Source: Spirochaetota bacterium (GTDB lineage Bacteria > Spirochaetota > UBA12135 > COTS27 > CBDBHE01). Taken from it: a DNA stretch of 64,000 nt. Positions 1-64,000 of this stretch are shown here, in pieces (the stretch's first letter is position 1; each line of letters opens with the position of its first letter). The position numbers were made by a program, and so were the translations under genes. The notes beneath the pieces are model-generated. The model was not told where the DNA came from. It worked only from the letters and a program-made list of their open reading frames with translations, and did no database searches. Where the stretch lies: the NCBI GenBank assembly GCA_965205605.1, contig CBDBHE010000007.1, forward strand, positions 256,001 to 320,000, in the 5' to 3' direction.

Positions 1-826
1 ACCCAATCATCATTGGCTTTAAAACAAATGAATGCATAAACTCTGCTGGCTTTAAAGCCTTGGAAAATAAAGCTGAGAAACTTTCATCAATGCCAACACG
101 CACTTTGGTTTTTTCATAAAAAATAGCAAGCTCCAAAGGATTTTGAAGAGGCTCTTCTATAAAATCAATAAAACAAGTCTCAAGCCCGGTAAAAAAACGA
201 ATCGCTTGATTGAGTGACCAAGCTTGATTGGCATCTAAATGAAACGAAACCTTATCTCCTAAACTTACAAACAATTTATTTAAAAGACGCTGTTCTGTTT
301 TAAACGATTTTCTACCAACTTTGATTTTAAAAGATGTAAAGCCTTGTTCATATAAACGCCAAACTTCCTCTTCTTTCTCACTTCCATCATCCCCACTGAT
401 GAGCCCATGACAAAGTGTTCGTTTAGGAACAATGATTTTTTCTTTTCGCCTACGCCCATCTAAAAAAGCACTAAAAATTCCCCACCGAAGAGACGGCAAA
501 CTCGTCAATGTATCGATATATAAACTAACTTTTTCTAAAAAAACTAATAATTCTTTTTTAGAAAAACTCCCTAAAAGAACTTCTTTTTCTAAAGGAAAAG
601 CAATCGTTTTGAGATGAAACTTCTGCTTCCATTCTAAAAAAAGAGCTTGGATAGATTCTAAACTAATGCCCAAAAGAGGAGAAGCTTCACCATAACCCAC
701 CTGACCCTCTTGATCTTGGAGCACAATAATAAGCCCTTCTCGTTTATTGGTTTTTTGATGACCTTTAAGAGCAAATGAAGAACGTAAATTAAACGAAAAC
801 GAAAAAGCTTCAAATCGAAACAACAT
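1..826 (-). CDS. menC: o-succinylbenzoate synthase (3' end outside window)
   Basis: Not in ORF track. Hand translation from ATG at 826: MLFRFEAF...REGLII...GYGEASPL, KIKVG, LDANQAW, IEEP, GIDES, LKPM enolase-superfamily motifs. Confidence 0.88.
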   Translation of the reverse strand, partial: MLFRFEAFSFSFNLRSSFALKGHQKTNKREGLIIVLQDQEGQVGYGEASPLLGISLESIQALFLEWKQKFHLKTIAFPLEKEVLLGSFSKKELLVFLEKVSLYIDTLTSLPSLRWGIFSAFLDGRRRKEKIIVPKRTLCHGLISGDDGSEKEEEVWRLYEQGFTSFKIKVGRKSFKTEQRLLNKLFVSLGDKVSFHLDANQAWSLNQAIRFFTGLETCFIDFIEEPLQNPLELAIFYEKTKVRVGIDESFSALFSKALKPAEFMHSFVLKPMMIG

Positions 827-870
827 AGTAAAAAAAAATTAAAAACAATAAAAGTTGATAATTTTATCTT

Positions 871-1644
871 ATGATTATAAATTCAAAGATGCTTCTTTTT
901 GGTAAAAAAAAATTCTTTCTTCTGATTTTTTTAATTTTATTTAAAACGTCTTCTATTTTTGCAGCTGACGTTGAAGTCGGCATCAACTATTTTTTTCCTC
1001 TTTATCAAGATCAAGTCGGCCCTTTATCTCAAAGTATTACCCCAATTTCTTTTGAAATTCCTTTCGATATCACGTCTTTTTTTAGCCTTAACCCAACGCT
1101 AAACTTAATGTCAATTGGTGGCTTTAGTTTTAAAGGCAATGCTATTTTTAACAAAGCAAAGGGCTCTATGTTGCAAGCTCACCATTCATTATTACTAGAG
1201 CTGATTCCAGAATTAAAATTAAGGGTTAGTAAATCGTTTCAAGTAAAAATTGGAGTGGGGGGATTTTTATTTTATAACTTGGGCATGCCTTTAAGTCGTA
1301 ATATTGATAATACCCTCAGATCAGCACTTGATTTTGAAAGTTTAACAACCGATAACCTTAAGATTAAACCCAATCATCTAAGTCATTTAGGCTATGGCTT
1401 GACCTATCGCCTCTTGCTCTCTCCTAAATTAAGTAAACACCTTTCTCTTAATTTTGGAGCCGAATACCTAAAAGGAGAAGGTTTCCCATTTCAGCTAACA
1501 GGGACCTATACTGGCATTAAAAAAGGAAGTAGCACTACTACTATTATCAAAGAAAAAATTGAATCCATCGATGGACTTGAAAATACAAGACTAGATTTTA
1601 CAGGATTTAAACTGATTTTTTCAGTTTCTCTTGTGATTCTTTAA
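871..1644 (+). CDS. Exported hypothetical protein, possible outer-membrane beta-barrel
   Basis: Signal peptide, alternating amphipathic strands with Gly/aromatics. Confidence 0.45.
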   Translation: MIINSKMLLFGKKKFFLLIFLILFKTSSIFAADVEVGINYFFPLYQDQVGPLSQSITPISFEIPFDITSFFSLNPTLNLMSIGGFSFKGNAIFNKAKGSMLQAHHSLLLELIPELKLRVSKSFQVKIGVGGFLFYNLGMPLSRNIDNTLRSALDFESLTTDNLKIKPNHLSHLGYGLTYRLLLSPKLSKHLSLNFGAEYLKGEGFPFQLTGTYTGIKKGSSTTTIIKEKIESIDGLENTRLDFTGFKLIFSVSLVIL

Positions 1645-1745
1645 AAAGTCACGCTTATGCTTCACAAAAACCAGTGTTTTTTTAATGTAATAAAAAAAAA
1701 ATATAACAAACGAAAAATATAATTGTTTATTTAACTATCTAATTT

Positions 1746-2645
1746 TTATTTATTTTTAATAGGGTCTTTCTGATTTGTTTGTGATTTTTGAGGGGAGACT
1801 TGCTTAGCAGCAGCAGAAGAAGAAGGAATGTTTTTAGCAGAAACAGCACCCTCTAAGTCGGGGATAATCAATATTTGACCGGGAAAAATCAAATCAGGAT
1901 CCTTAATATTAGTTTTATTAGCTTTATAAATGAGCTTCCACTTTAAAGCATCATTATAGACAAAATCATAACTTGAAATACGCCAAAGACAATCTCTTTT
2001 TCCAGGCAAGTAGCGGACTTCATACGTGCCGTCTTTTTTTTGACTTACCACGATATTACCTTTCCCTTTTACAGATTTTCTAGCCCCTTCAATCGCCCTA
2101 TCAATAAGGACAATGCCTTCTTCAATGATTTTTTTAGCTTTAGGAAGGGTTTCTTCTGTTTCAATTAGCCCAATGCTTTCAACAGCTATCCCATAGGCTT
2201 TGTTATAACTTTTAGGATCTTTTTTCTCTACAGCCAAATGCTTGGCAACGGCCATACGAAACCAAAGCCAATTATGTCTTTTTTTAATATTTTTATACTC
2301 TTCAATCTCTTTAGAAATACGAGACGACTCATTAGCAAATGTAATGGCCTCATCATAACGCCCAAGTTGTTCTGCCTGTTTTGAACTTTCAAGCAACTCA
2401 CTTGCTTTTTCTTCTCTCTGGGCATACGTAAGTTTTTTTACCTCTTCTTTTTTTACTTCTTCTTTAGCTTCTTCACCAGTGGCCACTTGGGGTGCTTTTG
2501 CGTCTTGAGCGTCGAGTAGTGAAGTCAAAAACAAACTCCCTCCTAGTAAAAAAATAAACACGACTCTGTTGAAAGAAAACTTTTTTAAAAAAAGAAGCCC
2601 TAAGAGATTGATTAAAAAATTATTTTTTGTTCTTAAACGTTTCAT
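1746..2645 (-). CDS. LysM peptidoglycan-binding protein (spirochaete BB0323-like)
   Basis: YEV...RDCLWRIS...VYNDALKWKLIYKANK...DPDLIFPGQILIIP after a helical region. Confidence 0.85.
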   Translation of the reverse strand: MKRLRTKNNFLINLLGLLFLKKFSFNRVVFIFLLGGSLFLTSLLDAQDAKAPQVATGEEAKEEVKKEEVKKLTYAQREEKASELLESSKQAEQLGRYDEAITFANESSRISKEIEEYKNIKKRHNWLWFRMAVAKHLAVEKKDPKSYNKAYGIAVESIGLIETEETLPKAKKIIEEGIVLIDRAIEGARKSVKGKGNIVVSQKKDGTYEVRYLPGKRDCLWRISSYDFVYNDALKWKLIYKANKTNIKDPDLIFPGQILIIPDLEGAVSAKNIPSSSAAAKQVSPQKSQTNQKDPIKNK

Positions 2646-3528
2646 AATATTCCTTTACTGATTGATCATTTTTTTCATCGATTTCTTCTTTCACATCAAC
2701 ATTAATTTCAGTTGCTTTCTTAAATGAATCTTTTGCTTGTTGGTAGGCTTTTTGAGCCAAGATGGCTTTTTCTTTTGTCTTTGCAATGAGCCCCTCGAGC
2801 CCCTCTTTTACAGAAGGCCCAAGCTCACTTGCCTCTTGATAAGAACGCTGAGTGATTAAATCTTGTAATTGAATAAAGGAATTACTCACAAGCTGATACT
2901 CAGAGGGAAAAGCAACATCGGCCTTATAAGCTTTAGCTTCGTTTAATAGAGCCTCCATTTCAAGTAAAAAAGCATTTCCTCTCTGTGAAAGCACTTGAAA
3001 ATTTTCTTTTAATTGTTCCAAAGATTTCTTAAAAGATTTTAAAACTTCATACGCTTGTTCATATTCTTTTTTTTCCCCCAGATTAATCGCTTGATTTAAA
3101 AGGGCTTGGGTTTCTTCAAAATCATTTTTAAGCTCTCGATTGGCATTTTGACCTTGTAAGTCTTGCATCTCTTTGCTACCCTCCGCCACTAGCTCCTTGA
3201 CATAAAAAACTAAGGCATTACTATAAGCTTCTTCAGATTGTTTAATTGATAAATTATATTTGTTTTTTGCTTGTGTATTTTTAGGGCTTTTTCCTTTATC
3301 AACGATGAGCTTACTACCTTCTTCATTTAACGTACTCGCTTCTAAATAGGGTTTTTCTGCATAGGTCTCTGCTTTGACTTCTTTGGCTTTTTCAAGACTC
3401 TCCATGGCTTGTTTCTTCTCTTGGTAGGGGGCAAGGGTGGCTTTCATACAAGCACTAAAACTAAAAAACAAACTCACAAAAATAATGAAAGAAGAAACGA
3501 TTCTTTTTTGATTTGACACGACTACCAA
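2620..3528 (-). CDS. Helical lipoprotein (DUF4398-like)
   Basis: Lipobox FSAC, repeated A.(TY/VA)A/F..Y helices, overlaps the LysM gene. Confidence 0.6.
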   Translation of the reverse strand: MVVVSNQKRIVSSFIIFVSLFFSFSACMKATLAPYQEKKQAMESLEKAKEVKAETYAEKPYLEASTLNEEGSKLIVDKGKSPKNTQAKNKYNLSIKQSEEAYSNALVFYVKELVAEGSKEMQDLQGQNANRELKNDFEETQALLNQAINLGEKKEYEQAYEVLKSFKKSLEQLKENFQVLSQRGNAFLLEMEALLNEAKAYKADVAFPSEYQLVSNSFIQLQDLITQRSYQEASELGPSVKEGLEGLIAKTKEKAILAQKAYQQAKDSFKKATEINVDVKEEIDEKNDQSVKEYYETFKNKK

Positions 3529-3914
3529 CCCTTTTTAAAATAACCTATTTTAAAAAATTTTTTTTTTTAAAAACTACATTAGACTAAATAAATTAAAATA
3601 GCAACCTTTTACAGCAAACTTTTTTTTTTTTTCAACTTATACACAACATTCGTCATCTCTGCTTCATAAAGTCGTTAGCCATCGCCTTTTGAAAAAAATT
3701 CATCTCATTAGATTCATTAACTGATTTCTATTTTTTCTGATAAGTTTTTTTTAAGTTAACTTGAAACAAGTTCATCTTTTTTTTCATTCAATTTAAACAA
3801 AAAATAGAATTTTTTTTTATTGATATAAATTGTTTTTTTAAAAAAAATCTTATTTTCTTTAAAAAAATCTAAAAAAAAAACAGATTCTGACCTCTAAACA
3901 AGGAAATTTTTTAA

Positions 3915-3972
3915 AAGTGATTAATCAATGTTAAGCTTAAATCAGTTCTATGTTTTTCAAGTGATTAATCAA
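3915..3972. promoter_or_regulatory. Two identical AAGTGATTAATCAA sites upstream of glnA (palindromic core TGATTAATCA)
   Basis: Copies at 3915-3928 and 3959-3972, 44 bp apart. Confidence 0.55.
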
Positions 3973-4011
3973 AAAAAAATCAAAAGTAGCAAGAAATAAG
4001 GAGTAACTGAC

Positions 4012-5418
4012 ATGAAATCAGCTAGTGACATTATTAAACTTATTAAAGACAACAACATTGAGTTTGTTGATTTTCAACTAGGAGATCTATTTGGTAAATT
4101 ACACCATTTTACTCTCCCTACTAACGTTATCAACGAAGAAGCATTAAATGAAGGCTTTTCTTTTGATGGATCCTCTATTAGGCAGTGGCAAGGAATTGAA
4201 CAATCTGACATGCTCATTAAAATCGATCTTTCAAGTGTGTATGAAGACCCTTTTAGAGAAAAAAAAACCCTTTGTTTTTTTTGCGACATTTACAACCCTA
4301 GGACAGAAAAAAGGTATGAAAAAGACCCTCGGTCGATTCTTTTCAAAGCGCTTGAATATTTAAAATCAAGTGGGATTGGAGATCAAGTTTTTTTTGGGCC
4401 TGAGCCAGAGTTTTTTATTTTTGATTCGATTCGTTATGCGAGTGAAAAACATAGCTCTTTTTACGAAATTGATAGTGTTGAAGGGCCATGGACGAGTGGA
4501 GACCCAGATAGCCTAGGTCATAAACTGGCTCACAAGGGAGGTTATTTTCCTGTTTCTCCTTCAGACACGCTTGTTGACTTTAGAAATGAAACGAGTGTCA
4601 ATATGCAAAAAATGGGGATGATTGTTGAAATGCATCATCACGAAGTCGCCTCAGCAGGGCAATGTGAAATCGATATTCGCTATGATGAAGCCATTAAATC
4701 AGCTGATAATATACACAAATTAAAATATGCGGTAAAAAATACAGCTTATAAAAATGGAAAAACAGCTACCTTCATGCCCAAACCTCTTTTTGGAGACAAT
4801 GGAAGTGGCATGCACATTCATTCGTCGATTTGGAAAAACGGCAAAAACCTCTATGCTGGAAATGACTATGCCAAACTCAGTGAGCAAGCTCTTTATGCCA
4901 TTGGCGGGATCTTAAAGCATGGAAAAGCGATACAAGTCTTTACCAACCCGACTGCCAATTCCTATAAGCGACTCATTCCCGGTTTTGAAGCTCCTGTCAA
5001 ACTAAGTTATTCGGCTACCAATCGTTCAGCAACGATTCGCATTCCTTTTACAACAAATGATAAAGCAAGACGGATCGAGTTTCGCTGTCCTGATTCAAGT
5101 GGATGCCCGTATCTAAGCTACGCCGCCATTTTAATGGCAAGCATTGATGGCATTGAAAACAAAATCCACCCGGGGCCTCCAACTGATAAAAATCTCTACA
5201 ACCTTTCTAAAAGTGAAAATAAAAAACTCGTCTCAACTTGTCAGTCTCAACAAGAAGCCATTGGAGAGCTAAGAAAAAATATCTCTTGGTTAACCAAAAA
5301 CAATGTCTTCACTAAAGAAGCTATCGAATCTTATCTCTCTTACCGTGAATCTGAAGAAATCTTACCTTTAAAAATGCGTGTTAATCCTTATGAGTTTAAG
5401 CTTTATTACGATTGCTAG
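4012..5418 (+). CDS. glnA: Glutamine synthetase type I
   Basis: FDGSSI, GPEPEFF, HHEVA, FMPKP...NGSGMHIH, RIEFR, NLY adenylylation-site motif; RBS AAGGAG. Confidence 0.98.
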   Translation: MKSASDIIKLIKDNNIEFVDFQLGDLFGKLHHFTLPTNVINEEALNEGFSFDGSSIRQWQGIEQSDMLIKIDLSSVYEDPFREKKTLCFFCDIYNPRTEKRYEKDPRSILFKALEYLKSSGIGDQVFFGPEPEFFIFDSIRYASEKHSSFYEIDSVEGPWTSGDPDSLGHKLAHKGGYFPVSPSDTLVDFRNETSVNMQKMGMIVEMHHHEVASAGQCEIDIRYDEAIKSADNIHKLKYAVKNTAYKNGKTATFMPKPLFGDNGSGMHIHSSIWKNGKNLYAGNDYAKLSEQALYAIGGILKHGKAIQVFTNPTANSYKRLIPGFEAPVKLSYSATNRSATIRIPFTTNDKARRIEFRCPDSSGCPYLSYAAILMASIDGIENKIHPGPPTDKNLYNLSKSENKKLVSTCQSQQEAIGELRKNISWLTKNNVFTKEAIESYLSYRESEEILPLKMRVNPYEFKLYYDC

Positions 5419-5478
5419 GGGGGGCTTCATAAGAGTTATCAAATTTAACGACTCTTACTGATTTGTGATGAACCGATA

Positions 5479-5522
5479 AAGATGTCTGTTTTAAACCCCT
5501 TAAAGCAGACGTCTTTTTTTTT
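5479..5522 (+). terminator. Intrinsic terminator after glnA
   Basis: AAGATGTCTGTTTTAA-acccc-TTAAAGCAGACGTCTT followed by a T-run. Confidence 0.8.
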
Positions 5523-5600
5523 CTTATTTTTCTTTCAAAAAAACTTAGCTTAAAAACTTAGCTTATAAGACCATGATAAGATTCAAAATAAAAATATTTC

Positions 5601-6539
5601 ATGGTCGCTATTCATCTCAAATCAGTCACAAAACAATTTAAAAAACTTACCGCCATTAAGCACCTTTCTTTAACCATTAATGAAGGAGAATCCGTGGCTC
5701 TGCTCGGCTCCAATGGAGCAGGAAAAACAACTCTCGTTGAAATGATTGAAGGTTTTGAAAAACCCACTCAAGGAAAGATTTTAATTTTTAATCAAAGCTG
5801 GTCTTCATTTGCCTCAAAGATCAAAAAACAAATGGGAGTCTGTCTTCAAGAAAATCATTTTTCAGAACAATTGACTGTCCTTGAAACCCTTCATCTTTTT
5901 GCTCGCCTTTATCACATTCATCCTTCAAAGTGTGAAAAACTATTACAACAATTCTCTCTTCAAGAAAAAAAAAAGACTCGCATTAAAACTCTCTCAGGAG
6001 GTCAAAAACAACGCCTCGCTCTTGCCATTGCTCTCATTCACAATCCTAAAATCATCATTTTAGACGAACCAACAACGGGACTAGACCCTCGTGCTAGAAA
6101 AAACCTTTGGCAACTTCTCCTTACTTTAAAAAAAAATCGCACCTTATTTCTAACGACTCACTACATGCAAGAAGCCGAAAATCTTTGTAAACGCATTCTC
6201 ATTTTACATCGAGGCATTCTCTTAGAAGACCTTGCTTTACAAACCATTTATGAAAAAACAAAAGCCTATCAAATCATCGAGTTTAAAACAAATAAAAAAC
6301 CCAATGAAACCACCATGAAATCCATCAAAGGAGTTGTGAGTTATCGTTGGAATGACCCTCAAAAACAAGCCCATCTTGAAGTCAAAGGACTGGAGGGAAG
6401 CGTGGAGCAAGTTTTAAAAATCATCAAAGAACATCAAATTAAACTCACTGACTTAGAGTTTCGAAAAAAAAACTTGGAAGATCTTTTTATTGAGCTTACT
6501 GGAAACAAATTAAATGAAGAAAAAGAAAAGCTCTCATGA
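5601..6539 (+). CDS. ABC-2 type exporter ATP-binding protein
   Basis: GSNGAGKT, LSGGQ, ILDEPT, TTH. Confidence 0.95.
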   Translation: MVAIHLKSVTKQFKKLTAIKHLSLTINEGESVALLGSNGAGKTTLVEMIEGFEKPTQGKILIFNQSWSSFASKIKKQMGVCLQENHFSEQLTVLETLHLFARLYHIHPSKCEKLLQQFSLQEKKKTRIKTLSGGQKQRLALAIALIHNPKIIILDEPTTGLDPRARKNLWQLLLTLKKNRTLFLTTHYMQEAENLCKRILILHRGILLEDLALQTIYEKTKAYQIIEFKTNKKPNETTMKSIKGVVSYRWNDPQKQAHLEVKGLEGSVEQVLKIIKEHQIKLTDLEFRKKNLEDLFIELTGNKLNEEKEKLS

Positions 6540-7573
6540 CCGTAAGCATTATTTTTGAAATCTATAAAACTCAATTAAAAGAGTTTTTAAGACAGCCTGC
6601 TGGCATTTTTTGGGGAATGGTCTTTCCCATTGTCATGAGCTGGACTTTAGGAACGATTTTTTCTAAACCAAAGTCACTCGGAGAGATTGCAATCATTGAA
6701 AATCATCATTTTTCTCTTTCTCATTTACAAACCCTTAAAGAGCATCCTCTATTTTCAAACCTTTCCCTAAAACTCCTTTCAAAACAACAAGCTGAAAATA
6801 AAGTTAGTCAAGGCCTTTTATTTTTTTATTTAGAAAAAACTTCCTCCAAGCATTTTCAAGCTTACTTTAATCCAAAGCATCCTCCCTCTTATCAAACTTA
6901 TTTACACCTTCAAGATCTTTTTAGGCAAAAACAAAATAAAACTTCATTCCTTAAGATCAAAGCCATTAAAACCAAGCAAAAGCGTTATATTGATTTTCTT
7001 TTTGCAGGGATTATTACCCTCATGGTTGTTAATTCTTGCCTTTGGGGCATTGGTTATGCCCTTGTCGAAAGGCGAATCAAGAAAGTGTTAAAACGAATGA
7101 CGGGAACTCTAATGAGTAAAATTGATTTTATTATAGCGACATTTCTTTCAAGATTCACGATTAATATGGTTGAGTTTTTAATTTTTTTTATTTTCATCTT
7201 TTTCAGTTTTCAGATCAAGATTGAAAATGGATTTTTATTTATGCTGTTGTTTATAATGGGCAACATGACATTTACGGCACTGGCGTTTTTAGTGGCATCA
7301 CGCACAGAAAGTTCGCATACGATTAGTGGCTTGATTAATGCCGTTGTGATTCCGATGATGTTTTTTTCTGAGATTTTTTTTCCTTTGCAAAACTTCCCTT
7401 TTTGGCTCAAAAAAATCTTTTATTTCTTCCCTTCTACTCTTTTAGTCCATGGACTGAGAAACACCTCTCAAAACGAAGTCTCTTTTGTAACCATCACCCC
7501 TACTTTTGGGCTTTTTGCAATAATGAGCTTTTTATTTTTGACCCTCAGTATGAAATGGTTTAAGTGGTATTAA
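6536..7573 (+). CDS. ABC-2 type exporter permease
   Basis: Six TM segments, RYIDFL, ATGA overlap with the ATPase. Confidence 0.9.
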   Translation: MTVSIIFEIYKTQLKEFLRQPAGIFWGMVFPIVMSWTLGTIFSKPKSLGEIAIIENHHFSLSHLQTLKEHPLFSNLSLKLLSKQQAENKVSQGLLFFYLEKTSSKHFQAYFNPKHPPSYQTYLHLQDLFRQKQNKTSFLKIKAIKTKQKRYIDFLFAGIITLMVVNSCLWGIGYALVERRIKKVLKRMTGTLMSKIDFIIATFLSRFTINMVEFLIFFIFIFFSFQIKIENGFLFMLLFIMGNMTFTALAFLVASRTESSHTISGLINAVVIPMMFFSEIFFPLQNFPFWLKKIFYFFPSTLLVHGLRNTSQNEVSFVTITPTFGLFAIMSFLFLTLSMKWFKWY

Positions 7574-7661
7574 TTTTTTTTTTTAAGTAACCCCACTCAC
7601 TTGTCATTAATCAAATTAAGCTTTATAATAGTATCACTTATTTTCAAAAAGGGGACATCTT

Positions 7662-8087
7662 ATGAAATCATTATTTTTTTTAAGCCAGTTTTGCTTGCTA
7701 CTGATATTTCAAGCAAAGGAATTAAAAGCCGGAGAAAATACTTTTGTCAAAGTTGCTAAATTAAAACAAATTGAAACCTTATCGATTAACAAAAAAAGCA
7801 ATACTATTTTTTACTTTTGGGCAGAGTGGTGTCCTCCTTGCAAAAAATTTGGACCCATTTATAAAAAAATCGCTAAAAAATTAAGGAAAAAAAACATTGT
7901 TTTTTATAAAGTAGATGTTGATGAAGACAAAAAAACTTTTAAAACATACCAAAAAAAAAACAAGATCGAAGGCATCCCAACAGTGCTTTTGTTTAACCCT
8001 GAGGGCGTTTTATTAAAAAAAGTACTGGGATACCATTCTTACAAATCTCTGATGAAAATAATCAAAAAAACACTTAAGGAATCATAA
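7662..8087 (+). CDS. Exported thioredoxin-family protein
   Basis: Signal peptide, FWAEWCPPCK, cis-Pro GIPT. Confidence 0.9.
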   Translation: MKSLFFLSQFCLLLIFQAKELKAGENTFVKVAKLKQIETLSINKKSNTIFYFWAEWCPPCKKFGPIYKKIAKKLRKKNIVFYKVDVDEDKKTFKTYQKKNKIEGIPTVLLFNPEGVLLKKVLGYHSYKSLMKIIKKTLKES

Positions 8088-8089
8088 AA

Positions 8090-8683
8090 ATGAAATTTTT
8101 AAACCCATATAAAAAATTAATAATAATCACTTTTTTAATCATCGCAAGCACTCTATTTGCTCAAAAACAGCTCCCTATAAAAAAAGGAAGCATTACCTGG
8201 ATAGGAAGCAAAATAGGCTCTTCTCATAACGGAACCATTAATCTTAAAAAAGGATTTTTTCTTCTTGACAAAAAAAGAAACGTTAGCGGATGCCACATCG
8301 AAATCGACATGAGCAGTATCAAAAACAAAGACATTAAAAGTAAAAAATACAATAAAAAATTGGTTAATCACTTAAAAAATAAAGACTTTTTTGATGTCGA
8401 AAAACATCCTCTGGCAACCTTTCATTGTAGTAAAGTCATTAGTGAAAAGAAAGCCAAAACAAGTCATGTTTTTTCTGGTACCATGACCATTCGAGGCGTC
8501 AGTCAAAAGGCTGATATCCCTGTGATGCTTAGCAAAAAAGGAAAAGGTTATTTACTAAAAGCTAATTTAAAAATTAATCGCACTGATTATGGCATTAAAT
8601 ATAACTCAAAAAAGTTTTTTAAAAACTTAGGGGATCATTTAATTAAAGATAAATTTGAAATTTCTCTTTCTTTAAAAAGTTAA
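8090..8683 (+). CDS. YceI-family lipid/polyisoprenoid-binding protein
   Basis: ITWIGSK...HNG, HLKNKDFFDVEKHP, INRTDYGI. Confidence 0.92.
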   Translation: MKFLNPYKKLIIITFLIIASTLFAQKQLPIKKGSITWIGSKIGSSHNGTINLKKGFFLLDKKRNVSGCHIEIDMSSIKNKDIKSKKYNKKLVNHLKNKDFFDVEKHPLATFHCSKVISEKKAKTSHVFSGTMTIRGVSQKADIPVMLSKKGKGYLLKANLKINRTDYGIKYNSKKFFKNLGDHLIKDKFEISLSLKS

Positions 8684-8719
8684 CAAAAAAAATCCATCAA
8701 ACTCAAGTCCATGGCTTCT

Positions 8720-9697
8720 TTATTTTTTAGAAGTCATGGCTTGAATAATTTTTTGGGCGTGCTTGCGTCCATTTTCGATAAAAATACTTCCTGTTTCATC
8801 AATCCCCGCTCCAATCACTCCCGCTAAGTAGAGTCCCTTGACATTGCTTTCCATCGTGTTTTCATTAAGCACAGGGGTTTTGTTACTTCCTTTGAGTTTA
8901 ATTCCCATTTTCTCAAGCATTTCATAATTGCCATGATATCCCGTTAAAAGCAGGACTTCATCGACGTTTAAATGAAATGATGTTTGTTTGTTTTCATCCA
9001 AACAAATCACTTTTTTTCCTTCCTTCTCAATAGAGGTCACCCTTGTACTAAGATGCAAGTCAATGCTACCTTCTTTAATACGATTTTGAAAATCCGGCTT
9101 GAGCCAATATTTAATTCTTGAATGCAGCTCTTTTTTGTAATGCACTAAGGTTACTTGTTTAGAACCATAGCGAAAACATTCTAACGCAGCCTCTACGGCT
9201 GAATTAGCTCCTCCCACAATGAGAATTTTTTTTCCATAATAAAAATGAGGCCCCTTATAATAATGTGAGACAAACTTAAGGCTTTCTCCTTTAACACCGA
9301 GCATGTTTGGGCAATCATAAAGCCCTATCGCCACAATCACTTTTTGACTCTCATACGTTTTTCCAATTGCTGTTTCAACGCTAAAACCATGCTTTTGTTT
9401 CACCACTTGGCTGACTTCTTGGTTAAAACAAAAATTTAAATCAAAGCTTTCACTAACCCGTTTATAATAAGTAAGCAAATCTTGTTTTTTAGGCTTATGA
9501 CCTTTATCAAGAAAAGGAATACCGGCAATTTCAAGACGTTCGGTAGTAGAAAAAAAAGTAGCTTGATCGGGTAAACGGTAAAGGGCATCCGTTAAAACTC
9601 CTTTTTCTAAAATCAAATGTCTCAGATTTTTCTGCTGGCAAGCGACCCCACAAGCAATCCCTATAGGACCCGCTCCAATAATAATGACTTCATCCAT
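8720..9697 (-). CDS. YpdA-family FAD/NADPH disulfide reductase
   Basis: GAGPIG, FFST.ERLEI, GGANSA, IKYWLKPD..NRI, IFIENGRKH. Confidence 0.88.
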   Translation of the reverse strand: MDEVIIIGAGPIGIACGVACQQKNLRHLILEKGVLTDALYRLPDQATFFSTTERLEIAGIPFLDKGHKPKKQDLLTYYKRVSESFDLNFCFNQEVSQVVKQKHGFSVETAIGKTYESQKVIVAIGLYDCPNMLGVKGESLKFVSHYYKGPHFYYGKKILIVGGANSAVEAALECFRYGSKQVTLVHYKKELHSRIKYWLKPDFQNRIKEGSIDLHLSTRVTSIEKEGKKVICLDENKQTSFHLNVDEVLLLTGYHGNYEMLEKMGIKLKGSNKTPVLNENTMESNVKGLYLAGVIGAGIDETGSIFIENGRKHAQKIIQAMTSKK

Positions 9698-9909
9698 ATA
9701 ATTTAAACTTCATTTTAAAGTTGATTGATGATTTTATGTTAATCTTTTTATTTGTCTAAAGCAATTGACTTTTTAAGAAAAAAGAGTTATTTTAATAGTC
9801 AAAAAAATAATGGTTTAATTTTAAAAATTAAATCACATCAATGATTTTTTTTTAAATAAAAAAAAAATTAATCAAAATACAACATTAATTTTTAGGAAGG
9901 ATAAAACTT

Positions 9910-10818
9910 ATGATGAAAAGAATGGGACTTTTTTTAATCACCAATTTGCTGATTATTGTCACGCTTAACATTACATTAAGCGCTTTAGGGGTAATGCCTT
10001 ATTTAAATGGATACGGGATTAATTTTCAATCTCTTGCGATTTTTAGTGTTTTTTGGGGACTTGGGGGAGCGTTTATCTCACTGATGCTTTCAAAAAAGAT
10101 GGCTATTTGGTTTATGGGAGTAAAAATCATCAAAAAAAACGAAGAAACCCCAAAATTAAGATGGCTTAAAAGTGAAATTTACACGCTATCAAAAAAAGCA
10201 AAATTAAAATATATGCCTGATTTAGGGATTTACAAAAGTCCAGAAGTCAATGCTTTTGCCACAGGTCCTTCTAGAAACAATTCTCTAGTTGCCTTTTCAA
10301 GTGGACTGTTAGAATCAATGGATGAGAGAGCCATAAAAGGAGTCATCGGTCACGAAATCGCTCATATTGCCAGTGACGATATGGTTACGATGACTTTGTT
10401 ACAAGGAGTGATGAATGCTTTTGTGATTTTTTTTTCAAGAGTCTTGGCCTATTTTGCGTCCATGTTTTTTTCAAAAGACGATGAAGGCTCTGCCCCTTCG
10501 TTTATGATGCAATTTGTTTTCACGATTGTGTTTACGATTGTTTTAGGAATTTTGGCAAGTGTTGTCGTTTCTTGGTTTTCAAGATTTCGAGAATACAAAG
10601 CCGATCGAAAGGGAGCTCTTTACGCAGGAAAAGACAATATGATTTATGCTCTTAGTTCATTAAAACAATATGTCGGTCAAGTGGAAACAAAAAAAAATAA
10701 TGCGATGGTGGCAAATCTCAAGATTTCAGGCAAACAAAGATTGCTGCACATGCTTAGCTCACACCCTGATCTAAACCAACGTATCGCTGTTTTAAAAAAT
10801 CAAAAAATTGCTGCCTAA
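9910..10818 (+). CDS. htpX: Membrane zinc protease HtpX
   Basis: NAFATG, HEIAH, FSRFREYKAD, SHP. Confidence 0.95.
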   Translation: MMKRMGLFLITNLLIIVTLNITLSALGVMPYLNGYGINFQSLAIFSVFWGLGGAFISLMLSKKMAIWFMGVKIIKKNEETPKLRWLKSEIYTLSKKAKLKYMPDLGIYKSPEVNAFATGPSRNNSLVAFSSGLLESMDERAIKGVIGHEIAHIASDDMVTMTLLQGVMNAFVIFFSRVLAYFASMFFSKDDEGSAPSFMMQFVFTIVFTIVLGILASVVVSWFSRFREYKADRKGALYAGKDNMIYALSSLKQYVGQVETKKNNAMVANLKISGKQRLLHMLSSHPDLNQRIAVLKNQKIAA

Positions 10819-11842
10819 GTTTCACCGAGCTCTGCTTGTCAGCGAAAAGCTTCCTAACGTTTTTTCAAGAAAAATTGTTGAAAGAAAAACAACAGACCTT
10901 AAAGAAAACGAAGTTTTTATCAGAGTAAAGTATTCTTCTTTAAATTACAAAGATGCCCTTTCAATGAATGGGCATAAGGGAGTAAGCCCAACATACCCCC
11001 ATGTACCCGGCATTGATGCGGGGGGAATTGTTTTAAAAAGTAAGAGTAACTTGTGGCAAAAAGGCGATGAAGTGGTGGTGATCGGTAGAGGGCTAGGGAT
11101 GACTGTTGATGGTGGATTTTCTGAAATCATTTCAGTCCCTTCAACATGGGTCATGGGGCGTCCAAAAAACCTTCCTTTAAAAGAAACAATGATGTACGGA
11201 ACGGCCGGATTTACAGCCGCTTATGGGATTTGGTCCTTGTTAGAGGGGCTAAAAGCCAAAAAAAAACTTAAAGCTGATTTAGACATCGACACTGGCAAAG
11301 TTAATTTTTTAGTGACCGGAGCTAGTGGTGGTGTGGGCTCAGTGGCTTGTGCTCTCTTGAATCATCTCGGTTACTCCTTCACCGCTAGTACTCAAATAGG
11401 GGGCAAAGGGGAAACCTTTCTCAAAACCCTAGGCATCACCAACCTCATCGACCGCAAACAACTCAAGGCATCACACCCTAAAAAACTGCTAAGCCCTCTT
11501 TGGGACGGGGCACTCGATACCGTAGGAGGAGAAACCTTAAGCAATATTTTAAAAACAAGTAAAAACTTTGCAACGATTGCAAGCTGTGGGTTAGTAGGCT
11601 CTGCTCTTTTACAAACCTCTGTTTATCCATTTCTGTTAAGAGGGGTGCGTCTTGTGGGCATTAATTCAGCAGAGTGTCCGATGTCATTTAAAACATGGCT
11701 CCTAGACAAACTCTCCAAAGAATGGAAGCTGCCTAATTTACAAGCTTTACAAACCGAAATCTCCCTAAAGCAAGTCAAAGACATTCTCTCCCAAATGCTA
11801 AAAGGAAATACCACCGGCCGATATCTTTTAGTCCACCAGTGA
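10808..11842 (+). CDS. YhdH/AcuI-family quinone oxidoreductase (MDR)
   Basis: YSSLNYKD, GTAGFTA, VTGASGGVGS, PFLLRGV.L.GI.S. Confidence 0.92.
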   Translation: MLPKFHRALLVSEKLPNVFSRKIVERKTTDLKENEVFIRVKYSSLNYKDALSMNGHKGVSPTYPHVPGIDAGGIVLKSKSNLWQKGDEVVVIGRGLGMTVDGGFSEIISVPSTWVMGRPKNLPLKETMMYGTAGFTAAYGIWSLLEGLKAKKKLKADLDIDTGKVNFLVTGASGGVGSVACALLNHLGYSFTASTQIGGKGETFLKTLGITNLIDRKQLKASHPKKLLSPLWDGALDTVGGETLSNILKTSKNFATIASCGLVGSALLQTSVYPFLLRGVRLVGINSAECPMSFKTWLLDKLSKEWKLPNLQALQTEISLKQVKDILSQMLKGNTTGRYLLVHQ

Positions 11843-11858
11843 TCAAACTAAAGCTAAG

Positions 11859-12173
11859 CTATTTAATAACCACCACCGTTCTCATCCCTAAAATACCTGA
11901 TGTAAATAAATAAACAGCCCCATCCACAAAACTCGTATATGTTTTGATTTCATAATCCTCTGTTTTTTCTCCAGCTATTTTTGCGGTATTGACATGACCA
12001 CTAATAGTTTCCCAATAGTTAAATGGAACTAAATTAAACAAAAAATAAAATTGTTTACGTTCAATACGTTTATTTTCTTTTGCTCCAGAGCCTACCACAT
12101 GACGATGAGACGCACATGAAGTCATCAAAAAAATACTTAAGCACATCATCCATAAAAAAAATCTTTTTTTCAC
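11859..12173 (-). CDS. Bor-like small lipoprotein
   Basis: Lipobox MTSC, H.VG.G, QFYFLFNL, TSFVDG...TSGI..RTV. Confidence 0.65.
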   Translation of the reverse strand: MKKRFFLWMMCLSIFLMTSCASHRHVVGSGAKENKRIERKQFYFLFNLVPFNYWETISGHVNTAKIAGEKTEDYEIKTYTSFVDGAVYLFTSGILGMRTVVVIK

Positions 12174-12300
12174 CTACATTCTCCTTAAAAAAAAATGAAT
12201 TTTATTATAACATAACACCAATCAGAATAAAATTTAAAAAATAGTCTATGATAATAAGTAAGATTTTAACCTATGAAATCCCTTTAAATAAAAAAAAATC

Positions 12301-12831
12301 ATGTTAAACCCATTTGACCCTCTTTCAAAGATTTTAAAATTACTCAACTCTGACCAACGACCTTTTCAAATTGGCTTTGGGGTGGCTTTTGGAGCCATTT
12401 TAGCTTTAACCCCTTTTTTTTCACTTCACAACCTAATCGTGATCGCTTTAATTTTAATTTTTAACGTTAGCATTGCTTCTTCGTTTTTAGGGTTTGCTTT
12501 TTTAAGCCCCCTTAGTTTTGTTTTAAATCCTCTTAGTTTATCCATAGGCGAAATCCTCCTTTTAGCAAACAGTCATTTCATTGAGTTTTGGACTCATTTT
12601 CAATCAAAGGCAATCCTTCCTTTTTTTCGTTTTAACAACACCCTTGTTTTGGGGTCTCTTGTTTTATCCCTTGTCTTATTTTTCCCCACCGCTTTTGGGG
12701 TTAGTTTTTTAATCAAAAAATATCGTCATCATTGGAAAACAGCCTTTGTTAAAACCAAGCTTTATAAAACCTTAAATCAATCAAAAATCATCAGTTTCTT
12801 GATTAAAATCTATAAGTGGATCCCTAAATAA
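12301..12831 (+). CDS. TIGR03546-like membrane protein
   Basis: LNS...PFQI, FNNTLVLGS; paired with the next gene. Confidence 0.85.
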   Translation: MLNPFDPLSKILKLLNSDQRPFQIGFGVAFGAILALTPFFSLHNLIVIALILIFNVSIASSFLGFAFLSPLSFVLNPLSLSIGEILLLANSHFIEFWTHFQSKAILPFFRFNNTLVLGSLVLSLVLFFPTAFGVSFLIKKYRHHWKTAFVKTKLYKTLNQSKIISFLIKIYKWIPK

Positions 12832-12854
12832 GCTCTAAAATAAGCTCTAAAAAA

Positions 12855-14750
12855 ATGACAAATCAAAAAAAGAAAAAAATCTTTCCCATTAGATGGATCG
12901 GCCTCAGTCTTTTTCTAGTCTTATTTTTAACCATCGGCTTTTTTATAATGGTTTTAATCAACCCTCTTTTACGGACAAGTCTAAAGTTTGTCTTTCAAAA
13001 AATAAACAAAGCAGAAGTCAACATTAATTCTAGTCGCATTAGTTTTTTACAATCTTCGTTTAAAACAAAAGGACTACAGTGGACAAATGGGAAAAAACCT
13101 AAAAATAATTTGTTTTCCATCGATCAAATAAAGTTTCAATTTTCGCCTTCTTACCTCCTTAGACGAAGAGTTTACATCCAACAAATGCGTTTAGAAGGAC
13201 TGGTGATCGGTGACAAGCGCTCAAAAAAAGGATGGGTTAAAAAACAAAAAACACAAAAAAAATCTTCTTCCTCTTCCTCTTCTCCTAATAACTTGCTCAC
13301 TCGATCTTCTAAATTTACCAAAGAACAACAAAACCAACTTAGCAAAACCATCTCTAAGAAAGCTAAAACTATCAATGAAAAACAAAAAACCTACGAAACC
13401 ATCATCACTCAAACCAATCTTTACTGGCAAAATCACTTAAAACAAGTCCAAGACTTTTCTAAAATAGAAGACAAAATAAATACCCTTAAAAAAATCAAAA
13501 CCAGTGATTATCGATCATTAAAAGATTTAGGAAAATTAAAAAAAGATATCGATGAAGCCAAACAACTTAGAAGCACCCTCAAAGATAAAACCAAGCAAAT
13601 CAAACAAACTGAAAAAAAATTTAATAAAACCATCGCCTTTATCGATCAAGAGGCCAAAGCTTTAGAGGATTTTAAAGAAAATAACTTTAAAGAAGTCACT
13701 GATTTATTTGATCTTTCAGAAGCTTTTGAAGCAAAAAATATCTCTCAAATCCTTTTTGGAGCCAATATTTCAAGTCTTTTTTTTCGCTACTATGGCAATT
13801 ATCTACGTTACAAATCTTACCTGCCACAAAGTAAAAAACCAAAAGATGCCAAAAAACAAACTAAAAAACTTCCAAAAAAACTCCTTAAAGGAAGAACCAT
13901 TGATTTTCGAAACATTACCGCTTACCCTGTTTTTTATGTAAACCAAATGGTTTTTTCTTCGGCAAACAAAAAAATAAACCCGTCCAAATCTACTCACGGC
14001 ACCCTTAATGCCTTGAGCTCTGACCTTTCTTTCAAACCCATGACCCTCGCCTTCACAAGCACTGACAAGCAAAAACACTTTGATTTAAAAGCTTCTTTCT
14101 ATACCCACAAAGAAAAAGGAAAACAAAATAACCTCTCCCTCTCTTATCAAAATATTCCCATTGCAAAAGACGCCCTAAATGAAACCGGGCAAAACTCTGT
14201 CATTAAAGAAATTGAAAATGGGACCTTAAATACTTTTGTTGAGTTTTCCGAAACCAAACAACTTTCTTCTGTAAAAGCGACCCTGTTTTTAAACAACCTC
14301 AAGCTATCTCTCCATCCCCAAGAAAATCCTTTCATCGAGCGTGCTTTTACAGATATTTTTAGCAATCTAAAAAAAACAACCTTTCAAATCCAAATGACCT
14401 TTAAAGTGAGTGAAAAAGGTGATATCACCGACTCTCATCTCACCTTAAAAAGTGATCTGGATCTATCTTTAAACCAAAAGTTTAAAGACTATTTTACCAA
14501 AAAAATTAACCAACAAAAAAAAAAATTACAAAAAATTTTTGATGAAAAATTAATCCAAAACACAGCCATTTCAAAACAACTCCTTGAAAAAGAAGTTGGC
14601 TCTCAAATCAAACAAATCAAACAGCAATCCCAAGACCTTAAAAAACAAATCGAAAAAAAAAAGAAAGATTTAGAAAAACAACTCAATAAAAAACTTAAAG
14701 AAAATCAAAAAAATCTTTTAAAACAAAAAATCAAACTCCCAAAATTTTAA
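12855..14750 (+). CDS. TIGR03545-like (AsmA-related) protein
   Basis: IRW N-anchor, A.V.I, KGRTIDF, SDLD, coiled-coil tail; canonical pairing with TIGR03546. Confidence 0.8.
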   Translation: MTNQKKKKIFPIRWIGLSLFLVLFLTIGFFIMVLINPLLRTSLKFVFQKINKAEVNINSSRISFLQSSFKTKGLQWTNGKKPKNNLFSIDQIKFQFSPSYLLRRRVYIQQMRLEGLVIGDKRSKKGWVKKQKTQKKSSSSSSSPNNLLTRSSKFTKEQQNQLSKTISKKAKTINEKQKTYETIITQTNLYWQNHLKQVQDFSKIEDKINTLKKIKTSDYRSLKDLGKLKKDIDEAKQLRSTLKDKTKQIKQTEKKFNKTIAFIDQEAKALEDFKENNFKEVTDLFDLSEAFEAKNISQILFGANISSLFFRYYGNYLRYKSYLPQSKKPKDAKKQTKKLPKKLLKGRTIDFRNITAYPVFYVNQMVFSSANKKINPSKSTHGTLNALSSDLSFKPMTLAFTSTDKQKHFDLKASFYTHKEKGKQNNLSLSYQNIPIAKDALNETGQNSVIKEIENGTLNTFVEFSETKQLSSVKATLFLNNLKLSLHPQENPFIERAFTDIFSNLKKTTFQIQMTFKVSEKGDITDSHLTLKSDLDLSLNQKFKDYFTKKINQQKKKLQKIFDEKLIQNTAISKQLLEKEVGSQIKQIKQQSQDLKKQIEKKKKDLEKQLNKKLKENQKNLLKQKIKLPKF

Positions 14751-15045
14751 AAAAATCCCCCTCTTGAGAAGTTTATCAAAAAAGAGAATGTAAAGAAATT
14801 TAAAATACGCAAAAAAATCTATCCCTATTAAAATCTATCCCTATTATCAAGCATTCATTTGTTGCCCAACAAGGTATTTTTGCCCTCACATTAATCACGT
14901 TAAATGGTTTTAAGCTTACTAATTTTCACCTCGTCTACTTGTAGTAATAAACAAACCCAAAAAATATAGATTCACTCACTAAAAACAATGCGTTTGATGG
15001 ACGTTACAAATTTATTTTCTATACAAAATTTTTTCTTTGCTATCA

Positions 15046-17382
15046 TTACCATTTGGATGTTTCATTAAGTTTTTTTAGCTCATCTGTTAGACGATATCCC
15101 TTTACTACTGTCGTACTAAACTTCTCATAAAAATCTTTTTTATATTTTTTATAAATAGCAACAGCCGTTTCACCTGTATTCTCAGTAGGCGTATGGGGTA
15201 AATTCAAATCTTTGTCTATCCATGCCAGCTCCCAATGGGCAAGTTTTTTATAAAAATCATTGACTCTAAAACCTTCCCGCTTATGCCTCATCTTCTTTGT
15301 TGGGTCTTCGTACCGCTGTTCTTTTTTTAAAGAACTTTCTAAGTGTTCAAAAAACAACCGCCACCTTTGTAAATAATAAGTCCCTATCAAACCAGACCAT
15401 TCTCTCCAAGAATAATCATATATTCCAGGGTCTTCTTCATTATCTTTTGCCCAAATTGTCACAATCGTCTTAGCATTTTTAATGTAAAGTTTTCTATCTT
15501 TCTCATTTTTAGCAAGGCTAGCAGCATCATTGATCCACTTACCCAATAAAAATTCTTTTCTTGTCGCAAGTAAAACATCGACATCTTTTAAAAGGATGAG
15601 GAATTTTTGACTTTTCTTTTTAAAGGTTTTCTTGTCTTTTTTCAAATAAGCCTCTACCACATCTTGATAATAAGCTTGTCCTAAATTAGACAAAGACTGC
15701 CGTAATAGATCAACAATATCATAACGATAAGGCTCTACCCCTTTTAATTTGTCATACTCACTGATAAGCAAATCTAAACCTTTTAATAAATTGCTAGACA
15801 AATAAGGGATTTTAAACCCTGCATTAGGCCCTGATTTTTTAACGATAAGAGCTGGCCTAGCAGCAATAATAGAGCTTCTAACACCATCTGTCCCCAGACT
15901 ATATGGGCCATAAAGCAAGTATTTTGCCCAAGCTTCTTTTGTTGCCATTGATTCCTTCCCATAACGACGATGTGCGTATTTTTTTAACCACCCCCCTACA
16001 TTGATTTCTGTAGACTTGTTATAAACCAGCTCAAAGAAAAGATCGTAATACACAGGGTTTTGTTCAATGGCTTCCATAAAAAGCCCCATGCCAGCATAGT
16101 TTTTAGGATATTGTTTCTTTGCTAAAGAAAATTTATTCTTACCAAGCTGCTTAAGGCTCCCATGTAAATTAATGCGACCCCCAAAATTATGCAATTGTCC
16201 CACGACAAACTTGTATCCCCAAAAGCCATGCTTCTTCCATTTTTTGCCGGCAAGGTCTACAATTAAAAGTCTTTTTTTACTAACCGCTTTTACAATATCT
16301 TCTCGTAAACTCCACGATTGCATCACCCAAATAGCTTTTTTATCAAAAGAGGTTAAAACTTTACTAATAGTTTTCCCTGTTTTATGTAAATATTTTTTGC
16401 CTTTTACTGGAGGCGATGATTCGTGAAAAGGATCCGCTGCATATAAGTGACTAGTCCCAAATAATTTTTTTTGTTCTTCAAGAAAAGTTTTTCCAATTTT
16501 TTTGAAGAATGGATCCGTGGGGTCTAATTGAGCTGTTGGAGCTAAATTACACCATCTTCTTTTTAATTTTATTCTTGCATCCGGGTATTTTTTTTTTAAA
16601 GCTTTAGGCACATGACCAGAAAATCCCTGTTGGATAGGCGTCATTCCTAGCTCTCTTTGCCTTGCTACAATTTGTTGGCCTAGTTTCACGCTAGAATCAA
16701 TCCAACCTTTAGGTAAAGGCCCCCCCTGGCCTTCTATATTAGCCATCCATTGCCAAGCAAAATAGGCCGGGCCTACTAGAAAATCTCTTGCTTCTTTATC
16801 ACTAAATTGGTATTTTCTCAGAGTATGATACCAAACTCCTTCTAAGCCTGTTATAAATAATGGGGCGTTAATACCGTTTAAAGCCATAAAGTCTATTTCT
16901 CTTTCCCAACGCTTCCAATCCCACCATGCCGCTGTGTAACTCATCGTGCAATAGTTAAAGTAGACGACATATTCATTTGGCTTGACAACCTTTATTTTTC
17001 TGGGAAAACTAGGAAGAGGTTTAGGTAAATTAAGCTGATCTCCCATCCACGAAAAATGGGCATGACAATATTTCTTTAAATAATAATTGAGGCCACTAGC
17101 GATACTAATGCCATTATCACCTTTCAATATCACCTCTACAAGTTTTCCTTTTTTAACAGTTTCTATCTCAAAACCACTGTGATTTTTTTTAGTAACTTCT
17201 ACACGAAAACTTTTTGCCTGATCTTCGCCTAAAACTCGCTCAATAAGTTTCATTGATGCCATTTCGATCGTTTTTTCTGATTTTTTTTGACCAAAACATT
17301 TTTCACCGTAAAATAATCCTGCTAAAAGAAATAAAGTAAAAAATAAAACTTTTTTTCTGTTTAATGAGTTATTTTTTTTCAT
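15046..17382 (-). CDS. Alpha-N-acetylglucosaminidase (GH89)
   Basis: NYCTMSY..WWDW.RWEREIDFMALNGIN, DPFHE, LHNFGG, MEAIEQNP, DYSWREWSGL. Confidence 0.96.
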   Translation of the reverse strand: MKKNNSLNRKKVLFFTLFLLAGLFYGEKCFGQKKSEKTIEMASMKLIERVLGEDQAKSFRVEVTKKNHSGFEIETVKKGKLVEVILKGDNGISIASGLNYYLKKYCHAHFSWMGDQLNLPKPLPSFPRKIKVVKPNEYVVYFNYCTMSYTAAWWDWKRWEREIDFMALNGINAPLFITGLEGVWYHTLRKYQFSDKEARDFLVGPAYFAWQWMANIEGQGGPLPKGWIDSSVKLGQQIVARQRELGMTPIQQGFSGHVPKALKKKYPDARIKLKRRWCNLAPTAQLDPTDPFFKKIGKTFLEEQKKLFGTSHLYAADPFHESSPPVKGKKYLHKTGKTISKVLTSFDKKAIWVMQSWSLREDIVKAVSKKRLLIVDLAGKKWKKHGFWGYKFVVGQLHNFGGRINLHGSLKQLGKNKFSLAKKQYPKNYAGMGLFMEAIEQNPVYYDLFFELVYNKSTEINVGGWLKKYAHRRYGKESMATKEAWAKYLLYGPYSLGTDGVRSSIIAARPALIVKKSGPNAGFKIPYLSSNLLKGLDLLISEYDKLKGVEPYRYDIVDLLRQSLSNLGQAYYQDVVEAYLKKDKKTFKKKSQKFLILLKDVDVLLATRKEFLLGKWINDAASLAKNEKDRKLYIKNAKTIVTIWAKDNEEDPGIYDYSWREWSGLIGTYYLQRWRLFFEHLESSLKKEQRYEDPTKKMRHKREGFRVNDFYKKLAHWELAWIDKDLNLPHTPTENTGETAVAIYKKYKKDFYEKFSTTVVKGYRLTDELKKLNETSKW

Positions 17383-17736
17383 CTAAAACCCCTGTAATTT
17401 AGTAAAAATAAAAATTGCTTTTTTTTATCTCTTGTACCTTACCATTAAGTAAAACTTTTTTCCCTAATAATAATTAAAACAAAGTTTCTTCTTTTTTTCT
17501 ATTCTTGTCAGTTTCATATTTTTTTAAAAGTGGGTGAGAACATTATATATTAGCTTTATCTATTATAATGCTTTTCCTAAGTGTTCTTTAAAAGATTAGA
17601 AAATCAGCTTTATCAATTAGAAATTTTTATCGATATATAGTATTATTATAAAAATTAGCTTTACCTTGGTATTAAGCTCGCTGGTGAAAGTTTCTTTTTT
17701 TTAAATGGATAATAAAATTTTAAAAGGATTGTTTTT

Positions 17737-19539
17737 ATGACTAAAATAACACGTGTTGGATTAGGGTTGTTTATCGTTTGTTTGGTGGTTTTACTAGTCT
17801 TTTTACTAGGAATAAGCAAAGAATCAAAAAAGAATAACAGGCCCAATATTGTCCTTATTTTTGCTGATGATATAGGATTTGAAGCCATTGAAAGCTTTGG
17901 AGGCACCGAGTACAAAACCCCCAATCTAACTAAACTCGCTTCACAAGGGGTCCAGTTTAATCGAGCTATTTCTAGCCCTATGTGCACGCCTTCACGTGTA
18001 AAAATCATGACGGGCAAATATAATTTTAGAAATTACATCGGCTTTTCAAAACTTGATAAAAAGGAAAAAACCTTTGCCAATAGCTTGAAGCGATACGGGT
18101 ATAAAACCGTAATTTCTGGAAAATGGCAGCTGGGAAACAAGGAGATTGATCTACCGAACTCTTTTGGATTTGATCAATATTTTTTAAGTGAATACAAAGC
18201 TTTTAAAGATTCAAATGATAGACCTATTGTTGTAAGCAGATACCATTCCCCATTGATCAATAGTAATGGAATGTATTATAAAGGTAAAAAAAAAGAATAT
18301 GGGCCTGATTTATTCTGTGATTTTATTTTAAATTTTATTGAAAAAAATCAAAAAGATCCGTTTTTTGTGTATTACCCTATGGTACTGACACACTGGCCAT
18401 TTGTACCTACCCCTAAAAGTAAGAACCCCACTAAGGCTTCTCATAAAGAAAATTTTGTAGATATGGTCGAATACATGGATTACAATGTGGGTCGGATTGT
18501 CAAAAGACTAGAAGAGCTTTCACTGATTGAAAATACAGTCATTCTGTTTACTGGCGATAATGGTAGTTATATCAGCTTAAGTAGTAAGCTAAAAAACAAC
18601 ACAATGATTCGAGGGGGCAAATCTTATCAGACAAGACCTGGCATTCATGTCCCCATGATTGCTAGTTGGAAGGGGAAGTTAAAAGATGGCATGCAAAATG
18701 ATGATTTAATTGATTTAATAGATTTTTTACCGACCTTAGAAGACATTGCTCAAATAAAAAAATCAAAGAGATTTTATACAGATGGCATTAGTTTTTTACC
18801 TCAAATATTGGGGGAAGCATTTGAAGGGCGAAAATGGATTTTTCAGTATTACAAGTCGGTCAACATGAGGCCTGATCTTTCAGGTGTTTTTGTCATGAAC
18901 AAAGAGTGGAAACTCTACGCTGATGGGAGATTATACAACATTAAAAACGATATGTTAGAAACGAAAATATTTTTTGCTTTTAATGACACTAAAGAATCTC
19001 TAAAAAACAGACAAGCCCTCAACCTTGTTTTTGAAGATTTGTATAAAAAAAATAAAACTCTTGAGAAAAAAGCCCTTAAGTTACAAAACAAAATGGGTCA
19101 AGTAATTGCTCACTGGGAATTTAATCAAATCAAAGTAGGAAAAAAAACAATCCTAAAATATAATGTCGAGGAGTGGATCCAAAACAAAAAAGAAGTGAAT
19201 TTTGGTATTTTTCATTATAAGGGAATGGGGGGAATAGAAGTCGATAAGATGGTTTTAAAAAAAGGAAACGTTGTTGTTTCACAAGATCTTCATCAAGGAA
19301 ATTCTTTTTATCGTTTAAGAGATTTGAGGGCTCCTCAAAAAGAGTCTTATCAGTATTTGAGGGATCATAACAATAACATCTTTACTTTAAAAGCAGACGA
19401 TGTTTTTCAGGGAAAAGGGTATACGTTAGAAATTTCTTTAAAAGGCATTCGTACAAAAGAAGATAAAAGACCAAAAAACGAGATTTATGCCGACACTATG
19501 GGTGAAATTAGAATCGTCACAGCAAAAAAAATCCCCTAA
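17737..19539 (+). CDS. Formylglycine-dependent (S1) sulfatase with extra C-terminal domain
   Basis: PNIVLIFADD, CTPSR...MTG, GKWQLG, GDNG. Confidence 0.95.
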   Translation: MTKITRVGLGLFIVCLVVLLVFLLGISKESKKNNRPNIVLIFADDIGFEAIESFGGTEYKTPNLTKLASQGVQFNRAISSPMCTPSRVKIMTGKYNFRNYIGFSKLDKKEKTFANSLKRYGYKTVISGKWQLGNKEIDLPNSFGFDQYFLSEYKAFKDSNDRPIVVSRYHSPLINSNGMYYKGKKKEYGPDLFCDFILNFIEKNQKDPFFVYYPMVLTHWPFVPTPKSKNPTKASHKENFVDMVEYMDYNVGRIVKRLEELSLIENTVILFTGDNGSYISLSSKLKNNTMIRGGKSYQTRPGIHVPMIASWKGKLKDGMQNDDLIDLIDFLPTLEDIAQIKKSKRFYTDGISFLPQILGEAFEGRKWIFQYYKSVNMRPDLSGVFVMNKEWKLYADGRLYNIKNDMLETKIFFAFNDTKESLKNRQALNLVFEDLYKKNKTLEKKALKLQNKMGQVIAHWEFNQIKVGKKTILKYNVEEWIQNKKEVNFGIFHYKGMGGIEVDKMVLKKGNVVVSQDLHQGNSFYRLRDLRAPQKESYQYLRDHNNNIFTLKADDVFQGKGYTLEISLKGIRTKEDKRPKNEIYADTMGEIRIVTAKKIP

Positions 19540-19662
19540 AAAAGATGGTTTGTTTTGACGATACCGATGGTATTGACAGCGGACACTTAAATGAGGAAAT
19601 TTTTTGAACCTTTTGAACCTTTAGTGGTTTTATTTTATTTTATTTCATCATAAATTTATAGG

Positions 19663-22600
19663 ATGAAAATAGCAAAAAACATACAGGCACTAAATGTAGT
19701 TTGTATTAAAAAAAAATGTCACATGACTCTGCGGTTTTTAATCATTGAGTTGTTTTTTTTAACAGCTTTTTTAACAGCACAACAACCCATTAGCCCCAAA
19801 GTCAGTCCCATGGAAAGCTTTGAAGATGGAGTGCCTCCCGATATAGAAGTGCTCCACGGAAAAATATCGATTACTAAAGACAAATTTAAACATTCTAATC
19901 ATTCTCTTAAGTGGGATTGGAAAGGAAACGATAAATTGATACTGAAAAGAGAAATCTATTATACCCCAAGACAAGTCATGAAAACAGTCCGTGTCAATGA
20001 TAAAAGATACAAACTGCTTGAGAAACCTCGTGGATTTTTTATGTGGATTTATAACTCTCACGCTAGCCCTCAACGTTTAAGATTTCAATTTGGTAAAGAC
20101 AGTAAGGTAGATTGTGAATTTGACTACAACATCAACTTTACTGGTTGGAGGACGGTTTATATCATTTATGATTTTGGTGATATGAGAGGAAGGGCACAAG
20201 AAAACATGAATCGTTTAACGATACTAGCTCCAAATATCGGAAAAGGGACTTTCTATATCGATATGCTAGGGACCTCTCTACCTATGAACGAACGTAATAA
20301 TGCTGCTAATGCTCAACTACCTAAAATTGATCACCATCCTAGGTTGGTCACTCAATATGCACAGCGACTCTTAGAATGGAGTTATTATCGACCCACTTTT
20401 CCTCTTAAAGCGGTTTCTCGTCAAGATAAAAAAGACTTTCGTTCCATGGAGGAAAAAGCAGATCGAATGTTATTAGGGATTAAAATCAAAAAAATAAGTG
20501 AAAAAAAATATTCACAAATCATCAATCGATTTAACTCTTTTAAGATTAAAAGAGCCAATGAAGAAACTGAAAACATTAAAAGGATTGATGGGATTTCTGT
20601 TGTCAAAGGTGGTTTAGCCGGGGAATATTTTAAAGGAGGTGTTTGGGATCATTCTAAGGGTTTTACTAATAAGATCAATTACGATAAAGCGTCTTTAACA
20701 AAAAATATCATTGGGCTTCGGCAATATGGTGATTTTTTAAACCAAATTGCTGTTAGTTATCGAATGATAGAAAATGCCCAACAAAAGAAGACACTGGCTT
20801 CAATCTACATTGATATGTGGAAGCATATGATAGAACAAGGATTTGATGTAGGCACTCGACTAGGATGGGCTCATCACTATCCTTACGTCATTCGTGGTAT
20901 CTACAGATCTACCTTTCTCATGCGCGATGTTCTTTGGCAAGATAATTTCATGGAAACCATCATCCCTATTATGAAATGGAATTATGGTTTTGGTCGCGTC
21001 TACAATGAAGAAGTCGTCTATGGGGTAAAAGGGAGAAAATCTGTTGATGCTGACACAGCGATGATCACACCCTCTAGACTTTTAACTGCGTTATTACAAA
21101 AAGATACTCCTGAAAAAAAAAGAGATTTAAAACACTTTACATCATATATAAGTCATATCAATCTAGCCTATGCCAATGGTCTAGATGAAACTTTTAAAGC
21201 AGACGGATCTTTCTTTCACCATGCTCATATGGCAATGGGATATGGTGGTAGGGCTATCGAAGGTTCTGCTAAAGTCATTGATATACTGGCAAACACACAG
21301 TATAAGATCACAAAACCTGCTTTAGATAGATTTAAAAAAGCCTTGAAAACATGGACGATGATGTGGTCCTATGGCTTAAATGGAAGGACCTCTAAGACAG
21401 AAGACGATACTCGTTTTGATACCAAAACATTACCCAGAAACCAAGTCTATCAATTGGCAACAATCGCCTTAGCCGATAAGAAATCGATTGATAAAGAATT
21501 GGCTGGTATCTTTCTTAATCAAATCAGTCGATATGATAAGCCAACCGACATGGAAAAGTATTATGTTGATTTATTAAAACGCAAAGGATATACAAATCTG
21601 ATGGCTTACCATAAAGCAAGGGTGCTCCCTTACGGGGCTAGGTTTGTGAAAAAAAATGGGAACCAGTGGTCTCTTCATATTCGCACTCACAGTAAATATA
21701 CTTACCCCTTTGAAAGCTGGACCCCAGATCGTTTTTCTTTTCCTTTATATATAGCTAATGGTTATATGGAAGTTGCTTATAAACATGATAGTGACAGCAT
21801 AAATAGAAATCTAGTTTCTGTTCAATCCCGTAGAACTGCTCCATGGGGAGAAGGTTACCACTGGAGAAACTGGCCAGGAACGACTACCGTAAAGTTGCCA
21901 TACCATAAAATGGTTACTACTCCTATTGAGGTTCGTTCAGAAGGAGGAGAGTATTTATTTTCTGATAAAGCCTTTGTTGGAGGGGTCGAAACTCCATGGA
22001 ATGATGGCCTTTATACATTTGATTTTAGAGGGCATCATAAATATGGCCTCGAATCTTTTACGGGTAAAAAAAGTTGGTTTATCTTTAATGACCTAGTCAT
22101 CTGTTTAGGGTCTGATATCACATCAAAAACAAGTGAGGCAGTGGAAACAACTCTAGCACAAACTAGATTGCTCTCAAGTAAAGAAAAAATATACATCAAC
22201 AGTGATACTCCTAGTACTGATTTTCCCATTTATATCAAAGATCTTGAAAACAACAGTTTCTTCATCGATCCTAGAGGAACAGGCTATTACATTCCTTCGG
22301 GCAAAGGTATTTCTCTTAGAAAATCCATTCAAAACACCCCTAATTTTGTTAACAAAACAAACGCCGAAGGGACTTTCTTAACGGTCATCAAACATCACGG
22401 TATCACCCCTAAAAAAGCCTCTTATCACTATGCCATGCAAATAGACACCGACTCTCATAAAATGAATCAATTTGCAACTGCCATGCTTTCACCTAAACCA
22501 ATTTATAGTGTTTTACAAAATGATGAGAAAGCACATATTGTTAAATACCACCCATCTAATATCACTAGTTACGTTATCTTTAATAAAAATGGCATCTCTT

Positions 22601-22962
22601 CTAGCAATCAAAATATCATTACAAGCGTCAATCGAGCCTGTACCCTGATGGTCAAGAAAAAAGATAAAGCATTGACTCTATGCTTATCAGACCCCGACCT
22701 AAACATCTATGATGGCCAAGAAGATCTAATGCCTAATGGAAATAGAAAAGAGTTATCTCTATACGAAAGAGAGTGGTTTTTTTGGCCCAGCCGAAAAAGA
22801 AATCTAAAAATTAAATTAAAAGGACTTTGGAAAATAAATAAAAAAGAAAATCCATCGATTCAAATCCAATCTTCAAATAAAGAAACGATCCTTTTTACGA
22901 TGACAAAAAATGGAAAAACAATCGTCATTAATTTAAAAAAAAAAAATAATAAGCTGAGGTGA
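19663..22962 (+). CDS. Chondroitin ABC lyase-like polysaccharide lyase (PL8); true start probably about 19723
   Basis: Lyase-N domain SLKWDW/NFTGWR, DGSFFHH....GY, WPGTTT, FVGG, KKSWF, DPDLNIY. Confidence 0.88.
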   Translation: MKIAKNIQALNVVCIKKKCHMTLRFLIIELFFLTAFLTAQQPISPKVSPMESFEDGVPPDIEVLHGKISITKDKFKHSNHSLKWDWKGNDKLILKREIYYTPRQVMKTVRVNDKRYKLLEKPRGFFMWIYNSHASPQRLRFQFGKDSKVDCEFDYNINFTGWRTVYIIYDFGDMRGRAQENMNRLTILAPNIGKGTFYIDMLGTSLPMNERNNAANAQLPKIDHHPRLVTQYAQRLLEWSYYRPTFPLKAVSRQDKKDFRSMEEKADRMLLGIKIKKISEKKYSQIINRFNSFKIKRANEETENIKRIDGISVVKGGLAGEYFKGGVWDHSKGFTNKINYDKASLTKNIIGLRQYGDFLNQIAVSYRMIENAQQKKTLASIYIDMWKHMIEQGFDVGTRLGWAHHYPYVIRGIYRSTFLMRDVLWQDNFMETIIPIMKWNYGFGRVYNEEVVYGVKGRKSVDADTAMITPSRLLTALLQKDTPEKKRDLKHFTSYISHINLAYANGLDETFKADGSFFHHAHMAMGYGGRAIEGSAKVIDILANTQYKITKPALDRFKKALKTWTMMWSYGLNGRTSKTEDDTRFDTKTLPRNQVYQLATIALADKKSIDKELAGIFLNQISRYDKPTDMEKYYVDLLKRKGYTNLMAYHKARVLPYGARFVKKNGNQWSLHIRTHSKYTYPFESWTPDRFSFPLYIANGYMEVAYKHDSDSINRNLVSVQSRRTAPWGEGYHWRNWPGTTTVKLPYHKMVTTPIEVRSEGGEYLFSDKAFVGGVETPWNDGLYTFDFRGHHKYGLESFTGKKSWFIFNDLVICLGSDITSKTSEAVETTLAQTRLLSSKEKIYINSDTPSTDFPIYIKDLENNSFFIDPRGTGYYIPSGKGISLRKSIQNTPNFVNKTNAEGTFLTVIKHHGITPKKASYHYAMQIDTDSHKMNQFATAMLSPKPIYSVLQNDEKAHIVKYHPSNITSYVIFNKNGISSSNQNIITSVNRACTLMVKKKDKALTLCLSDPDLNIYDGQEDLMPNGNRKELSLYEREWFFWPSRKRNLKIKLKGLWKINKKENPSIQIQSSNKETILFTMTKNGKTIVINLKKKNNKLR

Positions 22963-23481
22963 AAAAAGTGCTTACATTCCTTTGAGGATTGAGTCCAAAC
23001 CCTAAATAAAGACAACAAAGCAACATAGTATCGCCATCTTAATGATTGACTCAATCATTAGCATTGATGACCTTTGGATGGATGATACCACTCCTTTTCC
23101 CTTGTCGAATGTCACATAAGCCTTAATGTCTGTCAAAACATTTACTTCCTATATTCATCGCAAAGGCGTAGGTGATTAAAAAAAATACATTTCTTGGGGA
23201 GCTAATAATCGTATCTTCGGAATTGATAAGCGTAAAATATTCCCCACACACAATAAATCTCTTGGCAATTTATTAGGGGTAATGATAAGAGCATTTTCTT
23301 GATTAATTTTGACAGTACTCTCTTCAGGGTAAGGGGAGTTAAAAAAATTAAGGACTCCTTCTAAATCACCCACCTATTTTAAATATTTTTTAAAAAAAAT
23401 TATCTTATAAAAGAAATTAAACTTCTAAAATTTTTAAAAAAATTATAGTATTAAGATAAAAATAAAAAAAAGGTTTAAAAA

Positions 23482-25476
23482 ATGATGCAAAAAAAAAAAA
23501 TTACTTTATTAGTAGCGATTATTTTATTAATATCGGTTGTTTTTATCATCTCAAAAAATAACTTTAAAAAACAAGGGCCTGTTGCCCTAACTGAAAAAAG
23601 CCCAAAAAGAGAAAAACGAATTCAATGGTGGCGAGAGGCCCGATTTGGTATGATGGTTCACTGGGGGCTGTACGCCATCCCAGGGGGGATCTGGAAAGGA
23701 AAATCTTATGATAAAAAATATGCCGAATGGATTATGAATACCGCCAAAGTCCCCAAAGCAGAATATGAAACCTTAGCCAAAAAGTTTAACCCAACTAACT
23801 TTAACGCCAATGAATGGATGGGCCTTGCTAAAGAAGCAGGGATGCGATACCTTGTTTTTACAAGTAAACACCATGATGGGTTTGCTCTTTATGATTCAAA
23901 AGTCAGTGATTATGATGTGATTGACCGGACTCCTTTTAAACGTGATATTTATGGGGAGCTGGCAAAAGCTTGTGAAAAACATGGGATTGCTTTAGGAGCT
24001 TATTACTCTCATGTGGCTGACTGGCATTTTAATGACAGTGATGATTGGTATTTTATTGACAACCCTGATGAAAAACAACCTCTCGTCAATGACAGGCTCT
24101 ATGCCAAACGCTATGCACATGAAGGCCTTTCTAAAAAACAAAAAAAAGAAGATTGGTATCAAGTGTATGGAGATTATATGGAACGAAAAGCCTTCCCTCA
24201 AATCAAAGAAATCTTGACCCAATACCCAAGCACTAAAATCATATGGTTTGATTTGGGATTTAAACTTCTTAGAAAAAACATCGATCACCGTGAGTATGGA
24301 AGGGAAACTCTTTTATTAAGCAGGAAACTAAATCCAAACGTTATTATTAACGGACGTGTGAGTCTTCCAGAGTTAAAGTATGGAGATTATACGGGACTAG
24401 GTGACAATGAAGTCGTTGATTTTCTCCGCTTACCTACCTCTGATTTTGAAGTCATTATGACTATTCCTCTAAAAACTTGGGGATACAGAAAAAACCCCAA
24501 AAGCTTTAGAAGCCCTCAGCTTATTATCAAACGCTTAAGTGCCACCGTTTCTAAAGGAGGTAACTTTATGCTTAATATCGGTCCAAAACCCGATGGCAGC
24601 TTTGATGACGTTTCTAAATCAACTCTAAAAACCATCGGAAAATGGATGCACGTTAATGGTGAAGCAATTCACAAAACTAAAAAGTCACTCCTTCCTATAC
24701 AAGCTTGGGGTTACACCACTCAAAAAGAAAAAACCCTTTACTTACATATCCACTCCTGGCCTAAAAACGAAGCCCTCTTTATTGCAGGCCTTTCTTCCCC
24801 TATCAAAAAAGCAACTATTCTCGGTCACGGTGATCTTCCAATCCAAACTCAAAATCCAACTAAGCACGACACCCTTCTCTCTATTCCCAAGCAAAGCCCT
24901 TTTGAAGACTTCTCCCTACCGATTATCAAACTTTCTTTTAATAAAGAGCCAAAAATTAATCCTTCCATTGTCATCCATCCAAATAAAACCACTCATATTG
25001 GTATCGACAACAATACCCTCTTAAGTGATGAATCCATGTTTAGCTTTAAAAGAGGTCAAATCTTAAAAACAAAATGGACCAAAGCCAATCAAAGCATTAC
25101 CTGGAAAATCCGTCCTTTACAATCAGCTTCCTATGAAGTCGTGCTAAACTACTGGGCAAATGGGGGAACTGAAGGGGGACTAAGTGCACAAGGAAATAAG
25201 TATCAATTAACCCTTGGTAAACATTCCTTTACTCAAAGCGTTCAAGTCAAAAAAAATCCTAAGGCTAAAGACTTCACTAAAAAAGAGATTGAATTTTTTA
25301 AAAGCGAGTTTAAATTAGATGAAAAAACGTATCAAAATATTCAACAATCTCTGGGTCAAGTCGACTTGGCTCAAGCGACCACTAACCTTACTCTTACCCT
25401 AAAACCTCTCTCCATCAAAAAAGGCACTGCTTTAATGAAGTTTGTCTCTATTTCCTTCATCCCCAAAAAAAATTGA
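23482..25476 (+). CDS. Alpha-L-fucosidase (GH29)
   Basis: WWREARFGM.VHWG, KHHDGF, IWFD, KGGNFMLNIGP, NGEAI. Confidence 0.96.
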   Translation: MMQKKKITLLVAIILLISVVFIISKNNFKKQGPVALTEKSPKREKRIQWWREARFGMMVHWGLYAIPGGIWKGKSYDKKYAEWIMNTAKVPKAEYETLAKKFNPTNFNANEWMGLAKEAGMRYLVFTSKHHDGFALYDSKVSDYDVIDRTPFKRDIYGELAKACEKHGIALGAYYSHVADWHFNDSDDWYFIDNPDEKQPLVNDRLYAKRYAHEGLSKKQKKEDWYQVYGDYMERKAFPQIKEILTQYPSTKIIWFDLGFKLLRKNIDHREYGRETLLLSRKLNPNVIINGRVSLPELKYGDYTGLGDNEVVDFLRLPTSDFEVIMTIPLKTWGYRKNPKSFRSPQLIIKRLSATVSKGGNFMLNIGPKPDGSFDDVSKSTLKTIGKWMHVNGEAIHKTKKSLLPIQAWGYTTQKEKTLYLHIHSWPKNEALFIAGLSSPIKKATILGHGDLPIQTQNPTKHDTLLSIPKQSPFEDFSLPIIKLSFNKEPKINPSIVIHPNKTTHIGIDNNTLLSDESMFSFKRGQILKTKWTKANQSITWKIRPLQSASYEVVLNYWANGGTEGGLSAQGNKYQLTLGKHSFTQSVQVKKNPKAKDFTKKEIEFFKSEFKLDEKTYQNIQQSLGQVDLAQATTNLTLTLKPLSIKKGTALMKFVSISFIPKKN

Positions 25477-25538
25477 TTTCTCACTTCTAATTTCTAATTT
25501 CTAATTTCTAATTTCTTAAGAGTTTGTTTCCCAGGCTC

Positions 25539-26330
25539 TTAAGGAGTGAGTCTTTCAAACTCTTTTCTACGGACAACCCCTCGCTTGCTTTGCTGACAAA
25601 ACATCACAATTTCTTTCGCTAAAGGATTTTTTTCTTGTTTAAGAAAGTGCAAAGCTTCTTTTAAATCTGCCACGGCTCTTAAGGTTTGATACGCTTTTTT
25701 AATCGTGTTTCGCTCTTGTAAAGAAAAGTGGTTTCTTCTAAGACCAATGGTATTAATGCCTTTTAAAAAAGGACCGCTAATGAGAGAAAACGGCAACACA
25801 TCTTGGACTACTTTTGACAAAGCCCCTACCATCGCATACCGACCCACACGCACATGCTGGTGAAGAGCAGATAGCGCAGAAAGCACCGCTCCTTCCCCTA
25901 TGGTAGAAAAACCACCTGCCAAAAACCCATTGGTTAAAATGACTCTATTTTCAACCTTCACATCGTGACCCAAATGACTGCAAGCCATTAAATAATTATC
26001 ATTTCCTAAAATCGTATTTTTCCCCTCAACAGTTGCTCGGTGAATCGTCACACCCTCTCTAATCACATTCCGGTCCCCTAAAACAACCCCTGAAGGTGTT
26101 TTTGAATCAAACTTAAGGTCTTGACCTTCTCCCCCTATAATGCTTTTTTCTCCAATAACATTATTTTCTCCTATTTGAGTGCCTTTTTTCAAGTGACTAT
26201 GAGCTTGTAAATGAGTCCCTTTTTTAACCTGGACCCCTTCTTCAACAATCACATACGGCTCAACTTTTACGCCTTGTAAATCCGCCTTGGCATCAATGAC
26301 CGCTGTGGGATGAATCTTATTTTCCATCAA
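25539..26330 (-). CDS. lpxA: UDP-N-acetylglucosamine O-acyltransferase
   Basis: IHPTAVID, hexapeptide repeats, QDLKF, IREGVTIHR, HLGHD, QDV.PF. Confidence 0.95.
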   Translation of the reverse strand: MMENKIHPTAVIDAKADLQGVKVEPYVIVEEGVQVKKGTHLQAHSHLKKGTQIGENNVIGEKSIIGGEGQDLKFDSKTPSGVVLGDRNVIREGVTIHRATVEGKNTILGNDNYLMACSHLGHDVKVENRVILTNGFLAGGFSTIGEGAVLSALSALHQHVRVGRYAMVGALSKVVQDVLPFSLISGPFLKGINTIGLRRNHFSLQERNTIKKAYQTLRAVADLKEALHFLKQEKNPLAKEIVMFCQQSKRGVVRRKEFERLTP

Positions 26331-27486
26331 TACCCCCCTCCTCGTCTAAAAAATCAAGTTTGTTTTTAAGTTGCTGGACCCAAACTCGACTCCTAGCTTG
26401 ATACGCACTGCCTTTATAACTTTCAATAAGAAGGCTAAAAGATTTGTAAGCTTGTAAGAGTTGCCCTAATTTTTCTTGTGAAAGTGCTTTCTGATATAAA
26501 GCTCGATCATTAAACTTGCTCGATCCAATAAGAGAGACTTTACGATAAGCCTTAATGGCTTTTTTGTATTGTCTTTGGCGAAAATAACACTCCCCTATTT
26601 TGAACATCGCCTCTGCATGTAAACGATCTCCTTTAAAATAAATCGTGATTTTAGTGTAATACTCTTTAGCACTTGAATATCGTTTCTTGTAATAGTTTTG
26701 ATTGGCCCAAAAATAAACTTGTTTTAAAAAAGTTTCTTTCACTTTCTTTGAATGAATACTCATAGGTAAATACCGAATAAAATCTTCATACACTCTAAAC
26801 GCTTGCGGGTATTCACCTAGTTTAATGTGCACACGAGCCTTACCAAGATAAGAAAGCTCCCCTGAAGACTTTAAAAAAAACACCATCGCTTGCTTAAATT
26901 GATTTAAAAAAAGATACTGATACCCTAAAAGAACACTTACTCTAGAAGCCAATCCATCTCCCTTAACCACATGTAAGATCTCTTCTAAACGCCTTGCTAT
27001 AAAAGGATCATATTGATCATACCACCGACAAATCTCTGCATAATCAAGAATCGCTTTGTAATAATAATCCCGATGTTTCACCGCTTTACTATCATAATAA
27101 CCCATCAAATCAGTAAAATGTTGCTTTGCCATCTCATGGCTTCTATAGTAGCGTTCCTTGGAAAAATCCCCTAGACGAAAGCTCGTATACTCACCCCTTT
27201 TCATTAAAGACGACCCTAAATAATACAAAATCTCTATCTTTTTTTCTTGCTTTTTTTTGTTATCTTTTTGAAAAGATAAATATTCATTAAACCCAGCAAT
27301 CGCCTTATCATAATGACCCACTTGATAATTCATCTTAGCCTTAACAAAAGTCCTCTCGTCAATTTTTTTAACAGAAACAACATGACTGGGCATCTGAGTA
27401 TAAAATAACAGCCCAATATTCACCAATAAAAAACTGAGGGCTAAAAACGCTAAAACTCCAATAAAAATAAGTGCTTTTTTCATCAA
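26317..27486 (-). CDS. Membrane-anchored TPR protein
   Basis: Repeated TPR helices (AMFKIGECYF, ALYQKA). Confidence 0.85.
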   Translation of the reverse strand: MMKKALIFIGVLAFLALSFLLVNIGLLFYTQMPSHVVSVKKIDERTFVKAKMNYQVGHYDKAIAGFNEYLSFQKDNKKKQEKKIEILYYLGSSLMKRGEYTSFRLGDFSKERYYRSHEMAKQHFTDLMGYYDSKAVKHRDYYYKAILDYAEICRWYDQYDPFIARRLEEILHVVKGDGLASRVSVLLGYQYLFLNQFKQAMVFFLKSSGELSYLGKARVHIKLGEYPQAFRVYEDFIRYLPMSIHSKKVKETFLKQVYFWANQNYYKKRYSSAKEYYTKITIYFKGDRLHAEAMFKIGECYFRQRQYKKAIKAYRKVSLIGSSKFNDRALYQKALSQEKLGQLLQAYKSFSLLIESYKGSAYQARSRVWVQQLKNKLDFLDEEGGIDGK

Positions 27487-27496
27487 CTTTAGCCTC

Positions 27497-29311
27497 TCAA
27501 ATCACAAGCCTTAACCAAAAAAGCCCTAGCTCCCGATCAACTTTTTTAAGCAATTTAAAATAAAATAACGCTTTTTTTTTATCCCCAAGCTCAAGCTTAG
27601 TCCTACCCAAATATAAATAAGCATATTTTTTCTCATTCATTCTCTTTGCTTTGCCTTCTTTTAAAAAAGTTTCCAATGCATTCTCCGCTAAATAATATTT
27701 TCCTTTATAAAAGTATCGACTAATAATCTTTTTTAAATCACTTAACAAGTGTTTCTTCTCTTTTTTTTCCTCTACTTTCTTTTTAGGGATTTCTTTCTCT
27801 ACAACAATGTTAAACTCACCAATCTCCACTAGCTTTGGACTGACATTTTCTGCTAGGATTAAAGGCACTGGAAACCACTTGGTTTGCTCGATTGGCTTTG
27901 ATGGGTTTGGGTTTAAAAGTTGTAGTAAAACAACGTACTGATAAAAAGCGTTTTCTTTTAATTTTTGATCATAAAAAGTATAAGTATCCCTTGTTTGATA
28001 TCTCTTCAAATTGGTTTGAATGATGGGTTTTTGCTTGACTAAATCCTCTATGATAAACGTTTTGGGCTCTAGTTTTCCTTCAAAGCGATAAATAAGCACC
28101 TCTAAAGGAGGCGTCTTTCCTTTGTCAAGTGACCACTGTAGCTCAACGACTTTTTTATCTTCTAAAAAAATAGCCTTTAATCCTCGTGCCATTGGGTATT
28201 TAATCAATGCCTTTTGAGTGTGATTTCTGCCCAAAGAAAAAGTATCTAAATAAGTCTTCGACCCCTTAAGCTTTACACCAATCGCATAATAATTCGGTTT
28301 TAAGACATCAATGTTGGTGTGCAAAAATGCCTTCTGCTTTGAATCAATGCTAGTGAGTCGTTTGGCTTTTTTTAAAAACTGAGTAGAAACAATCGGCTCA
28401 GTAGACCCATACAAGCTAGCTTCAAAAGTATCGTTTAGATTTTCTTCTTCCCAAGAAACGATGATATTAAAATACCCTTTATCAAACTCCCCTTTAAGAC
28501 CATCAAAGGCAACTTGTCGTTTTTTAATAAGCGCTTTACTATCAATAGGTGCTTTACCATAAATGGGTGCTTTACTATAAGAATTCTCTCCAAAAGAGCT
28601 TTCAAAAAGTTTGCCATTCTTCTCTGCAACAATAGCATAATACGTCGGCTCATTATCTTCCAGCTGATCAACATACGCCATCTCACCTCTTTTCACCCTT
28701 GCCACTTGCTTCGCTGCTCCCTTCACTAAATCTAGTGTCTCTAAAAGGCGATTTGCCTTGTAAATAAGGTAACTAACCCCTTCCTTGTCTTTAATGTCAA
28801 TCCAATGAAGATCAATTTTTAAGTCGTCTTCTTTAGTAGGCCTCGCTCTTACTAAGCGTATCGTTTCTCCTCGATATTCGTTTTTGTTAATCACCCCAAA
28901 ATCGTCTGTTATGTTGTGTCCATCAATGAAAATTCTTTTCTCTGCTTTATCAATAACAGCAAATACCCCATAATAATACTTTCCTTTTTTAGCAAGAAAA
29001 TCTTCATATCTCATCACTCCAGCAGAAACAGTGTCTAAGTATTCCGCTTTGCTTAAAGCAGCCTTACTATCAATTTTCGATCGGTGACGATAGATATAAT
29101 ACGACACTTCCCGACCCCCTCTCTCTTTAATATCTAACCACCTCAGGGTCGTTTTCCCCTCTTCTTTTAACTCAGTGAAGAGCAATAAGACGGCTTCAAG
29201 TAAATCATTTTGATTTACTTTTGGAGAACTTTTGATGGATCGTTCCTGAGCCCAAAGCCCACCCACATGGATTAACCAAAGACATAATCCTAAAAAAAAA
29301 ACTCTTTTCAT
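27497..29311 (-). CDS. Exported protein with four Fn3-like repeats and C-terminal TPR
   Basis: Repeated L.W...Y.IY...Y.D...YY.I units. Confidence 0.6.
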   Translation of the reverse strand: MKRVFFLGLCLWLIHVGGLWAQERSIKSSPKVNQNDLLEAVLLLFTELKEEGKTTLRWLDIKERGGREVSYYIYRHRSKIDSKAALSKAEYLDTVSAGVMRYEDFLAKKGKYYYGVFAVIDKAEKRIFIDGHNITDDFGVINKNEYRGETIRLVRARPTKEDDLKIDLHWIDIKDKEGVSYLIYKANRLLETLDLVKGAAKQVARVKRGEMAYVDQLEDNEPTYYAIVAEKNGKLFESSFGENSYSKAPIYGKAPIDSKALIKKRQVAFDGLKGEFDKGYFNIIVSWEEENLNDTFEASLYGSTEPIVSTQFLKKAKRLTSIDSKQKAFLHTNIDVLKPNYYAIGVKLKGSKTYLDTFSLGRNHTQKALIKYPMARGLKAIFLEDKKVVELQWSLDKGKTPPLEVLIYRFEGKLEPKTFIIEDLVKQKPIIQTNLKRYQTRDTYTFYDQKLKENAFYQYVVLLQLLNPNPSKPIEQTKWFPVPLILAENVSPKLVEIGEFNIVVEKEIPKKKVEEKKEKKHLLSDLKKIISRYFYKGKYYLAENALETFLKEGKAKRMNEKKYAYLYLGRTKLELGDKKKALFYFKLLKKVDRELGLFWLRLVI

Positions 29312-29385
29312 TATCTCTATATTCGGTTTATATCGGTCAAACTTATAGAAAAATAGTCAAAAAGAAGCTTTTTATACGGGTAATT

Positions 29386-30501
29386 TTAAAATAAAACCCT
29401 TCTTGTCCCTAAAAGAAGGGCTACTTTAAAATTAATCTTAATATTTTCATTCATAGACGTCACAACAGGAGGAATGAGGTCTTCTGTATAAATCTTGATA
29501 TAGCCACCTGCGGTACGAATCAAATAAAGATGTTTTTCTTCTAAAACTAACGGCTCCCCAGCTTGATACCCTAAATCAGGGGGTAAAATCGCTTGATAAA
29601 AATCACTCCTATACCCTAAATCTTGTAAAGCCCCATCACTGCTAGTAGGAGAGATGATTAATAATCGTAGCTCGCCTTCAAAAGAACTGATGTAAAACGC
29701 TAAAGGTGAAGGACTACTAAGAGGATTGTTCCCCATGTTAAACACCTCTACCATGCCAGAGGAATTAATACGTAGTCCTCCAAGAGAGCTACTGGCAAAA
29801 TAATTAACCACTTCCAAAGACCATTCTGCTCTCATATTAAAAGAAAGCGTTTTAGATATTTTAGATTGTATCCAACCATTATTCCTTTGTATCCGAGCGT
29901 AAAGAGCTTGAATGCCAAAACATGCCGCCCCTATTTTATAATCTTCATTCAAATTAAGACCCATCCTTTGAGAATGCGTTAATGTTTGAAATCCAGAAGA
30001 TGAAAAACTGGGGCGAGTCGTATTGGTCAAAAAAAAATCCATTTCATCTAAGCTTTCAAATCCTCCAATATCTTGATTTTCTACACTCTCTAAGGCATCA
30101 TTAACTTCCCCTAAAAAAATATTATAATTAGAAAAATCAGAATCATTGACGTACGAGCGAATCTTAAGCTCAATTTTATTACTAACAATACGCAACTCAT
30201 CTAAAAGAGGTCTAGGATACAAAATCACTTGAGTCGTTTCATTTGGGTCTGCAATTTGGCAACCTGTGTGGTAAAAAACACTCCCCCATAAAAAAAAGCT
30301 CCTTAAAAAACGTCTTTTATAACAACAATCGACTATCTTTTTGATAATAAAAATCATACTTGATTTGACCCCCGTTAAGATCACGTACATACAAAAGCCC
30401 AAAATTACTCCCCTCTTTAAAAAAATAAACAGACCCTTCACTAATAGGCTGCGAAAACACACTGTACCCTTCTTCAGGGGCCTCTTTAATATAAAAGTCA
30501 T
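29386..30501 (-). CDS. Hypothetical lipoprotein; true start probably downstream (about 30357 or later)
   Basis: Possible lipobox HTGC; C-terminus (QDLGY..DFY....P..GY) resembles the adjacent gene; ORF start overlaps the neighbour. Confidence 0.55.
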   Translation of the reverse strand: MTFILKRPLKKGTVCFRSLLVKGLFIFLKRGVILGFCMYVILTGVKSSMIFIIKKIVDCCYKRRFLRSFFLWGSVFYHTGCQIADPNETTQVILYPRPLLDELRIVSNKIELKIRSYVNDSDFSNYNIFLGEVNDALESVENQDIGGFESLDEMDFFLTNTTRPSFSSSGFQTLTHSQRMGLNLNEDYKIGAACFGIQALYARIQRNNGWIQSKISKTLSFNMRAEWSLEVVNYFASSSLGGLRINSSGMVEVFNMGNNPLSSPSPLAFYISSFEGELRLLIISPTSSDGALQDLGYRSDFYQAILPPDLGYQAGEPLVLEEKHLYLIRTAGGYIKIYTEDLIPPVVTSMNENIKINFKVALLLGTRRVLF

Positions 30502-31150
30502 CTTCCTTAAATCCAGCCGGCTGTATCAAGGACCCGTTTGTCGGATTAATCCTAAGAGTAGGAGTAGGGTTTAAAATAAAATGAATCGTCTCATGACTTA
30601 TCACCCCAGTGCCAAGTCCCCTAGAAATATCTCGTTCTTTTTTTGATGGCCTCACTTCGATAACCACATTATGATAATCCCCTTCCCGACTCGTTTTACC
30701 GTTAAAAGGCCTCACAATAAAAAAATAACTTTCATACAAATTAATCTGTTTAATTTCAAACTCATCCCCTTTAACATACCGAAATCGACTGATACTTACC
30801 TCCGTAATCACTTCTCCACTAGAATGACTCGTCGGGGAGCCTTCAACTGTTGGCAAACCACTCCCAACATATAGCTTTTGCCTCAGTATCTGCGAACGAC
30901 TAGATGTCAAACCATAATAAAGATTGTACCCATTAAAAAACGAATAATCTTCTTTAGAATAAAGCCCTCTTATCGTAAAAGTAATCTTTCTATTTTCAGT
31001 CCTAGCTTCAATTTCATACGGAGCTGGCAATAGATCATTAAGCCCTATGATCTCAGGCACTCCACAACTTAGTAGAGCGAAAAGACTAACCATCAAAGAA
31101 AAAAAAAAAAAGGTCTTGATGTTTAAAAAAAAATTAATGGGCATACTCAA
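30317..31150 (-). CDS. Hypothetical lipoprotein
   Basis: Lipobox LLSC, FNGYNLYY, QPAGF..DFY...P..GY. Confidence 0.65.
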   Translation of the reverse strand: MSMPINFFLNIKTFFFFSLMVSLFALLSCGVPEIIGLNDLLPAPYEIEARTENRKITFTIRGLYSKEDYSFFNGYNLYYGLTSSRSQILRQKLYVGSGLPTVEGSPTSHSSGEVITEVSISRFRYVKGDEFEIKQINLYESYFFIVRPFNGKTSREGDYHNVVIEVRPSKKERDISRGLGTGVISHETIHFILNPTPTLRINPTNGSLIQPAGFKEDDFYIKEAPEEGYSVFSQPISEGSVYFFKEGSNFGLLYVRDLNGGQIKYDFYYQKDSRLLL

Positions 31151-32144
31151 AAATTAACTTTTCTAAAAACAATTTCCCAATTTGATTGTCTTTTCTTTTG
31201 TCAACTGACAAGTGCGTTAAAGAAGTCGTTTTTAAAACTTTTTCAAAATCAGTCATTTTTTCCATTAAAGCATACAGTGTCTTTAAAGTAAATCGATTGG
31301 ATCTTTGTCGAAGATTTCCTTTGGCTTTGGGATGAAAGACTTTGATTTTAGTAAAAATCACTTCTTGGGTCAATCCTTGATTTTGAAGTTCTTTATAATG
31401 GAGCAGTTTAGCGACTTCGTGAGCGAGGAGGGCTTGAAGGGAAATAAAGTCAAAGTCTTTTTGCTTAAAAAATTGTAAAAAAGCTTTTAAAGCAAGCTTG
31501 CGATTACAAGAAAGGGTAGCATTAATAAACTCAAAAATACTCCCTGAGTGCTCTTCGACTAAAAGAGGCTTTATTTGCTCAAGTTCGAGTGCTTCATTTT
31601 CTTTTTGATCTTCAAAAAACAAAAAAATCTTTTCAAGTTCATTTTCAAGACGATTGGGGGTTTCAAAAAAAAGATCACTGACAAACCCAATTGATTCTTT
31701 TGATAGCCTGATATCGTGCTCTTTTAACGCCTCCGTAACCCTTTCTTTAATCTTAAATGGAGAAGGTCTTACAAGACGAAACACCTTCACCTCTTCACTG
31801 TTTTTTACAAAATCTTCTATTTCTTTAGAAAAGCTTTCAAGCCCTTCTTTTAAAAAAACAAGGGTACAATTTGAAAAACTCGCTTTTATCAAATCCAAAA
31901 CCCATCTTTCTTTGCCCAACTTATTATAATTTTCAATCAAGTACATTTGCTCTTCTGCTGTCGCTAAAAGTGGCATCGACACTGACTCTAATAACCATGA
32001 AAAACTGACTTCATCTCCATAAAAATATTGCTTCTTTATCTTTGTTTTTTTTCCAACCAACCCTTCAATTTCTTCTAAGGTTTTTCTTTTTTCATAGCGA
32101 TAAGCACTTCCATGAATAAAAAAAAATCGCTTGTTCACTTTCAT
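31134..32144 (-). CDS. holA: DNA polymerase III delta subunit
   Basis: SMPLL, LENELEKI, SIFEFINA; directly downstream of an lptE-like gene. Confidence 0.8.
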   Translation of the reverse strand: MKVNKRFFFIHGSAYRYEKRKTLEEIEGLVGKKTKIKKQYFYGDEVSFSWLLESVSMPLLATAEEQMYLIENYNKLGKERWVLDLIKASFSNCTLVFLKEGLESFSKEIEDFVKNSEEVKVFRLVRPSPFKIKERVTEALKEHDIRLSKESIGFVSDLFFETPNRLENELEKIFLFFEDQKENEALELEQIKPLLVEEHSGSIFEFINATLSCNRKLALKAFLQFFKQKDFDFISLQALLAHEVAKLLHYKELQNQGLTQEVIFTKIKVFHPKAKGNLRQRSNRFTLKTLYALMEKMTDFEKVLKTTSLTHLSVDKRKDNQIGKLFLEKLIFEYAH

Positions 32145-32863
32145 TAATTCCTCTCTAAACCCTTGCGATCAATTTGATCAATTTTCTCTTCCCTGTTCTC
32201 AATTTCCAAGTCTTCTGGTTTTCTTCCTAAAAAATCAGCTTCTTTTTCTTGGACTTCATTAGAAAAAAAAGGGTTCTTTTCAAACCACGTTTGATTGGTA
32301 TTTTCTTCTAGTCCTTCGTAACCTAGTTGTCTCACCACTTCAAATTGACCCGTTTCAATTAAACGCTCTAAATGATAGCTGAGAAGATCAAACAATTTTT
32401 CTAAAGCTTCTTTATAAGCAAAAAAATCTCCTTCCTCTTGATAGTGATACAATCTAGAAAGTTTTAACGGCTTACTTCTCACATAATAAGCTTTCGTCTT
32501 CACATCTCTCATCGTCACCCAAACGTCTAATATCAACCTTCTTTGATGAGGCCCGCTGGGATGCCTGCGAACTAAGACTTCTTTCTCAAATCTCCTAATC
32601 TCCAAGTCTAAATAAACATCAGCTGATTTTAAACGATTGACCCATCTTAATTCTTGTGAAAACTTAAAATGATTTTCTAAGTCTTTTTTTAATAACTCCC
32701 CCACTTCCCTAGCACTAGAAAAATTAATCACCGATCCAATATAAATCGTTTTTTCACTATAAGGAATAAATCGTTGATTGTTTTTAACCTGCTTGCCCGC
32801 ACAATCTATCAAAAAAAAAAAACCAAGCAAACAAGCCAAACCAAACAAATCAAAAAATCTCAT
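32144..32863 (-). CDS. lptE: LptE-like LPS assembly lipoprotein
   Basis: Lipobox, TIYI..V.N, AD.YL..EI; lptE-holA synteny. Confidence 0.6.
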   Translation of the reverse strand: MRFFDLFGLACLLGFFFLIDCAGKQVKNNQRFIPYSEKTIYIGSVINFSSAREVGELLKKDLENHFKFSQELRWVNRLKSADVYLDLEIRRFEKEVLVRRHPSGPHQRRLILDVWVTMRDVKTKAYYVRSKPLKLSRLYHYQEEGDFFAYKEALEKLFDLLSYHLERLIETGQFEVVRQLGYEGLEENTNQTWFEKNPFFSNEVQEKEADFLGRKPEDLEIENREEKIDQIDRKGLERN

Positions 32864-33013
32864 TAAAAAATTATAAACTCCAAACTTCTTTTCTACTCTA
32901 AAAAGACTATCTTTTTTTAATATTTTTTAATACAATCTTTTAAATAAACCCTTCTTTTTTTTCAAATGAATTTTATTTAAAACCCATTTATCTTCATTTA
33001 ATTTTTAACTCTG

Positions 33014-34546
33014 ATGCCTTTTTTATTTTCCTTTCGAGCTAAAGCCGATCTCTTTACCTACCACCTAAAAAAAACCCCCCAAGCTCCCTTTCTTCATACT
33101 CCCAAAAAGACGTTTACTTATCAACGTTTTCATGAAAAAATTTTGTCTTTTAAAAAAGCATTGCTCTCTGAAAACCTTCTTGGCTTTCTTTCCCCCCCCT
33201 TTCCTGTCGCCTTTGCCATTTCTCTTTCCTCAGACGCTTTGGCAATGCTCATCGCCCTCTATCAACTCAAAAAACCAACCCTTCTCTTAAACCCTCTCTT
33301 GCCTCCAAAATCTCTCTTGCCTTATCTAAAACAACTCCATATTCATCTCTTCATGGTCAGCGAACCTTCTTCTTATTTTTTACAATTTCCCTTTCCAAAA
33401 CCAATCAAGCTTTTAACTCTCTCTTCCTTAACCTTCCAAACGGCAAAACCTTCTTTGCCTTTGCCTATTAAGAAGCCTTCTCTGAAGAAGCCTTCTCTAA
33501 AAAAAATTAAAAAAACTTTTTTACAAAAACCCCTTCATTACCTTCTAACCTCCGGGAGCAGTCAAACACCCAAAATCGCCACCCTCTCTTTACAAAATCA
33601 CCTCTCCAACGCCAAACAAGTCAAACACCACTTTCACCTAAAAGCCAGTGATACTTGGCTGCTAAAACTCCCCCTTTATCATGTCAGTGGACTCTCTATT
33701 GTTTTCCGTTGCCTTTTAGTGGGAGCTGCTATTTTTTTGAGCCCACTGGCAATCTCTTCTACTTTGTTTTCTCATCCCTTCATCACACACCTCTCCATGG
33801 TCGAATCTCAATTTAAACAATCTCTCGCTGATCACCCCAGTGCCCTTCAAATCCCAAAAGTCATTCTCTTAGGGGGTAGCCTTCTTTCCAAACAAACCCT
33901 CTCCCTTGTCCATCAATTCAAAAATCTCTACCCCACCTACGGAATGACCGAAATGGCTTCTCAAGTCGCCACTTACTGCCCTAAAAAAAAAAAATTAAAA
34001 ATACTTCATTCCGTCAAGCTCAAAATTAAAAACCAACAAATCTTTTTAAAAGGACCTTCTCTTTTTTTAGGGTACGCAAAAACCCCTCATCAATTGAGCC
34101 CCGCTCTCGATTCATCTGGCTATTTTCCAAGTGGGGATCACGGTCAAAAATTAAACCACCATTACTTACATCTCTTCGGTCGAAAAGACAATCTCTTTAT
34201 TTCAGGAGGTGAAAACATTAGAGCAGAAGAAATCGAAGCCATCCTCTTATCATTAAATCCCGTCAAAAATGCTCTCGTCATCCCTATCCCCCACCCAAAA
34301 TGGACCCACATTCCTATTGCAATCTTGGACCTCCACCTTCCTAAAAAAAAAACTTTTAAAGCAACTTGCCAGTGGATCCAAACAAAGCTTCCTTCTCTCC
34401 TCCCTAAATACAAGATTCCCTCTTCTTTTTATCCATTCCCTAAAAAATATCTCCCTAAACAAGCAAATTGGGGTAAAATAAAACGAAAGCAAATCCAAAC
34501 TTACTTTCAAACAAAACTGGCCTCTTTACATAAAAAAATAAAATGA
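33014..34546 (+). CDS. menE: o-succinylbenzoate-CoA ligase
   Basis: TSGSSQTPK, LPLYHVSG, YGMTEMASQ, GRKDNLFISGGENI, YKIP. Confidence 0.85.
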   Translation: MPFLFSFRAKADLFTYHLKKTPQAPFLHTPKKTFTYQRFHEKILSFKKALLSENLLGFLSPPFPVAFAISLSSDALAMLIALYQLKKPTLLLNPLLPPKSLLPYLKQLHIHLFMVSEPSSYFLQFPFPKPIKLLTLSSLTFQTAKPSLPLPIKKPSLKKPSLKKIKKTFLQKPLHYLLTSGSSQTPKIATLSLQNHLSNAKQVKHHFHLKASDTWLLKLPLYHVSGLSIVFRCLLVGAAIFLSPLAISSTLFSHPFITHLSMVESQFKQSLADHPSALQIPKVILLGGSLLSKQTLSLVHQFKNLYPTYGMTEMASQVATYCPKKKKLKILHSVKLKIKNQQIFLKGPSLFLGYAKTPHQLSPALDSSGYFPSGDHGQKLNHHYLHLFGRKDNLFISGGENIRAEEIEAILLSLNPVKNALVIPIPHPKWTHIPIAILDLHLPKKKTFKATCQWIQTKLPSLLPKYKIPSSFYPFPKKYLPKQANWGKIKRKQIQTYFQTKLASLHKKIK

Positions 34547-35178
34547 TTCGTACCGTAATTTTTATCTCAGGTCGTGCTTCTAATATGTTAAACATTTTAA
34601 AAGCAACTGAAAATAAAGTCTTAAAAAAAATTAAAGTCACCCTCGTTGTTTCTGATCAAAAAAACGCCATGGGTCTTTCTATCGCCAAGGAAAAAAAAAT
34701 CCCTACTCATCTCCTTCCTGCTTCTCCTTTTAAAACCAAGCTCTCTACTAAAATCGAAGCCAATCTAGTTTCCCATCTCAAACACCTAAAAACAGACTTA
34801 ATTTGTCTAGCCGGCTACATGAAAATCATCAAGTCACCCCTTCTAAACGCCTTTGAAAAACGTATCTTAAACATTCATCCTTCCCTCCTACCCCTCTACC
34901 CCGGTCTTAACGCCCAAAAACAAGCCCTCCTCGACAAAGCTAAACAATCCGGCTGTACCCTCCATTTCGTCGATCAAAATATCGATACCGGTCAAATCTT
35001 ACAACAAAAAAAAGTCCCCATCCTCCTCAGTGATACCCTCTTTTCTCTTTCAAAACGCATCTTAAAACAAGAACACTCCCTCTACATCGACGTCTTAAAA
35101 AAAATCGAATCCGGGCAAATCCCTTTAGGAAACTCAAAAAAAAGCCCAAAACCCCTTTCTCCTCATGAACCCAATTGA
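34543..35178 (+). CDS. purN: Phosphoribosylglycinamide formyltransferase
   Basis: ISGRASN, LAGYM, NIHPSLLP, GCT.HFV...DTG. Confidence 0.96.
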   Translation: MIRTVIFISGRASNMLNILKATENKVLKKIKVTLVVSDQKNAMGLSIAKEKKIPTHLLPASPFKTKLSTKIEANLVSHLKHLKTDLICLAGYMKIIKSPLLNAFEKRILNIHPSLLPLYPGLNAQKQALLDKAKQSGCTLHFVDQNIDTGQILQQKKVPILLSDTLFSLSKRILKQEHSLYIDVLKKIESGQIPLGNSKKSPKPLSPHEPN

Positions 35179-36139
35179 AAAGCTTTTCGGAAACAAGTGC
35201 CTCTTACTAGCCCCCATGGAAAACGTCACCAATACCGTCTATCGACTCCTCTGTCGTCAAATGGGAGCCGATGGAGTTTATACCGAGTTTATTAGTTCTG
35301 AAGGTCTCATCAGAGGGTGCAAACGAGGGTTTAAAAAAATGGCCTTTCAACAAGCCGAACGTCCCATCGGCATTCAAATCTATGGCTCCGATGACGAAGC
35401 CATGACCAAAGCCGCTCTTCTCGCTTCAAAGGCAAAACCTGATTTCATCGACATCAATGCCGGGTGTTGGGTTAAAAAAGTTTCCAATAGAGGCGCCGGC
35501 GCCGCTCTTTTAAAAAATCCTAAAAAAATGCAAACCATGATTAAAAAAATCGTCAAAGCTGTCGACCTTCCCGTCACCGTCAAAACACGCCTCGGTTGGG
35601 ACCAAAAATCAATCGTCATTGAAGAAGTCGCAAAACGAATCGAAGACGCCGGAGCCAAAGCCCTCACCCTTCATTGCCGTACTCGCATCGGAGCCCACAC
35701 CGAAAACGTCAATTGGTCTTATATTAATAAACTTAAGTCTATTTGTGATTTCCCCATTTATTTAAACGGAGGCGTTATCCATTCAGCCGATGTCCTCTCC
35801 GCTTTTACACAAACCAACGCCAATGGACTGATGATCGCTCGCGGCGCCATCGGTAGCCCTTGGATCTTCTCAGAAGCAAAACAACTCCTAAAATATGGCT
35901 ACATCAAAAACCCTTTCTCTTTAAACCAAAAAATTAATCTCTGCCTAAATCACCTCTCCCTTTTCATTCAGCTCAAAGGAGAGCCTATCGCTATCAAAGC
36001 CTTTAGGCGTTATTACCACGGTTACTTAAAAGGAACCACTCACATCACCTCTTTTAGAAATACCCTCATGCAATTACAATCCTTCCACCAAGTCAAATCT
36101 CTTCTTCTTTCTTTACAAACTTCTCCACCTCTTTCTTAA
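35165..36139 (+). CDS. dusB: tRNA-dihydrouridine synthase
   Basis: LAPME, DINAGC, GAGAALL, VTVKTRLGW, MIARGAIG.PW. Confidence 0.93.
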   Translation: MNPIEKLFGNKCLLLAPMENVTNTVYRLLCRQMGADGVYTEFISSEGLIRGCKRGFKKMAFQQAERPIGIQIYGSDDEAMTKAALLASKAKPDFIDINAGCWVKKVSNRGAGAALLKNPKKMQTMIKKIVKAVDLPVTVKTRLGWDQKSIVIEEVAKRIEDAGAKALTLHCRTRIGAHTENVNWSYINKLKSICDFPIYLNGGVIHSADVLSAFTQTNANGLMIARGAIGSPWIFSEAKQLLKYGYIKNPFSLNQKINLCLNHLSLFIQLKGEPIAIKAFRRYYHGYLKGTTHITSFRNTLMQLQSFHQVKSLLLSLQTSPPLS

Positions 36140-36186
36140 AAAAAATAAATCACTCAGCTTACAAGTTACTAAAAAATAAATCCTTT

Positions 36187-36312
36187 TTACAAAGCAAGTA
36201 ATAACACCATAAGAATAATAATAAAAACTAAAACAAACCCTTGGATTAAAAAACTTTCTGTTTTTTTTAAACGTTTGATTTGTTTATCAAAACTTTCATT
36301 TTTTAGTGCCAT
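36187..36312 (-). CDS. 41-aa small membrane protein (unannotated)
   Basis: MALKNESFDKQIKRLKKTESFLIQGFVLVFIIILMVLLLAL; RBS-like AAGGTGGTGA before the ATG. Confidence 0.6.
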   Translation of the reverse strand: MALKNESFDKQIKRLKKTESFLIQGFVLVFIIILMVLLLAL

Positions 36313-36405
36313 TTCACCACCTTTTTCTTAAGTAAAAAAAAAAATCCCTCTAAAAATCCCTCTTTTAGTGGCTTAAAATTAAAAAAAATTCATTCGCTTA
36401 AAAGA

Positions 36406-36449
36406 AAAAAGGAGAAAGGAGAAACACCAAAATGCTTCTCCTTTTTTTT
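36406..36449. terminator. Bidirectional-type intrinsic terminator
   Basis: GGAGAAACA-ccaaaa-TGCTTCTCC stem flanked by A and T runs. Confidence 0.65.
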
Positions 36450-36687
36450 GTAAGCACAACAACCACTATTATTTTTATAATAATTAAGCAAGATAAAAGC
36501 ATGACACTTTTACTTGCCCTAGTGATATAAACGGTTTTTGAGTCTTAAATTATAATGTCCGGGCTTTTAATTTTTTTTTGAGTCTTTTTTAAAGATTCGT
36601 TTGAACAAAACCGACCCCCCCAAAAAAAAAAGTCTAATCTGAAGGTTGAAAATGAATGAAGAGAATGAATGAAAAAAAAACAGAACC

Positions 36688-36734
36688 ATAATAAAAAGAA
36701 ACTTTCTTAGTAAAAAGAAGTTTCTTTTTATTAT
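36688..36734 (-). terminator. Hairpin terminator after the Spy-like gene
   Basis: ATAATAAAAAGAAACTT...AAGTTTCTTTTTATTAT inverted repeat. Confidence 0.65.
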
Positions 36735-36780
36735 ACCTTAAAGAAAAAAGAAAAACCTAATAAATAAATTAGAACAGAGC

Positions 36781-37872
36781 TTACGCTGCTTTTTCTTCGT
36801 TTTTAGAATTAATAATTTCTTTAGCTTTAGCTTCTTTTTTAGCCTTAGCTTTGGCTTTAGCTTTGGCTTCTTTTTTCGCCTTTGTAGCTTTACAAGCACC
36901 ACTATACCAACAACCTTTGGAATCTGCATCTCCATCAGCATATAAATGATAGAGAGAAGACGTTTTGCTTACTGCAGAAGCTTCTTTAGACTTACATTTT
37001 TTACAAGTTTCTCCATCTTTACAGTCTTTACACCCCTTCTTTTTAGATTCACATTTTTTGCAAGCTTCTCCATCCTTACAATCTTTACACCACCTCTTTT
37101 TAGATTTTTTCTTCATCATCGAAGCCATTTGAGAACGCTGCTCTGAGTTTAAAAGAGAATGCATCGTTTCTTTGGCAGTAACTGATTTTTGTTTGGCAGC
37201 AGAGATTTTTGCAAGATAAGCCTCCACCTCACTAGTGTGTTCAGAAGAAAAAAAAGTGTCTTCAGCGACTTTGGCATAAAGCATTTGTTTAAAAGCGGCA
37301 TACAGTTTTGCCATGTTAACCTTGGCATCCATACTGTCCTCTAAGGCTTTTGAAAAAGCAGGTGCTTTATCGGCTGCCAAATTAAGAGATTGGATTAGTT
37401 TTTCTTTTTTAGCTTTTCTTTTATCCTCATTGACTTCTTTTCCAAAACGATTTGTTTTCATCTTTTTCTTCAAAAGAACCTTAGAGAATTGTTGTCTTTG
37501 GCTAGAATTTAAAGTCTCATGAAAAACTTTTAAAGCAGCAATCTTTTTATCTAACAACTGCTTTTTAACCTCCATGATTTTACTCACGTCTTTACTCGCT
37601 TTTTCAGCTGAAAAATCATCTGCCTTAAAAAGAGCCGTCATGTTTTTTCCGTATTCTTTTTTAGCATCTCTCATGGCTACTTTGCCTTCAAAACTAACAT
37701 GTAGATAATCTTTTAAGCATCCTTTTTGATGCTTATCTAACTTTAATTTTTTAGCAAGGACTTTTATTTTATTTTTTTTTTTAAGTTCTCCTCTATTAGC
37801 TGTTTGAGAACAACTGACCATTATCGATGTCCCAAAAGCTAATACAGTAACTAAGTAAATTAATTTTTTCAA
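36781..37872 (-). CDS. Lipoprotein with tandem Spy/CpxP-like domains and Cys-rich tail
   Basis: Lipobox MVSC, LNSSQR and LNSEQR (LTxxQ-like), two CKDCKDGE(A/T)CKKC repeats. Confidence 0.7.
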   Translation of the reverse strand: MKKLIYLVTVLAFGTSIMVSCSQTANRGELKKKNKIKVLAKKLKLDKHQKGCLKDYLHVSFEGKVAMRDAKKEYGKNMTALFKADDFSAEKASKDVSKIMEVKKQLLDKKIAALKVFHETLNSSQRQQFSKVLLKKKMKTNRFGKEVNEDKRKAKKEKLIQSLNLAADKAPAFSKALEDSMDAKVNMAKLYAAFKQMLYAKVAEDTFFSSEHTSEVEAYLAKISAAKQKSVTAKETMHSLLNSEQRSQMASMMKKKSKKRWCKDCKDGEACKKCESKKKGCKDCKDGETCKKCKSKEASAVSKTSSLYHLYADGDADSKGCWYSGACKATKAKKEAKAKAKAKAKKEAKAKEIINSKNEEKAA

Positions 37873-37988
37873 GGGTATTATCCTCCTTTTATTTAAGCCC
37901 CAATTATAGCATACTCAATGCATAAAATGATAGTATCTAATAAATAAAATTTTTTTTTAACCTTACCAAAAAAAGAATTACATGACCC

Positions 37989-39242
37989 TTACATGACCCC
38001 TTTAGTGCTAGGAAGCTGTTTAGAAACAAGGGTGACCGCAGACGCTAAAGCCTTGGCAAACGCTTTGAAGCTGGCTTCAATTTTGTGATGCATGTTGTCT
38101 CCTTTAAGCGTAAGGTGCAAGCTTACCCCAGCAGATTTACTAAATGAATCAAAAAAATGCTTCAACATTTCTGTTGGAAAATCTCCCACATACTCTCTTG
38201 AAAAACTCCCTTCAAACACTAAAAACGCCCTGCCTGAAACATCTAAAGCACAAGCACTCACACTCTCATCCATCACCGCCACTTTTTTGATGCTTTTTTG
38301 CTCTTCTCTTTCCACCAAACTTACAGAAGTCAAAAATCCAACCTCTGGGTAAAACCCATATCGATTAATGCCTTTTTTATCCCCCAGAGCCTTTAAAAAA
38401 CACGCCCCCAAACAAATCGCTGTGTCTTCAATAAGATGATGTTCATCAACATGCAAGTCATTTTTCTTCACCTCTAGCTCCAAATCCATCAAACTATGAC
38501 AAGCTAATTGAGAAAGCATGTGATCAAAAAAATGAAGACCACTTTTGCCTTGATAAACCCCACTACCTTCTAAAGTCAACTTACAATTGATACTCGTTTC
38601 TTTCGTTTCATAACAAACCACCCCTTTGCGTTTTGAACAAAGGGTAAACTCTAATAACTCAAACCAATCACGACAAAAAGTCGTTTGTACCTCTTGCCAC
38701 CTTAACCCTTCCTCCTTGCCTCCCTTTTCATCTGCAAAAAGACCTTCTTCATTTCTTTTATCGTTTGGCACCAAAGAAAAACTTTCAATCCCTAGGTTTT
38801 TGGCAAACAAAGCATCCGTGGGCCTATCACCTATCATTAAAGAAGCTTGTTTGTCTATGTCATTATTTTTTAAATAGTCTAAAACCATCCCTACATTGGG
38901 CTTTCTCATGGGGCTATTTTCATGCGCAAAATGAGCATTAACAAACACTCGCTTAAAAAAAATGCCCTGAGAAGAAAAGGTTTGTAAGATGAAATCTTGC
39001 ACCTTATCAAAATCTGACTGCAAGTATTGCTCGCTACCCAAACCGTCTTGATTGCTGACCATCACAAGCTCATAGCCAGCTTCTACAAATTGCTTTAAAA
39101 CAATCACCACCCCCTTAGTAAAGCGAATCTCTGAAACCTCATTAATTTGTAAACAAGATCCTTCTTCAATTAAAGTCCCATCTCGATCTAAGAAAAGAAC
39201 TTTTGTTGCTTTCTTGGGTTTGAGAAGACTCAAAAAAGACAA
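37989..39242 (-). CDS. hisB: Bifunctional histidinol-phosphatase / imidazoleglycerol-phosphate dehydratase
   Basis: FLDRDGTL, SNQDG, RKP, FFDHML, DEHHLIED, NMHHKIEA.FKA, PSTKG. Confidence 0.96.
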   Translation of the reverse strand: MSFLSLLKPKKATKVLFLDRDGTLIEEGSCLQINEVSEIRFTKGVVIVLKQFVEAGYELVMVSNQDGLGSEQYLQSDFDKVQDFILQTFSSQGIFFKRVFVNAHFAHENSPMRKPNVGMVLDYLKNNDIDKQASLMIGDRPTDALFAKNLGIESFSLVPNDKRNEEGLFADEKGGKEEGLRWQEVQTTFCRDWFELLEFTLCSKRKGVVCYETKETSINCKLTLEGSGVYQGKSGLHFFDHMLSQLACHSLMDLELEVKKNDLHVDEHHLIEDTAICLGACFLKALGDKKGINRYGFYPEVGFLTSVSLVEREEQKSIKKVAVMDESVSACALDVSGRAFLVFEGSFSREYVGDFPTEMLKHFFDSFSKSAGVSLHLTLKGDNMHHKIEASFKAFAKALASAVTLVSKQLPSTKGVM

Positions 39243-39297
39243 AAAACCATGCTGCTTCTATTTTTTTTAAGAAAAACTTAAAATAAAAATAAGCCGC

Positions 39298-39357
39298 ATG
39301 ATTTACTTTATGATTTACTTTATGATTTACTTTATGATTTACTTTATGATTTACTTT
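39298..39357. repeat. Five perfect copies of ATGATTTACTTT
   Basis: Direct reading; last copy contains the stop codon of 39351..39884. Confidence 0.95.
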
Positions 39358-39884
39358 AAAGAAACACTTTTAAGTTGTGCTTTCATTCCAAGAGCCTTAG
39401 CATTCCCTAAAGAAATCACCAAACGATAAGCCTTTATATTTTCCGCTTTTTTAAAAACAATTTCTTTTTCAAGAGTCCCCTTTCCGGTTTTAGTGATAAT
39501 TTCGTTCAAAAGTCGTTTTTTATTAAAAGGTTTGCTCTTGTCGATAGGCTCAGTAGCACCGATTATCATGATAAGCTTGCTGGGTTCATTGCCTTTATCA
39601 GTCACTCGATAATTGACTTTAAACGTTCTTGTTTTTCCATCAGCAGGGACATAAACCTGAACCAATTCAAAAAGACCTTTCTTTTTTTTTTCACCCCATA
39701 ACCAGCCTCTTTTTACCTCTCCTCTAATCTTAATGTTTTTGTTTTCATTTTCCTTTTTAAAATCTAAAGAAAAAGACTTTATCGGCTCTTTTGAAAAACC
39801 CTCCGTCACCATTAAGGATAAGGCTAAAAGAAAAACCCCCAAAGAAACTTTTCTCATGATTTGATTCATTATTTTTTTAATCAT
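39351..39884 (-). CDS. Exported hypothetical protein, paralogue A
   Basis: Signal peptide; N- and C-termini identical to 40100..40693. Confidence 0.8.
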   Translation of the reverse strand: MIKKIMNQIMRKVSLGVFLLALSLMVTEGFSKEPIKSFSLDFKKENENKNIKIRGEVKRGWLWGEKKKKGLFELVQVYVPADGKTRTFKVNYRVTDKGNEPSKLIMIIGATEPIDKSKPFNKKRLLNEIITKTGKGTLEKEIVFKKAENIKAYRLVISLGNAKALGMKAQLKSVSLK

Positions 39885-39978
39885 ATTTTTTCCCTCTCTA
39901 ATTAATTAAAGTAAAGTCATTGACTTTTTTAAAGTTATTATACAATATTTTTTAAATTTTTTTGAGATTGCAGGCCAT

Positions 39979-40100
39979 GCTCATCGCCAGCTTCTACAAA
40001 TTGCTTTAAAACAATCACCACCCCCTTAGTAAAGCGAATCTCTGAAACCTCATTAATTTGTAAACAAGGTCCTTCTTCAATCAAAGTCCCACCTCAATCT
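39979..40100 (-). pseudogene. Duplicated 122-bp fragment of the hisB 5' region
   Basis: Matches 39068-39189 with about 5 substitutions. Confidence 0.9.
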
Positions 40101-40693
40101 CAAAAATAATCCGCATGATTGATTAAAGAAACACTTTTAAGTTGTGCTTTCATTCCAAGAGCCTTAGCATTCCCTAAAGAAATCACCAAACGATAAGCCT
40201 TTATATTTTCCGCTTTTTTAAAAATAATTTCTTTTATAAGAGCCCCTTTTCCGATTTTAGTGATACGTTCGTCCAAAAGTCGTAGTTTTTTATTAAAAGG
40301 TTTGCTCTTATCGATGGGCTCAAGAGCTTCGATCATCATAATAAGCTGGCTTTTTTCATTGCCTTTAACCATCACTTCATACTTGGCTGCAAGCTTTCTT
40401 ATTTTTCCATCAGCGGGGATATTAACCCAAATCATGTGATGCCAAACTCCCTTTTTTTTTTCAGCCCATAACCAGCCTCTTTTTACCTCTCCTTTAATTT
40501 GAATGTTTGTGTTTTCATTTTCCTTTTTAAAATTTAAAGAAAACGATTCTATCGGCTTTAGTTCCCAAGCCCTCTTTCTTACCCGCTTTGTCTTCTCTTT
40601 TGAAAAACCCTCCGTCACCATTAAGGATAAGGCTAAAAGAAAAACCCCCAAAGAAACTTTTCTCATGATTTGATTCATTATTTTTTTAATCAT
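40100..40693 (-). CDS. Exported hypothetical protein, paralogue B
   Basis: Near-copy of paralogue A with a 13-aa insert and extended C-terminus. Confidence 0.8.
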   Translation of the reverse strand: MIKKIMNQIMRKVSLGVFLLALSLMVTEGFSKEKTKRVRKRAWELKPIESFSLNFKKENENTNIQIKGEVKRGWLWAEKKKGVWHHMIWVNIPADGKIRKLAAKYEVMVKGNEKSQLIMMIEALEPIDKSKPFNKKLRLLDERITKIGKGALIKEIIFKKAENIKAYRLVISLGNAKALGMKAQLKSVSLINHADYF

Positions 40694-40921
40694 ATTTTTT
40701 CCCTCTCTAATTAATTAAAGTAAATTTATTGACTTAAAAAGCAAGATTATTGACTTTTTAAAAGCCATTATACAATATTTTTTCTAAGAAATCGAAGAAG
40801 AAAATGGATTGATAGGATTATAAGATGGGTAATTAATAGAAGGGGACAAGAAAGAGACGAGAAGGCTTGATAAAAGCGATGGGGTAACGTATACTTTCAA
40901 GGATTTTAAAGTGAATCACTA

Positions 40922-41419
40922 ATGGAAAAAGAAGAGAGGAAGAAGGAAAAACGGATGAAAAAGTGGTTTTTTAGTTTGAGTGTGCCTCTTATTTTGATGG
41001 GGGGAGGTTTAGAAGGGTCGTGGTTTAAAAAACCGAAGATTGAGCTAAAGAATGTAACCTTTAAAAGCTTGAGTAAAGAGTCTTTAGAGCTAAAGATGAC
41101 GTTAATGATTTCTAATCAAAATAGTATTGGTTGTCGATATAAGATTGGGAAGATTACTTTGTATGATGAAAAAGGCCAAGAAATTGGATTCATAAAGAAA
41201 ATAGGTTATAAGTCTCTGAAAGCAAAAAAGAAGCATAAGGTGTCTGTTGAAACGGTGGTAGAGACAGAGCAAGTGGTGAAGTTGATGTTTAATTTTTTAA
41301 TGCAAAAAGATTTTAAGTTTAAAGTAAAGGGGAAGGCAGTGGTCAACATTTTTTTAATTCTTTTTTTTAAGGTTTCATTTGAAGAGCAGCTGGAGGTTGA
41401 CTCTGGGGCTATTTTTTAA
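40922..41419 (+). CDS. LEA_2/WHy-domain protein
   Basis: KKPKIELKNV, I.NQN.I, beta-sandwich pattern. Confidence 0.7.
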   Translation: MEKEERKKEKRMKKWFFSLSVPLILMGGGLEGSWFKKPKIELKNVTFKSLSKESLELKMTLMISNQNSIGCRYKIGKITLYDEKGQEIGFIKKIGYKSLKAKKKHKVSVETVVETEQVVKLMFNFLMQKDFKFKVKGKAVVNIFLILFFKVSFEEQLEVDSGAIF

Positions 41420-41459
41420 AGGGGGCAGGGAAAAAAGAAAAGAGGAAGGAGGGTGATAA

Positions 41460-42653
41460 GTGATAGTGCTAGGCATAGAGACGTCTTGTGATGACACGTG
41501 TGTAGGGATTGTAAAAGACGGGAAGGAAGTGTTAAGTCATGAAAAAAGTGATCAGGGAGAGTTTCATCGATGGTATGGGGGTGTGGTTCCTGAAATTGCC
41601 AGTCGAAAGCACTTAGAGATGGTTTTAGTGACTTTAGAGGGAGCGTTAAAAAAAGGGCACTGTGGATTAGAAGACATTGATCTCATCTGTGCGACGAGTG
41701 AGCCAGGGTTAGTGGGGTCTTTACAAATAGGGGTGAATGTTGCTAAGAGTTTGGCGTTTAGCTTGGGGAAGGCGTTTTTACCCATCAATCATTTAGCGGG
41801 GCATTTGTATTCTTTACATTTAGAGCAGGCGTGTGCCGAAGAGTTTTTGGGAGTAATTGTTTCAGGGGGGCATACTCTGCTTGTGCATGTGAAAAACCCC
41901 TTAGAGATGACGATTTTAGGCACGACATTAGACGATGCCATTGGGGAAGTGTTTGACAAAATTGGTTATTTTTTTAAATTAGGGTATCCAGGGGGGCCTC
42001 TGATTGAAAAGAAAGCAAAAAGAGGAAACGCAAAAGCGTATAAGTTTCCGATGGCCAAAATTAAAGACAGAGATAATCCGTATGCGATGAGCTATTCGGG
42101 TTTAAAAACAGCGGTGATTCACAACCGTAGGCAGTACCGTGCCCCTGGTTTTAATCACAAGGATTTTTGTTTAAACGATTTACTGGCGTCGTTTCAAAAG
42201 AGTGCTTTTTCATCGATTGTGAGTCAAAGCAAGAAAGCGGCTAAAAACCTTCATTTAAAAACAGTCGGTGTTTGTGGAGGGGTGGCTGCTAGTAAAAGGC
42301 TACAACAATTTTATAAAGAAGAGAGGGTGTTTTCTAAAATTATTTTCCCCAAAAAAAAAACCTATTGTGTGGATAATGCTGCAATGATCGCAGGGCTCGG
42401 AGGGTATGTGGCCAGAGTCAATCCCGAGATACTCAAAGGAAGTTTTAATGAAAAAAGTGAGTATCTTAGACAAGGAAGTCGTAGTCGTTTGTTTGAAAAA
42501 AACACAGGGGGTCTTGGTTTTAAAAAAAAGAAAAACCCTTTAAAGAAAAGCGCAAAGAAAAGCTCTTTAGGGATTTTATCAGCTGTAGCCCCCCCTTTTA
42601 TCAAGCAAAAAATCAGCGAGCAAGCGTTTCAATCGGCAACCGGCAAAAGATAG
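41460..42653 (+). CDS. tsaD: tRNA threonylcarbamoyltransferase
   Basis: LGIETSCDDT, GGVVPEIASRKH, HLAGH, VSGGHT, DDAIGE.FDK, DNAAMI. Confidence 0.97.
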   Translation: MIVLGIETSCDDTCVGIVKDGKEVLSHEKSDQGEFHRWYGGVVPEIASRKHLEMVLVTLEGALKKGHCGLEDIDLICATSEPGLVGSLQIGVNVAKSLAFSLGKAFLPINHLAGHLYSLHLEQACAEEFLGVIVSGGHTLLVHVKNPLEMTILGTTLDDAIGEVFDKIGYFFKLGYPGGPLIEKKAKRGNAKAYKFPMAKIKDRDNPYAMSYSGLKTAVIHNRRQYRAPGFNHKDFCLNDLLASFQKSAFSSIVSQSKKAAKNLHLKTVGVCGGVAASKRLQQFYKEERVFSKIIFPKKKTYCVDNAAMIAGLGGYVARVNPEILKGSFNEKSEYLRQGSRSRLFEKNTGGLGFKKKKNPLKKSAKKSSLGILSAVAPPFIKQKISEQAFQSATGKR

Positions 42654-42693
42654 GTAAAAAGATAGGTAAAAAAAAAAAAAGAAAGAAAACAAA

Positions 42694-43482
42694 ATGAAAA
42701 AAGGCATGCATTTTTTTAGACCTTGTCTTGATTTGCATGAAGGGAAGGTCAAGCAAATTGTCGGAAAAAGCCTAGGGAAAAGAGAAGGAATAAGAGAAAA
42801 CTTTGTAAGTGATCTCAGTAGTGAAGCTATCGCTCAAGTATACCGAAGAGATGGTTTACAAGGAGGGCACATGATTTTGCTAGGAGGAAAAGAAGGCAGG
42901 CAAGCAAACGAGCAAGCCGCTCTAAAGGCTCTAAAGGCCTACCCCAATGGGCTACAAGTAGGGGGAGGGGTGACAAGGGACAATGCTCTTTACTGGCTAA
43001 AGCAAGGAGCTAGTGGGGTGATTGTGACGTCGTTTATTTTAAGTGAAGAAGGGATTAATATAAATCGTTTAAAGCAACTGAAAAAAATCATCGGTCGAAA
43101 GCAATTAATTTTAGATTTAAGTGTGAAAAAAAAAGCAAAAGGAACCTATGTGATTGCCACAAAACAATGGCAAAAACAAACTAATCTTGTGTTAAATCAA
43201 GAGCGACTGGAAACATTAAGTGAGTATTGTGAAGAGTTTTTAATTCATTCTATTGACGCTGAGGGGGAAAAAAAAGGAGCTGATAAAGAGCTGATACGTT
43301 TACTCGTAAAGCTTTCGCCCATCAAAACCGTGTATGCAGGAGGCATCTCTAGCTACCAAGAAATTGAATGGATCGAGCACCTGAGTAAACAACATCAAAA
43401 CAAACTATTTTATAGTGTAGGGAGTGCGTTAGATTTGTTTGGAGGCGAGGGACTGTCGTATCAAAAGCTATCTTCGAGGTAA
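42694..43482 (+). CDS. hisA: ProFAR isomerase, eukaryotic HIS6-like type
   Basis: FRPCLDLHEGKVKQIVG, GGHMILLG, LQVGGG, EFLIH, YAGG, GSALDLFGG. Confidence 0.92.
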   Translation: MKKGMHFFRPCLDLHEGKVKQIVGKSLGKREGIRENFVSDLSSEAIAQVYRRDGLQGGHMILLGGKEGRQANEQAALKALKAYPNGLQVGGGVTRDNALYWLKQGASGVIVTSFILSEEGININRLKQLKKIIGRKQLILDLSVKKKAKGTYVIATKQWQKQTNLVLNQERLETLSEYCEEFLIHSIDAEGEKKGADKELIRLLVKLSPIKTVYAGGISSYQEIEWIEHLSKQHQNKLFYSVGSALDLFGGEGLSYQKLSSR

Positions 43483-43687
43483 GGGAGAGAAGGTTTTTAA
43501 AACTTTTTTATCTTTAAACGTCTTTAAGCTGTTTTTATTTTTAAATGGGGGCACAAACTTTAAGTCATTGATTTTTTTTTTCTTTTTTTTTCCTTGTGTT
43601 TTCTTTCCTTGTGTCTTTTTTCCTTGGGCTTTTTTTTTCATTTTTATTCTCCATCATTTTATTTTTAATTCATTTTATTTTTAAGAG

Positions 43688-43849
43688 CTACTTTTTTTTT
43701 TTATTTTTACCGAAAAAGACGGCCTTGATACTATAAAAAGCAATCAGGATGAAGATGCCAATCATAAATAAACGAAAGGTCAGCTTCCACAAAATAAGGA
43801 TGATGACAATTTGTAATAATAACACTAATGGTTTTTTTAAGTTTTTCAT
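43688..43849 (-). CDS. Small two-TM membrane protein
   Basis: MKNLKKPL start in ATGA overlap with the folB stop. Confidence 0.55.
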   Translation of the reverse strand: MKNLKKPLVLLLQIVIILILWKLTFRLFMIGIFILIAFYSIKAVFFGKNKKKK

Positions 43850-44304
43850 GTTGTTTTTTTCTCCTTGTTTTTTTTTTCTTGGTACCAATAAACGGCCCCA
43901 AATCGAGCATTTTTAATAGCGGTGAGTTTTTTCAGTTTAATCAAGACCGCTTTAATCTTAGTTTGACGAAACAAAAAACGAGTCAAGTCTGCTGCAAAGC
44001 CTTCTAGAAGATACGGTTTTGTTTTTAGAAACAAAGCCCTAATGTCTGCTGCCAAAAGGGCATAATCGATGGTTTCTTTCAAGCTCTCACTTGTTGAAGT
44101 AAAACTTAAGGGATTTAAATCTAAAAAAAGAGTTATCGAACAATCAAGCCGTTGTTTTTTTTTTCGTTCTTTTGGATAAACACCGACAATTCCTTTTAAC
44201 TTCAAGTTGGAAATGACCACCCCAAAACCTCTATTAACTGAGTTTGAAAAAGAATTACTTTCAGAAGGCACGATAAAACAAGTTTTTTTTTTTACTAATT
44301 TCAA
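43846..44304 (-). CDS. folB: Dihydroneopterin aldolase
   Basis: GIVGVYP.ER...Q, TIDY, LLE.FA. Confidence 0.85.
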   Translation of the reverse strand: MKLVKKKTCFIVPSESNSFSNSVNRGFGVVISNLKLKGIVGVYPKERKKKQRLDCSITLFLDLNPLSFTSTSESLKETIDYALLAADIRALFLKTKPYLLEGFAADLTRFLFRQTKIKAVLIKLKKLTAIKNARFGAVYWYQEKKNKEKKTT

Positions 44305-45293
44305 CTAATTTTATTTTGAGTTTCACCTTTTAAAAAAGCATGAATATTATTAAAAGCAAGTTTTAAAAGACGCTTTCTAGCAGAAAAGCTTGCCCAAGCA
44401 AAATGAGGACTGAGAGTTAAAAGAGAGGCTTTTTTTGGTAAATGAAGAAGGGGATGATTTTTAGGAGGAGGTTCGATAGTGAGGACATCGAGAGCAGCTC
44501 CTTTTATTCTCCGGTGAATAAGGGCAAGGTGCAAATCTTCTTCATCAACGAGCCCTCCTCTTGAAGTGTTAATTAAAATTGCTTCTGGTTTCATTTCATT
44601 AAAAAAAAATCGATTGGCCATTCTATGAGTCTGGGGAATGAGAGGACAATGCAAGCTAATGACATCACTTTTTTGGCAAAGTTCTTTTAGAGAAGCCATC
44701 ATCTTAACACATGTGCCTTTTGAATGGCCACTAGGAGTATAAGCGATGACGTTCATCCCAAAACTTCTCGCTACGCCAGCTGTAAATTGCCCCGTCTCTC
44801 CAAAGCCAACAAGCCCCATCGTCAAATCAGCCATCTCTTGTAAAGGAAAAAGCCAGTAGGCAAAATCTTTTCCTTTTGACCACATGCCTTGTTTAATAGA
44901 GTCTGTGTGTTTTTCAATGCCCATTAAGTGAGTAAAAAGATGAGCAAACACGCATTGGCTCACACTTGCCGTGCTATAAGCAGGAACATTGGTCACGGTA
45001 ATGTTTCTTTTTTTGACCGCCTCTTTATCAATGATTTCATGGCCCGTTGCAAGGACCCCAATATAACGAAGCTTTGGTAGCTTCCTTAAAACCTCTTCCC
45101 TTAAAGAAACTTTGTTGGTTAAAATCATACTCGCTTTACGGCAACGACTGACAATTTGTTTTTCTTGGGTGTGAGAGTAACAAGTGATACGACCAAAACT
45201 CAAAAAATCATCCCAACTCAAATCCCTATCTCGATTGAGAGGGCTTTCATCGAGAACAACTATACGTTCTTGAAGCTTCATTTTCTTTTCCAC
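44301..45293 (-). CDS. D-2-hydroxyacid (glycerate-type) dehydrogenase
   Basis: TNVPAYST, SDVISLHCPL, INTSRG, LDVL..EP, SPHFAW. Confidence 0.93.
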   Translation of the reverse strand: MEKKMKLQERIVVLDESPLNRDRDLSWDDFLSFGRITCYSHTQEKQIVSRCRKASMILTNKVSLREEVLRKLPKLRYIGVLATGHEIIDKEAVKKRNITVTNVPAYSTASVSQCVFAHLFTHLMGIEKHTDSIKQGMWSKGKDFAYWLFPLQEMADLTMGLVGFGETGQFTAGVARSFGMNVIAYTPSGHSKGTCVKMMASLKELCQKSDVISLHCPLIPQTHRMANRFFFNEMKPEAILINTSRGGLVDEEDLHLALIHRRIKGAALDVLTIEPPPKNHPLLHLPKKASLLTLSPHFAWASFSARKRLLKLAFNNIHAFLKGETQNKIS

Positions 45294-45362
45294 CTAATTT
45301 TGTAAGGGGCTTTTTTTATCTATCAATTGAATTCCGTGACTTAAGCTACGTTTTGAGCTGCG

Positions 45363-46304
45363 TTATAAAACATTCCCGCTGTCATCAAAGCTTATCATCA
45401 TCCCCTGTGGGTACACCTGCCCTCTGATGCTTGTAGAGGTATGTAATATCCCAGTGGCTACCTCTTCGTTTGGGTGAAAGGTAATTGGCCCCGCACCAAA
45501 AGAAATCATATTTCCCCCTACTTTGATTGTTATAGGTGTTGTAGAAGTATGTAATACCCCCGTGGCTACCTCTCCGCCTGGGTGAAAGGTAATGGGTCCT
45601 CCTCCAAAGGAAGCTGAAGCCCCACTAAAAAGAATTGTATTTTCCCCTACTTGTACTGGTATATTTACTTGCCCGTTGGGTAACGGCCCGCTTTTAATAC
45701 TGCCGTCTGGATAAAAAGTAAACGCCCCGCCAGTAGAAGAACTTATCCCACCACCAAACATTATCACTTGTCCCCCGACCCTTAGGTTTTGAGAGAAGGT
45801 TTCAAGTACAATGGCCCTTTTGACCTGTCCCGTTGCTTCATGAAATTGAATGTCAAAACTATCAAACGTTATCATTTGCTCCCCGACATTTAGCCGTTGA
45901 GGAGTGCCTTTGAGTAAAATGGCACTTTTTACCAGGCCCGTTGGGTAAAAGGTAAGCGTAGACTCTGAAGCAGCAAAGATTGTATTTAACACGTCCCCAT
46001 TTAACTCAATTGGTATCGACTGAACCCTCCCAAGCTCTCCGCTTTTCACATGCCCGTTTGGGTGAAAGGTAATGTCAATGGAGGGGTTCTCAAGATAATC
46101 AATCCCGTCGATGTTTGTCACGGGTGGGGGGGGTGGAAGTGGCGGTCTATTTGTCACGGGTGGGGGAGTGGGTGGCTCGGGTGTGATGGGAGGGGGTACA
46201 ACGACCCCTTCTTCTTCTTCTACTTCCGGCTCGTTTGGCAGCTCTCCACAAGAGACCAAAATCATCAAAAAAGCAACACTAAAAAATAAAGTCGTTTTTG
46301 TCAT
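45363..46304 (-). CDS. Beta-repeat lipoprotein 1 (MORN-variant-like repeats, Pro-rich linker)
   Basis: Lipobox LVSC; repeated ITF(H/Y)xxG.V.SG.L. Confidence 0.7.
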   Translation of the reverse strand: MTKTTLFFSVAFLMILVSCGELPNEPEVEEEEGVVVPPPITPEPPTPPPVTNRPPLPPPPPVTNIDGIDYLENPSIDITFHPNGHVKSGELGRVQSIPIELNGDVLNTIFAASESTLTFYPTGLVKSAILLKGTPQRLNVGEQMITFDSFDIQFHEATGQVKRAIVLETFSQNLRVGGQVIMFGGGISSSTGGAFTFYPDGSIKSGPLPNGQVNIPVQVGENTILFSGASASFGGGPITFHPGGEVATGVLHTSTTPITIKVGGNMISFGAGPITFHPNEEVATGILHTSTSIRGQVYPQGMMISFDDSGNVL

Positions 46305-46478
46305 CCCTGTTTTACCTCACCTGTAATAAAAATTTGATAGTTTGATTCGTTTTAACAATTTAACCCAAAATATTCTTATCCAAAATATTCTTATCCAAAA
46401 TATTCTTATCAATAGACTCGTATTATCGTATCAAAAAATAATAAAGACTAGGCTTTGCATCCCTTAGTTTATTTTAAA

Positions 46479-47375
46479 TCATCTAATGTTACCTTGTCTA
46501 TCAAAATTTAAAACCGTTCCTGCTAAATACATCACTCCCCCTAGAGCCGAATCCGTGTGTAATGTGCCTGATTTTATCGCTTCGTCTATGTAAAAGCTAA
46601 GCTTCACTCCTCTAAAATGAACCATCATTAACCCTACTCGAAAGTGATGATGTGAGAATAAATCAAGACTTGCAAGAGAGCCGTTTTCATGAAAAGTAAT
46701 CTCCGTTCCTCCGGTAGGTTGGACCTGATTTCCAGCCATTTCTATCGATCCAAGGGGGGTTTCACCGTTGGTTCCTTTCTTAATCCCGCCACTTATGTGA
46801 AAGGTGACTTCAGTATTTTCGTAAAAATAGACATATTCTGCTTTTACTTGTAATGATATCCTACTGCCCATCACTCCGCTTTCTATCTCGCCACCCCTGT
46901 AAAAATTAATCTCACTCCCTCCCTTAAACTCTATCTCCCTTCCCCCTTCTCCTACCTTTCCTACCCTTAGGGTTTGATTTGAACCCAGCACTCCCGTTTC
47001 TACCACTCCCGTTTTTACGGTCCCTATAGGACTCCTAATGTGAAAAGTAATCTCCCCCTCTTTACAAGCGACCTCCTTTCCATCTACTATGATGATTTGA
47101 TTTGAAAGTAACTCTCCGCTTCTTATCCGTCTGCTTGTGTTTGCGTCTGCGTAAAAAGTCGTACTCCCTACTTTAAACGCAACCTCCCTTCCCTCTATCA
47201 TGACAATTTCACTTGTTGGGACCAATTCTTCTTCTTTCTCTTCTTCTTCTTCTTCGGTTATTTCTTCTTGTGTTATTAGGGGTTCTTGGGACAACGAAGA
47301 GAAGGAGGTACAGGAAACTAAAAAGACTAAAATAACCAATAAGGCCATACTAAAAAATAAAGTCGTTTTCTTCAT
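46479..47375 (-). CDS. Beta-repeat lipoprotein 2
   Basis: MKKTTLFFS...LVSC; same repeat. Confidence 0.7.
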   Translation of the reverse strand: MKKTTLFFSMALLVILVFLVSCTSFSSLSQEPLITQEEITEEEEEEKEEELVPTSEIVMIEGREVAFKVGSTTFYADANTSRRIRSGELLSNQIIIVDGKEVACKEGEITFHIRSPIGTVKTGVVETGVLGSNQTLRVGKVGEGGREIEFKGGSEINFYRGGEIESGVMGSRISLQVKAEYVYFYENTEVTFHISGGIKKGTNGETPLGSIEMAGNQVQPTGGTEITFHENGSLASLDLFSHHHFRVGLMMVHFRGVKLSFYIDEAIKSGTLHTDSALGGVMYLAGTVLNFDRQGNIR

Positions 47376-47516
47376 GCGTCTCTTGTTTCCTTCCTTTATA
47401 AAAAACTTAATATAAAAAACTTAATCAAAACGTTGTTACTTTATCATTATAGTACGAAAAAATAATAAAGACCAAACCGCTCAAAGCAGCTCCAAGGCGA
47501 TTGATTTTTACAGAGG

Positions 47517-48680
47517 TTAAAATCCTACCCGTTCCCCTTGTTCACTGAAGGTTAGCTCATCATTTTGTAGGTAAGTAGTCTCTCCTATCGTTTGAGTTGA
47601 GGCTAAAGTCCCAGCTTGTATCTGGCCACTTTTGTAAAAGTAAATTGGTTTGTCTGAGCCAAAAGATATCCTATGTACTCCTACTTGCAGGGTTTGGACT
47701 GAGCTTAAATACCCAACTTTAATCTCGCCACTTTCGTAAAAATCAAGAAAAAAAATGCCAAAAGAAAGGCTATTTTGCCCTAAGACAACGGTTTGAGGTG
47801 AAGCTAAAAATCCAGTTTTTAACGCCCCGCTTTCGTAAAAAGAAATTAAATGATTTGCGGCAAAACTTATCTGATTTGCCCCAGTGGAAATGCTTAAAGG
47901 CATGTCTAATGTCCCCCTTAATACCTTGCCACTTTCGTGAAAAGAAAGTTTATCAGAAAAAGTCACCGAGTTTCCCCCTAATTGAAATGTGTGGGCTCCG
48001 GCTAGATTTCCGCCTTCGATTTCGCCCCTTTGGGAAAAGTAAATGCTACCAGAAAAAGTTATCCTATTTCCCCCTAGTAATACCTCTTGAGAACGGTGTA
48101 AAACCCCTGTTTTTACCACGCCGTTGTTGTGAAAAGTCATCCAAGCACGACTAAAATCTAGTGAAAATTCTCCAATCATTATCGATTGAGATGAGACAGG
48201 TAGCTGTCCGCTTTTTACCGTCCCATTTTGGTAAAAATGAATCTCCCCTCGGTCAAATCTCACGTTGTTTCTCCCAACGATTAAAGTTTGCTCTGAGGCT
48301 AATCGTCCGCTTTTTATCGTCCCGTTTTCGTAAAAATTAATCTCCCCAAATCTAACGCTGTTTCTCCCAACGATTAAAGTTTGCTCTGAGGCTAATCGTC
48401 CGCTTTTTACCATCCCGTTTTCGTAAAAATCAATGACTTGGTCTGCAGCATACACTACCCCTCCAATTTCTCCATTCTCTTCTAAAATGCCACTGCGTAC
48501 ATTCCCATTCATATAAAAACTAACACTACCAGCTTTATAAGCTACTAAATAAGCTACTAAAGTTGCTTCCGTGATTTTCTCCTCCTCAAGTAGCTCCCCA
48601 CAAGAAATCAAAATAAGAAAAAAAATACCCCTAAAAAATAAAATTGTTTTTCTCACGGTTGTTTTGACCCCATCATCCAT
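47517..48680 (-). CDS. Beta-repeat lipoprotein 3 (likely GTG start at 48656)
   Basis: RKTILFF...LISC; about 10 F(Y/H)xxG..KSG.L repeats. Confidence 0.7.
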   Translation of the reverse strand: MDDGVKTTVRKTILFFRGIFFLILISCGELLEEEKITEATLVAYLVAYKAGSVSFYMNGNVRSGILEENGEIGGVVYAADQVIDFYENGMVKSGRLASEQTLIVGRNSVRFGEINFYENGTIKSGRLASEQTLIVGRNNVRFDRGEIHFYQNGTVKSGQLPVSSQSIMIGEFSLDFSRAWMTFHNNGVVKTGVLHRSQEVLLGGNRITFSGSIYFSQRGEIEGGNLAGAHTFQLGGNSVTFSDKLSFHESGKVLRGTLDMPLSISTGANQISFAANHLISFYESGALKTGFLASPQTVVLGQNSLSFGIFFLDFYESGEIKVGYLSSVQTLQVGVHRISFGSDKPIYFYKSGQIQAGTLASTQTIGETTYLQNDELTFSEQGERVGF

Positions 48681-48760
48681 AAAAAATAAAAATCTTTTGT
48701 TTGACTTTAAAGATTAACACCCAATATCAAAATGATAAAAACATTATCAACGCTATTATA

Positions 48761-49035
48761 ATCTAAAAAAAATATCAAGCAAAATAAGTCTCTGTTTATG
48801 ATTAGACGTCAAGCATATCAAAAAAAATTAAAATCTTGCTTAAAGAAGAAATGCCAAGCAAAAAGAGTCTTTGTTTAAAAAAAAAAACACATAAAAAAAA
48901 ACATAAAATAATAAAACAAAGAGTATTTCTATTTATGATTAGACGTCAAGCACATTTTTTTTTTATATTCTTGACACTCTTTTTTAAACAGAGATTTTCT
49001 TTGCTTTATTATTTCTTCTTTAATTAAGCACATAA
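48761..49035. repeat. Cluster of four copies of the phage-module dispersed element
   Basis: TTGAC-N10-AAACAGAGA-N5-TTTGCTT type copies, three on minus and one on plus. Confidence 0.75.
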
Positions 49036-49044
49036 AAAAAAAGT

Positions 49045-50046
49045 TTAACCCAGTCGAGTGCCAACCCAAGTGCGGAAAAACTTCCAATTGATAGGTCTTC
49101 TCAGGCAGATTTTTTTGTAAAACTCATACTGTTCTCCATCCATTGATTTTCTAAGGGCTTTTTGATAACGAGGAAGAAGAACTTCTAAAGCATCAAAAGT
49201 AGAAACCCCCAAACGACCATCATCAGCAAGCTTGTCTTTTAACAGCCCGTAAGAACAATGATTGATGGCTCGCTGAAGAAACTTAACGGCTTGTTTTTGA
49301 CCCACGTTAACAGCCGTATCAAAGAGCTCCATACGGACTTCAAAAGAAGAGATTTTGTGGCATTTAAGAGGAAGCCAAAAAGTGTTTTTATAAAAATCTT
49401 CAACGCTAGCTTGTAAAGAAAGGTGAGAGCTTAAGTTTTTAGGAAAAGCAGACTTGTTTTTTTTAAGCGTATCAATGGTCTTCCATCCAGACCATTTTGG
49501 GTGAAACTTACGAGAAACCCCTCGGTAAGTTTCACCCCCCCTATCATCTTTATCATGGACATAGCCGCCTTCATGATGGAGTGTTTTTTGTAAAATCGCT
49601 TGGAACGTTTGCTGCTCTCCTGTCGTTAAAATAAGTTGCTTTTCAATCCTTTCTTTGGCCTCAATTTGCTTGACAACCACCTTGCTTAACGACCGTTTTT
49701 CACTCATCTTCCCCAGCTCCCCAATGCCCAAAATAGACCCTAAAACAATCATAATCACCCCCTCCCCTATGCCTTCATAAATGGCTAAATATTCTTTTAA
49801 AATCCCTTGTAAAAAAGAAACCCTTCCCAAAAGAGGCGATAAAATTAAAATTAAAAAAAGACCCACAAAACAAAGAGCCGTTAACTGATACAAAAATGTT
49901 GAAAAATTAAGCTTCTTATGCTCGAGCTCCCCCATCAATCGACTGTGTTCTCTTTTTTCCCTCTCTTCCTTGTCCCCTGAAAAACCCGTTATTAAACTCT
50001 TGCTTTCTTTTAAAATATTCCCCACTCCACTTAAAAGATTGATCAT
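49045..50046 (-). CDS. GH108 endolysin with N-terminal holin-like membrane domain
   Basis: HEGGYVHDKDDRGGETYRGV, LFDTAVNVG, DGRLG, KFFRTW..R; two TM segments in the first 120 aa. Confidence 0.9.
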   Translation of the reverse strand: MINLLSGVGNILKESKSLITGFSGDKEEREKREHSRLMGELEHKKLNFSTFLYQLTALCFVGLFLILILSPLLGRVSFLQGILKEYLAIYEGIGEGVIMIVLGSILGIGELGKMSEKRSLSKVVVKQIEAKERIEKQLILTTGEQQTFQAILQKTLHHEGGYVHDKDDRGGETYRGVSRKFHPKWSGWKTIDTLKKNKSAFPKNLSSHLSLQASVEDFYKNTFWLPLKCHKISSFEVRMELFDTAVNVGQKQAVKFLQRAINHCSYGLLKDKLADDGRLGVSTFDALEVLLPRYQKALRKSMDGEQYEFYKKICLRRPINWKFFRTWVGTRLG

Positions 50047-50058
50047 TTTTTCTCTCCT

Positions 50059-50202
50059 TTATTTTTTTTTGATACTCTTAACGTTCTTTTTTATTTTTTT
50101 TTGAAACACTTCTTCTGGCATCAGCACCAAAGCCATCAGGGCCACAAAAATAATTAAAGAAGGGCTTAAGTAAACAATTTGTACCATTTCAATTTGGACC
50201 AT
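50059..50202 (-). CDS. 47-aa single-TM protein, holin/antiholin-like (unannotated)
   Basis: MVQIEMVQIVYLSPSLIIFVALMALVLMPEEVFQKKIKKNVKSIKKK; AAGGA upstream. Confidence 0.5.
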   Translation of the reverse strand: MVQIEMVQIVYLSPSLIIFVALMALVLMPEEVFQKKIKKNVKSIKKK

Positions 50203-50245
50203 TTTATTTTTCCTTTTTTATTTTTCCTTTTTTATTTTTCCTTTT

Positions 50246-50767
50246 TTATTTTTCCTTACAAGTTATCTTTTCTAAGTTGTCTTTTCTAAGTTGCCTTCTC
50301 TGAATTGTTTTTTTTCTTTTTTTAGAGCTACTTGGGGAGTTTTTGGGCTTAAGCTCAAAAGAGATTTTACTTTCTTTTAAACTCAGCAAAAAATGAAACC
50401 CTTCAAACAGCTTGATTGACAAAAAATGAAGTAAAAAACAAAAGGGAGCCATCAGTAAAAAATAAAAATCTCTCCCATCATCCCACGCCTTTTCACTCAT
50501 TTTAAAGGTAATAAACACATACGGGCACACCATCACTGAAAAAGCAACGACTTTACGATGAAGATCAACACTTTCAATGCTTTCAAACGAATCCCTAAAA
50601 ACCCACATCACCATAAATCGAAAGACTTCTGCCATGGCAATCGAAATCAAGATGACCCCTAAAATCATTGAGATGAGACTTTCTTGAGTTAAAAAAGAAA
50701 CGATGTTACAAAAAAACTTTAACAAGTTTTCTTGATTAGAAAATAAAACTTCAATGAACGCCTGCAA
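50246..50767 (-). CDS. Multi-TM membrane protein, putative holin
   Basis: About 3 TM segments, basic C-tail, between tail fibre and endolysin. Confidence 0.5.
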   Translation of the reverse strand: MQAFIEVLFSNQENLLKFFCNIVSFLTQESLISMILGVILISIAMAEVFRFMVMWVFRDSFESIESVDLHRKVVAFSVMVCPYVFITFKMSEKAWDDGRDFYFLLMAPFCFLLHFLSIKLFEGFHFLLSLKESKISFELKPKNSPSSSKKRKKTIQRRQLRKDNLEKITCKEK

Positions 50768-50881
50768 GTTTTTTTTCTTTTAGTTTTTTTTCTTTTAGTT
50801 TTTTTTCTTTTAAAAGGCTAGAAAGGATAAGAAAAGGTTTTTTTTTACCGATGGGTAAAATGGTCTGAGTGAAAGTGGTCA

Positions 50882-52432
50882 TTATCGATATTTAAAAAGG
50901 AAGAGGTCCCAAGTGTAAACTTTAAAAGTAAGTTTTAAGGTAATATCGTTATAGATCGTATTTCTAACGTGGCTTGAAAGCGAACGAACGCGATACTCTT
51001 TGCTGGCTAAATCAAAATAAAAAAAGCCTGCTGAAGCAATGTCATTGGAAAAAAAAATACTTTCACCTTGGAGGTCGGGAATATAACTTTGCGTCTTTGC
51101 AATGGCAGACTTTAAAACAAACTCAGACTTTAAAAGTCGGTTGTGGTCATTGCTTGCTCTGATAAGCGTGATGGGTGAGGAAGTGTTTAAATTAACATTC
51201 TTTAAAGTGTATTCAAAAAGAATGAAGTGCTTTGACGTACTGATGACATCCTGCTGGGCTGATGGGTCTGCAAGCACTGATTGAGAAGAAACAAGGACGT
51301 CATTAATCCGTAAACCGACACATTGATATAGCCCCATCGAGTTTCGAAGATAGTCTCCATTCGAATAATTAATGCGCATTTTAAGATGAGTATTAAGATA
51401 CGTGTACTTTCTACCTTCCGATAAGAGATTGCGATGGATACCTGCTCCGGTGTCATTTGTTTGGTAATCGATGTTGCAATCTTTAACGATAGCCCACTTG
51501 GCTCCAATGGCAACCTGACGCTCACTTGGAGTCACATACCAAGGGGCAATATGAAGATAAATGTTTTCAACGGTCACTTGTTTAAAATCGTAGCCGTCGA
51601 TGACCGTGGGGCCATAACCATGACCATGACGGTGGCCTTCAATTAAAAACTCCCCTTGGCTTTTTCCTTTGAGATGCAAGGTCCATTGGCTCAGATTTTG
51701 GCGTAATGCATCAGACAAAGGTAAAGTCTCACTCTGTGTGCTTAGTCGGTTCATCGTGCCCTCGTACTCTAGCATCAAGTTTCGATGCCCTAAAGCATGC
51801 AATCGGTCAAAATAACCACCACGGACAAAACCCTCAAAAGCTTCTTGAAGGGTAAAATGCCATCCTGCCAGACTAATCACTCCCCACTGGCGACAGTCAT
51901 AAAAAAGAATGTCGTGCCCTATGACTTTTTTAAACAAGTAAAGCGGTCTCTTGTTTTGCCCAATATGAGGGTATTCAAAATTACTTATTTCTTGCCTTAG
52001 CACGCTTATTTCCCCTGATGTATCACAGAGGACGACTTGATATTCGTCTTCTAAGACTAAATCTGTAAACGCGATATCACGGGTGACTTGGATAGGCTTG
52101 CCTTGAATAAGGACTTCCCCTTTTTGGATGGTAAAACTAATCGTCTCTTCACTAGGATAGTAAATATCAATCACTTCCATCCCCTTGATAACGGCATTGT
52201 CTCTTCCTAAAGCCGCTCCCCCAGCATCTAGCCTTTCTTTTATCGTGTCGTACCCTCCCCTAGCACTTTGGACTTCTGCGTCACTCAGTGGGCTGCCTTC
52301 TATCTCTCTCACTCGGTGCTCAAGGTCATTGTGAGCCTCCTTAATCCCTTCAAAGTTTTCATTTAACACATGCGAGCTGGCAAAAGCCTTTCTTTTAATC
52401 TCATACAAATCATTGGCATTAATTTGACTCAT
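50882..52432 (-). CDS. Tail fibre / receptor-binding protein
   Basis: LNENF, EVQSARGGYDTIKERLDA motif typical of tail-fibre/baseplate N-termini; beta-rich C-terminus. Confidence 0.7.
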   Translation of the reverse strand: MSQINANDLYEIKRKAFASSHVLNENFEGIKEAHNDLEHRVREIEGSPLSDAEVQSARGGYDTIKERLDAGGAALGRDNAVIKGMEVIDIYYPSEETISFTIQKGEVLIQGKPIQVTRDIAFTDLVLEDEYQVVLCDTSGEISVLRQEISNFEYPHIGQNKRPLYLFKKVIGHDILFYDCRQWGVISLAGWHFTLQEAFEGFVRGGYFDRLHALGHRNLMLEYEGTMNRLSTQSETLPLSDALRQNLSQWTLHLKGKSQGEFLIEGHRHGHGYGPTVIDGYDFKQVTVENIYLHIAPWYVTPSERQVAIGAKWAIVKDCNIDYQTNDTGAGIHRNLLSEGRKYTYLNTHLKMRINYSNGDYLRNSMGLYQCVGLRINDVLVSSQSVLADPSAQQDVISTSKHFILFEYTLKNVNLNTSSPITLIRASNDHNRLLKSEFVLKSAIAKTQSYIPDLQGESIFFSNDIASAGFFYFDLASKEYRVRSLSSHVRNTIYNDITLKLTFKVYTWDLFLFKYR

Positions 52433-52555
52433 TTTTTTTTTCTCCTTCCTTTCTTCCTTCCTTAATTAATTAATTAATTATTTTTATTTTTATTATTTTT
52501 ATTATTTTTATTTTCAGATAAGTTTATTTTTATTATTTTTTTAAAAAAAAAAGCT

Positions 52556-54286
52556 TTACAAGTAGGGCGGAAAAGCGGGCGGCTTGCCTACAATCGCTTT
52601 AGTGGCTTGAAGGGCCAGTAAAGAAGGAAGTTCAAAATTGTCTTTTGTCAAAACCCCAATATCTCCCTTTTCGTCCGTATAAAAGTCATAAGCAAATCCA
52701 ATATCATACTCTCGTGCTTCATCATAGCGACTGGCTGTAAAGGCTTTAAAAGTATTAAGACCCAAAATGGTCTTGTTTAAGGCTCCGCTTGCAAACCGAT
52801 GAGAAACTTCGTTTACTTCAAAAATATAAAACAAGTCAATCGTCTTAACAAAAATAAACACTTTACTGCCAAGGGAAAAAAAAGGATACCCATTCCAAAG
52901 GACGAGTTTTTTAATTTGAGACAAGGTTTTGCTTTCATTGACGAGGAGTTTTTTAGCCAAGAAAAAACAAGCCACTTGATTTTGAAATAAAATGTTTTTA
53001 ACATCCAAGCTTTTAGAATAACCTTCTTCAAAAAATTGACTCATATTAAACACGCTAGCCGAAATCGTTTTGTCTGCTTTGTCCCCTTGAGCTCTCATCA
53101 AGTCTCTGCCTCTAATTCGACTTATGACCCCTGGTTTCAAACGTTCAAAGAAAAAATACCTGACTTTGTTTCCCGCTTCATTTAAAGCCGTGAGCGGAAA
53201 ATTAACTTTAAAGCTTCCCCGGCTGATAGTAGGAAAAAACTCTCCCGAGCCTAAATCTAGCTCAAAATAATCATTTTTTTCACCTGCTCTACTGGCAAAC
53301 CTAATGTTTTTTAAGGTTTTTTCTGGTCCAAAATCACTCCCTCGTTTTGAAACATTGACGATTTTAAAACCTCTTTCATCATTTTGTTGAAACTGACTAA
53401 GGCTTTCGATTTCACCTTCATCTAAATTAAGGACCTCAAGGTTTTCATTTGGATTTCGAACCACTAAAACCTCCCCAATCTCTTTTTTAACCACCGAAAT
53501 AAGCTCCAAATCAATCACGGACTTGGCGTATTCAAAGCACTTGTTCAAAGCTTCCAAGCAAGACATTCTTTCAATGTCTTCTAAATCAACCTCCCAGGGC
53601 CATTCTCCCCTCCCCCTTGAGTTTAATTGTTTAACCCTTTCATCCACTTTTTCCTTAGACAAAATCGCCAAATCTGCCCCCACAGACGTATCAAAAAGAA
53701 AGCCCGTGAGATGACTAAGACCCGCACTTTCTAAAATACTTTCTACTCCCCTTGTAAAAGACCATCCATTATCAAAAATAAAGGGAAGCTCATTATCGGC
53801 CAGCCGTCCAAAAATATCTCGAGCTTTGAGGTTGATTCGAGCTGATTTTTTTAAGGTCACTTCACTGATTTCTGCCTGGTCAATGCTAAAAAGATAATGC
53901 TTGTAATAAACCATTCGTCCCCTCAGCCGGCTACCGATATTCACCAAAAGCTTGTCCCCTACTTTAAAATTAAACAACCCATCATCTCCAATAGAATACT
54001 TGCCATCACTCACACTAGAAAGCGTCAAATCCAAAGTCGTGGCATTGCGAATAAAACGCAATTTACCCCTTCTGTTTTTTCCATTGGATTCACTAATTTT
54101 CAAACTTTCCACGTCGTTTAAAACCTCAAAAGTCTCCCCTCCAAAAACAAGCCCCCCCCCTTCGACTTGCTTGGAAACTTTCGCATCAAGAAGGTATTGG
54201 TCACTATTTTGCAAGAGATTTTTTATCTCAAAATCTTGTTCAAAATCAAGATCAATTAAGCTATCTGTTGAAAAAAAATCCATCAA
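52556..54286 (-). CDS. Tail tip / baseplate hub-like protein
   Basis: Position after Dit-like gene; I.LKARD..GRL, V.EVSHRF. Confidence 0.55.
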   Translation of the reverse strand: MMDFFSTDSLIDLDFEQDFEIKNLLQNSDQYLLDAKVSKQVEGGGLVFGGETFEVLNDVESLKISESNGKNRRGKLRFIRNATTLDLTLSSVSDGKYSIGDDGLFNFKVGDKLLVNIGSRLRGRMVYYKHYLFSIDQAEISEVTLKKSARINLKARDIFGRLADNELPFIFDNGWSFTRGVESILESAGLSHLTGFLFDTSVGADLAILSKEKVDERVKQLNSRGRGEWPWEVDLEDIERMSCLEALNKCFEYAKSVIDLELISVVKKEIGEVLVVRNPNENLEVLNLDEGEIESLSQFQQNDERGFKIVNVSKRGSDFGPEKTLKNIRFASRAGEKNDYFELDLGSGEFFPTISRGSFKVNFPLTALNEAGNKVRYFFFERLKPGVISRIRGRDLMRAQGDKADKTISASVFNMSQFFEEGYSKSLDVKNILFQNQVACFFLAKKLLVNESKTLSQIKKLVLWNGYPFFSLGSKVFIFVKTIDLFYIFEVNEVSHRFASGALNKTILGLNTFKAFTASRYDEAREYDIGFAYDFYTDEKGDIGVLTKDNFELPSLLALQATKAIVGKPPAFPPYL

Positions 54287-54292
54287 TTCCTC

Positions 54293-54691
54293 TTATAAAA
54301 GCTCCGTTGAACTCATTTCAATCTCAAGCACATGACAAACTTCAGATCTCTTTTCACCAGAAAAAGTAGGGGATAAAAACTGTTCTTCTTCTCCTACATA
54401 AGAAAGCATGACTGACAATTCATTTCTCTTAGGCCGTACAAATGATTTTAAAGGGTCCCCCTCCTCAAGCACAATGGCAATATGACGAGAGCTTTGCAAG
54501 TACGTCTGAAAAGCCTTTATTTGCCCATACACCATCAAAGCCAACAATTTTACTTCCAGTCGCCACCCTTTAATCTGCTTTTTAAGCGAACCACTGAGCG
54601 TTTGAGTCCTTGACGACACTTCTTTAAAATAAATCCTCGGTTCATTATCAATGATTTCAAACAATTCTTCGTTTTCATTTTTAAAAATCAT
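54293..54691 (-). CDS. Distal tail (Dit)-like protein
   Basis: Position after TMP; RTQTLSG.L..QIKG. Confidence 0.45.
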   Translation of the reverse strand: MIFKNENEELFEIIDNEPRIYFKEVSSRTQTLSGSLKKQIKGWRLEVKLLALMVYGQIKAFQTYLQSSRHIAIVLEEGDPLKSFVRPKRNELSVMLSYVGEEEQFLSPTFSGEKRSEVCHVLEIEMSSTELL

Positions 54692-54726
54692 TTCTTCTTA
54701 TCCTTTTTTTAAAGCCCTTTTTTTCA

Positions 54727-55761
54727 TTAAACCGTTTGTCCACTAAGACGCTGGATTTCATTTTGAGTTTCAATAAGGTCGACCGTATCAAAGTAAAAAT
54801 GATTTTCAGTTTGATAATGTTGAGTTTGTTGGTTTTCAGTTTGATGCCGAGAAGAAGAAGGACTGAAACCTAAGGCGAGTTTTTCAAGAATGCTCGTGGG
54901 AATGACCGCAGAAGGAGAAGCAGGAGTAACAAGCTCTGCCCTAGAAAAATCACCGGGAATATCCCCAACAATAGCACTCTTGCCAGCAGCAATCAATCCT
55001 CCTGAAAATAAAGAAGGGGCTTTTTGCCCAAGAATAGCACTCGTTTGGGCCGCTCCCGTCGCCAAAACCGTCGCCGCATTAATCAAGTTTAAAGGAAAAA
55101 TACTCGTTACAAGCGCTTTGGTCGCCGCCAAAGCCGCATTAATGATCGCAAGGCCTACCGATAAGTTTTGATTAAAAAAAAAGCCATCCCTCGCTCGCCT
55201 ATTTTCTGCTTTTTCCAATTTCTTTTGAGTTTCCCCTCGAGCAATTTTCGCTTTCTCCACATCATCTTCTCTCTTTTGACGCCTCGCTGCAATCGCTTCT
55301 TCAGCAAGAACTTTTTCGTCTTCAAGCTCAACCTTCCTTAAAGCTTCCTCTTCATCCAAAATCGCTCTGTCTAAAAACGCCCGTTCAAAAACATCCGCTT
55401 CACTTTTTTTCTCCGCTCGTAACAACTCAAGCCTCTCTTCAATCCGATTTCTCTCAGCTTCTTTTTTTAAAGATTGCTCTTCTTCCCCTTTTCTTTTTCG
55501 CTTTTCTCTTTCTTTCTCATTAAACTCATTAAGCGCCCTCACCGCCGCCTTCACCACCTTACCTTCGGCTTCCAAGTTTTTTCTTAAAGCCTTGATGTCC
55601 CCAAATCCTTTATCAAAATTAGTCTTAAAAAATCGATTTAATTCCCCAAAAATCCCCCCTTCCCTAAACTTAAAAACTTCCTCAGTCGACTTAAGACCCT
55701 CTCTAAAAAGATTTAAAGCCCCCTCAACTTCATTAATTCTCTTAGCCGTATTATCCATCAA
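54727..55761 (-). CDS. Short tape measure protein
   Basis: Coiled coil, Ala-rich hydrophobic segment, FSGG...AIVGD...AELVTP TMP-type C-terminal motif. Confidence 0.75.
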   Translation of the reverse strand: MMDNTAKRINEVEGALNLFREGLKSTEEVFKFREGGIFGELNRFFKTNFDKGFGDIKALRKNLEAEGKVVKAAVRALNEFNEKEREKRKRKGEEEQSLKKEAERNRIEERLELLRAEKKSEADVFERAFLDRAILDEEEALRKVELEDEKVLAEEAIAARRQKREDDVEKAKIARGETQKKLEKAENRRARDGFFFNQNLSVGLAIINAALAATKALVTSIFPLNLINAATVLATGAAQTSAILGQKAPSLFSGGLIAAGKSAIVGDIPGDFSRAELVTPASPSAVIPTSILEKLALGFSPSSSRHQTENQQTQHYQTENHFYFDTVDLIETQNEIQRLSGQTV

Positions 55762-55976
55762 ATTAACCCTTCCCTTCCTTTTTTTTAAACCAGCCTTGTT
55801 GCTTCTTTTCTAAATCATTCATCTCTTCGGTCATCTGATTCTCTTTGATTTTCTTTTCATGAAGATTCTTTTTTTATTCTTTTTTTATTCTTTTGTTATT
55901 TCTGTTGCTTTATTTTATAAAAATCTTTTCTCTCAAGATGATTTTTTTTGAGATTTTTTGAGGATTTCAGCATGGT

Positions 55977-56558
55977 TTATTTGAAGGCGGATTTTTTCTT
56001 TTTCAAGCTCGCGAGCAGCCTGAATCTCAAGAAACGTTTTTGCTCCAGGGTCATCCCCTTCACACCACCCCCAAAATCCATCCTCTCGCCCTCGCCCTCG
56101 CCCTCGCCCTGACTCTGGTAAGGTGAAAGATGACGAATCGAGTCCACAAAAAAAAAAAGTCTCGTCTGATAAAGTAAGATTTTTTTAAATAAATCAAAAA
56201 AACTTTCCACGTTTTCAAACCCCCACTTAAAAAAAGCCCCCTTAAGACCCCTCTCAGCAAAAAAACCTCCCTTCTTTCGAAACGAATACACCAAGTCTAA
56301 CGCCGATAAATATAACCCCTTCTTCGTTAATAAACTCTCCTCAGCAAAGTTCCTCTCCCTAAAAAAAGTCAGTAAACGATCCTTATGCTCAAAAAGTAAA
56401 AAAACATCCAAAGCACTTTTAAGATGAAAACAAACACAGCGTCCCTTTCCTATCTCAACATAAAAAGGTTCGTTCCTCTTCAGCTCAAGAAACTTTAGCG
56501 GTTCATACTCCCAAACAAACTTAGTACCCTTTATCGAACGTTTAAATAAACCCTTCAA
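55977..56558 (-). CDS. Tail assembly chaperone (gpG-like), with -1 frame product ending at 55933
   Basis: Between tail tube and TMP; T11 slippery run and open -1 frame. Confidence 0.55.
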   Translation of the reverse strand: MKGLFKRSIKGTKFVWEYEPLKFLELKRNEPFYVEIGKGRCVCFHLKSALDVFLLFEHKDRLLTFFRERNFAEESLLTKKGLYLSALDLVYSFRKKGGFFAERGLKGAFFKWGFENVESFFDLFKKILLYQTRLFFFVDSIRHLSPYQSQGEGEGEGERMDFGGGVKGMTLEQKRFLRFRLLASLKKKKSAFK

Positions 56559-56696
56559 TTCCTTCTCTCCTTCTCTCCTTCTTTTTCAAATCCTTTTCAC
56601 CCTCAGCGATTTATTCTCTTAAATCTCCCTTAAAATCTCCCTTAAAATCTCTTAAGCTTCTTTAACTTTTTTTAAGTTTCTCTTAAACGACTTCGA

Positions 56697-56752
56697 TAAG
56701 TTTCTCTTAATAAGTTTCTCTTAATAAGTTTCTCTTAATAAGTTTCTCTTAA
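56697..56752. repeat. Four copies of TAAGTTTCTCTTAA
   Basis: Direct reading; overlaps the tail tube stop codon. Confidence 0.95.
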
Positions 56753-57627
56753 ACGGCTTCGACTTTTTTCATTCGAAAGCAATCCACTTGAGAGTTTTCT
56801 CTTAAAAGGTCGCTTTCTACTTTCCCACTCAGCGACAACGTTTTAAACTCTTGTCCCCCTACAATCCCCGTTGAAGAGGGATACAGCCGGATTTTAAAAA
56901 CTTCAAATAGCACTAGCTCTCCTTTTTGATTGCGACTGACCGCCTGCAGGCAACTATGGCGATGATTAAATGACCCTGAGCCAATGTGCGTTTCCCCATA
57001 CCCATTCTCATCTAGCCCACTCTTTTTACCCCCAAACACACCGGTGAACATCTCTAAACTAGAAACATTATTTAATGTCAAGCTAAGCGTCGCATCATTT
57101 CGAACCACCCCCGTACTTATCACTCTTTGAGGCACCGTGTCCGTCAGTAACTCCGCTTGAGTCGACTCAAACGTTAGCTCCCTCTCCCCTACGTCCCCAA
57201 CAAAACGACCTAAATCTTTATGAATATTCGTTTCACTGTACTCCCTCGCATCGCCTCCCGCATACACCCTAATCTCTAGTCTTTCCCCATCCGTTAAACT
57301 TACCCTCCTCTTGTCATCAGCAATTAACACATTCTCCGTGCTATCAAAAATAACCTTCCCTTCTACTTTGTCAATCGCCTTAATCTTCGCTCTCCCTAGC
57401 TCCCCTCTCTCCCCCTTAAAATACAAATTGAAAAACCCTCCCGAAACAAAGTCATCCCATTCTTCCCTCTCTCTATCAAGCTCCAACCTTACCTTCGCCT
57501 CCCTCTCATCACTAAGCTCTAACACACTCCCCCTCTCCTCATACAACACAAACGACCCATAAAAATCATGGCTGCTAAGCATCAAGTCTTCACTCAATTT
57601 TTGATCTCTCTCATTACGATAAAACAT
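56749..57627 (-). CDS. Major tail tube-like protein
   Basis: Position; beta-rich C-half (LTFE, ATLSLTL, FEVFK, TLSLSGKV..D); strong RBS. Confidence 0.55.
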   Translation of the reverse strand: MFYRNERDQKLSEDLMLSSHDFYGSFVLYEERGSVLELSDEREAKVRLELDREREEWDDFVSGGFFNLYFKGERGELGRAKIKAIDKVEGKVIFDSTENVLIADDKRRVSLTDGERLEIRVYAGGDAREYSETNIHKDLGRFVGDVGERELTFESTQAELLTDTVPQRVISTGVVRNDATLSLTLNNVSSLEMFTGVFGGKKSGLDENGYGETHIGSGSFNHRHSCLQAVSRNQKGELVLFEVFKIRLYPSSTGIVGGQEFKTLSLSGKVESDLLRENSQVDCFRMKKVEAV

Positions 57628-57639
57628 CTTCTGTTCTCC

Positions 57640-57733
57640 TTTTTCTTCTTTCTTCTTTCTTCTTTCTTCTTTCTTCTTTCTTCTTTCTTCTTTCTTCTTT
57701 CTTCTTTCTTCTTTCTTCTTTCTTCTTTCTTCT
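57640..57733. repeat. (TTCTTTC)n microsatellite upstream of the tail tube RBS
   Basis: About 13 tandem 7-mers. Confidence 0.9.
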
Positions 57734-57775
57734 TGATTTTTTTACAAAAAAAAAATCCCTGCTTTCTTTTAAAGA

Positions 57776-58105
57776 CTAAAAACGACTCCCTTCTTCTGTC
57801 AAATAATCCAAGCTAAAAAAAATCTTCGCCTCCTCTCTTTTAAACATCACTTTCTCAAAAATAAACGCTTTTTTAATCTTCTTAATCGCAATGTCAATTT
57901 TAAGAAAAAATGACCCCTCTCCTTTAAAATCTCCCGTAAAATTAAAAATAAAATAAGCCCGATTGACCCGCTTCACTCCCTTTTCCCCACTCACTCGATC
58001 AAAAACTAACTCCCCGTTTCCCTCAATCCCTTGCTCCTGTAAAAAACCTCTCACCTCTGTATACAGCCCAAGTAAGTTTTCACCCTTAATCACCCTTTCT
58101 ATCAT
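57776..58105 (-). CDS. Putative neck / tail terminator protein
   Basis: Size and position only. Confidence 0.4.
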   Translation of the reverse strand: MIERVIKGENLLGLYTEVRGFLQEQGIEGNGELVFDRVSGEKGVKRVNRAYFIFNFTGDFKGEGSFFLKIDIAIKKIKKAFIFEKVMFKREEAKIFFSLDYLTEEGSRF

Positions 58106-58108
58106 TCC

Positions 58109-58139
<31 letters not shown>

Positions 58140-58157
58140 AATTTTTTTTTTATCTTT

Positions 58158-59081
58158 TTATCTCATTAAAGACACCCCTTTTTTCTCCCCTCTCCCTTCT
58201 TTCACAAACAAAGCTCTCTTTGAAAAATAATGAAGGTATTTCTTCTCATACTCATCCCCTCGTCTTTCATCATCCCCCTCAAAAAAAGACCCTAAGGCCA
58301 GTTTGTAGTAATTGGCAAAAAATCGAAAAATAATGCATTGGTTAATAAATCTTTCTTGATACTTCATCTCTCCTTTCTCGTTTCGAAATCCTTCTCCCTT
58401 TGACTTGAAAAAATCCCCAAGCTCCCTCGCAGCCTCATCCAAGCCGCCTCTAAGTCGTAAGCATAAATTAAACCCATTGCCTCCCTTCGCTATCAGCTTC
58501 TCATCACTTAAAATAAGCTTGCCCTCTTCTTTCACAAATCCCTTCACAAACACCTCTCTTACTTCTCCACTCCCTTCCTCTTCTACCTCACCACTCGCTC
58601 CTATCACTTCCTCTCTCCTCAGCTTCTTAAACCTCTCATCAACTACAAACCCTTCCCCACTAGCCCTAAGCCGCCCCGAAAGATAAAAAAAATTATTAAA
58701 AAAAAAACCCCTATGTCCCTTCCTTAACTCATGCTCATAAATCCGATACGTCATCTTTTCCCCCACCCCACAATAAAAAAACCTCAGTAAAACTTCTCTC
58801 TCCTCTCCCACAGTTTCCCCCTCCCCCATCACCGCCACAGATAAACCAGAAAATACTTCTAAAATAACCTTCTCTCCTACCTTAAATCCTTCCGTCTTCA
58901 CCTCAAGGTTGACCTCCCCTTCTATCGGCTTTACTCCATTCCATTCTTGCTCATTATTAAACCCTTCATTAAACCCTTCATTAAACCCTTCACTCCTCCT
59001 CAACAAACGACAATCAATCGCCTCATCCCCAGGAACATAAAAATGAACCCTGTCTTCACTCCCAACTAAAATCTCTCTCAC
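58158..59081 (-). CDS. Putative head-tail adaptor protein
   Basis: Directly after capsid; helical C-terminal part resembling adaptors. Confidence 0.4.
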   Translation of the reverse strand: MREILVGSEDRVHFYVPGDEAIDCRLLRRSEGFNEGFNEGFNNEQEWNGVKPIEGEVNLEVKTEGFKVGEKVILEVFSGLSVAVMGEGETVGEEREVLLRFFYCGVGEKMTYRIYEHELRKGHRGFFFNNFFYLSGRLRASGEGFVVDERFKKLRREEVIGASGEVEEEGSGEVREVFVKGFVKEEGKLILSDEKLIAKGGNGFNLCLRLRGGLDEAARELGDFFKSKGEGFRNEKGEMKYQERFINQCIIFRFFANYYKLALGSFFEGDDERRGDEYEKKYLHYFSKRALFVKEGRGEKKGVSLMR

Positions 59082-59223
59082 TTAACTTCCTCTCTCTTAA
59101 AACTTCCTCTCTCTTAAAACTTCCTCTCTCTCTTAAAACTTCCTCTTATTTGATGGCTTTTAGAACATAAAAAAATTAAAGACTTGCTTAAAAAAAAATG
59201 CCAAGCAAAAAAAGTCTGTGTTT

Positions 59224-59273
59224 AAAAAAAAAAAAAAATCAGGGGGGAAAGTCGCCTCGCCCCCTCTGGGATT
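59224..59273 (-). terminator. Intrinsic terminator after the capsid gene
   Basis: Minus strand AGGGGGCGAG-GCGA-CTTTCCCCCCT hairpin followed by a long T-run. Confidence 0.7.
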
Positions 59274-59321
59274 TGTCTCTGAGTTTAGGGATACTTTAAG
59301 ATGATTTAGGAATGCTATCGT

Positions 59322-60332
59322 TTAGTTGGTCACTAAAAGAGACATCTTGATATTTTTCCTCTCGCCCACTCGCTCCCAGTTGTCAGCACTACTAAGGTCA
59401 CTGTCAGCTGGATTCTTTTGCGTACCGGTGTATTTAAACCCGTTGGGGTGTAAGCCAAACTCTCTTCTAGAATAAAAAATCTCTTCCCCAGCCCCTTGAT
59501 TGTTTTCAGGCTTGCGGTCAATCTCTATCTCTCTTGTCGTCACTGAAGCGTTTTGTCCAAACAACAACGCCCCTTCTCCCACTAAAAGAGTCACGTATTT
59601 CTTCTTCTTCGGAGACCCGTAACTGATAACAGGCATCTCGTCAGTCACAAAAACATTCAGCCCTTGATAGCGAGTGACCACCATTTCGTTCTTCGACGGA
59701 GACGTGTAATCAATCTGATCTAACGCACTGAGCTCTTTGGCTTTATCACTATGGAGAATGATCGAACTTAAACAACTAATCTCCCCTTTCAGCTTGTACG
59801 CTCCTTCAGTAATATTACTCGCACTCAACCGATTGCTAGAACCTATTGTCGAAAGCGCCACATTATCAGCTACCGTCGATTCATAAAAAAGATCTCCCTC
59901 TTCACTCGAGTTTGCTTTCGCATACAAGTAAATCCCTTCGATGATTTTAGAAATAATCCGCTCATATTCCCCTTGCCAGTAATGACTCAGCTGACTTAAA
60001 ATATGCTCCACAGGGTCCGCTTTAGAAATACTCATTAAATAATTATTCCAATCCCAACTTTTAACTCGTAAAAGCTTGGCCGCTACATTCTCCCCTTGAC
60101 TCAAACTCGAAGAATTAAGAGCCACCGTAGAACCATTCGCCGGCATCGATGAACCACTTAATCCCTTGAAAAATGGAAAATGAATGCTTTCATTCCCCAC
60201 CACCCTATCAGCCAAAGGCTGAAAATAACTCACCGCTTGCGAACTAACAAACGGCCAAGTTTTATATATAAGCTCGCTTAACGTATGGGCAAACTCACTG
60301 CTTTTAACAATATCTGTTGTGCTTTGGGACAC
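59322..60332 (-). CDS. Major capsid protein, SPP1 gp13-like (HK97 fold)
   Basis: ADPV..I..Q...YW, IILHS, YQG..VFVTDEMP, GEGAL.FG, RREFGLHPNGF, L..ADNWERV. Confidence 0.93.
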   Translation of the reverse strand: MSQSTTDIVKSSEFAHTLSELIYKTWPFVSSQAVSYFQPLADRVVGNESIHFPFFKGLSGSSMPANGSTVALNSSSLSQGENVAAKLLRVKSWDWNNYLMSISKADPVEHILSQLSHYWQGEYERIISKIIEGIYLYAKANSSEEGDLFYESTVADNVALSTIGSSNRLSASNITEGAYKLKGEISCLSSIILHSDKAKELSALDQIDYTSPSKNEMVVTRYQGLNVFVTDEMPVISYGSPKKKKYVTLLVGEGALLFGQNASVTTREIEIDRKPENNQGAGEEIFYSRREFGLHPNGFKYTGTQKNPADSDLSSADNWERVGERKNIKMSLLVTN

Positions 60333-60802
60333 TTCTTTTCTCCTAATTATTAATATTAATAATAATAATGGTAATTCTTTAAAGCTCTCTCTCCAAGACC
60401 CTCTCTAAAGGGGCATCCACCCGACTCCAATAATAGTCCCCTTTTCTCTTCCTTCCCCTACCTCCTAACTTCATAAATCTTATAAATCTTATAAATCTTA
60501 TAAAACTTATAAAACTTACAACAAGTTTTACTTCAAGCAAGTGAAAAAATGATGAAAAGTTCCCCTTTATCCTAAACCCAAAATCGACTTTGTCAACTTT
60601 TTTTTTTATATCCTTAATTACAGAAGAAATGTCAAGCAAACAAACCCTCTGTTTAAAAAAAAAATGTTAAAAACAGGAAAAAAATATCCTTGACATTTAA
60701 CGACAAACAAAGATTATCTTTGCTTTTTTATTTTTTGTAAAATAAAGTTCTTAAATAAAGCTTTTCTCTCGACTCACAAAGGCAGTTCTTAAGCAAAGCC
60801 TT

Positions 60803-61582
60803 TTACCCATTCCTTTTCATCAATCTCTCAAAAGCCAACTGCACCGGTTTCAAGCTCCCCCACTCTTCCCCTCGACTGCCATCAAGCAATGGTAATCCTT
60901 CCTTCCTTTCGTTTCTCCCTTCGCTTCTTCCTCCCTTCCTAAGACCCATCTTCTCTAAAACCTCCACTTGCTTGCCAAGCGAAAGTGACCCTTCAAGACC
61001 CTTAAAAAACTCCCTCTCTTCCTCTCTAAGCCCTTTTAACAATCGAGCCTTCCCTCCTAAAAAAACCTCTTCACTTTCTTTCTCACTCTCTCTTAGCCCC
61101 CTCACTTCCTCTTTTAATGCCCCCACTTGCTCCTCCAACAACTTCCTCTCTTCCTTCCCCTCTCTCACCCCTTCCTCTAATCGCTCCTTCTCTTCCTCTA
61201 CCTCATTAAGCGCTTCTTTTAATTTCTGATTCTTTTGTTTCACTTTGTTCCTAGACCGATACGCCAAACTTAACGCCTCTTTACATCCTTCTTCTTTACA
61301 TCCTTCTTCTTTACATCCTTCTTCTTTACATCCTTCCTCTTTACATCCTTCTTCTTTACATCCTTCCTCTTTACAATCCCCCTCAGACAAACCTAAAAAC
61401 CCTAAATCTTCCCTTCCTAAGACCACTTCCCCCTTCTTCTTCTTCTTCTTCTTCTTCTTCTTCTCCCCACCTGCCCCTTTCAATTCTTCTTCTTCTTCAC
61501 TTTCTTCTTCTAATTCTTCTTCCACTTCCATTTCCTCTTCCTCTTCTTTTTCTACTTCTTTTTCTAGTTCTTTTACTGGCAT
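60803..61582 (-). CDS. Scaffolding protein with low-complexity expansions
   Basis: Acidic N-terminus, coiled coil, position between portal and capsid. Confidence 0.65.
   Translation of the reverse strand: MPVKELEKEVEKEEEEEMEVEEELEEESEEEEELKGAGGEKKKKKKKKKKGEVVLGREDLGFLGLSEGDCKEEGCKEEGCKEEGCKEEGCKEEGCKEEGCKEALSLAYRSRNKVKQKNQKLKEALNEVEEEKERLEEGVREGKEERKLLEEQVGALKEEVRGLRESEKESEEVFLGGKARLLKGLREEEREFFKGLEGSLSLGKQVEVLEKMGLRKGGRSEGRNERKEGLPLLDGSRGEEWGSLKPVQLAFERLMKRNG
61278..61375. repeat. About 6.5 copies of a 15-bp unit encoding GCKEE
   Basis: TCTTTACATCCTTCY tandem array inside the scaffold gene. Confidence 0.95.
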
Positions 61583-61700
61583 TGTTTTGACTCCTTCTTT
61601 AATTTTTTTATTTTCTTCTTTTCATATCCTTGACATTTAATCATAAATATAAATACTCTTCCCTTCTTTATTCCTTCTTTAAGCAAGTCTTTATTTTTTT

Positions 61701-63158
61701 TTAACTTAAAATGTTTCGCTTCACTTGCTCGTTTTCTTCTTGATTCCTAAGCAGCCTTTCTTTAATCATCCCACGACCTACCCCTGGATTCTCTCGACCC
61801 ACAAGGTCCACAATCGAAAGCCGATTTTGCTCCAGCAGCATCCCTTCATGAGCATCTTGCTCTCTTTGAGTCAAAAAGCTTTTTAATTCCCCCCACTGAG
61901 TCGTCATCTTAAAAGGTGAAAGCTTTCGCCCCAGTCCCGCTTCTTTAGCAACCGACCCCACTAGCGCCATCAGTGAAAAAAGCTTCTTCTCACTTGACTT
62001 GTATAATGGCACCACTTTCTGCCTAATCTCATCCAACGCAAATCGCTGCAACATCATCGCTTCAGCACTTTGTCTCACTCCTCTACCTCCACTCCCTTCA
62101 CTCCCCAGTATCGCCCCTCCATTATCCGCAATCCGCCTCCTAAGCGTGTTTAGAACCTCCACATATCGACTGAGCTCTTCGGTAAACGTGTACCCATGAA
62201 CCCCAATGCGGCCGTTTTCTCCTCCTCCTCTCGCCACCAACACACTCAAAGCATCTGTCGAAAATTGCCTCAGTTTTTCCTCAATGTCCTCACTTAAGTC
62301 CCCCGTTAAAATCATCTGCCGATACCCTCCCAATCTTAATAACGAATTTAAATGAGTCAAATGAACATTCATCTGTAACGTCCCTTCATACAACTCTTCA
62401 TTAAACCCTCTCTCCCAAAAACTCATCCCCTTCTGCACCCTAAAGGCAACATACGGTATCTCATACCTCTTCAAATCTCCTTCATACCACTTATACGGGT
62501 TTTCTATCGACACCTTCGCTTTCGCTCTCTTAAAGTCAAGTCTCACCCCTTCCTCCAAATTATACACCCGATACTGTCCCACTCCCTCTCGATCAAGACT
62601 GCTCTTCCCATTCGTCCACACAAACACTTTCCGCCCTCCAACCCCTTTAACCCCTCCTTTTAAGCCCACTTCATTCACTAAAAGATTCATCTCAAAAGGA
62701 TTCTCCTCGCTCTCCTCCACCTCAACAGCGTACGAAGGCACCGGAATTAACTCCATCTTCCCCCTCACCACTCCAATCCGAATAAACCCTACCCCAGTAA
62801 TATTCGCATACTGGTCTACCACACTTAACCCATGCTCCACTTCCCCTTCACTCACCATCTCCTTGAATATCCCTTCGTCCCCTTCCATTTTGAAAAAAAA
62901 CTCCCTCACAGGTGACTTCGTGTACAAAACCGTCTTTAAATCAATCATCTTCCTAAATAAATTGTCCCACGATACAATCATCGGTCCCAGTTTCTCATAA
63001 TTCTCTCTCGAAAATTGCCCCCTCACTAACCCTTCCACTTCTCCCTTAAACACTCCCCAGTACATCTCAAACTTCTTTAAATCCCTCTCTCGCCTCATCG
63101 ACCAACTTCTTAACCATCTCTCTTCCTCTCTCTTCTTCTCATTTAATAAAAACTTCAT
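61701..63158 (-). CDS. Portal protein (SPP1 gp6-like)
   Basis: 485 aa; NLFRKMID, G.GFI, ENPY...IPYV.F, SAEAM; follows terminase. Confidence 0.8.
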   Translation of the reverse strand: MKFLLNEKKREEERWLRSWSMRRERDLKKFEMYWGVFKGEVEGLVRGQFSRENYEKLGPMIVSWDNLFRKMIDLKTVLYTKSPVREFFFKMEGDEGIFKEMVSEGEVEHGLSVVDQYANITGVGFIRIGVVRGKMELIPVPSYAVEVEESEENPFEMNLLVNEVGLKGGVKGVGGRKVFVWTNGKSSLDREGVGQYRVYNLEEGVRLDFKRAKAKVSIENPYKWYEGDLKRYEIPYVAFRVQKGMSFWERGFNEELYEGTLQMNVHLTHLNSLLRLGGYRQMILTGDLSEDIEEKLRQFSTDALSVLVARGGGENGRIGVHGYTFTEELSRYVEVLNTLRRRIADNGGAILGSEGSGGRGVRQSAEAMMLQRFALDEIRQKVVPLYKSSEKKLFSLMALVGSVAKEAGLGRKLSPFKMTTQWGELKSFLTQREQDAHEGMLLEQNRLSIVDLVGRENPGVGRGMIKERLLRNQEENEQVKRNILS

Positions 63159-63374
63159 CTTCTCTTCTTCTCCTTCTTTAATTTTTTTTCTCTTTTTATG
63201 TTTTTTTTATGTTTTTTTTTAATTTTTTACTCTTTTATGATATACTTGTTCCGATCATATATATTACTGCTTGCTTGGTTATTTCTTCTTTTTTGCTTTT
63301 ATAAAGAGGGAATAGCCAAGCATTTTGTTTTCTTAATTAAAAAATTAAAATAAATCTCTCTTTATCATTAAACT

Positions 63375-64000
63375 TCAAGTCACACATGTCATCGGTTTCT
63401 TCTTCCCAAAATAAACCGCCAAAAAGTAATACAACGCACTGCCCAAATGCGAATGCCCATCATGAACCGGCCGATCGCTCCCATCCGTTTTCCACCCACG
63501 TAGCATCCTCGCACTCAAAGGGCATTGTTTTTCACACACCCTAAGAACAGGTGAATATTCCCTCGCCAAAGATAAGTAATCAATCAATGGCTTCTTAACC
63601 GTTTGAATCTTAATCTCAGGTTCTAGTACCCCCGTCCAACTTAAAGGCCTCTTCGAATACACCGCCCCACTCCTCGCTCGCCCCGCCGGGTCAGCCGCAT
63701 GTCCCCTAAAACAATACCCCTTCCTAAGAACCATCTCTTTACAAAATCCTGCCGTCTTTCCCCTCCCTTGCCACTCGTCAATCAACCGAACTTCAACATT
63801 AAATAAATCCTCCCTATCTCTCACCCCTTCCTCTCTCTTCACCACTTGTAAAAATAAAATAGCCGTGGGATCGTCTACCCCAAAATCCCAACTCGTCCAA
63901 ACTTCCCCCTCTTCCTCTTCTAATAAAAAAGCCTCCCTCACAAACGTCTCTTCACTCACTTCATACACCCTCCTCTCCTCACTATCTTCCCATTCACCCA
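63375..64000 (-). CDS. terL: Terminase large subunit, C-terminal nuclease domain (5' end outside window)
   Basis: Frame open to the edge (GEWEDSEERRVYE), SWDFGVDDPTA, ADPAG, PVHD.HSH. Confidence 0.9.
   Translation of the reverse strand, partial: GEWEDSEERRVYEVSEETFVREAFLLEEEEGEVWTSWDFGVDDPTAILFLQVVKREEGVRDREDLFNVEVRLIDEWQGRGKTAGFCKEMVLRKGYCFRGHAADPAGRARSGAVYSKRPLSWTGVLEPEIKIQTVKKPLIDYLSLAREYSPVLRVCEKQCPLSARMLRGWKTDGSDRPVHDGHSHLGSALYYFLAVYFGKKKPMTCVT

Follow-up and report, generated by a model that had tools for sequence, protein, structure and literature searches.

A repeated element of 40-65 bases occurs in 21 copies in a single prophage, and a profile search found no copy elsewhere in the 1.69-Mb genome of its spirochaete host. 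The reading we favor, at just under an even chance, is that the copies are phage-specific promoter/operator cassettes that act as the prophage's own cis-acting transcription control and come closest to the promoter-early stem-loops (PeSLs) of T4-type phages. They are most likely control sites of a kind that is already known, in a form that is unusual in the present prophage. The host is an uncultured, family-level-isolated spirochaete, and we know of no work on the regulation of its phages. With their defined invariant positions, the 21 sites make up a testable candidate regulon. If the sites are active, they would offer a handle on the cognate regulator and expression tools for low-G+C spirochaetes; if they are inert, they would represent a clear case of repeat proliferation in a decaying prophage.

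The window is the whole stretch of 64,000 nucleotides that was analysed, C7:256001-320000, where C7 is contig CBDBHE010000007.1. Positions without a prefix are those of the window, and positions on the overlapping stretch C7:318001-338000 are prefixed L001.

Distribution and anatomy of the element

All 21 copies lie within C7:304761-326222, eight inside the window and 13 just past its end (L001 3482-8222). An earlier note on the window had described about 10 copies; the element is indeed repeated, and the 13 further copies were missed because the prophage runs past the window end. Copies are present in 12 of the 19 prophage intergenic spacers of at least 50 nt, and the genes contain none. The restriction to phage modules that the note had proposed holds genome-wide. 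Every one of the 19 nhmmer matches with E ≤ 0.11 falls inside C7:304768-326226, the best match outside having E 0.3, and sub-profiles for Box A and for Box B/C are equally prophage-restricted. A 25-nt degenerate pattern allowing up to 3 mismatches gave 12 matches in the genome, all in the prophage, and its reversed control gave 0. Scanning 400 further genomes from the phylum with the degenerate pattern turned up no set of multiple copies, and searches of three public collections gave no such set either. The sole relative found has a capsid gene that is 86% identical, and searches for further related loci returned none.

A comparison with host promoters, which the earlier note had proposed along with the genome scan, points the same way. 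Counting both strands, there are 11 instances of the motif CTTGAC in 4,720 nt of intergenic DNA from the phage and 8 in 584 host upstream regions, each 150 nt long. Because the element is prophage-restricted and CTTGAC is rare in host upstream regions, it is not a generic host promoter. With crude gene calls, TTGACA upstream of host genes shows no sense bias (22 sense, 21 antisense; 8 versus 7 when followed by a spaced A...T), and host reliance on the -35 hexamer is therefore unproven.

The element consists, in order, of Box A (CTTGACR), a fixed 16 bp containing AAAYAKARA, a RATWNW hexamer, TYTTYGCTT, and a variable tail. The tail combines a second, diverged Box A (CTTGRCATTT) with a weak hairpin, and in many copies a T-run as well. 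The spacing, described earlier as nearly fixed, is a constant 16 bp between Box A and RATWNW, and the copy alignment is gapless from positions 7 to 44. Conservation differs sharply between positions. Among the 15 copies with a Box A, C7, T8, T9, and A11 are kept in all 15, C12 in 14, and G10 in 11; in the second hexamer of these copies, A2 (the -11 equivalent) is present in 15/15 and T6 (the -7 equivalent) in 9/15. The spacer (TTTAAYSAYAAAYAKA) and the TYTTYGCTT after the hexamer are conserved as well. In the core of 14 copies, 10 of 39 columns are invariant compared with 1.23 expected, a number reached in 0 of 20,000 simulations, which argues for constraint, in a test that is biased by the use of a profile built from the same copies that it found and by their shared ancestry. 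Two invariant or near-invariant C positions have been kept despite a genomic G+C content of 30%. The genome contains 24 instances of the pattern CTTG[AG]C[AG]T[TC]T, 11 of them in the prophage, where seven serve as Box A and four lie in tails.

The copies are also modular. They are truncated, tandemly duplicated, and mosaic, with ragged ends, and two subfamily signatures are mixed in the mosaic copies. Members of the subfamilies are interspersed over 20 kb: the copies at C7:316683, 324767, and 326223 are 82-87% alike, and those at C7:317623 and 325448 are 89% alike. Within the window, the reported match of the copy at 61630 to 48905-48952 was recovered by a repeat search (49 nt, 80%). The description of the copies at 48822 and 59169 as near-identical over 65 bp was slightly generous, given 65% ungapped identity over 82 nt, or about 87% by eye when a 1-nt loop deletion is allowed. 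[quoted passage not shown]

This modularity also fits a reading in which the element is functionless or nearly functionless repeat DNA, an old regulatory segment copied by slippage, unequal crossing-over, and gene conversion in a repeat-prone and probably defective prophage, with homology for cassette exchange as its main effect. The prophage is rich in tandem repeats (6.65% coverage versus 1.25%; top four of all 24-kb windows), its spacers are unusually long for a late operon, and no integrase was found. A preference for one strand, described below, would be expected of copies spreading as direct repeats. However, the strong position-specific constraint, including C positions that stay invariant under A+T pressure, is hard to square with absence of function. 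The interspersed subfamilies mean that copying was not merely local, and seven tail-module spacers are empty of copies, like the genes, though they are equally repeat-prone. We consider this reading unlikely.

Copies and their neighbors in the window

The late-gene block of the prophage spans 49045..63999 on the minus strand. Pfam and PHROGs identified within it the minus-strand genes for an endolysin (49045-50046), a tape-measure-like protein (54727-55761), the major head protein or capsid (59322-60332), and the terminase large subunit, which runs from 63375 past the window end. Two more minus-strand genes matched no family and were assigned by position and size, an acidic repeat protein taken as the scaffold (60803-61582) and a 485-aa protein taken as the portal (61701-63158). 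Eight of the ten copies placed by the earlier note have statistical support, six with E values of 2e-15 to 2e-9 and two that lack Box A with higher ones. The E values given here for single copies come from nhmmer with a 13-copy profile against 26.5 kb.

The full copy at 48761..48818(-), with Box A as CTTGACG and a Box B (E 1.8e-13; sequence read), points toward a minus-strand MORN-repeat gene (47517-48680), and a perfect TATAAT lies just downstream on the minus strand. The copy at 48840..48877(-) is a Box B plus tail with a T-run in the place of Box A (E 0.0014; Box B profile E 4e-6). A T-run behind its hairpin, TTGCTTGG...TTAAGCAAG (fold -6.8 kcal/mol, z -2.8), gives it a terminator-like look immediately past the end of the endolysin gene. 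Full copies at 48900..48955(-) (E 4.7e-14; TTGACG-16-AATACT, 9/12) and 48965..49029(+) (E 5.5e-10) lie head-to-head, and the second runs into the endolysin gene at its 3' end.

The other copy without Box A, at 59194..59224(-), is again a Box B plus tail (E 0.0062; fold -5.4 kcal/mol, z -2.4). Directly before it, after the major capsid gene, a G+C-rich hairpin with a T15 run can be seen by eye at about 59225-59270. Another Box B plus tail, at 60612..60670(-), is weak (nhmmer E about 3; 72% over 82 nt and 89% over 27 nt in the repeat search), and its tail carries CTTGACATTT, a second Box A. It is followed by an ordinary-looking promoter, TTGACA-16-TAGGAT at 60596-60569(-), which faces the capsid gene and scores 10/12 in the promoter scan. 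The two copies most like promoters each aim into a neighboring gene at its 3' end. One, the top-scoring full copy at 60684..60747(+) (E 2.4e-15; TTGACA-16-GATTAT, 10/12), runs into the scaffold gene; the other, the full copy at 61624..61687(+) in the portal/scaffold spacer (E 6.2e-12; TTGACA-16-AATACT, 10/12), points into the portal gene with its head 41 nt from the scaffold start codon. A degenerate full copy at 63320..63379(-) (TTGAAG; E 2.3e-9) overlaps the stop codon of the terminase large subunit and points toward the portal gene. The possible degenerate copy at 63245..63292(+) was seen by eye and reported by no tool.

The tails form A/U-rich stems of -3 to -7 kcal/mol, with a T-run in about half of the copies. 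The inverted repeat TTGCTT...AAGCAA noted earlier is real in some copies, but it does not extend to a consensus structure on either strand (alifold 0.0, 19 copies). Two candidate classes were rejected on this basis. Intrinsic terminators have a G+C-rich stem with a T-run directly behind it, which the tails do not, and no element tail passes the terminator scans, which require 3 G-C pairs. A structured RNA family does not fit the lack of a shared structure in alifold or of any Rfam match at E ≤ 1 over 30.4 kb.

The same tails have a bearing on a reading of the copies as small-RNA genes or RNA-level elements, producing a short pyrimidine-loop hairpin transcript that ends in a T-run or acting as an mRNA processing or stability signal. 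Read forward, a hairpin and T-run fall within about 10 nt of the promoter-like core in about half of the copies, and the stems vary in sequence yet still pair (GCTTGG/..AAGC, GCTTTATT/AATAAAGC, CTTGGTTA/TAACTAAG). Yet conservation in the information profile and alignment is lowest in the stretch that a transcript would cover, the structure and Rfam searches gave nothing in support, and the host has no CRISPR array for a repeat-like RNA to mimic. An RNA-level role is very improbable.

Orientation and candidate functions

Box A, the 16-bp spacer, and RATWNW have the hexamers and spacing of a sigma-70-type promoter, and a sigma-70 scan picks the same hexamers, scoring 10/12 at 60690 and 61630 and 9/12 at 48949, L001 6848, and L001 6726. 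Matches at the 9/12 level are common by chance, with 39 in the window stretch compared with 25.8 ± 4.4 in shuffles and, for L001, 11 promoter-like matches compared with 11.3. Both orientations occur, as had been reported, and they are distributed unevenly: 16 of the 21 copies share one absolute strand, that of the late genes, and only eight agree with their flanking genes. Seven copies are sense and four antisense in the late block, where the genes are on the minus strand. In the early/replication block, where they are on the plus strand, one copy is sense and nine are antisense, and all five spacers hold at least one late-strand copy right next to the stop codon of the gene before it. That so few copies run with the genes while so many share a strand argues against simple sense promoters and excludes L5-type stoperators; in the latter case, orientation follows the absolute strand and not transcription. 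The suggestion of simple late promoters does not fit, most clearly in the early block with nine of ten copies against the genes. The broader promoter/operator suggestion fares better, since the CTTGACR-16-RATWNW anatomy fits, two copies reaching 10/12, while the 10 invariant columns exceed what a promoter needs.

In the promoter/operator reading, each full copy would hold a putative sigma-70-type promoter core of CTTGACR, exactly 16 bp, and RATWNW. The spacer and TYTTYGCTT are conserved far beyond the needs of RNA polymerase, and we therefore infer an additional DNA-binding protein, from the phage or the host, that would read the same site and make it a promoter with a built-in operator. About half of the copies would add a weak A/U-rich hairpin and then a T-run, and the positions of the two copies that lack Box A, after the capsid and endolysin genes, are ones where terminators are expected. 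Promoter activity, protein binding, and terminator activity are all predicted here from sequence features. Copies would have been duplicated, truncated, and recombined between spacers, and some have probably decayed as a result. The shared strand would be expected if direct repeats were tolerated and inverted ones, which can invert genes, were selected against.

The strand bias could also mean that a single promoter class, mostly on the late-gene strand, works as a whole-prophage switch that shuts early genes and starts late ones. In the active state, terminase, portal, and downstream genes would be driven in sense, and convergent firing into the 3' end of every early/replication gene would silence the early genes singly, by antisense transcription and polymerase collision, as the late genes start. 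We regard this extension as improbable.

Orientation that seems not to matter to the genes is also what might be seen if the copies were pure protein-binding sites without promoter activity, either dispersed operators (P1 C1- or L5-type silencing) or replication-initiator iterons. The likeness to TTGACA would then be incidental, or the sites would have evolved overlapping promoters. Such binding would account for conservation across about 39 bp, which takes in the spacer and an invariant C that borders the -35 hexamer. The motif GCTTGR recurs about 34 bp downstream inside a copy and again in a tandem array (12 bp × 7.6, L001 8004-8094), and the densest cluster, four matches at L001 6667-6853, lies just 3' of the replication genes. 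Phage P1 likewise has 22 dispersed asymmetric operators, the 17-bp C1 sites (PMC8546580). Against pure binding, a single operator would normally be shorter than about 39 bp, and the orientation does not track transcription as it does for L5 stoperators. The 12-bp array could be mere slippage, since nearly every prophage spacer has its own tandem repeat. Iterons across 12 separate spacers are without a parallel that we know of. No repressor gene was recognised: the seven ORFs of the rightward block and a 94-aa ORF gave a DnaD-like initiator and one HTH_17 protein (Pfam, PHROGs), and a feature search of two small ORFs gave no usable lead. The 107-aa HTH_17 protein is the sole recognisable DNA-binding protein, and no cognate repressor was identified for the promoter/operator reading either. 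Overall, pure binding seems unlikely.

The earlier note had further suggested sites for recombination or packaging. Target sites of a dedicated site-specific recombinase or invertase would fit the two orientations and the several head-to-head or tail-to-tail pairs. However, no tyrosine or serine recombinase is encoded in or beside the prophage; tyrosine recombinase genes occur on contig C6 only, and a single resolvase fragment, at C7:183 kb, is 120 kb distant. No credible inversion joint was found in the low-depth short contigs from the two runs containing the region, in which rare events could escape notice, the one sizeable joint in the assembled contigs being explained by a copy outside the reference stretch. 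Dedicated recombination sites are unlikely for these reasons. Packaging sites in 12 separate spacers are implausible, and we know of no precedent for them. Taken together, recombination or packaging sites are the most remote of the alternatives.

Relation to known phage control sites

PeSLs, L5 stoperators, and P1 operators each gave insight into the way a phage organises transcription, immunity, or module shuffling. The sharing of an absolute strand regardless of gene direction is found in none of these known families. Among the operators and stoperators of Cluster A mycobacteriophages (L5 gp71), the L5 sites are 13-mers bound by a monomeric repressor, with an orientation that tracks transcription (PMC9283540). 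They share with the present element more than 20 asymmetric sites in short intergenic spaces of a temperate phage, absence from the host, and some overlap with promoters. The element here differs in having at least 39 conserved bp and absolute-strand orientation, and searches with Pfam and PHROGs found no repressor gene.

The P1 C1 operators are similarly many, dispersed, asymmetric, and phage-specific. Site length and sequence differ from those of the present element, and no comparable repressor was recognised here. The C1 repressor is a protein of 283 aa, and some C1 sites occur as inverted pairs.

Early and middle promoters of T4 resemble the element in that promoter-like conservation reaches over the spacer and flanks. 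The T4 middle promoters carry a TGCTT Mot box (PMC4122927), and its resemblance to the GCTT-containing box here is superficial. The distance from this box to any -10-like hexamer is not that of a Mot box, its orientation to genes is inconsistent, and no MotA/AsiA-like gene was found.

The closest match is to the PeSLs (Arbiol et al. 2010, PMC2839356; Comeau et al. 2014, PMC4122927). PeSLs and the present element alike are small composite cassettes that recur between the genes of a single phage, pairing a near-consensus sigma-70 promoter with a stem-loop. In both, degraded half copies occur, the cassettes border individual genes or small gene groups, and the sequence is particular to the phage lineage. 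These papers place the PeSL stem-loop just upstream of the promoter, whereas the hairpin here is downstream of the promoter-like core, and PeSLs concentrate in hyperplastic nonstructural regions, whereas the present copies also lie between head genes. PeSL cassettes are also described as gene-oriented, with the next gene's Shine-Dalgarno sequence and start codon at their end. Here, with nine of the ten early-block copies antisense, a start codon directly follows just one of the 21 copies, a truncated one at L001 4264-4289. It consists of Box A and spacer only and lies in sense, 46 nt ahead of the start codon of the gene that opens the rightward block, with TAAAAA and then a Shine-Dalgarno sequence downstream.

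Copies of the element and the prophage that carries them

The element is a promoter-like intergenic repeat of 40–65 bases, present in 21 copies that belong to one prophage. The prophage-like region spans about 24 kb, from window position 49045 through the end of the window to about position 10858 of L001, the overlapping stretch that continues past it (C7:318001–338000, C7 being the contig that holds the window, at 256001–320000). It lies in a genome of 1.69 Mb on 8 contigs, with 30% G+C and no sampled relatives within its own family, and both of its flanks hold host genes (his genes, TsaD, FolB and a dehydrogenase; an M20 peptidase and Hsp90). The late genes are on the minus strand. They include an endolysin (GH108 and PG_binding_3, from Pfam and PHROGs), a short tape-measure-like protein of only 344 aa, a major head protein (PHROG 247, E 7e-55) and a terminase large subunit. 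Two further products, an acidic repeat protein and one of 485 aa, are presumed, from position only, to be the scaffold and portal, and the first gene of the block is a 94-aa cysteine-rich ORF (L001 3765–4049) for a zinc-ribbon protein. The early/replication block on the plus strand begins at L001 4315 with a small membrane protein. It also includes a replication initiator of DnaD-like type (L001 4793–5662; E 4e-29), an 864-aa secreted protein and four small ORFs, one of them HTH_17 (L001 7033–7356). The prophage may be defective or domesticated. No recombinase genes (integrase or resolvase) were found in or near it, and the reading of the copies as recombinase or packaging sites, which the earlier note had listed, ranks last among the alternatives and is very improbable.

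That note, made from the sequence alone, proposed ten copies between window positions 48761 and 63380. Reading and alignment of the sequence place copies where it put them, two of the ten being weak: 60612–60670 is backed by repeat finding only and 63245–63292 by eye only. A first profile, built from a gapless alignment of eight obvious copies and searched against the whole genome, gave 19 matches with E≤0.11, all inside C7:304768–326226, with the best match elsewhere at E 0.3. A second round across the genome gave the same picture, and separate profiles for the 5′ part (Box A, CTTGACR) and for the 3′ part (Box B and the tail) were each restricted to the same 21.5 kb. With a 13-copy profile, the 26.5 kb around the prophage yielded 21 matches, all with E<0.01 except one (0.027). 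Eight of the resulting 21 copies are inside the window and 13 are past its end. Of the 19 prophage spacers at least 50 nt long, 12 contain copies; no copy lies inside a gene, and the seven tail-module spacers hold none.

The whole-genome searches thus bear out the claim that the element is restricted to the phage module. Nor is it a motif of host promoters: phage spacers have 11 occurrences of CTTGAC in 4.7 kb, and host upstream sequence has 8 in 87.6 kb. A 25-nt pattern allowing up to three mismatches had 12 matches here. None of 400 other genomes from the phylum had more than two, a number comparable to that of the reversed-pattern control.

Anatomy and promoter resemblance

Read forward, a full copy opens with a weak ATRT and continues with Box A, a 16-bp stretch TTTAAYSAYAAAYAKA, a hexamer RATWNW, TYTTYGCTT and a variable tail. 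In the copies with Box A (n=15), C7, T8, T9, A11, A24, A25, A27 and A31 are found in every one, and their alignment needs no indel from position 7 to 44. Among the copies are two sequence subfamilies, ..AACGAYAAACARA.. and ..AATCATAAATATAAATACTC.., intermingled across 20 kb, and some copies are mosaics of the two. The tail, of which there are at least three versions, starts with CTTGRCATTT. Here Box A recurs in diverged form about 34 bp past the first, so the unit is itself a 1.5-fold repeat. Several matches have no Box A, among them one directly 3′ of the endolysin gene (window 48840–48877) and one directly 3′ of the capsid gene (59194–59224), the latter preceded by a G+C-rich hairpin and a T15 run, as read by eye.

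About half of the tails can form weak A/U-rich hairpins (-3 to -7 kcal/mol), often followed by a T-run, with stems that are unlike in sequence. No consensus RNA structure of the element was obtained on either strand, and Rfam gave no match. Elements acting at the RNA level, third among the alternatives, are improbable. A CRISPR or repeat-mimic RNA was rejected, the genome being without a CRISPR array.

An independent sigma-70 scan chose the same hexamers as the manual alignment, with TTGACA-16-GATTAT and TTGACA-16-AATACT each scoring 10/12 and three more copies 9/12. Within the second hexamer, all 15 copies have A at position 2, and 9 of 15 have T at position 6. Because such scores are frequent by chance in this A+T-rich DNA, the core is called promoter-like from its conservation and fixed spacing, not from the scan score. 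One truncated copy, consisting of Box A and the spacer, sits in promoter position in the sense direction, 46 nt 5′ of the gene that opens the rightward block, with TAAAAA and then a ribosome-binding site downstream. The element's reverse strand offers, by eye, no promoter better than 7/12, and the scan gave nothing consistent there. Neither hexamer shows a sense/antisense bias in host upstream regions defined by crude ORF calls, and use of TTGACA by the host is not evident there. By-eye comparison with motifs for sigma-54, sigma-28, T4 late (TATAAATA), the Mot box, an IHF site and a LexA-like palindrome gave no fit in spacing or conservation across copies.

Sense promoters of another, ordinary-looking kind are also present in the prophage. 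One lies 5′ of the initiator gene (L001 4689–4736; A-run, GTTGACC-16-TACAAT, 10/12), and a similar one faces the capsid gene (window 60569–60606, minus strand; A-run, GTTGACM, 16 bp, TAGGAT, 10/12). Both directly adjoin a copy of the element. Outside the window, at C7:728912–729090, a 66-bp unit is repeated three times in tandem, each with TTGACT and an extended -10-like box TGTTATAAT; this may be a triple host promoter.

In a comparison of 14 copies over 39 core columns, 119 letters differ from the consensus. No change is seen in ten columns (C7, T8, T9, A11, A24, A25, A27, A31, T37 and T43) and no more than one in 17, where an even spread of changes predicts 1.2 and 6.1, and none of 20,000 simulations reached either count, in a test biased by the selection of copies with a profile and by their common ancestry. 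This bias notwithstanding, the invariance of C positions in a genome of 30% G+C argues for selection on particular positions of the element. We tentatively favor the view that the copies are phage-specific transcription-control cassettes, a prediction in which the core would combine a promoter with extra conserved positions read by a regulator, and the tail would be a half-repeat that may serve as a weak terminator at some places. Some copies have probably decayed. An alternative is that they are repeat DNA with essentially no function, in a prophage that is prone to repeats and probably defective. No other part of the genome is as rich in tandem repeats as the prophage (6.65% coverage versus 1.25% genome-wide), which lies in the four richest 24-kb windows, and this richness keeps the alternative live, if unlikely; it ranks second.

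Orientation of the copies and known phage systems

In the late block, seven copies run with the genes and four against them, while in the early/replication block one runs with the genes and nine against. In each of the five intergenic spacers of the early block, one copy or more has its tail against the upstream gene's stop codon and its head directed away from the downstream gene. In absolute terms, 16 of the 21 copies are on the minus strand, the strand of the late genes. Copy orientation tracks absolute strand rather than the way the genes are transcribed, which excludes stoperators of the L5 type and sense cassettes of the PeSL type as exact models. It is possible that the sites act at the DNA level whatever their orientation, that many copies are antisense or convergent promoters, or that the common orientation is a mere by-product of direct-repeat spread with inverted copies selected against.

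In anatomy, the nearest analogue is the PeSL of T4-type phages, described in PMC4122927 as a sigma-70 promoter with a stem-loop, repeated between genes, with degraded copies and lineage-specific sequence. The element differs from it in the order of parts, in orientation and in placement relative to start codons. In distribution, it resembles the stoperators of phage L5, given as more than 20 (PMC9283540), and the 22 dispersed operators of phage P1 (PMC8546580), but length and the orientation rule differ from those sites and no repressor is evident here. Given these differences in parts, orientation, length and repressor, we do not assign the element to any of the three families. That the copies are purely protein-binding sites heads the alternatives in rank and is still rather unlikely. 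Pfam, PHROGs and an Atlas feature search of the small ORFs recognized no repressor in the prophage and returned only the HTH_17 protein.

Relatives, variants and neighboring repeats

No related locus emerged when viral, genome and metagenome contig collections were searched with two DNA patterns and with the proteins of the capsid, terminase and portal genes. The DNA-pattern matches (9 + 15) were single and no longer than the pattern itself, and the two inspected, in L008 and L007, look like chance. The capsid protein had no match in 60 related genomes and only distant relatives, below 30% identity, in the phage collection. Its only close relative is P0002, 86% identical and encoded on a 64-kb contig. 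In the source sample (run X1), the capsid and portal genes also occur as a second variant, about 85% identical and with a depth of about 3x (matching L027 9067–9935 and 11753–12760, i.e., C7:315466–316334 and 318152–319159), in agreement with P0002. The part of one second-variant contig expected over the spacer 5′ of the capsid gene gave no alignment at 80% identity.

Assembled contigs of three runs cover the region at low depth and in fragments. One joint, 10265 to 15331, was rejected as a rearrangement and taken as a cross-match because it carries 38 letters that fit the cluster of copies at C7:304.9 kb, which lies outside the reference. All remaining joints in the three low-depth contig sets have sides of less than 50 letters and lie at repeats.

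Nearly every late-gene spacer has its own short tandem repeat just 5′ of the next gene, with a period of 7–21 bp and 3–13 copies, many purine-rich or Shine-Dalgarno-like on the sense strand (window 50190–50273, 50763–50815, 52476–52513, 55839–55900, 57629–57740, 58110–58160, 59075–59146 and 60467–60518; L001 3233–3450). Directly 3′ of a 129-aa gene (L001 7620–8009), a 12-bp unit, GATTTAAGGCTT (TRF), is repeated 7.6 times (L001 8004–8094) and carries Box A's GCTTGA motif on the strand opposite to the neighboring element copies. Repeats are also found within genes. The scaffold-like gene (window 60803–61582) has low-complexity tandem insertions, giving (CKEEG)x7 and long E/K runs in the protein, and the terminase large subunit gene (L001 1375–3138) has an insert of G/N/T hexamer repeats. 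Between the host genes and the endolysin lie three paralogous genes for MORN-like repeat proteins (window 45363–48680), with similar N-termini and internal repeats of 93–99 bp; copies of the element are directed toward the nearest one. An 813-aa ORF adjoining the prophage contains a 141-bp unit repeated about 15 times (L001 12229–14340, from C7:330229 onward).
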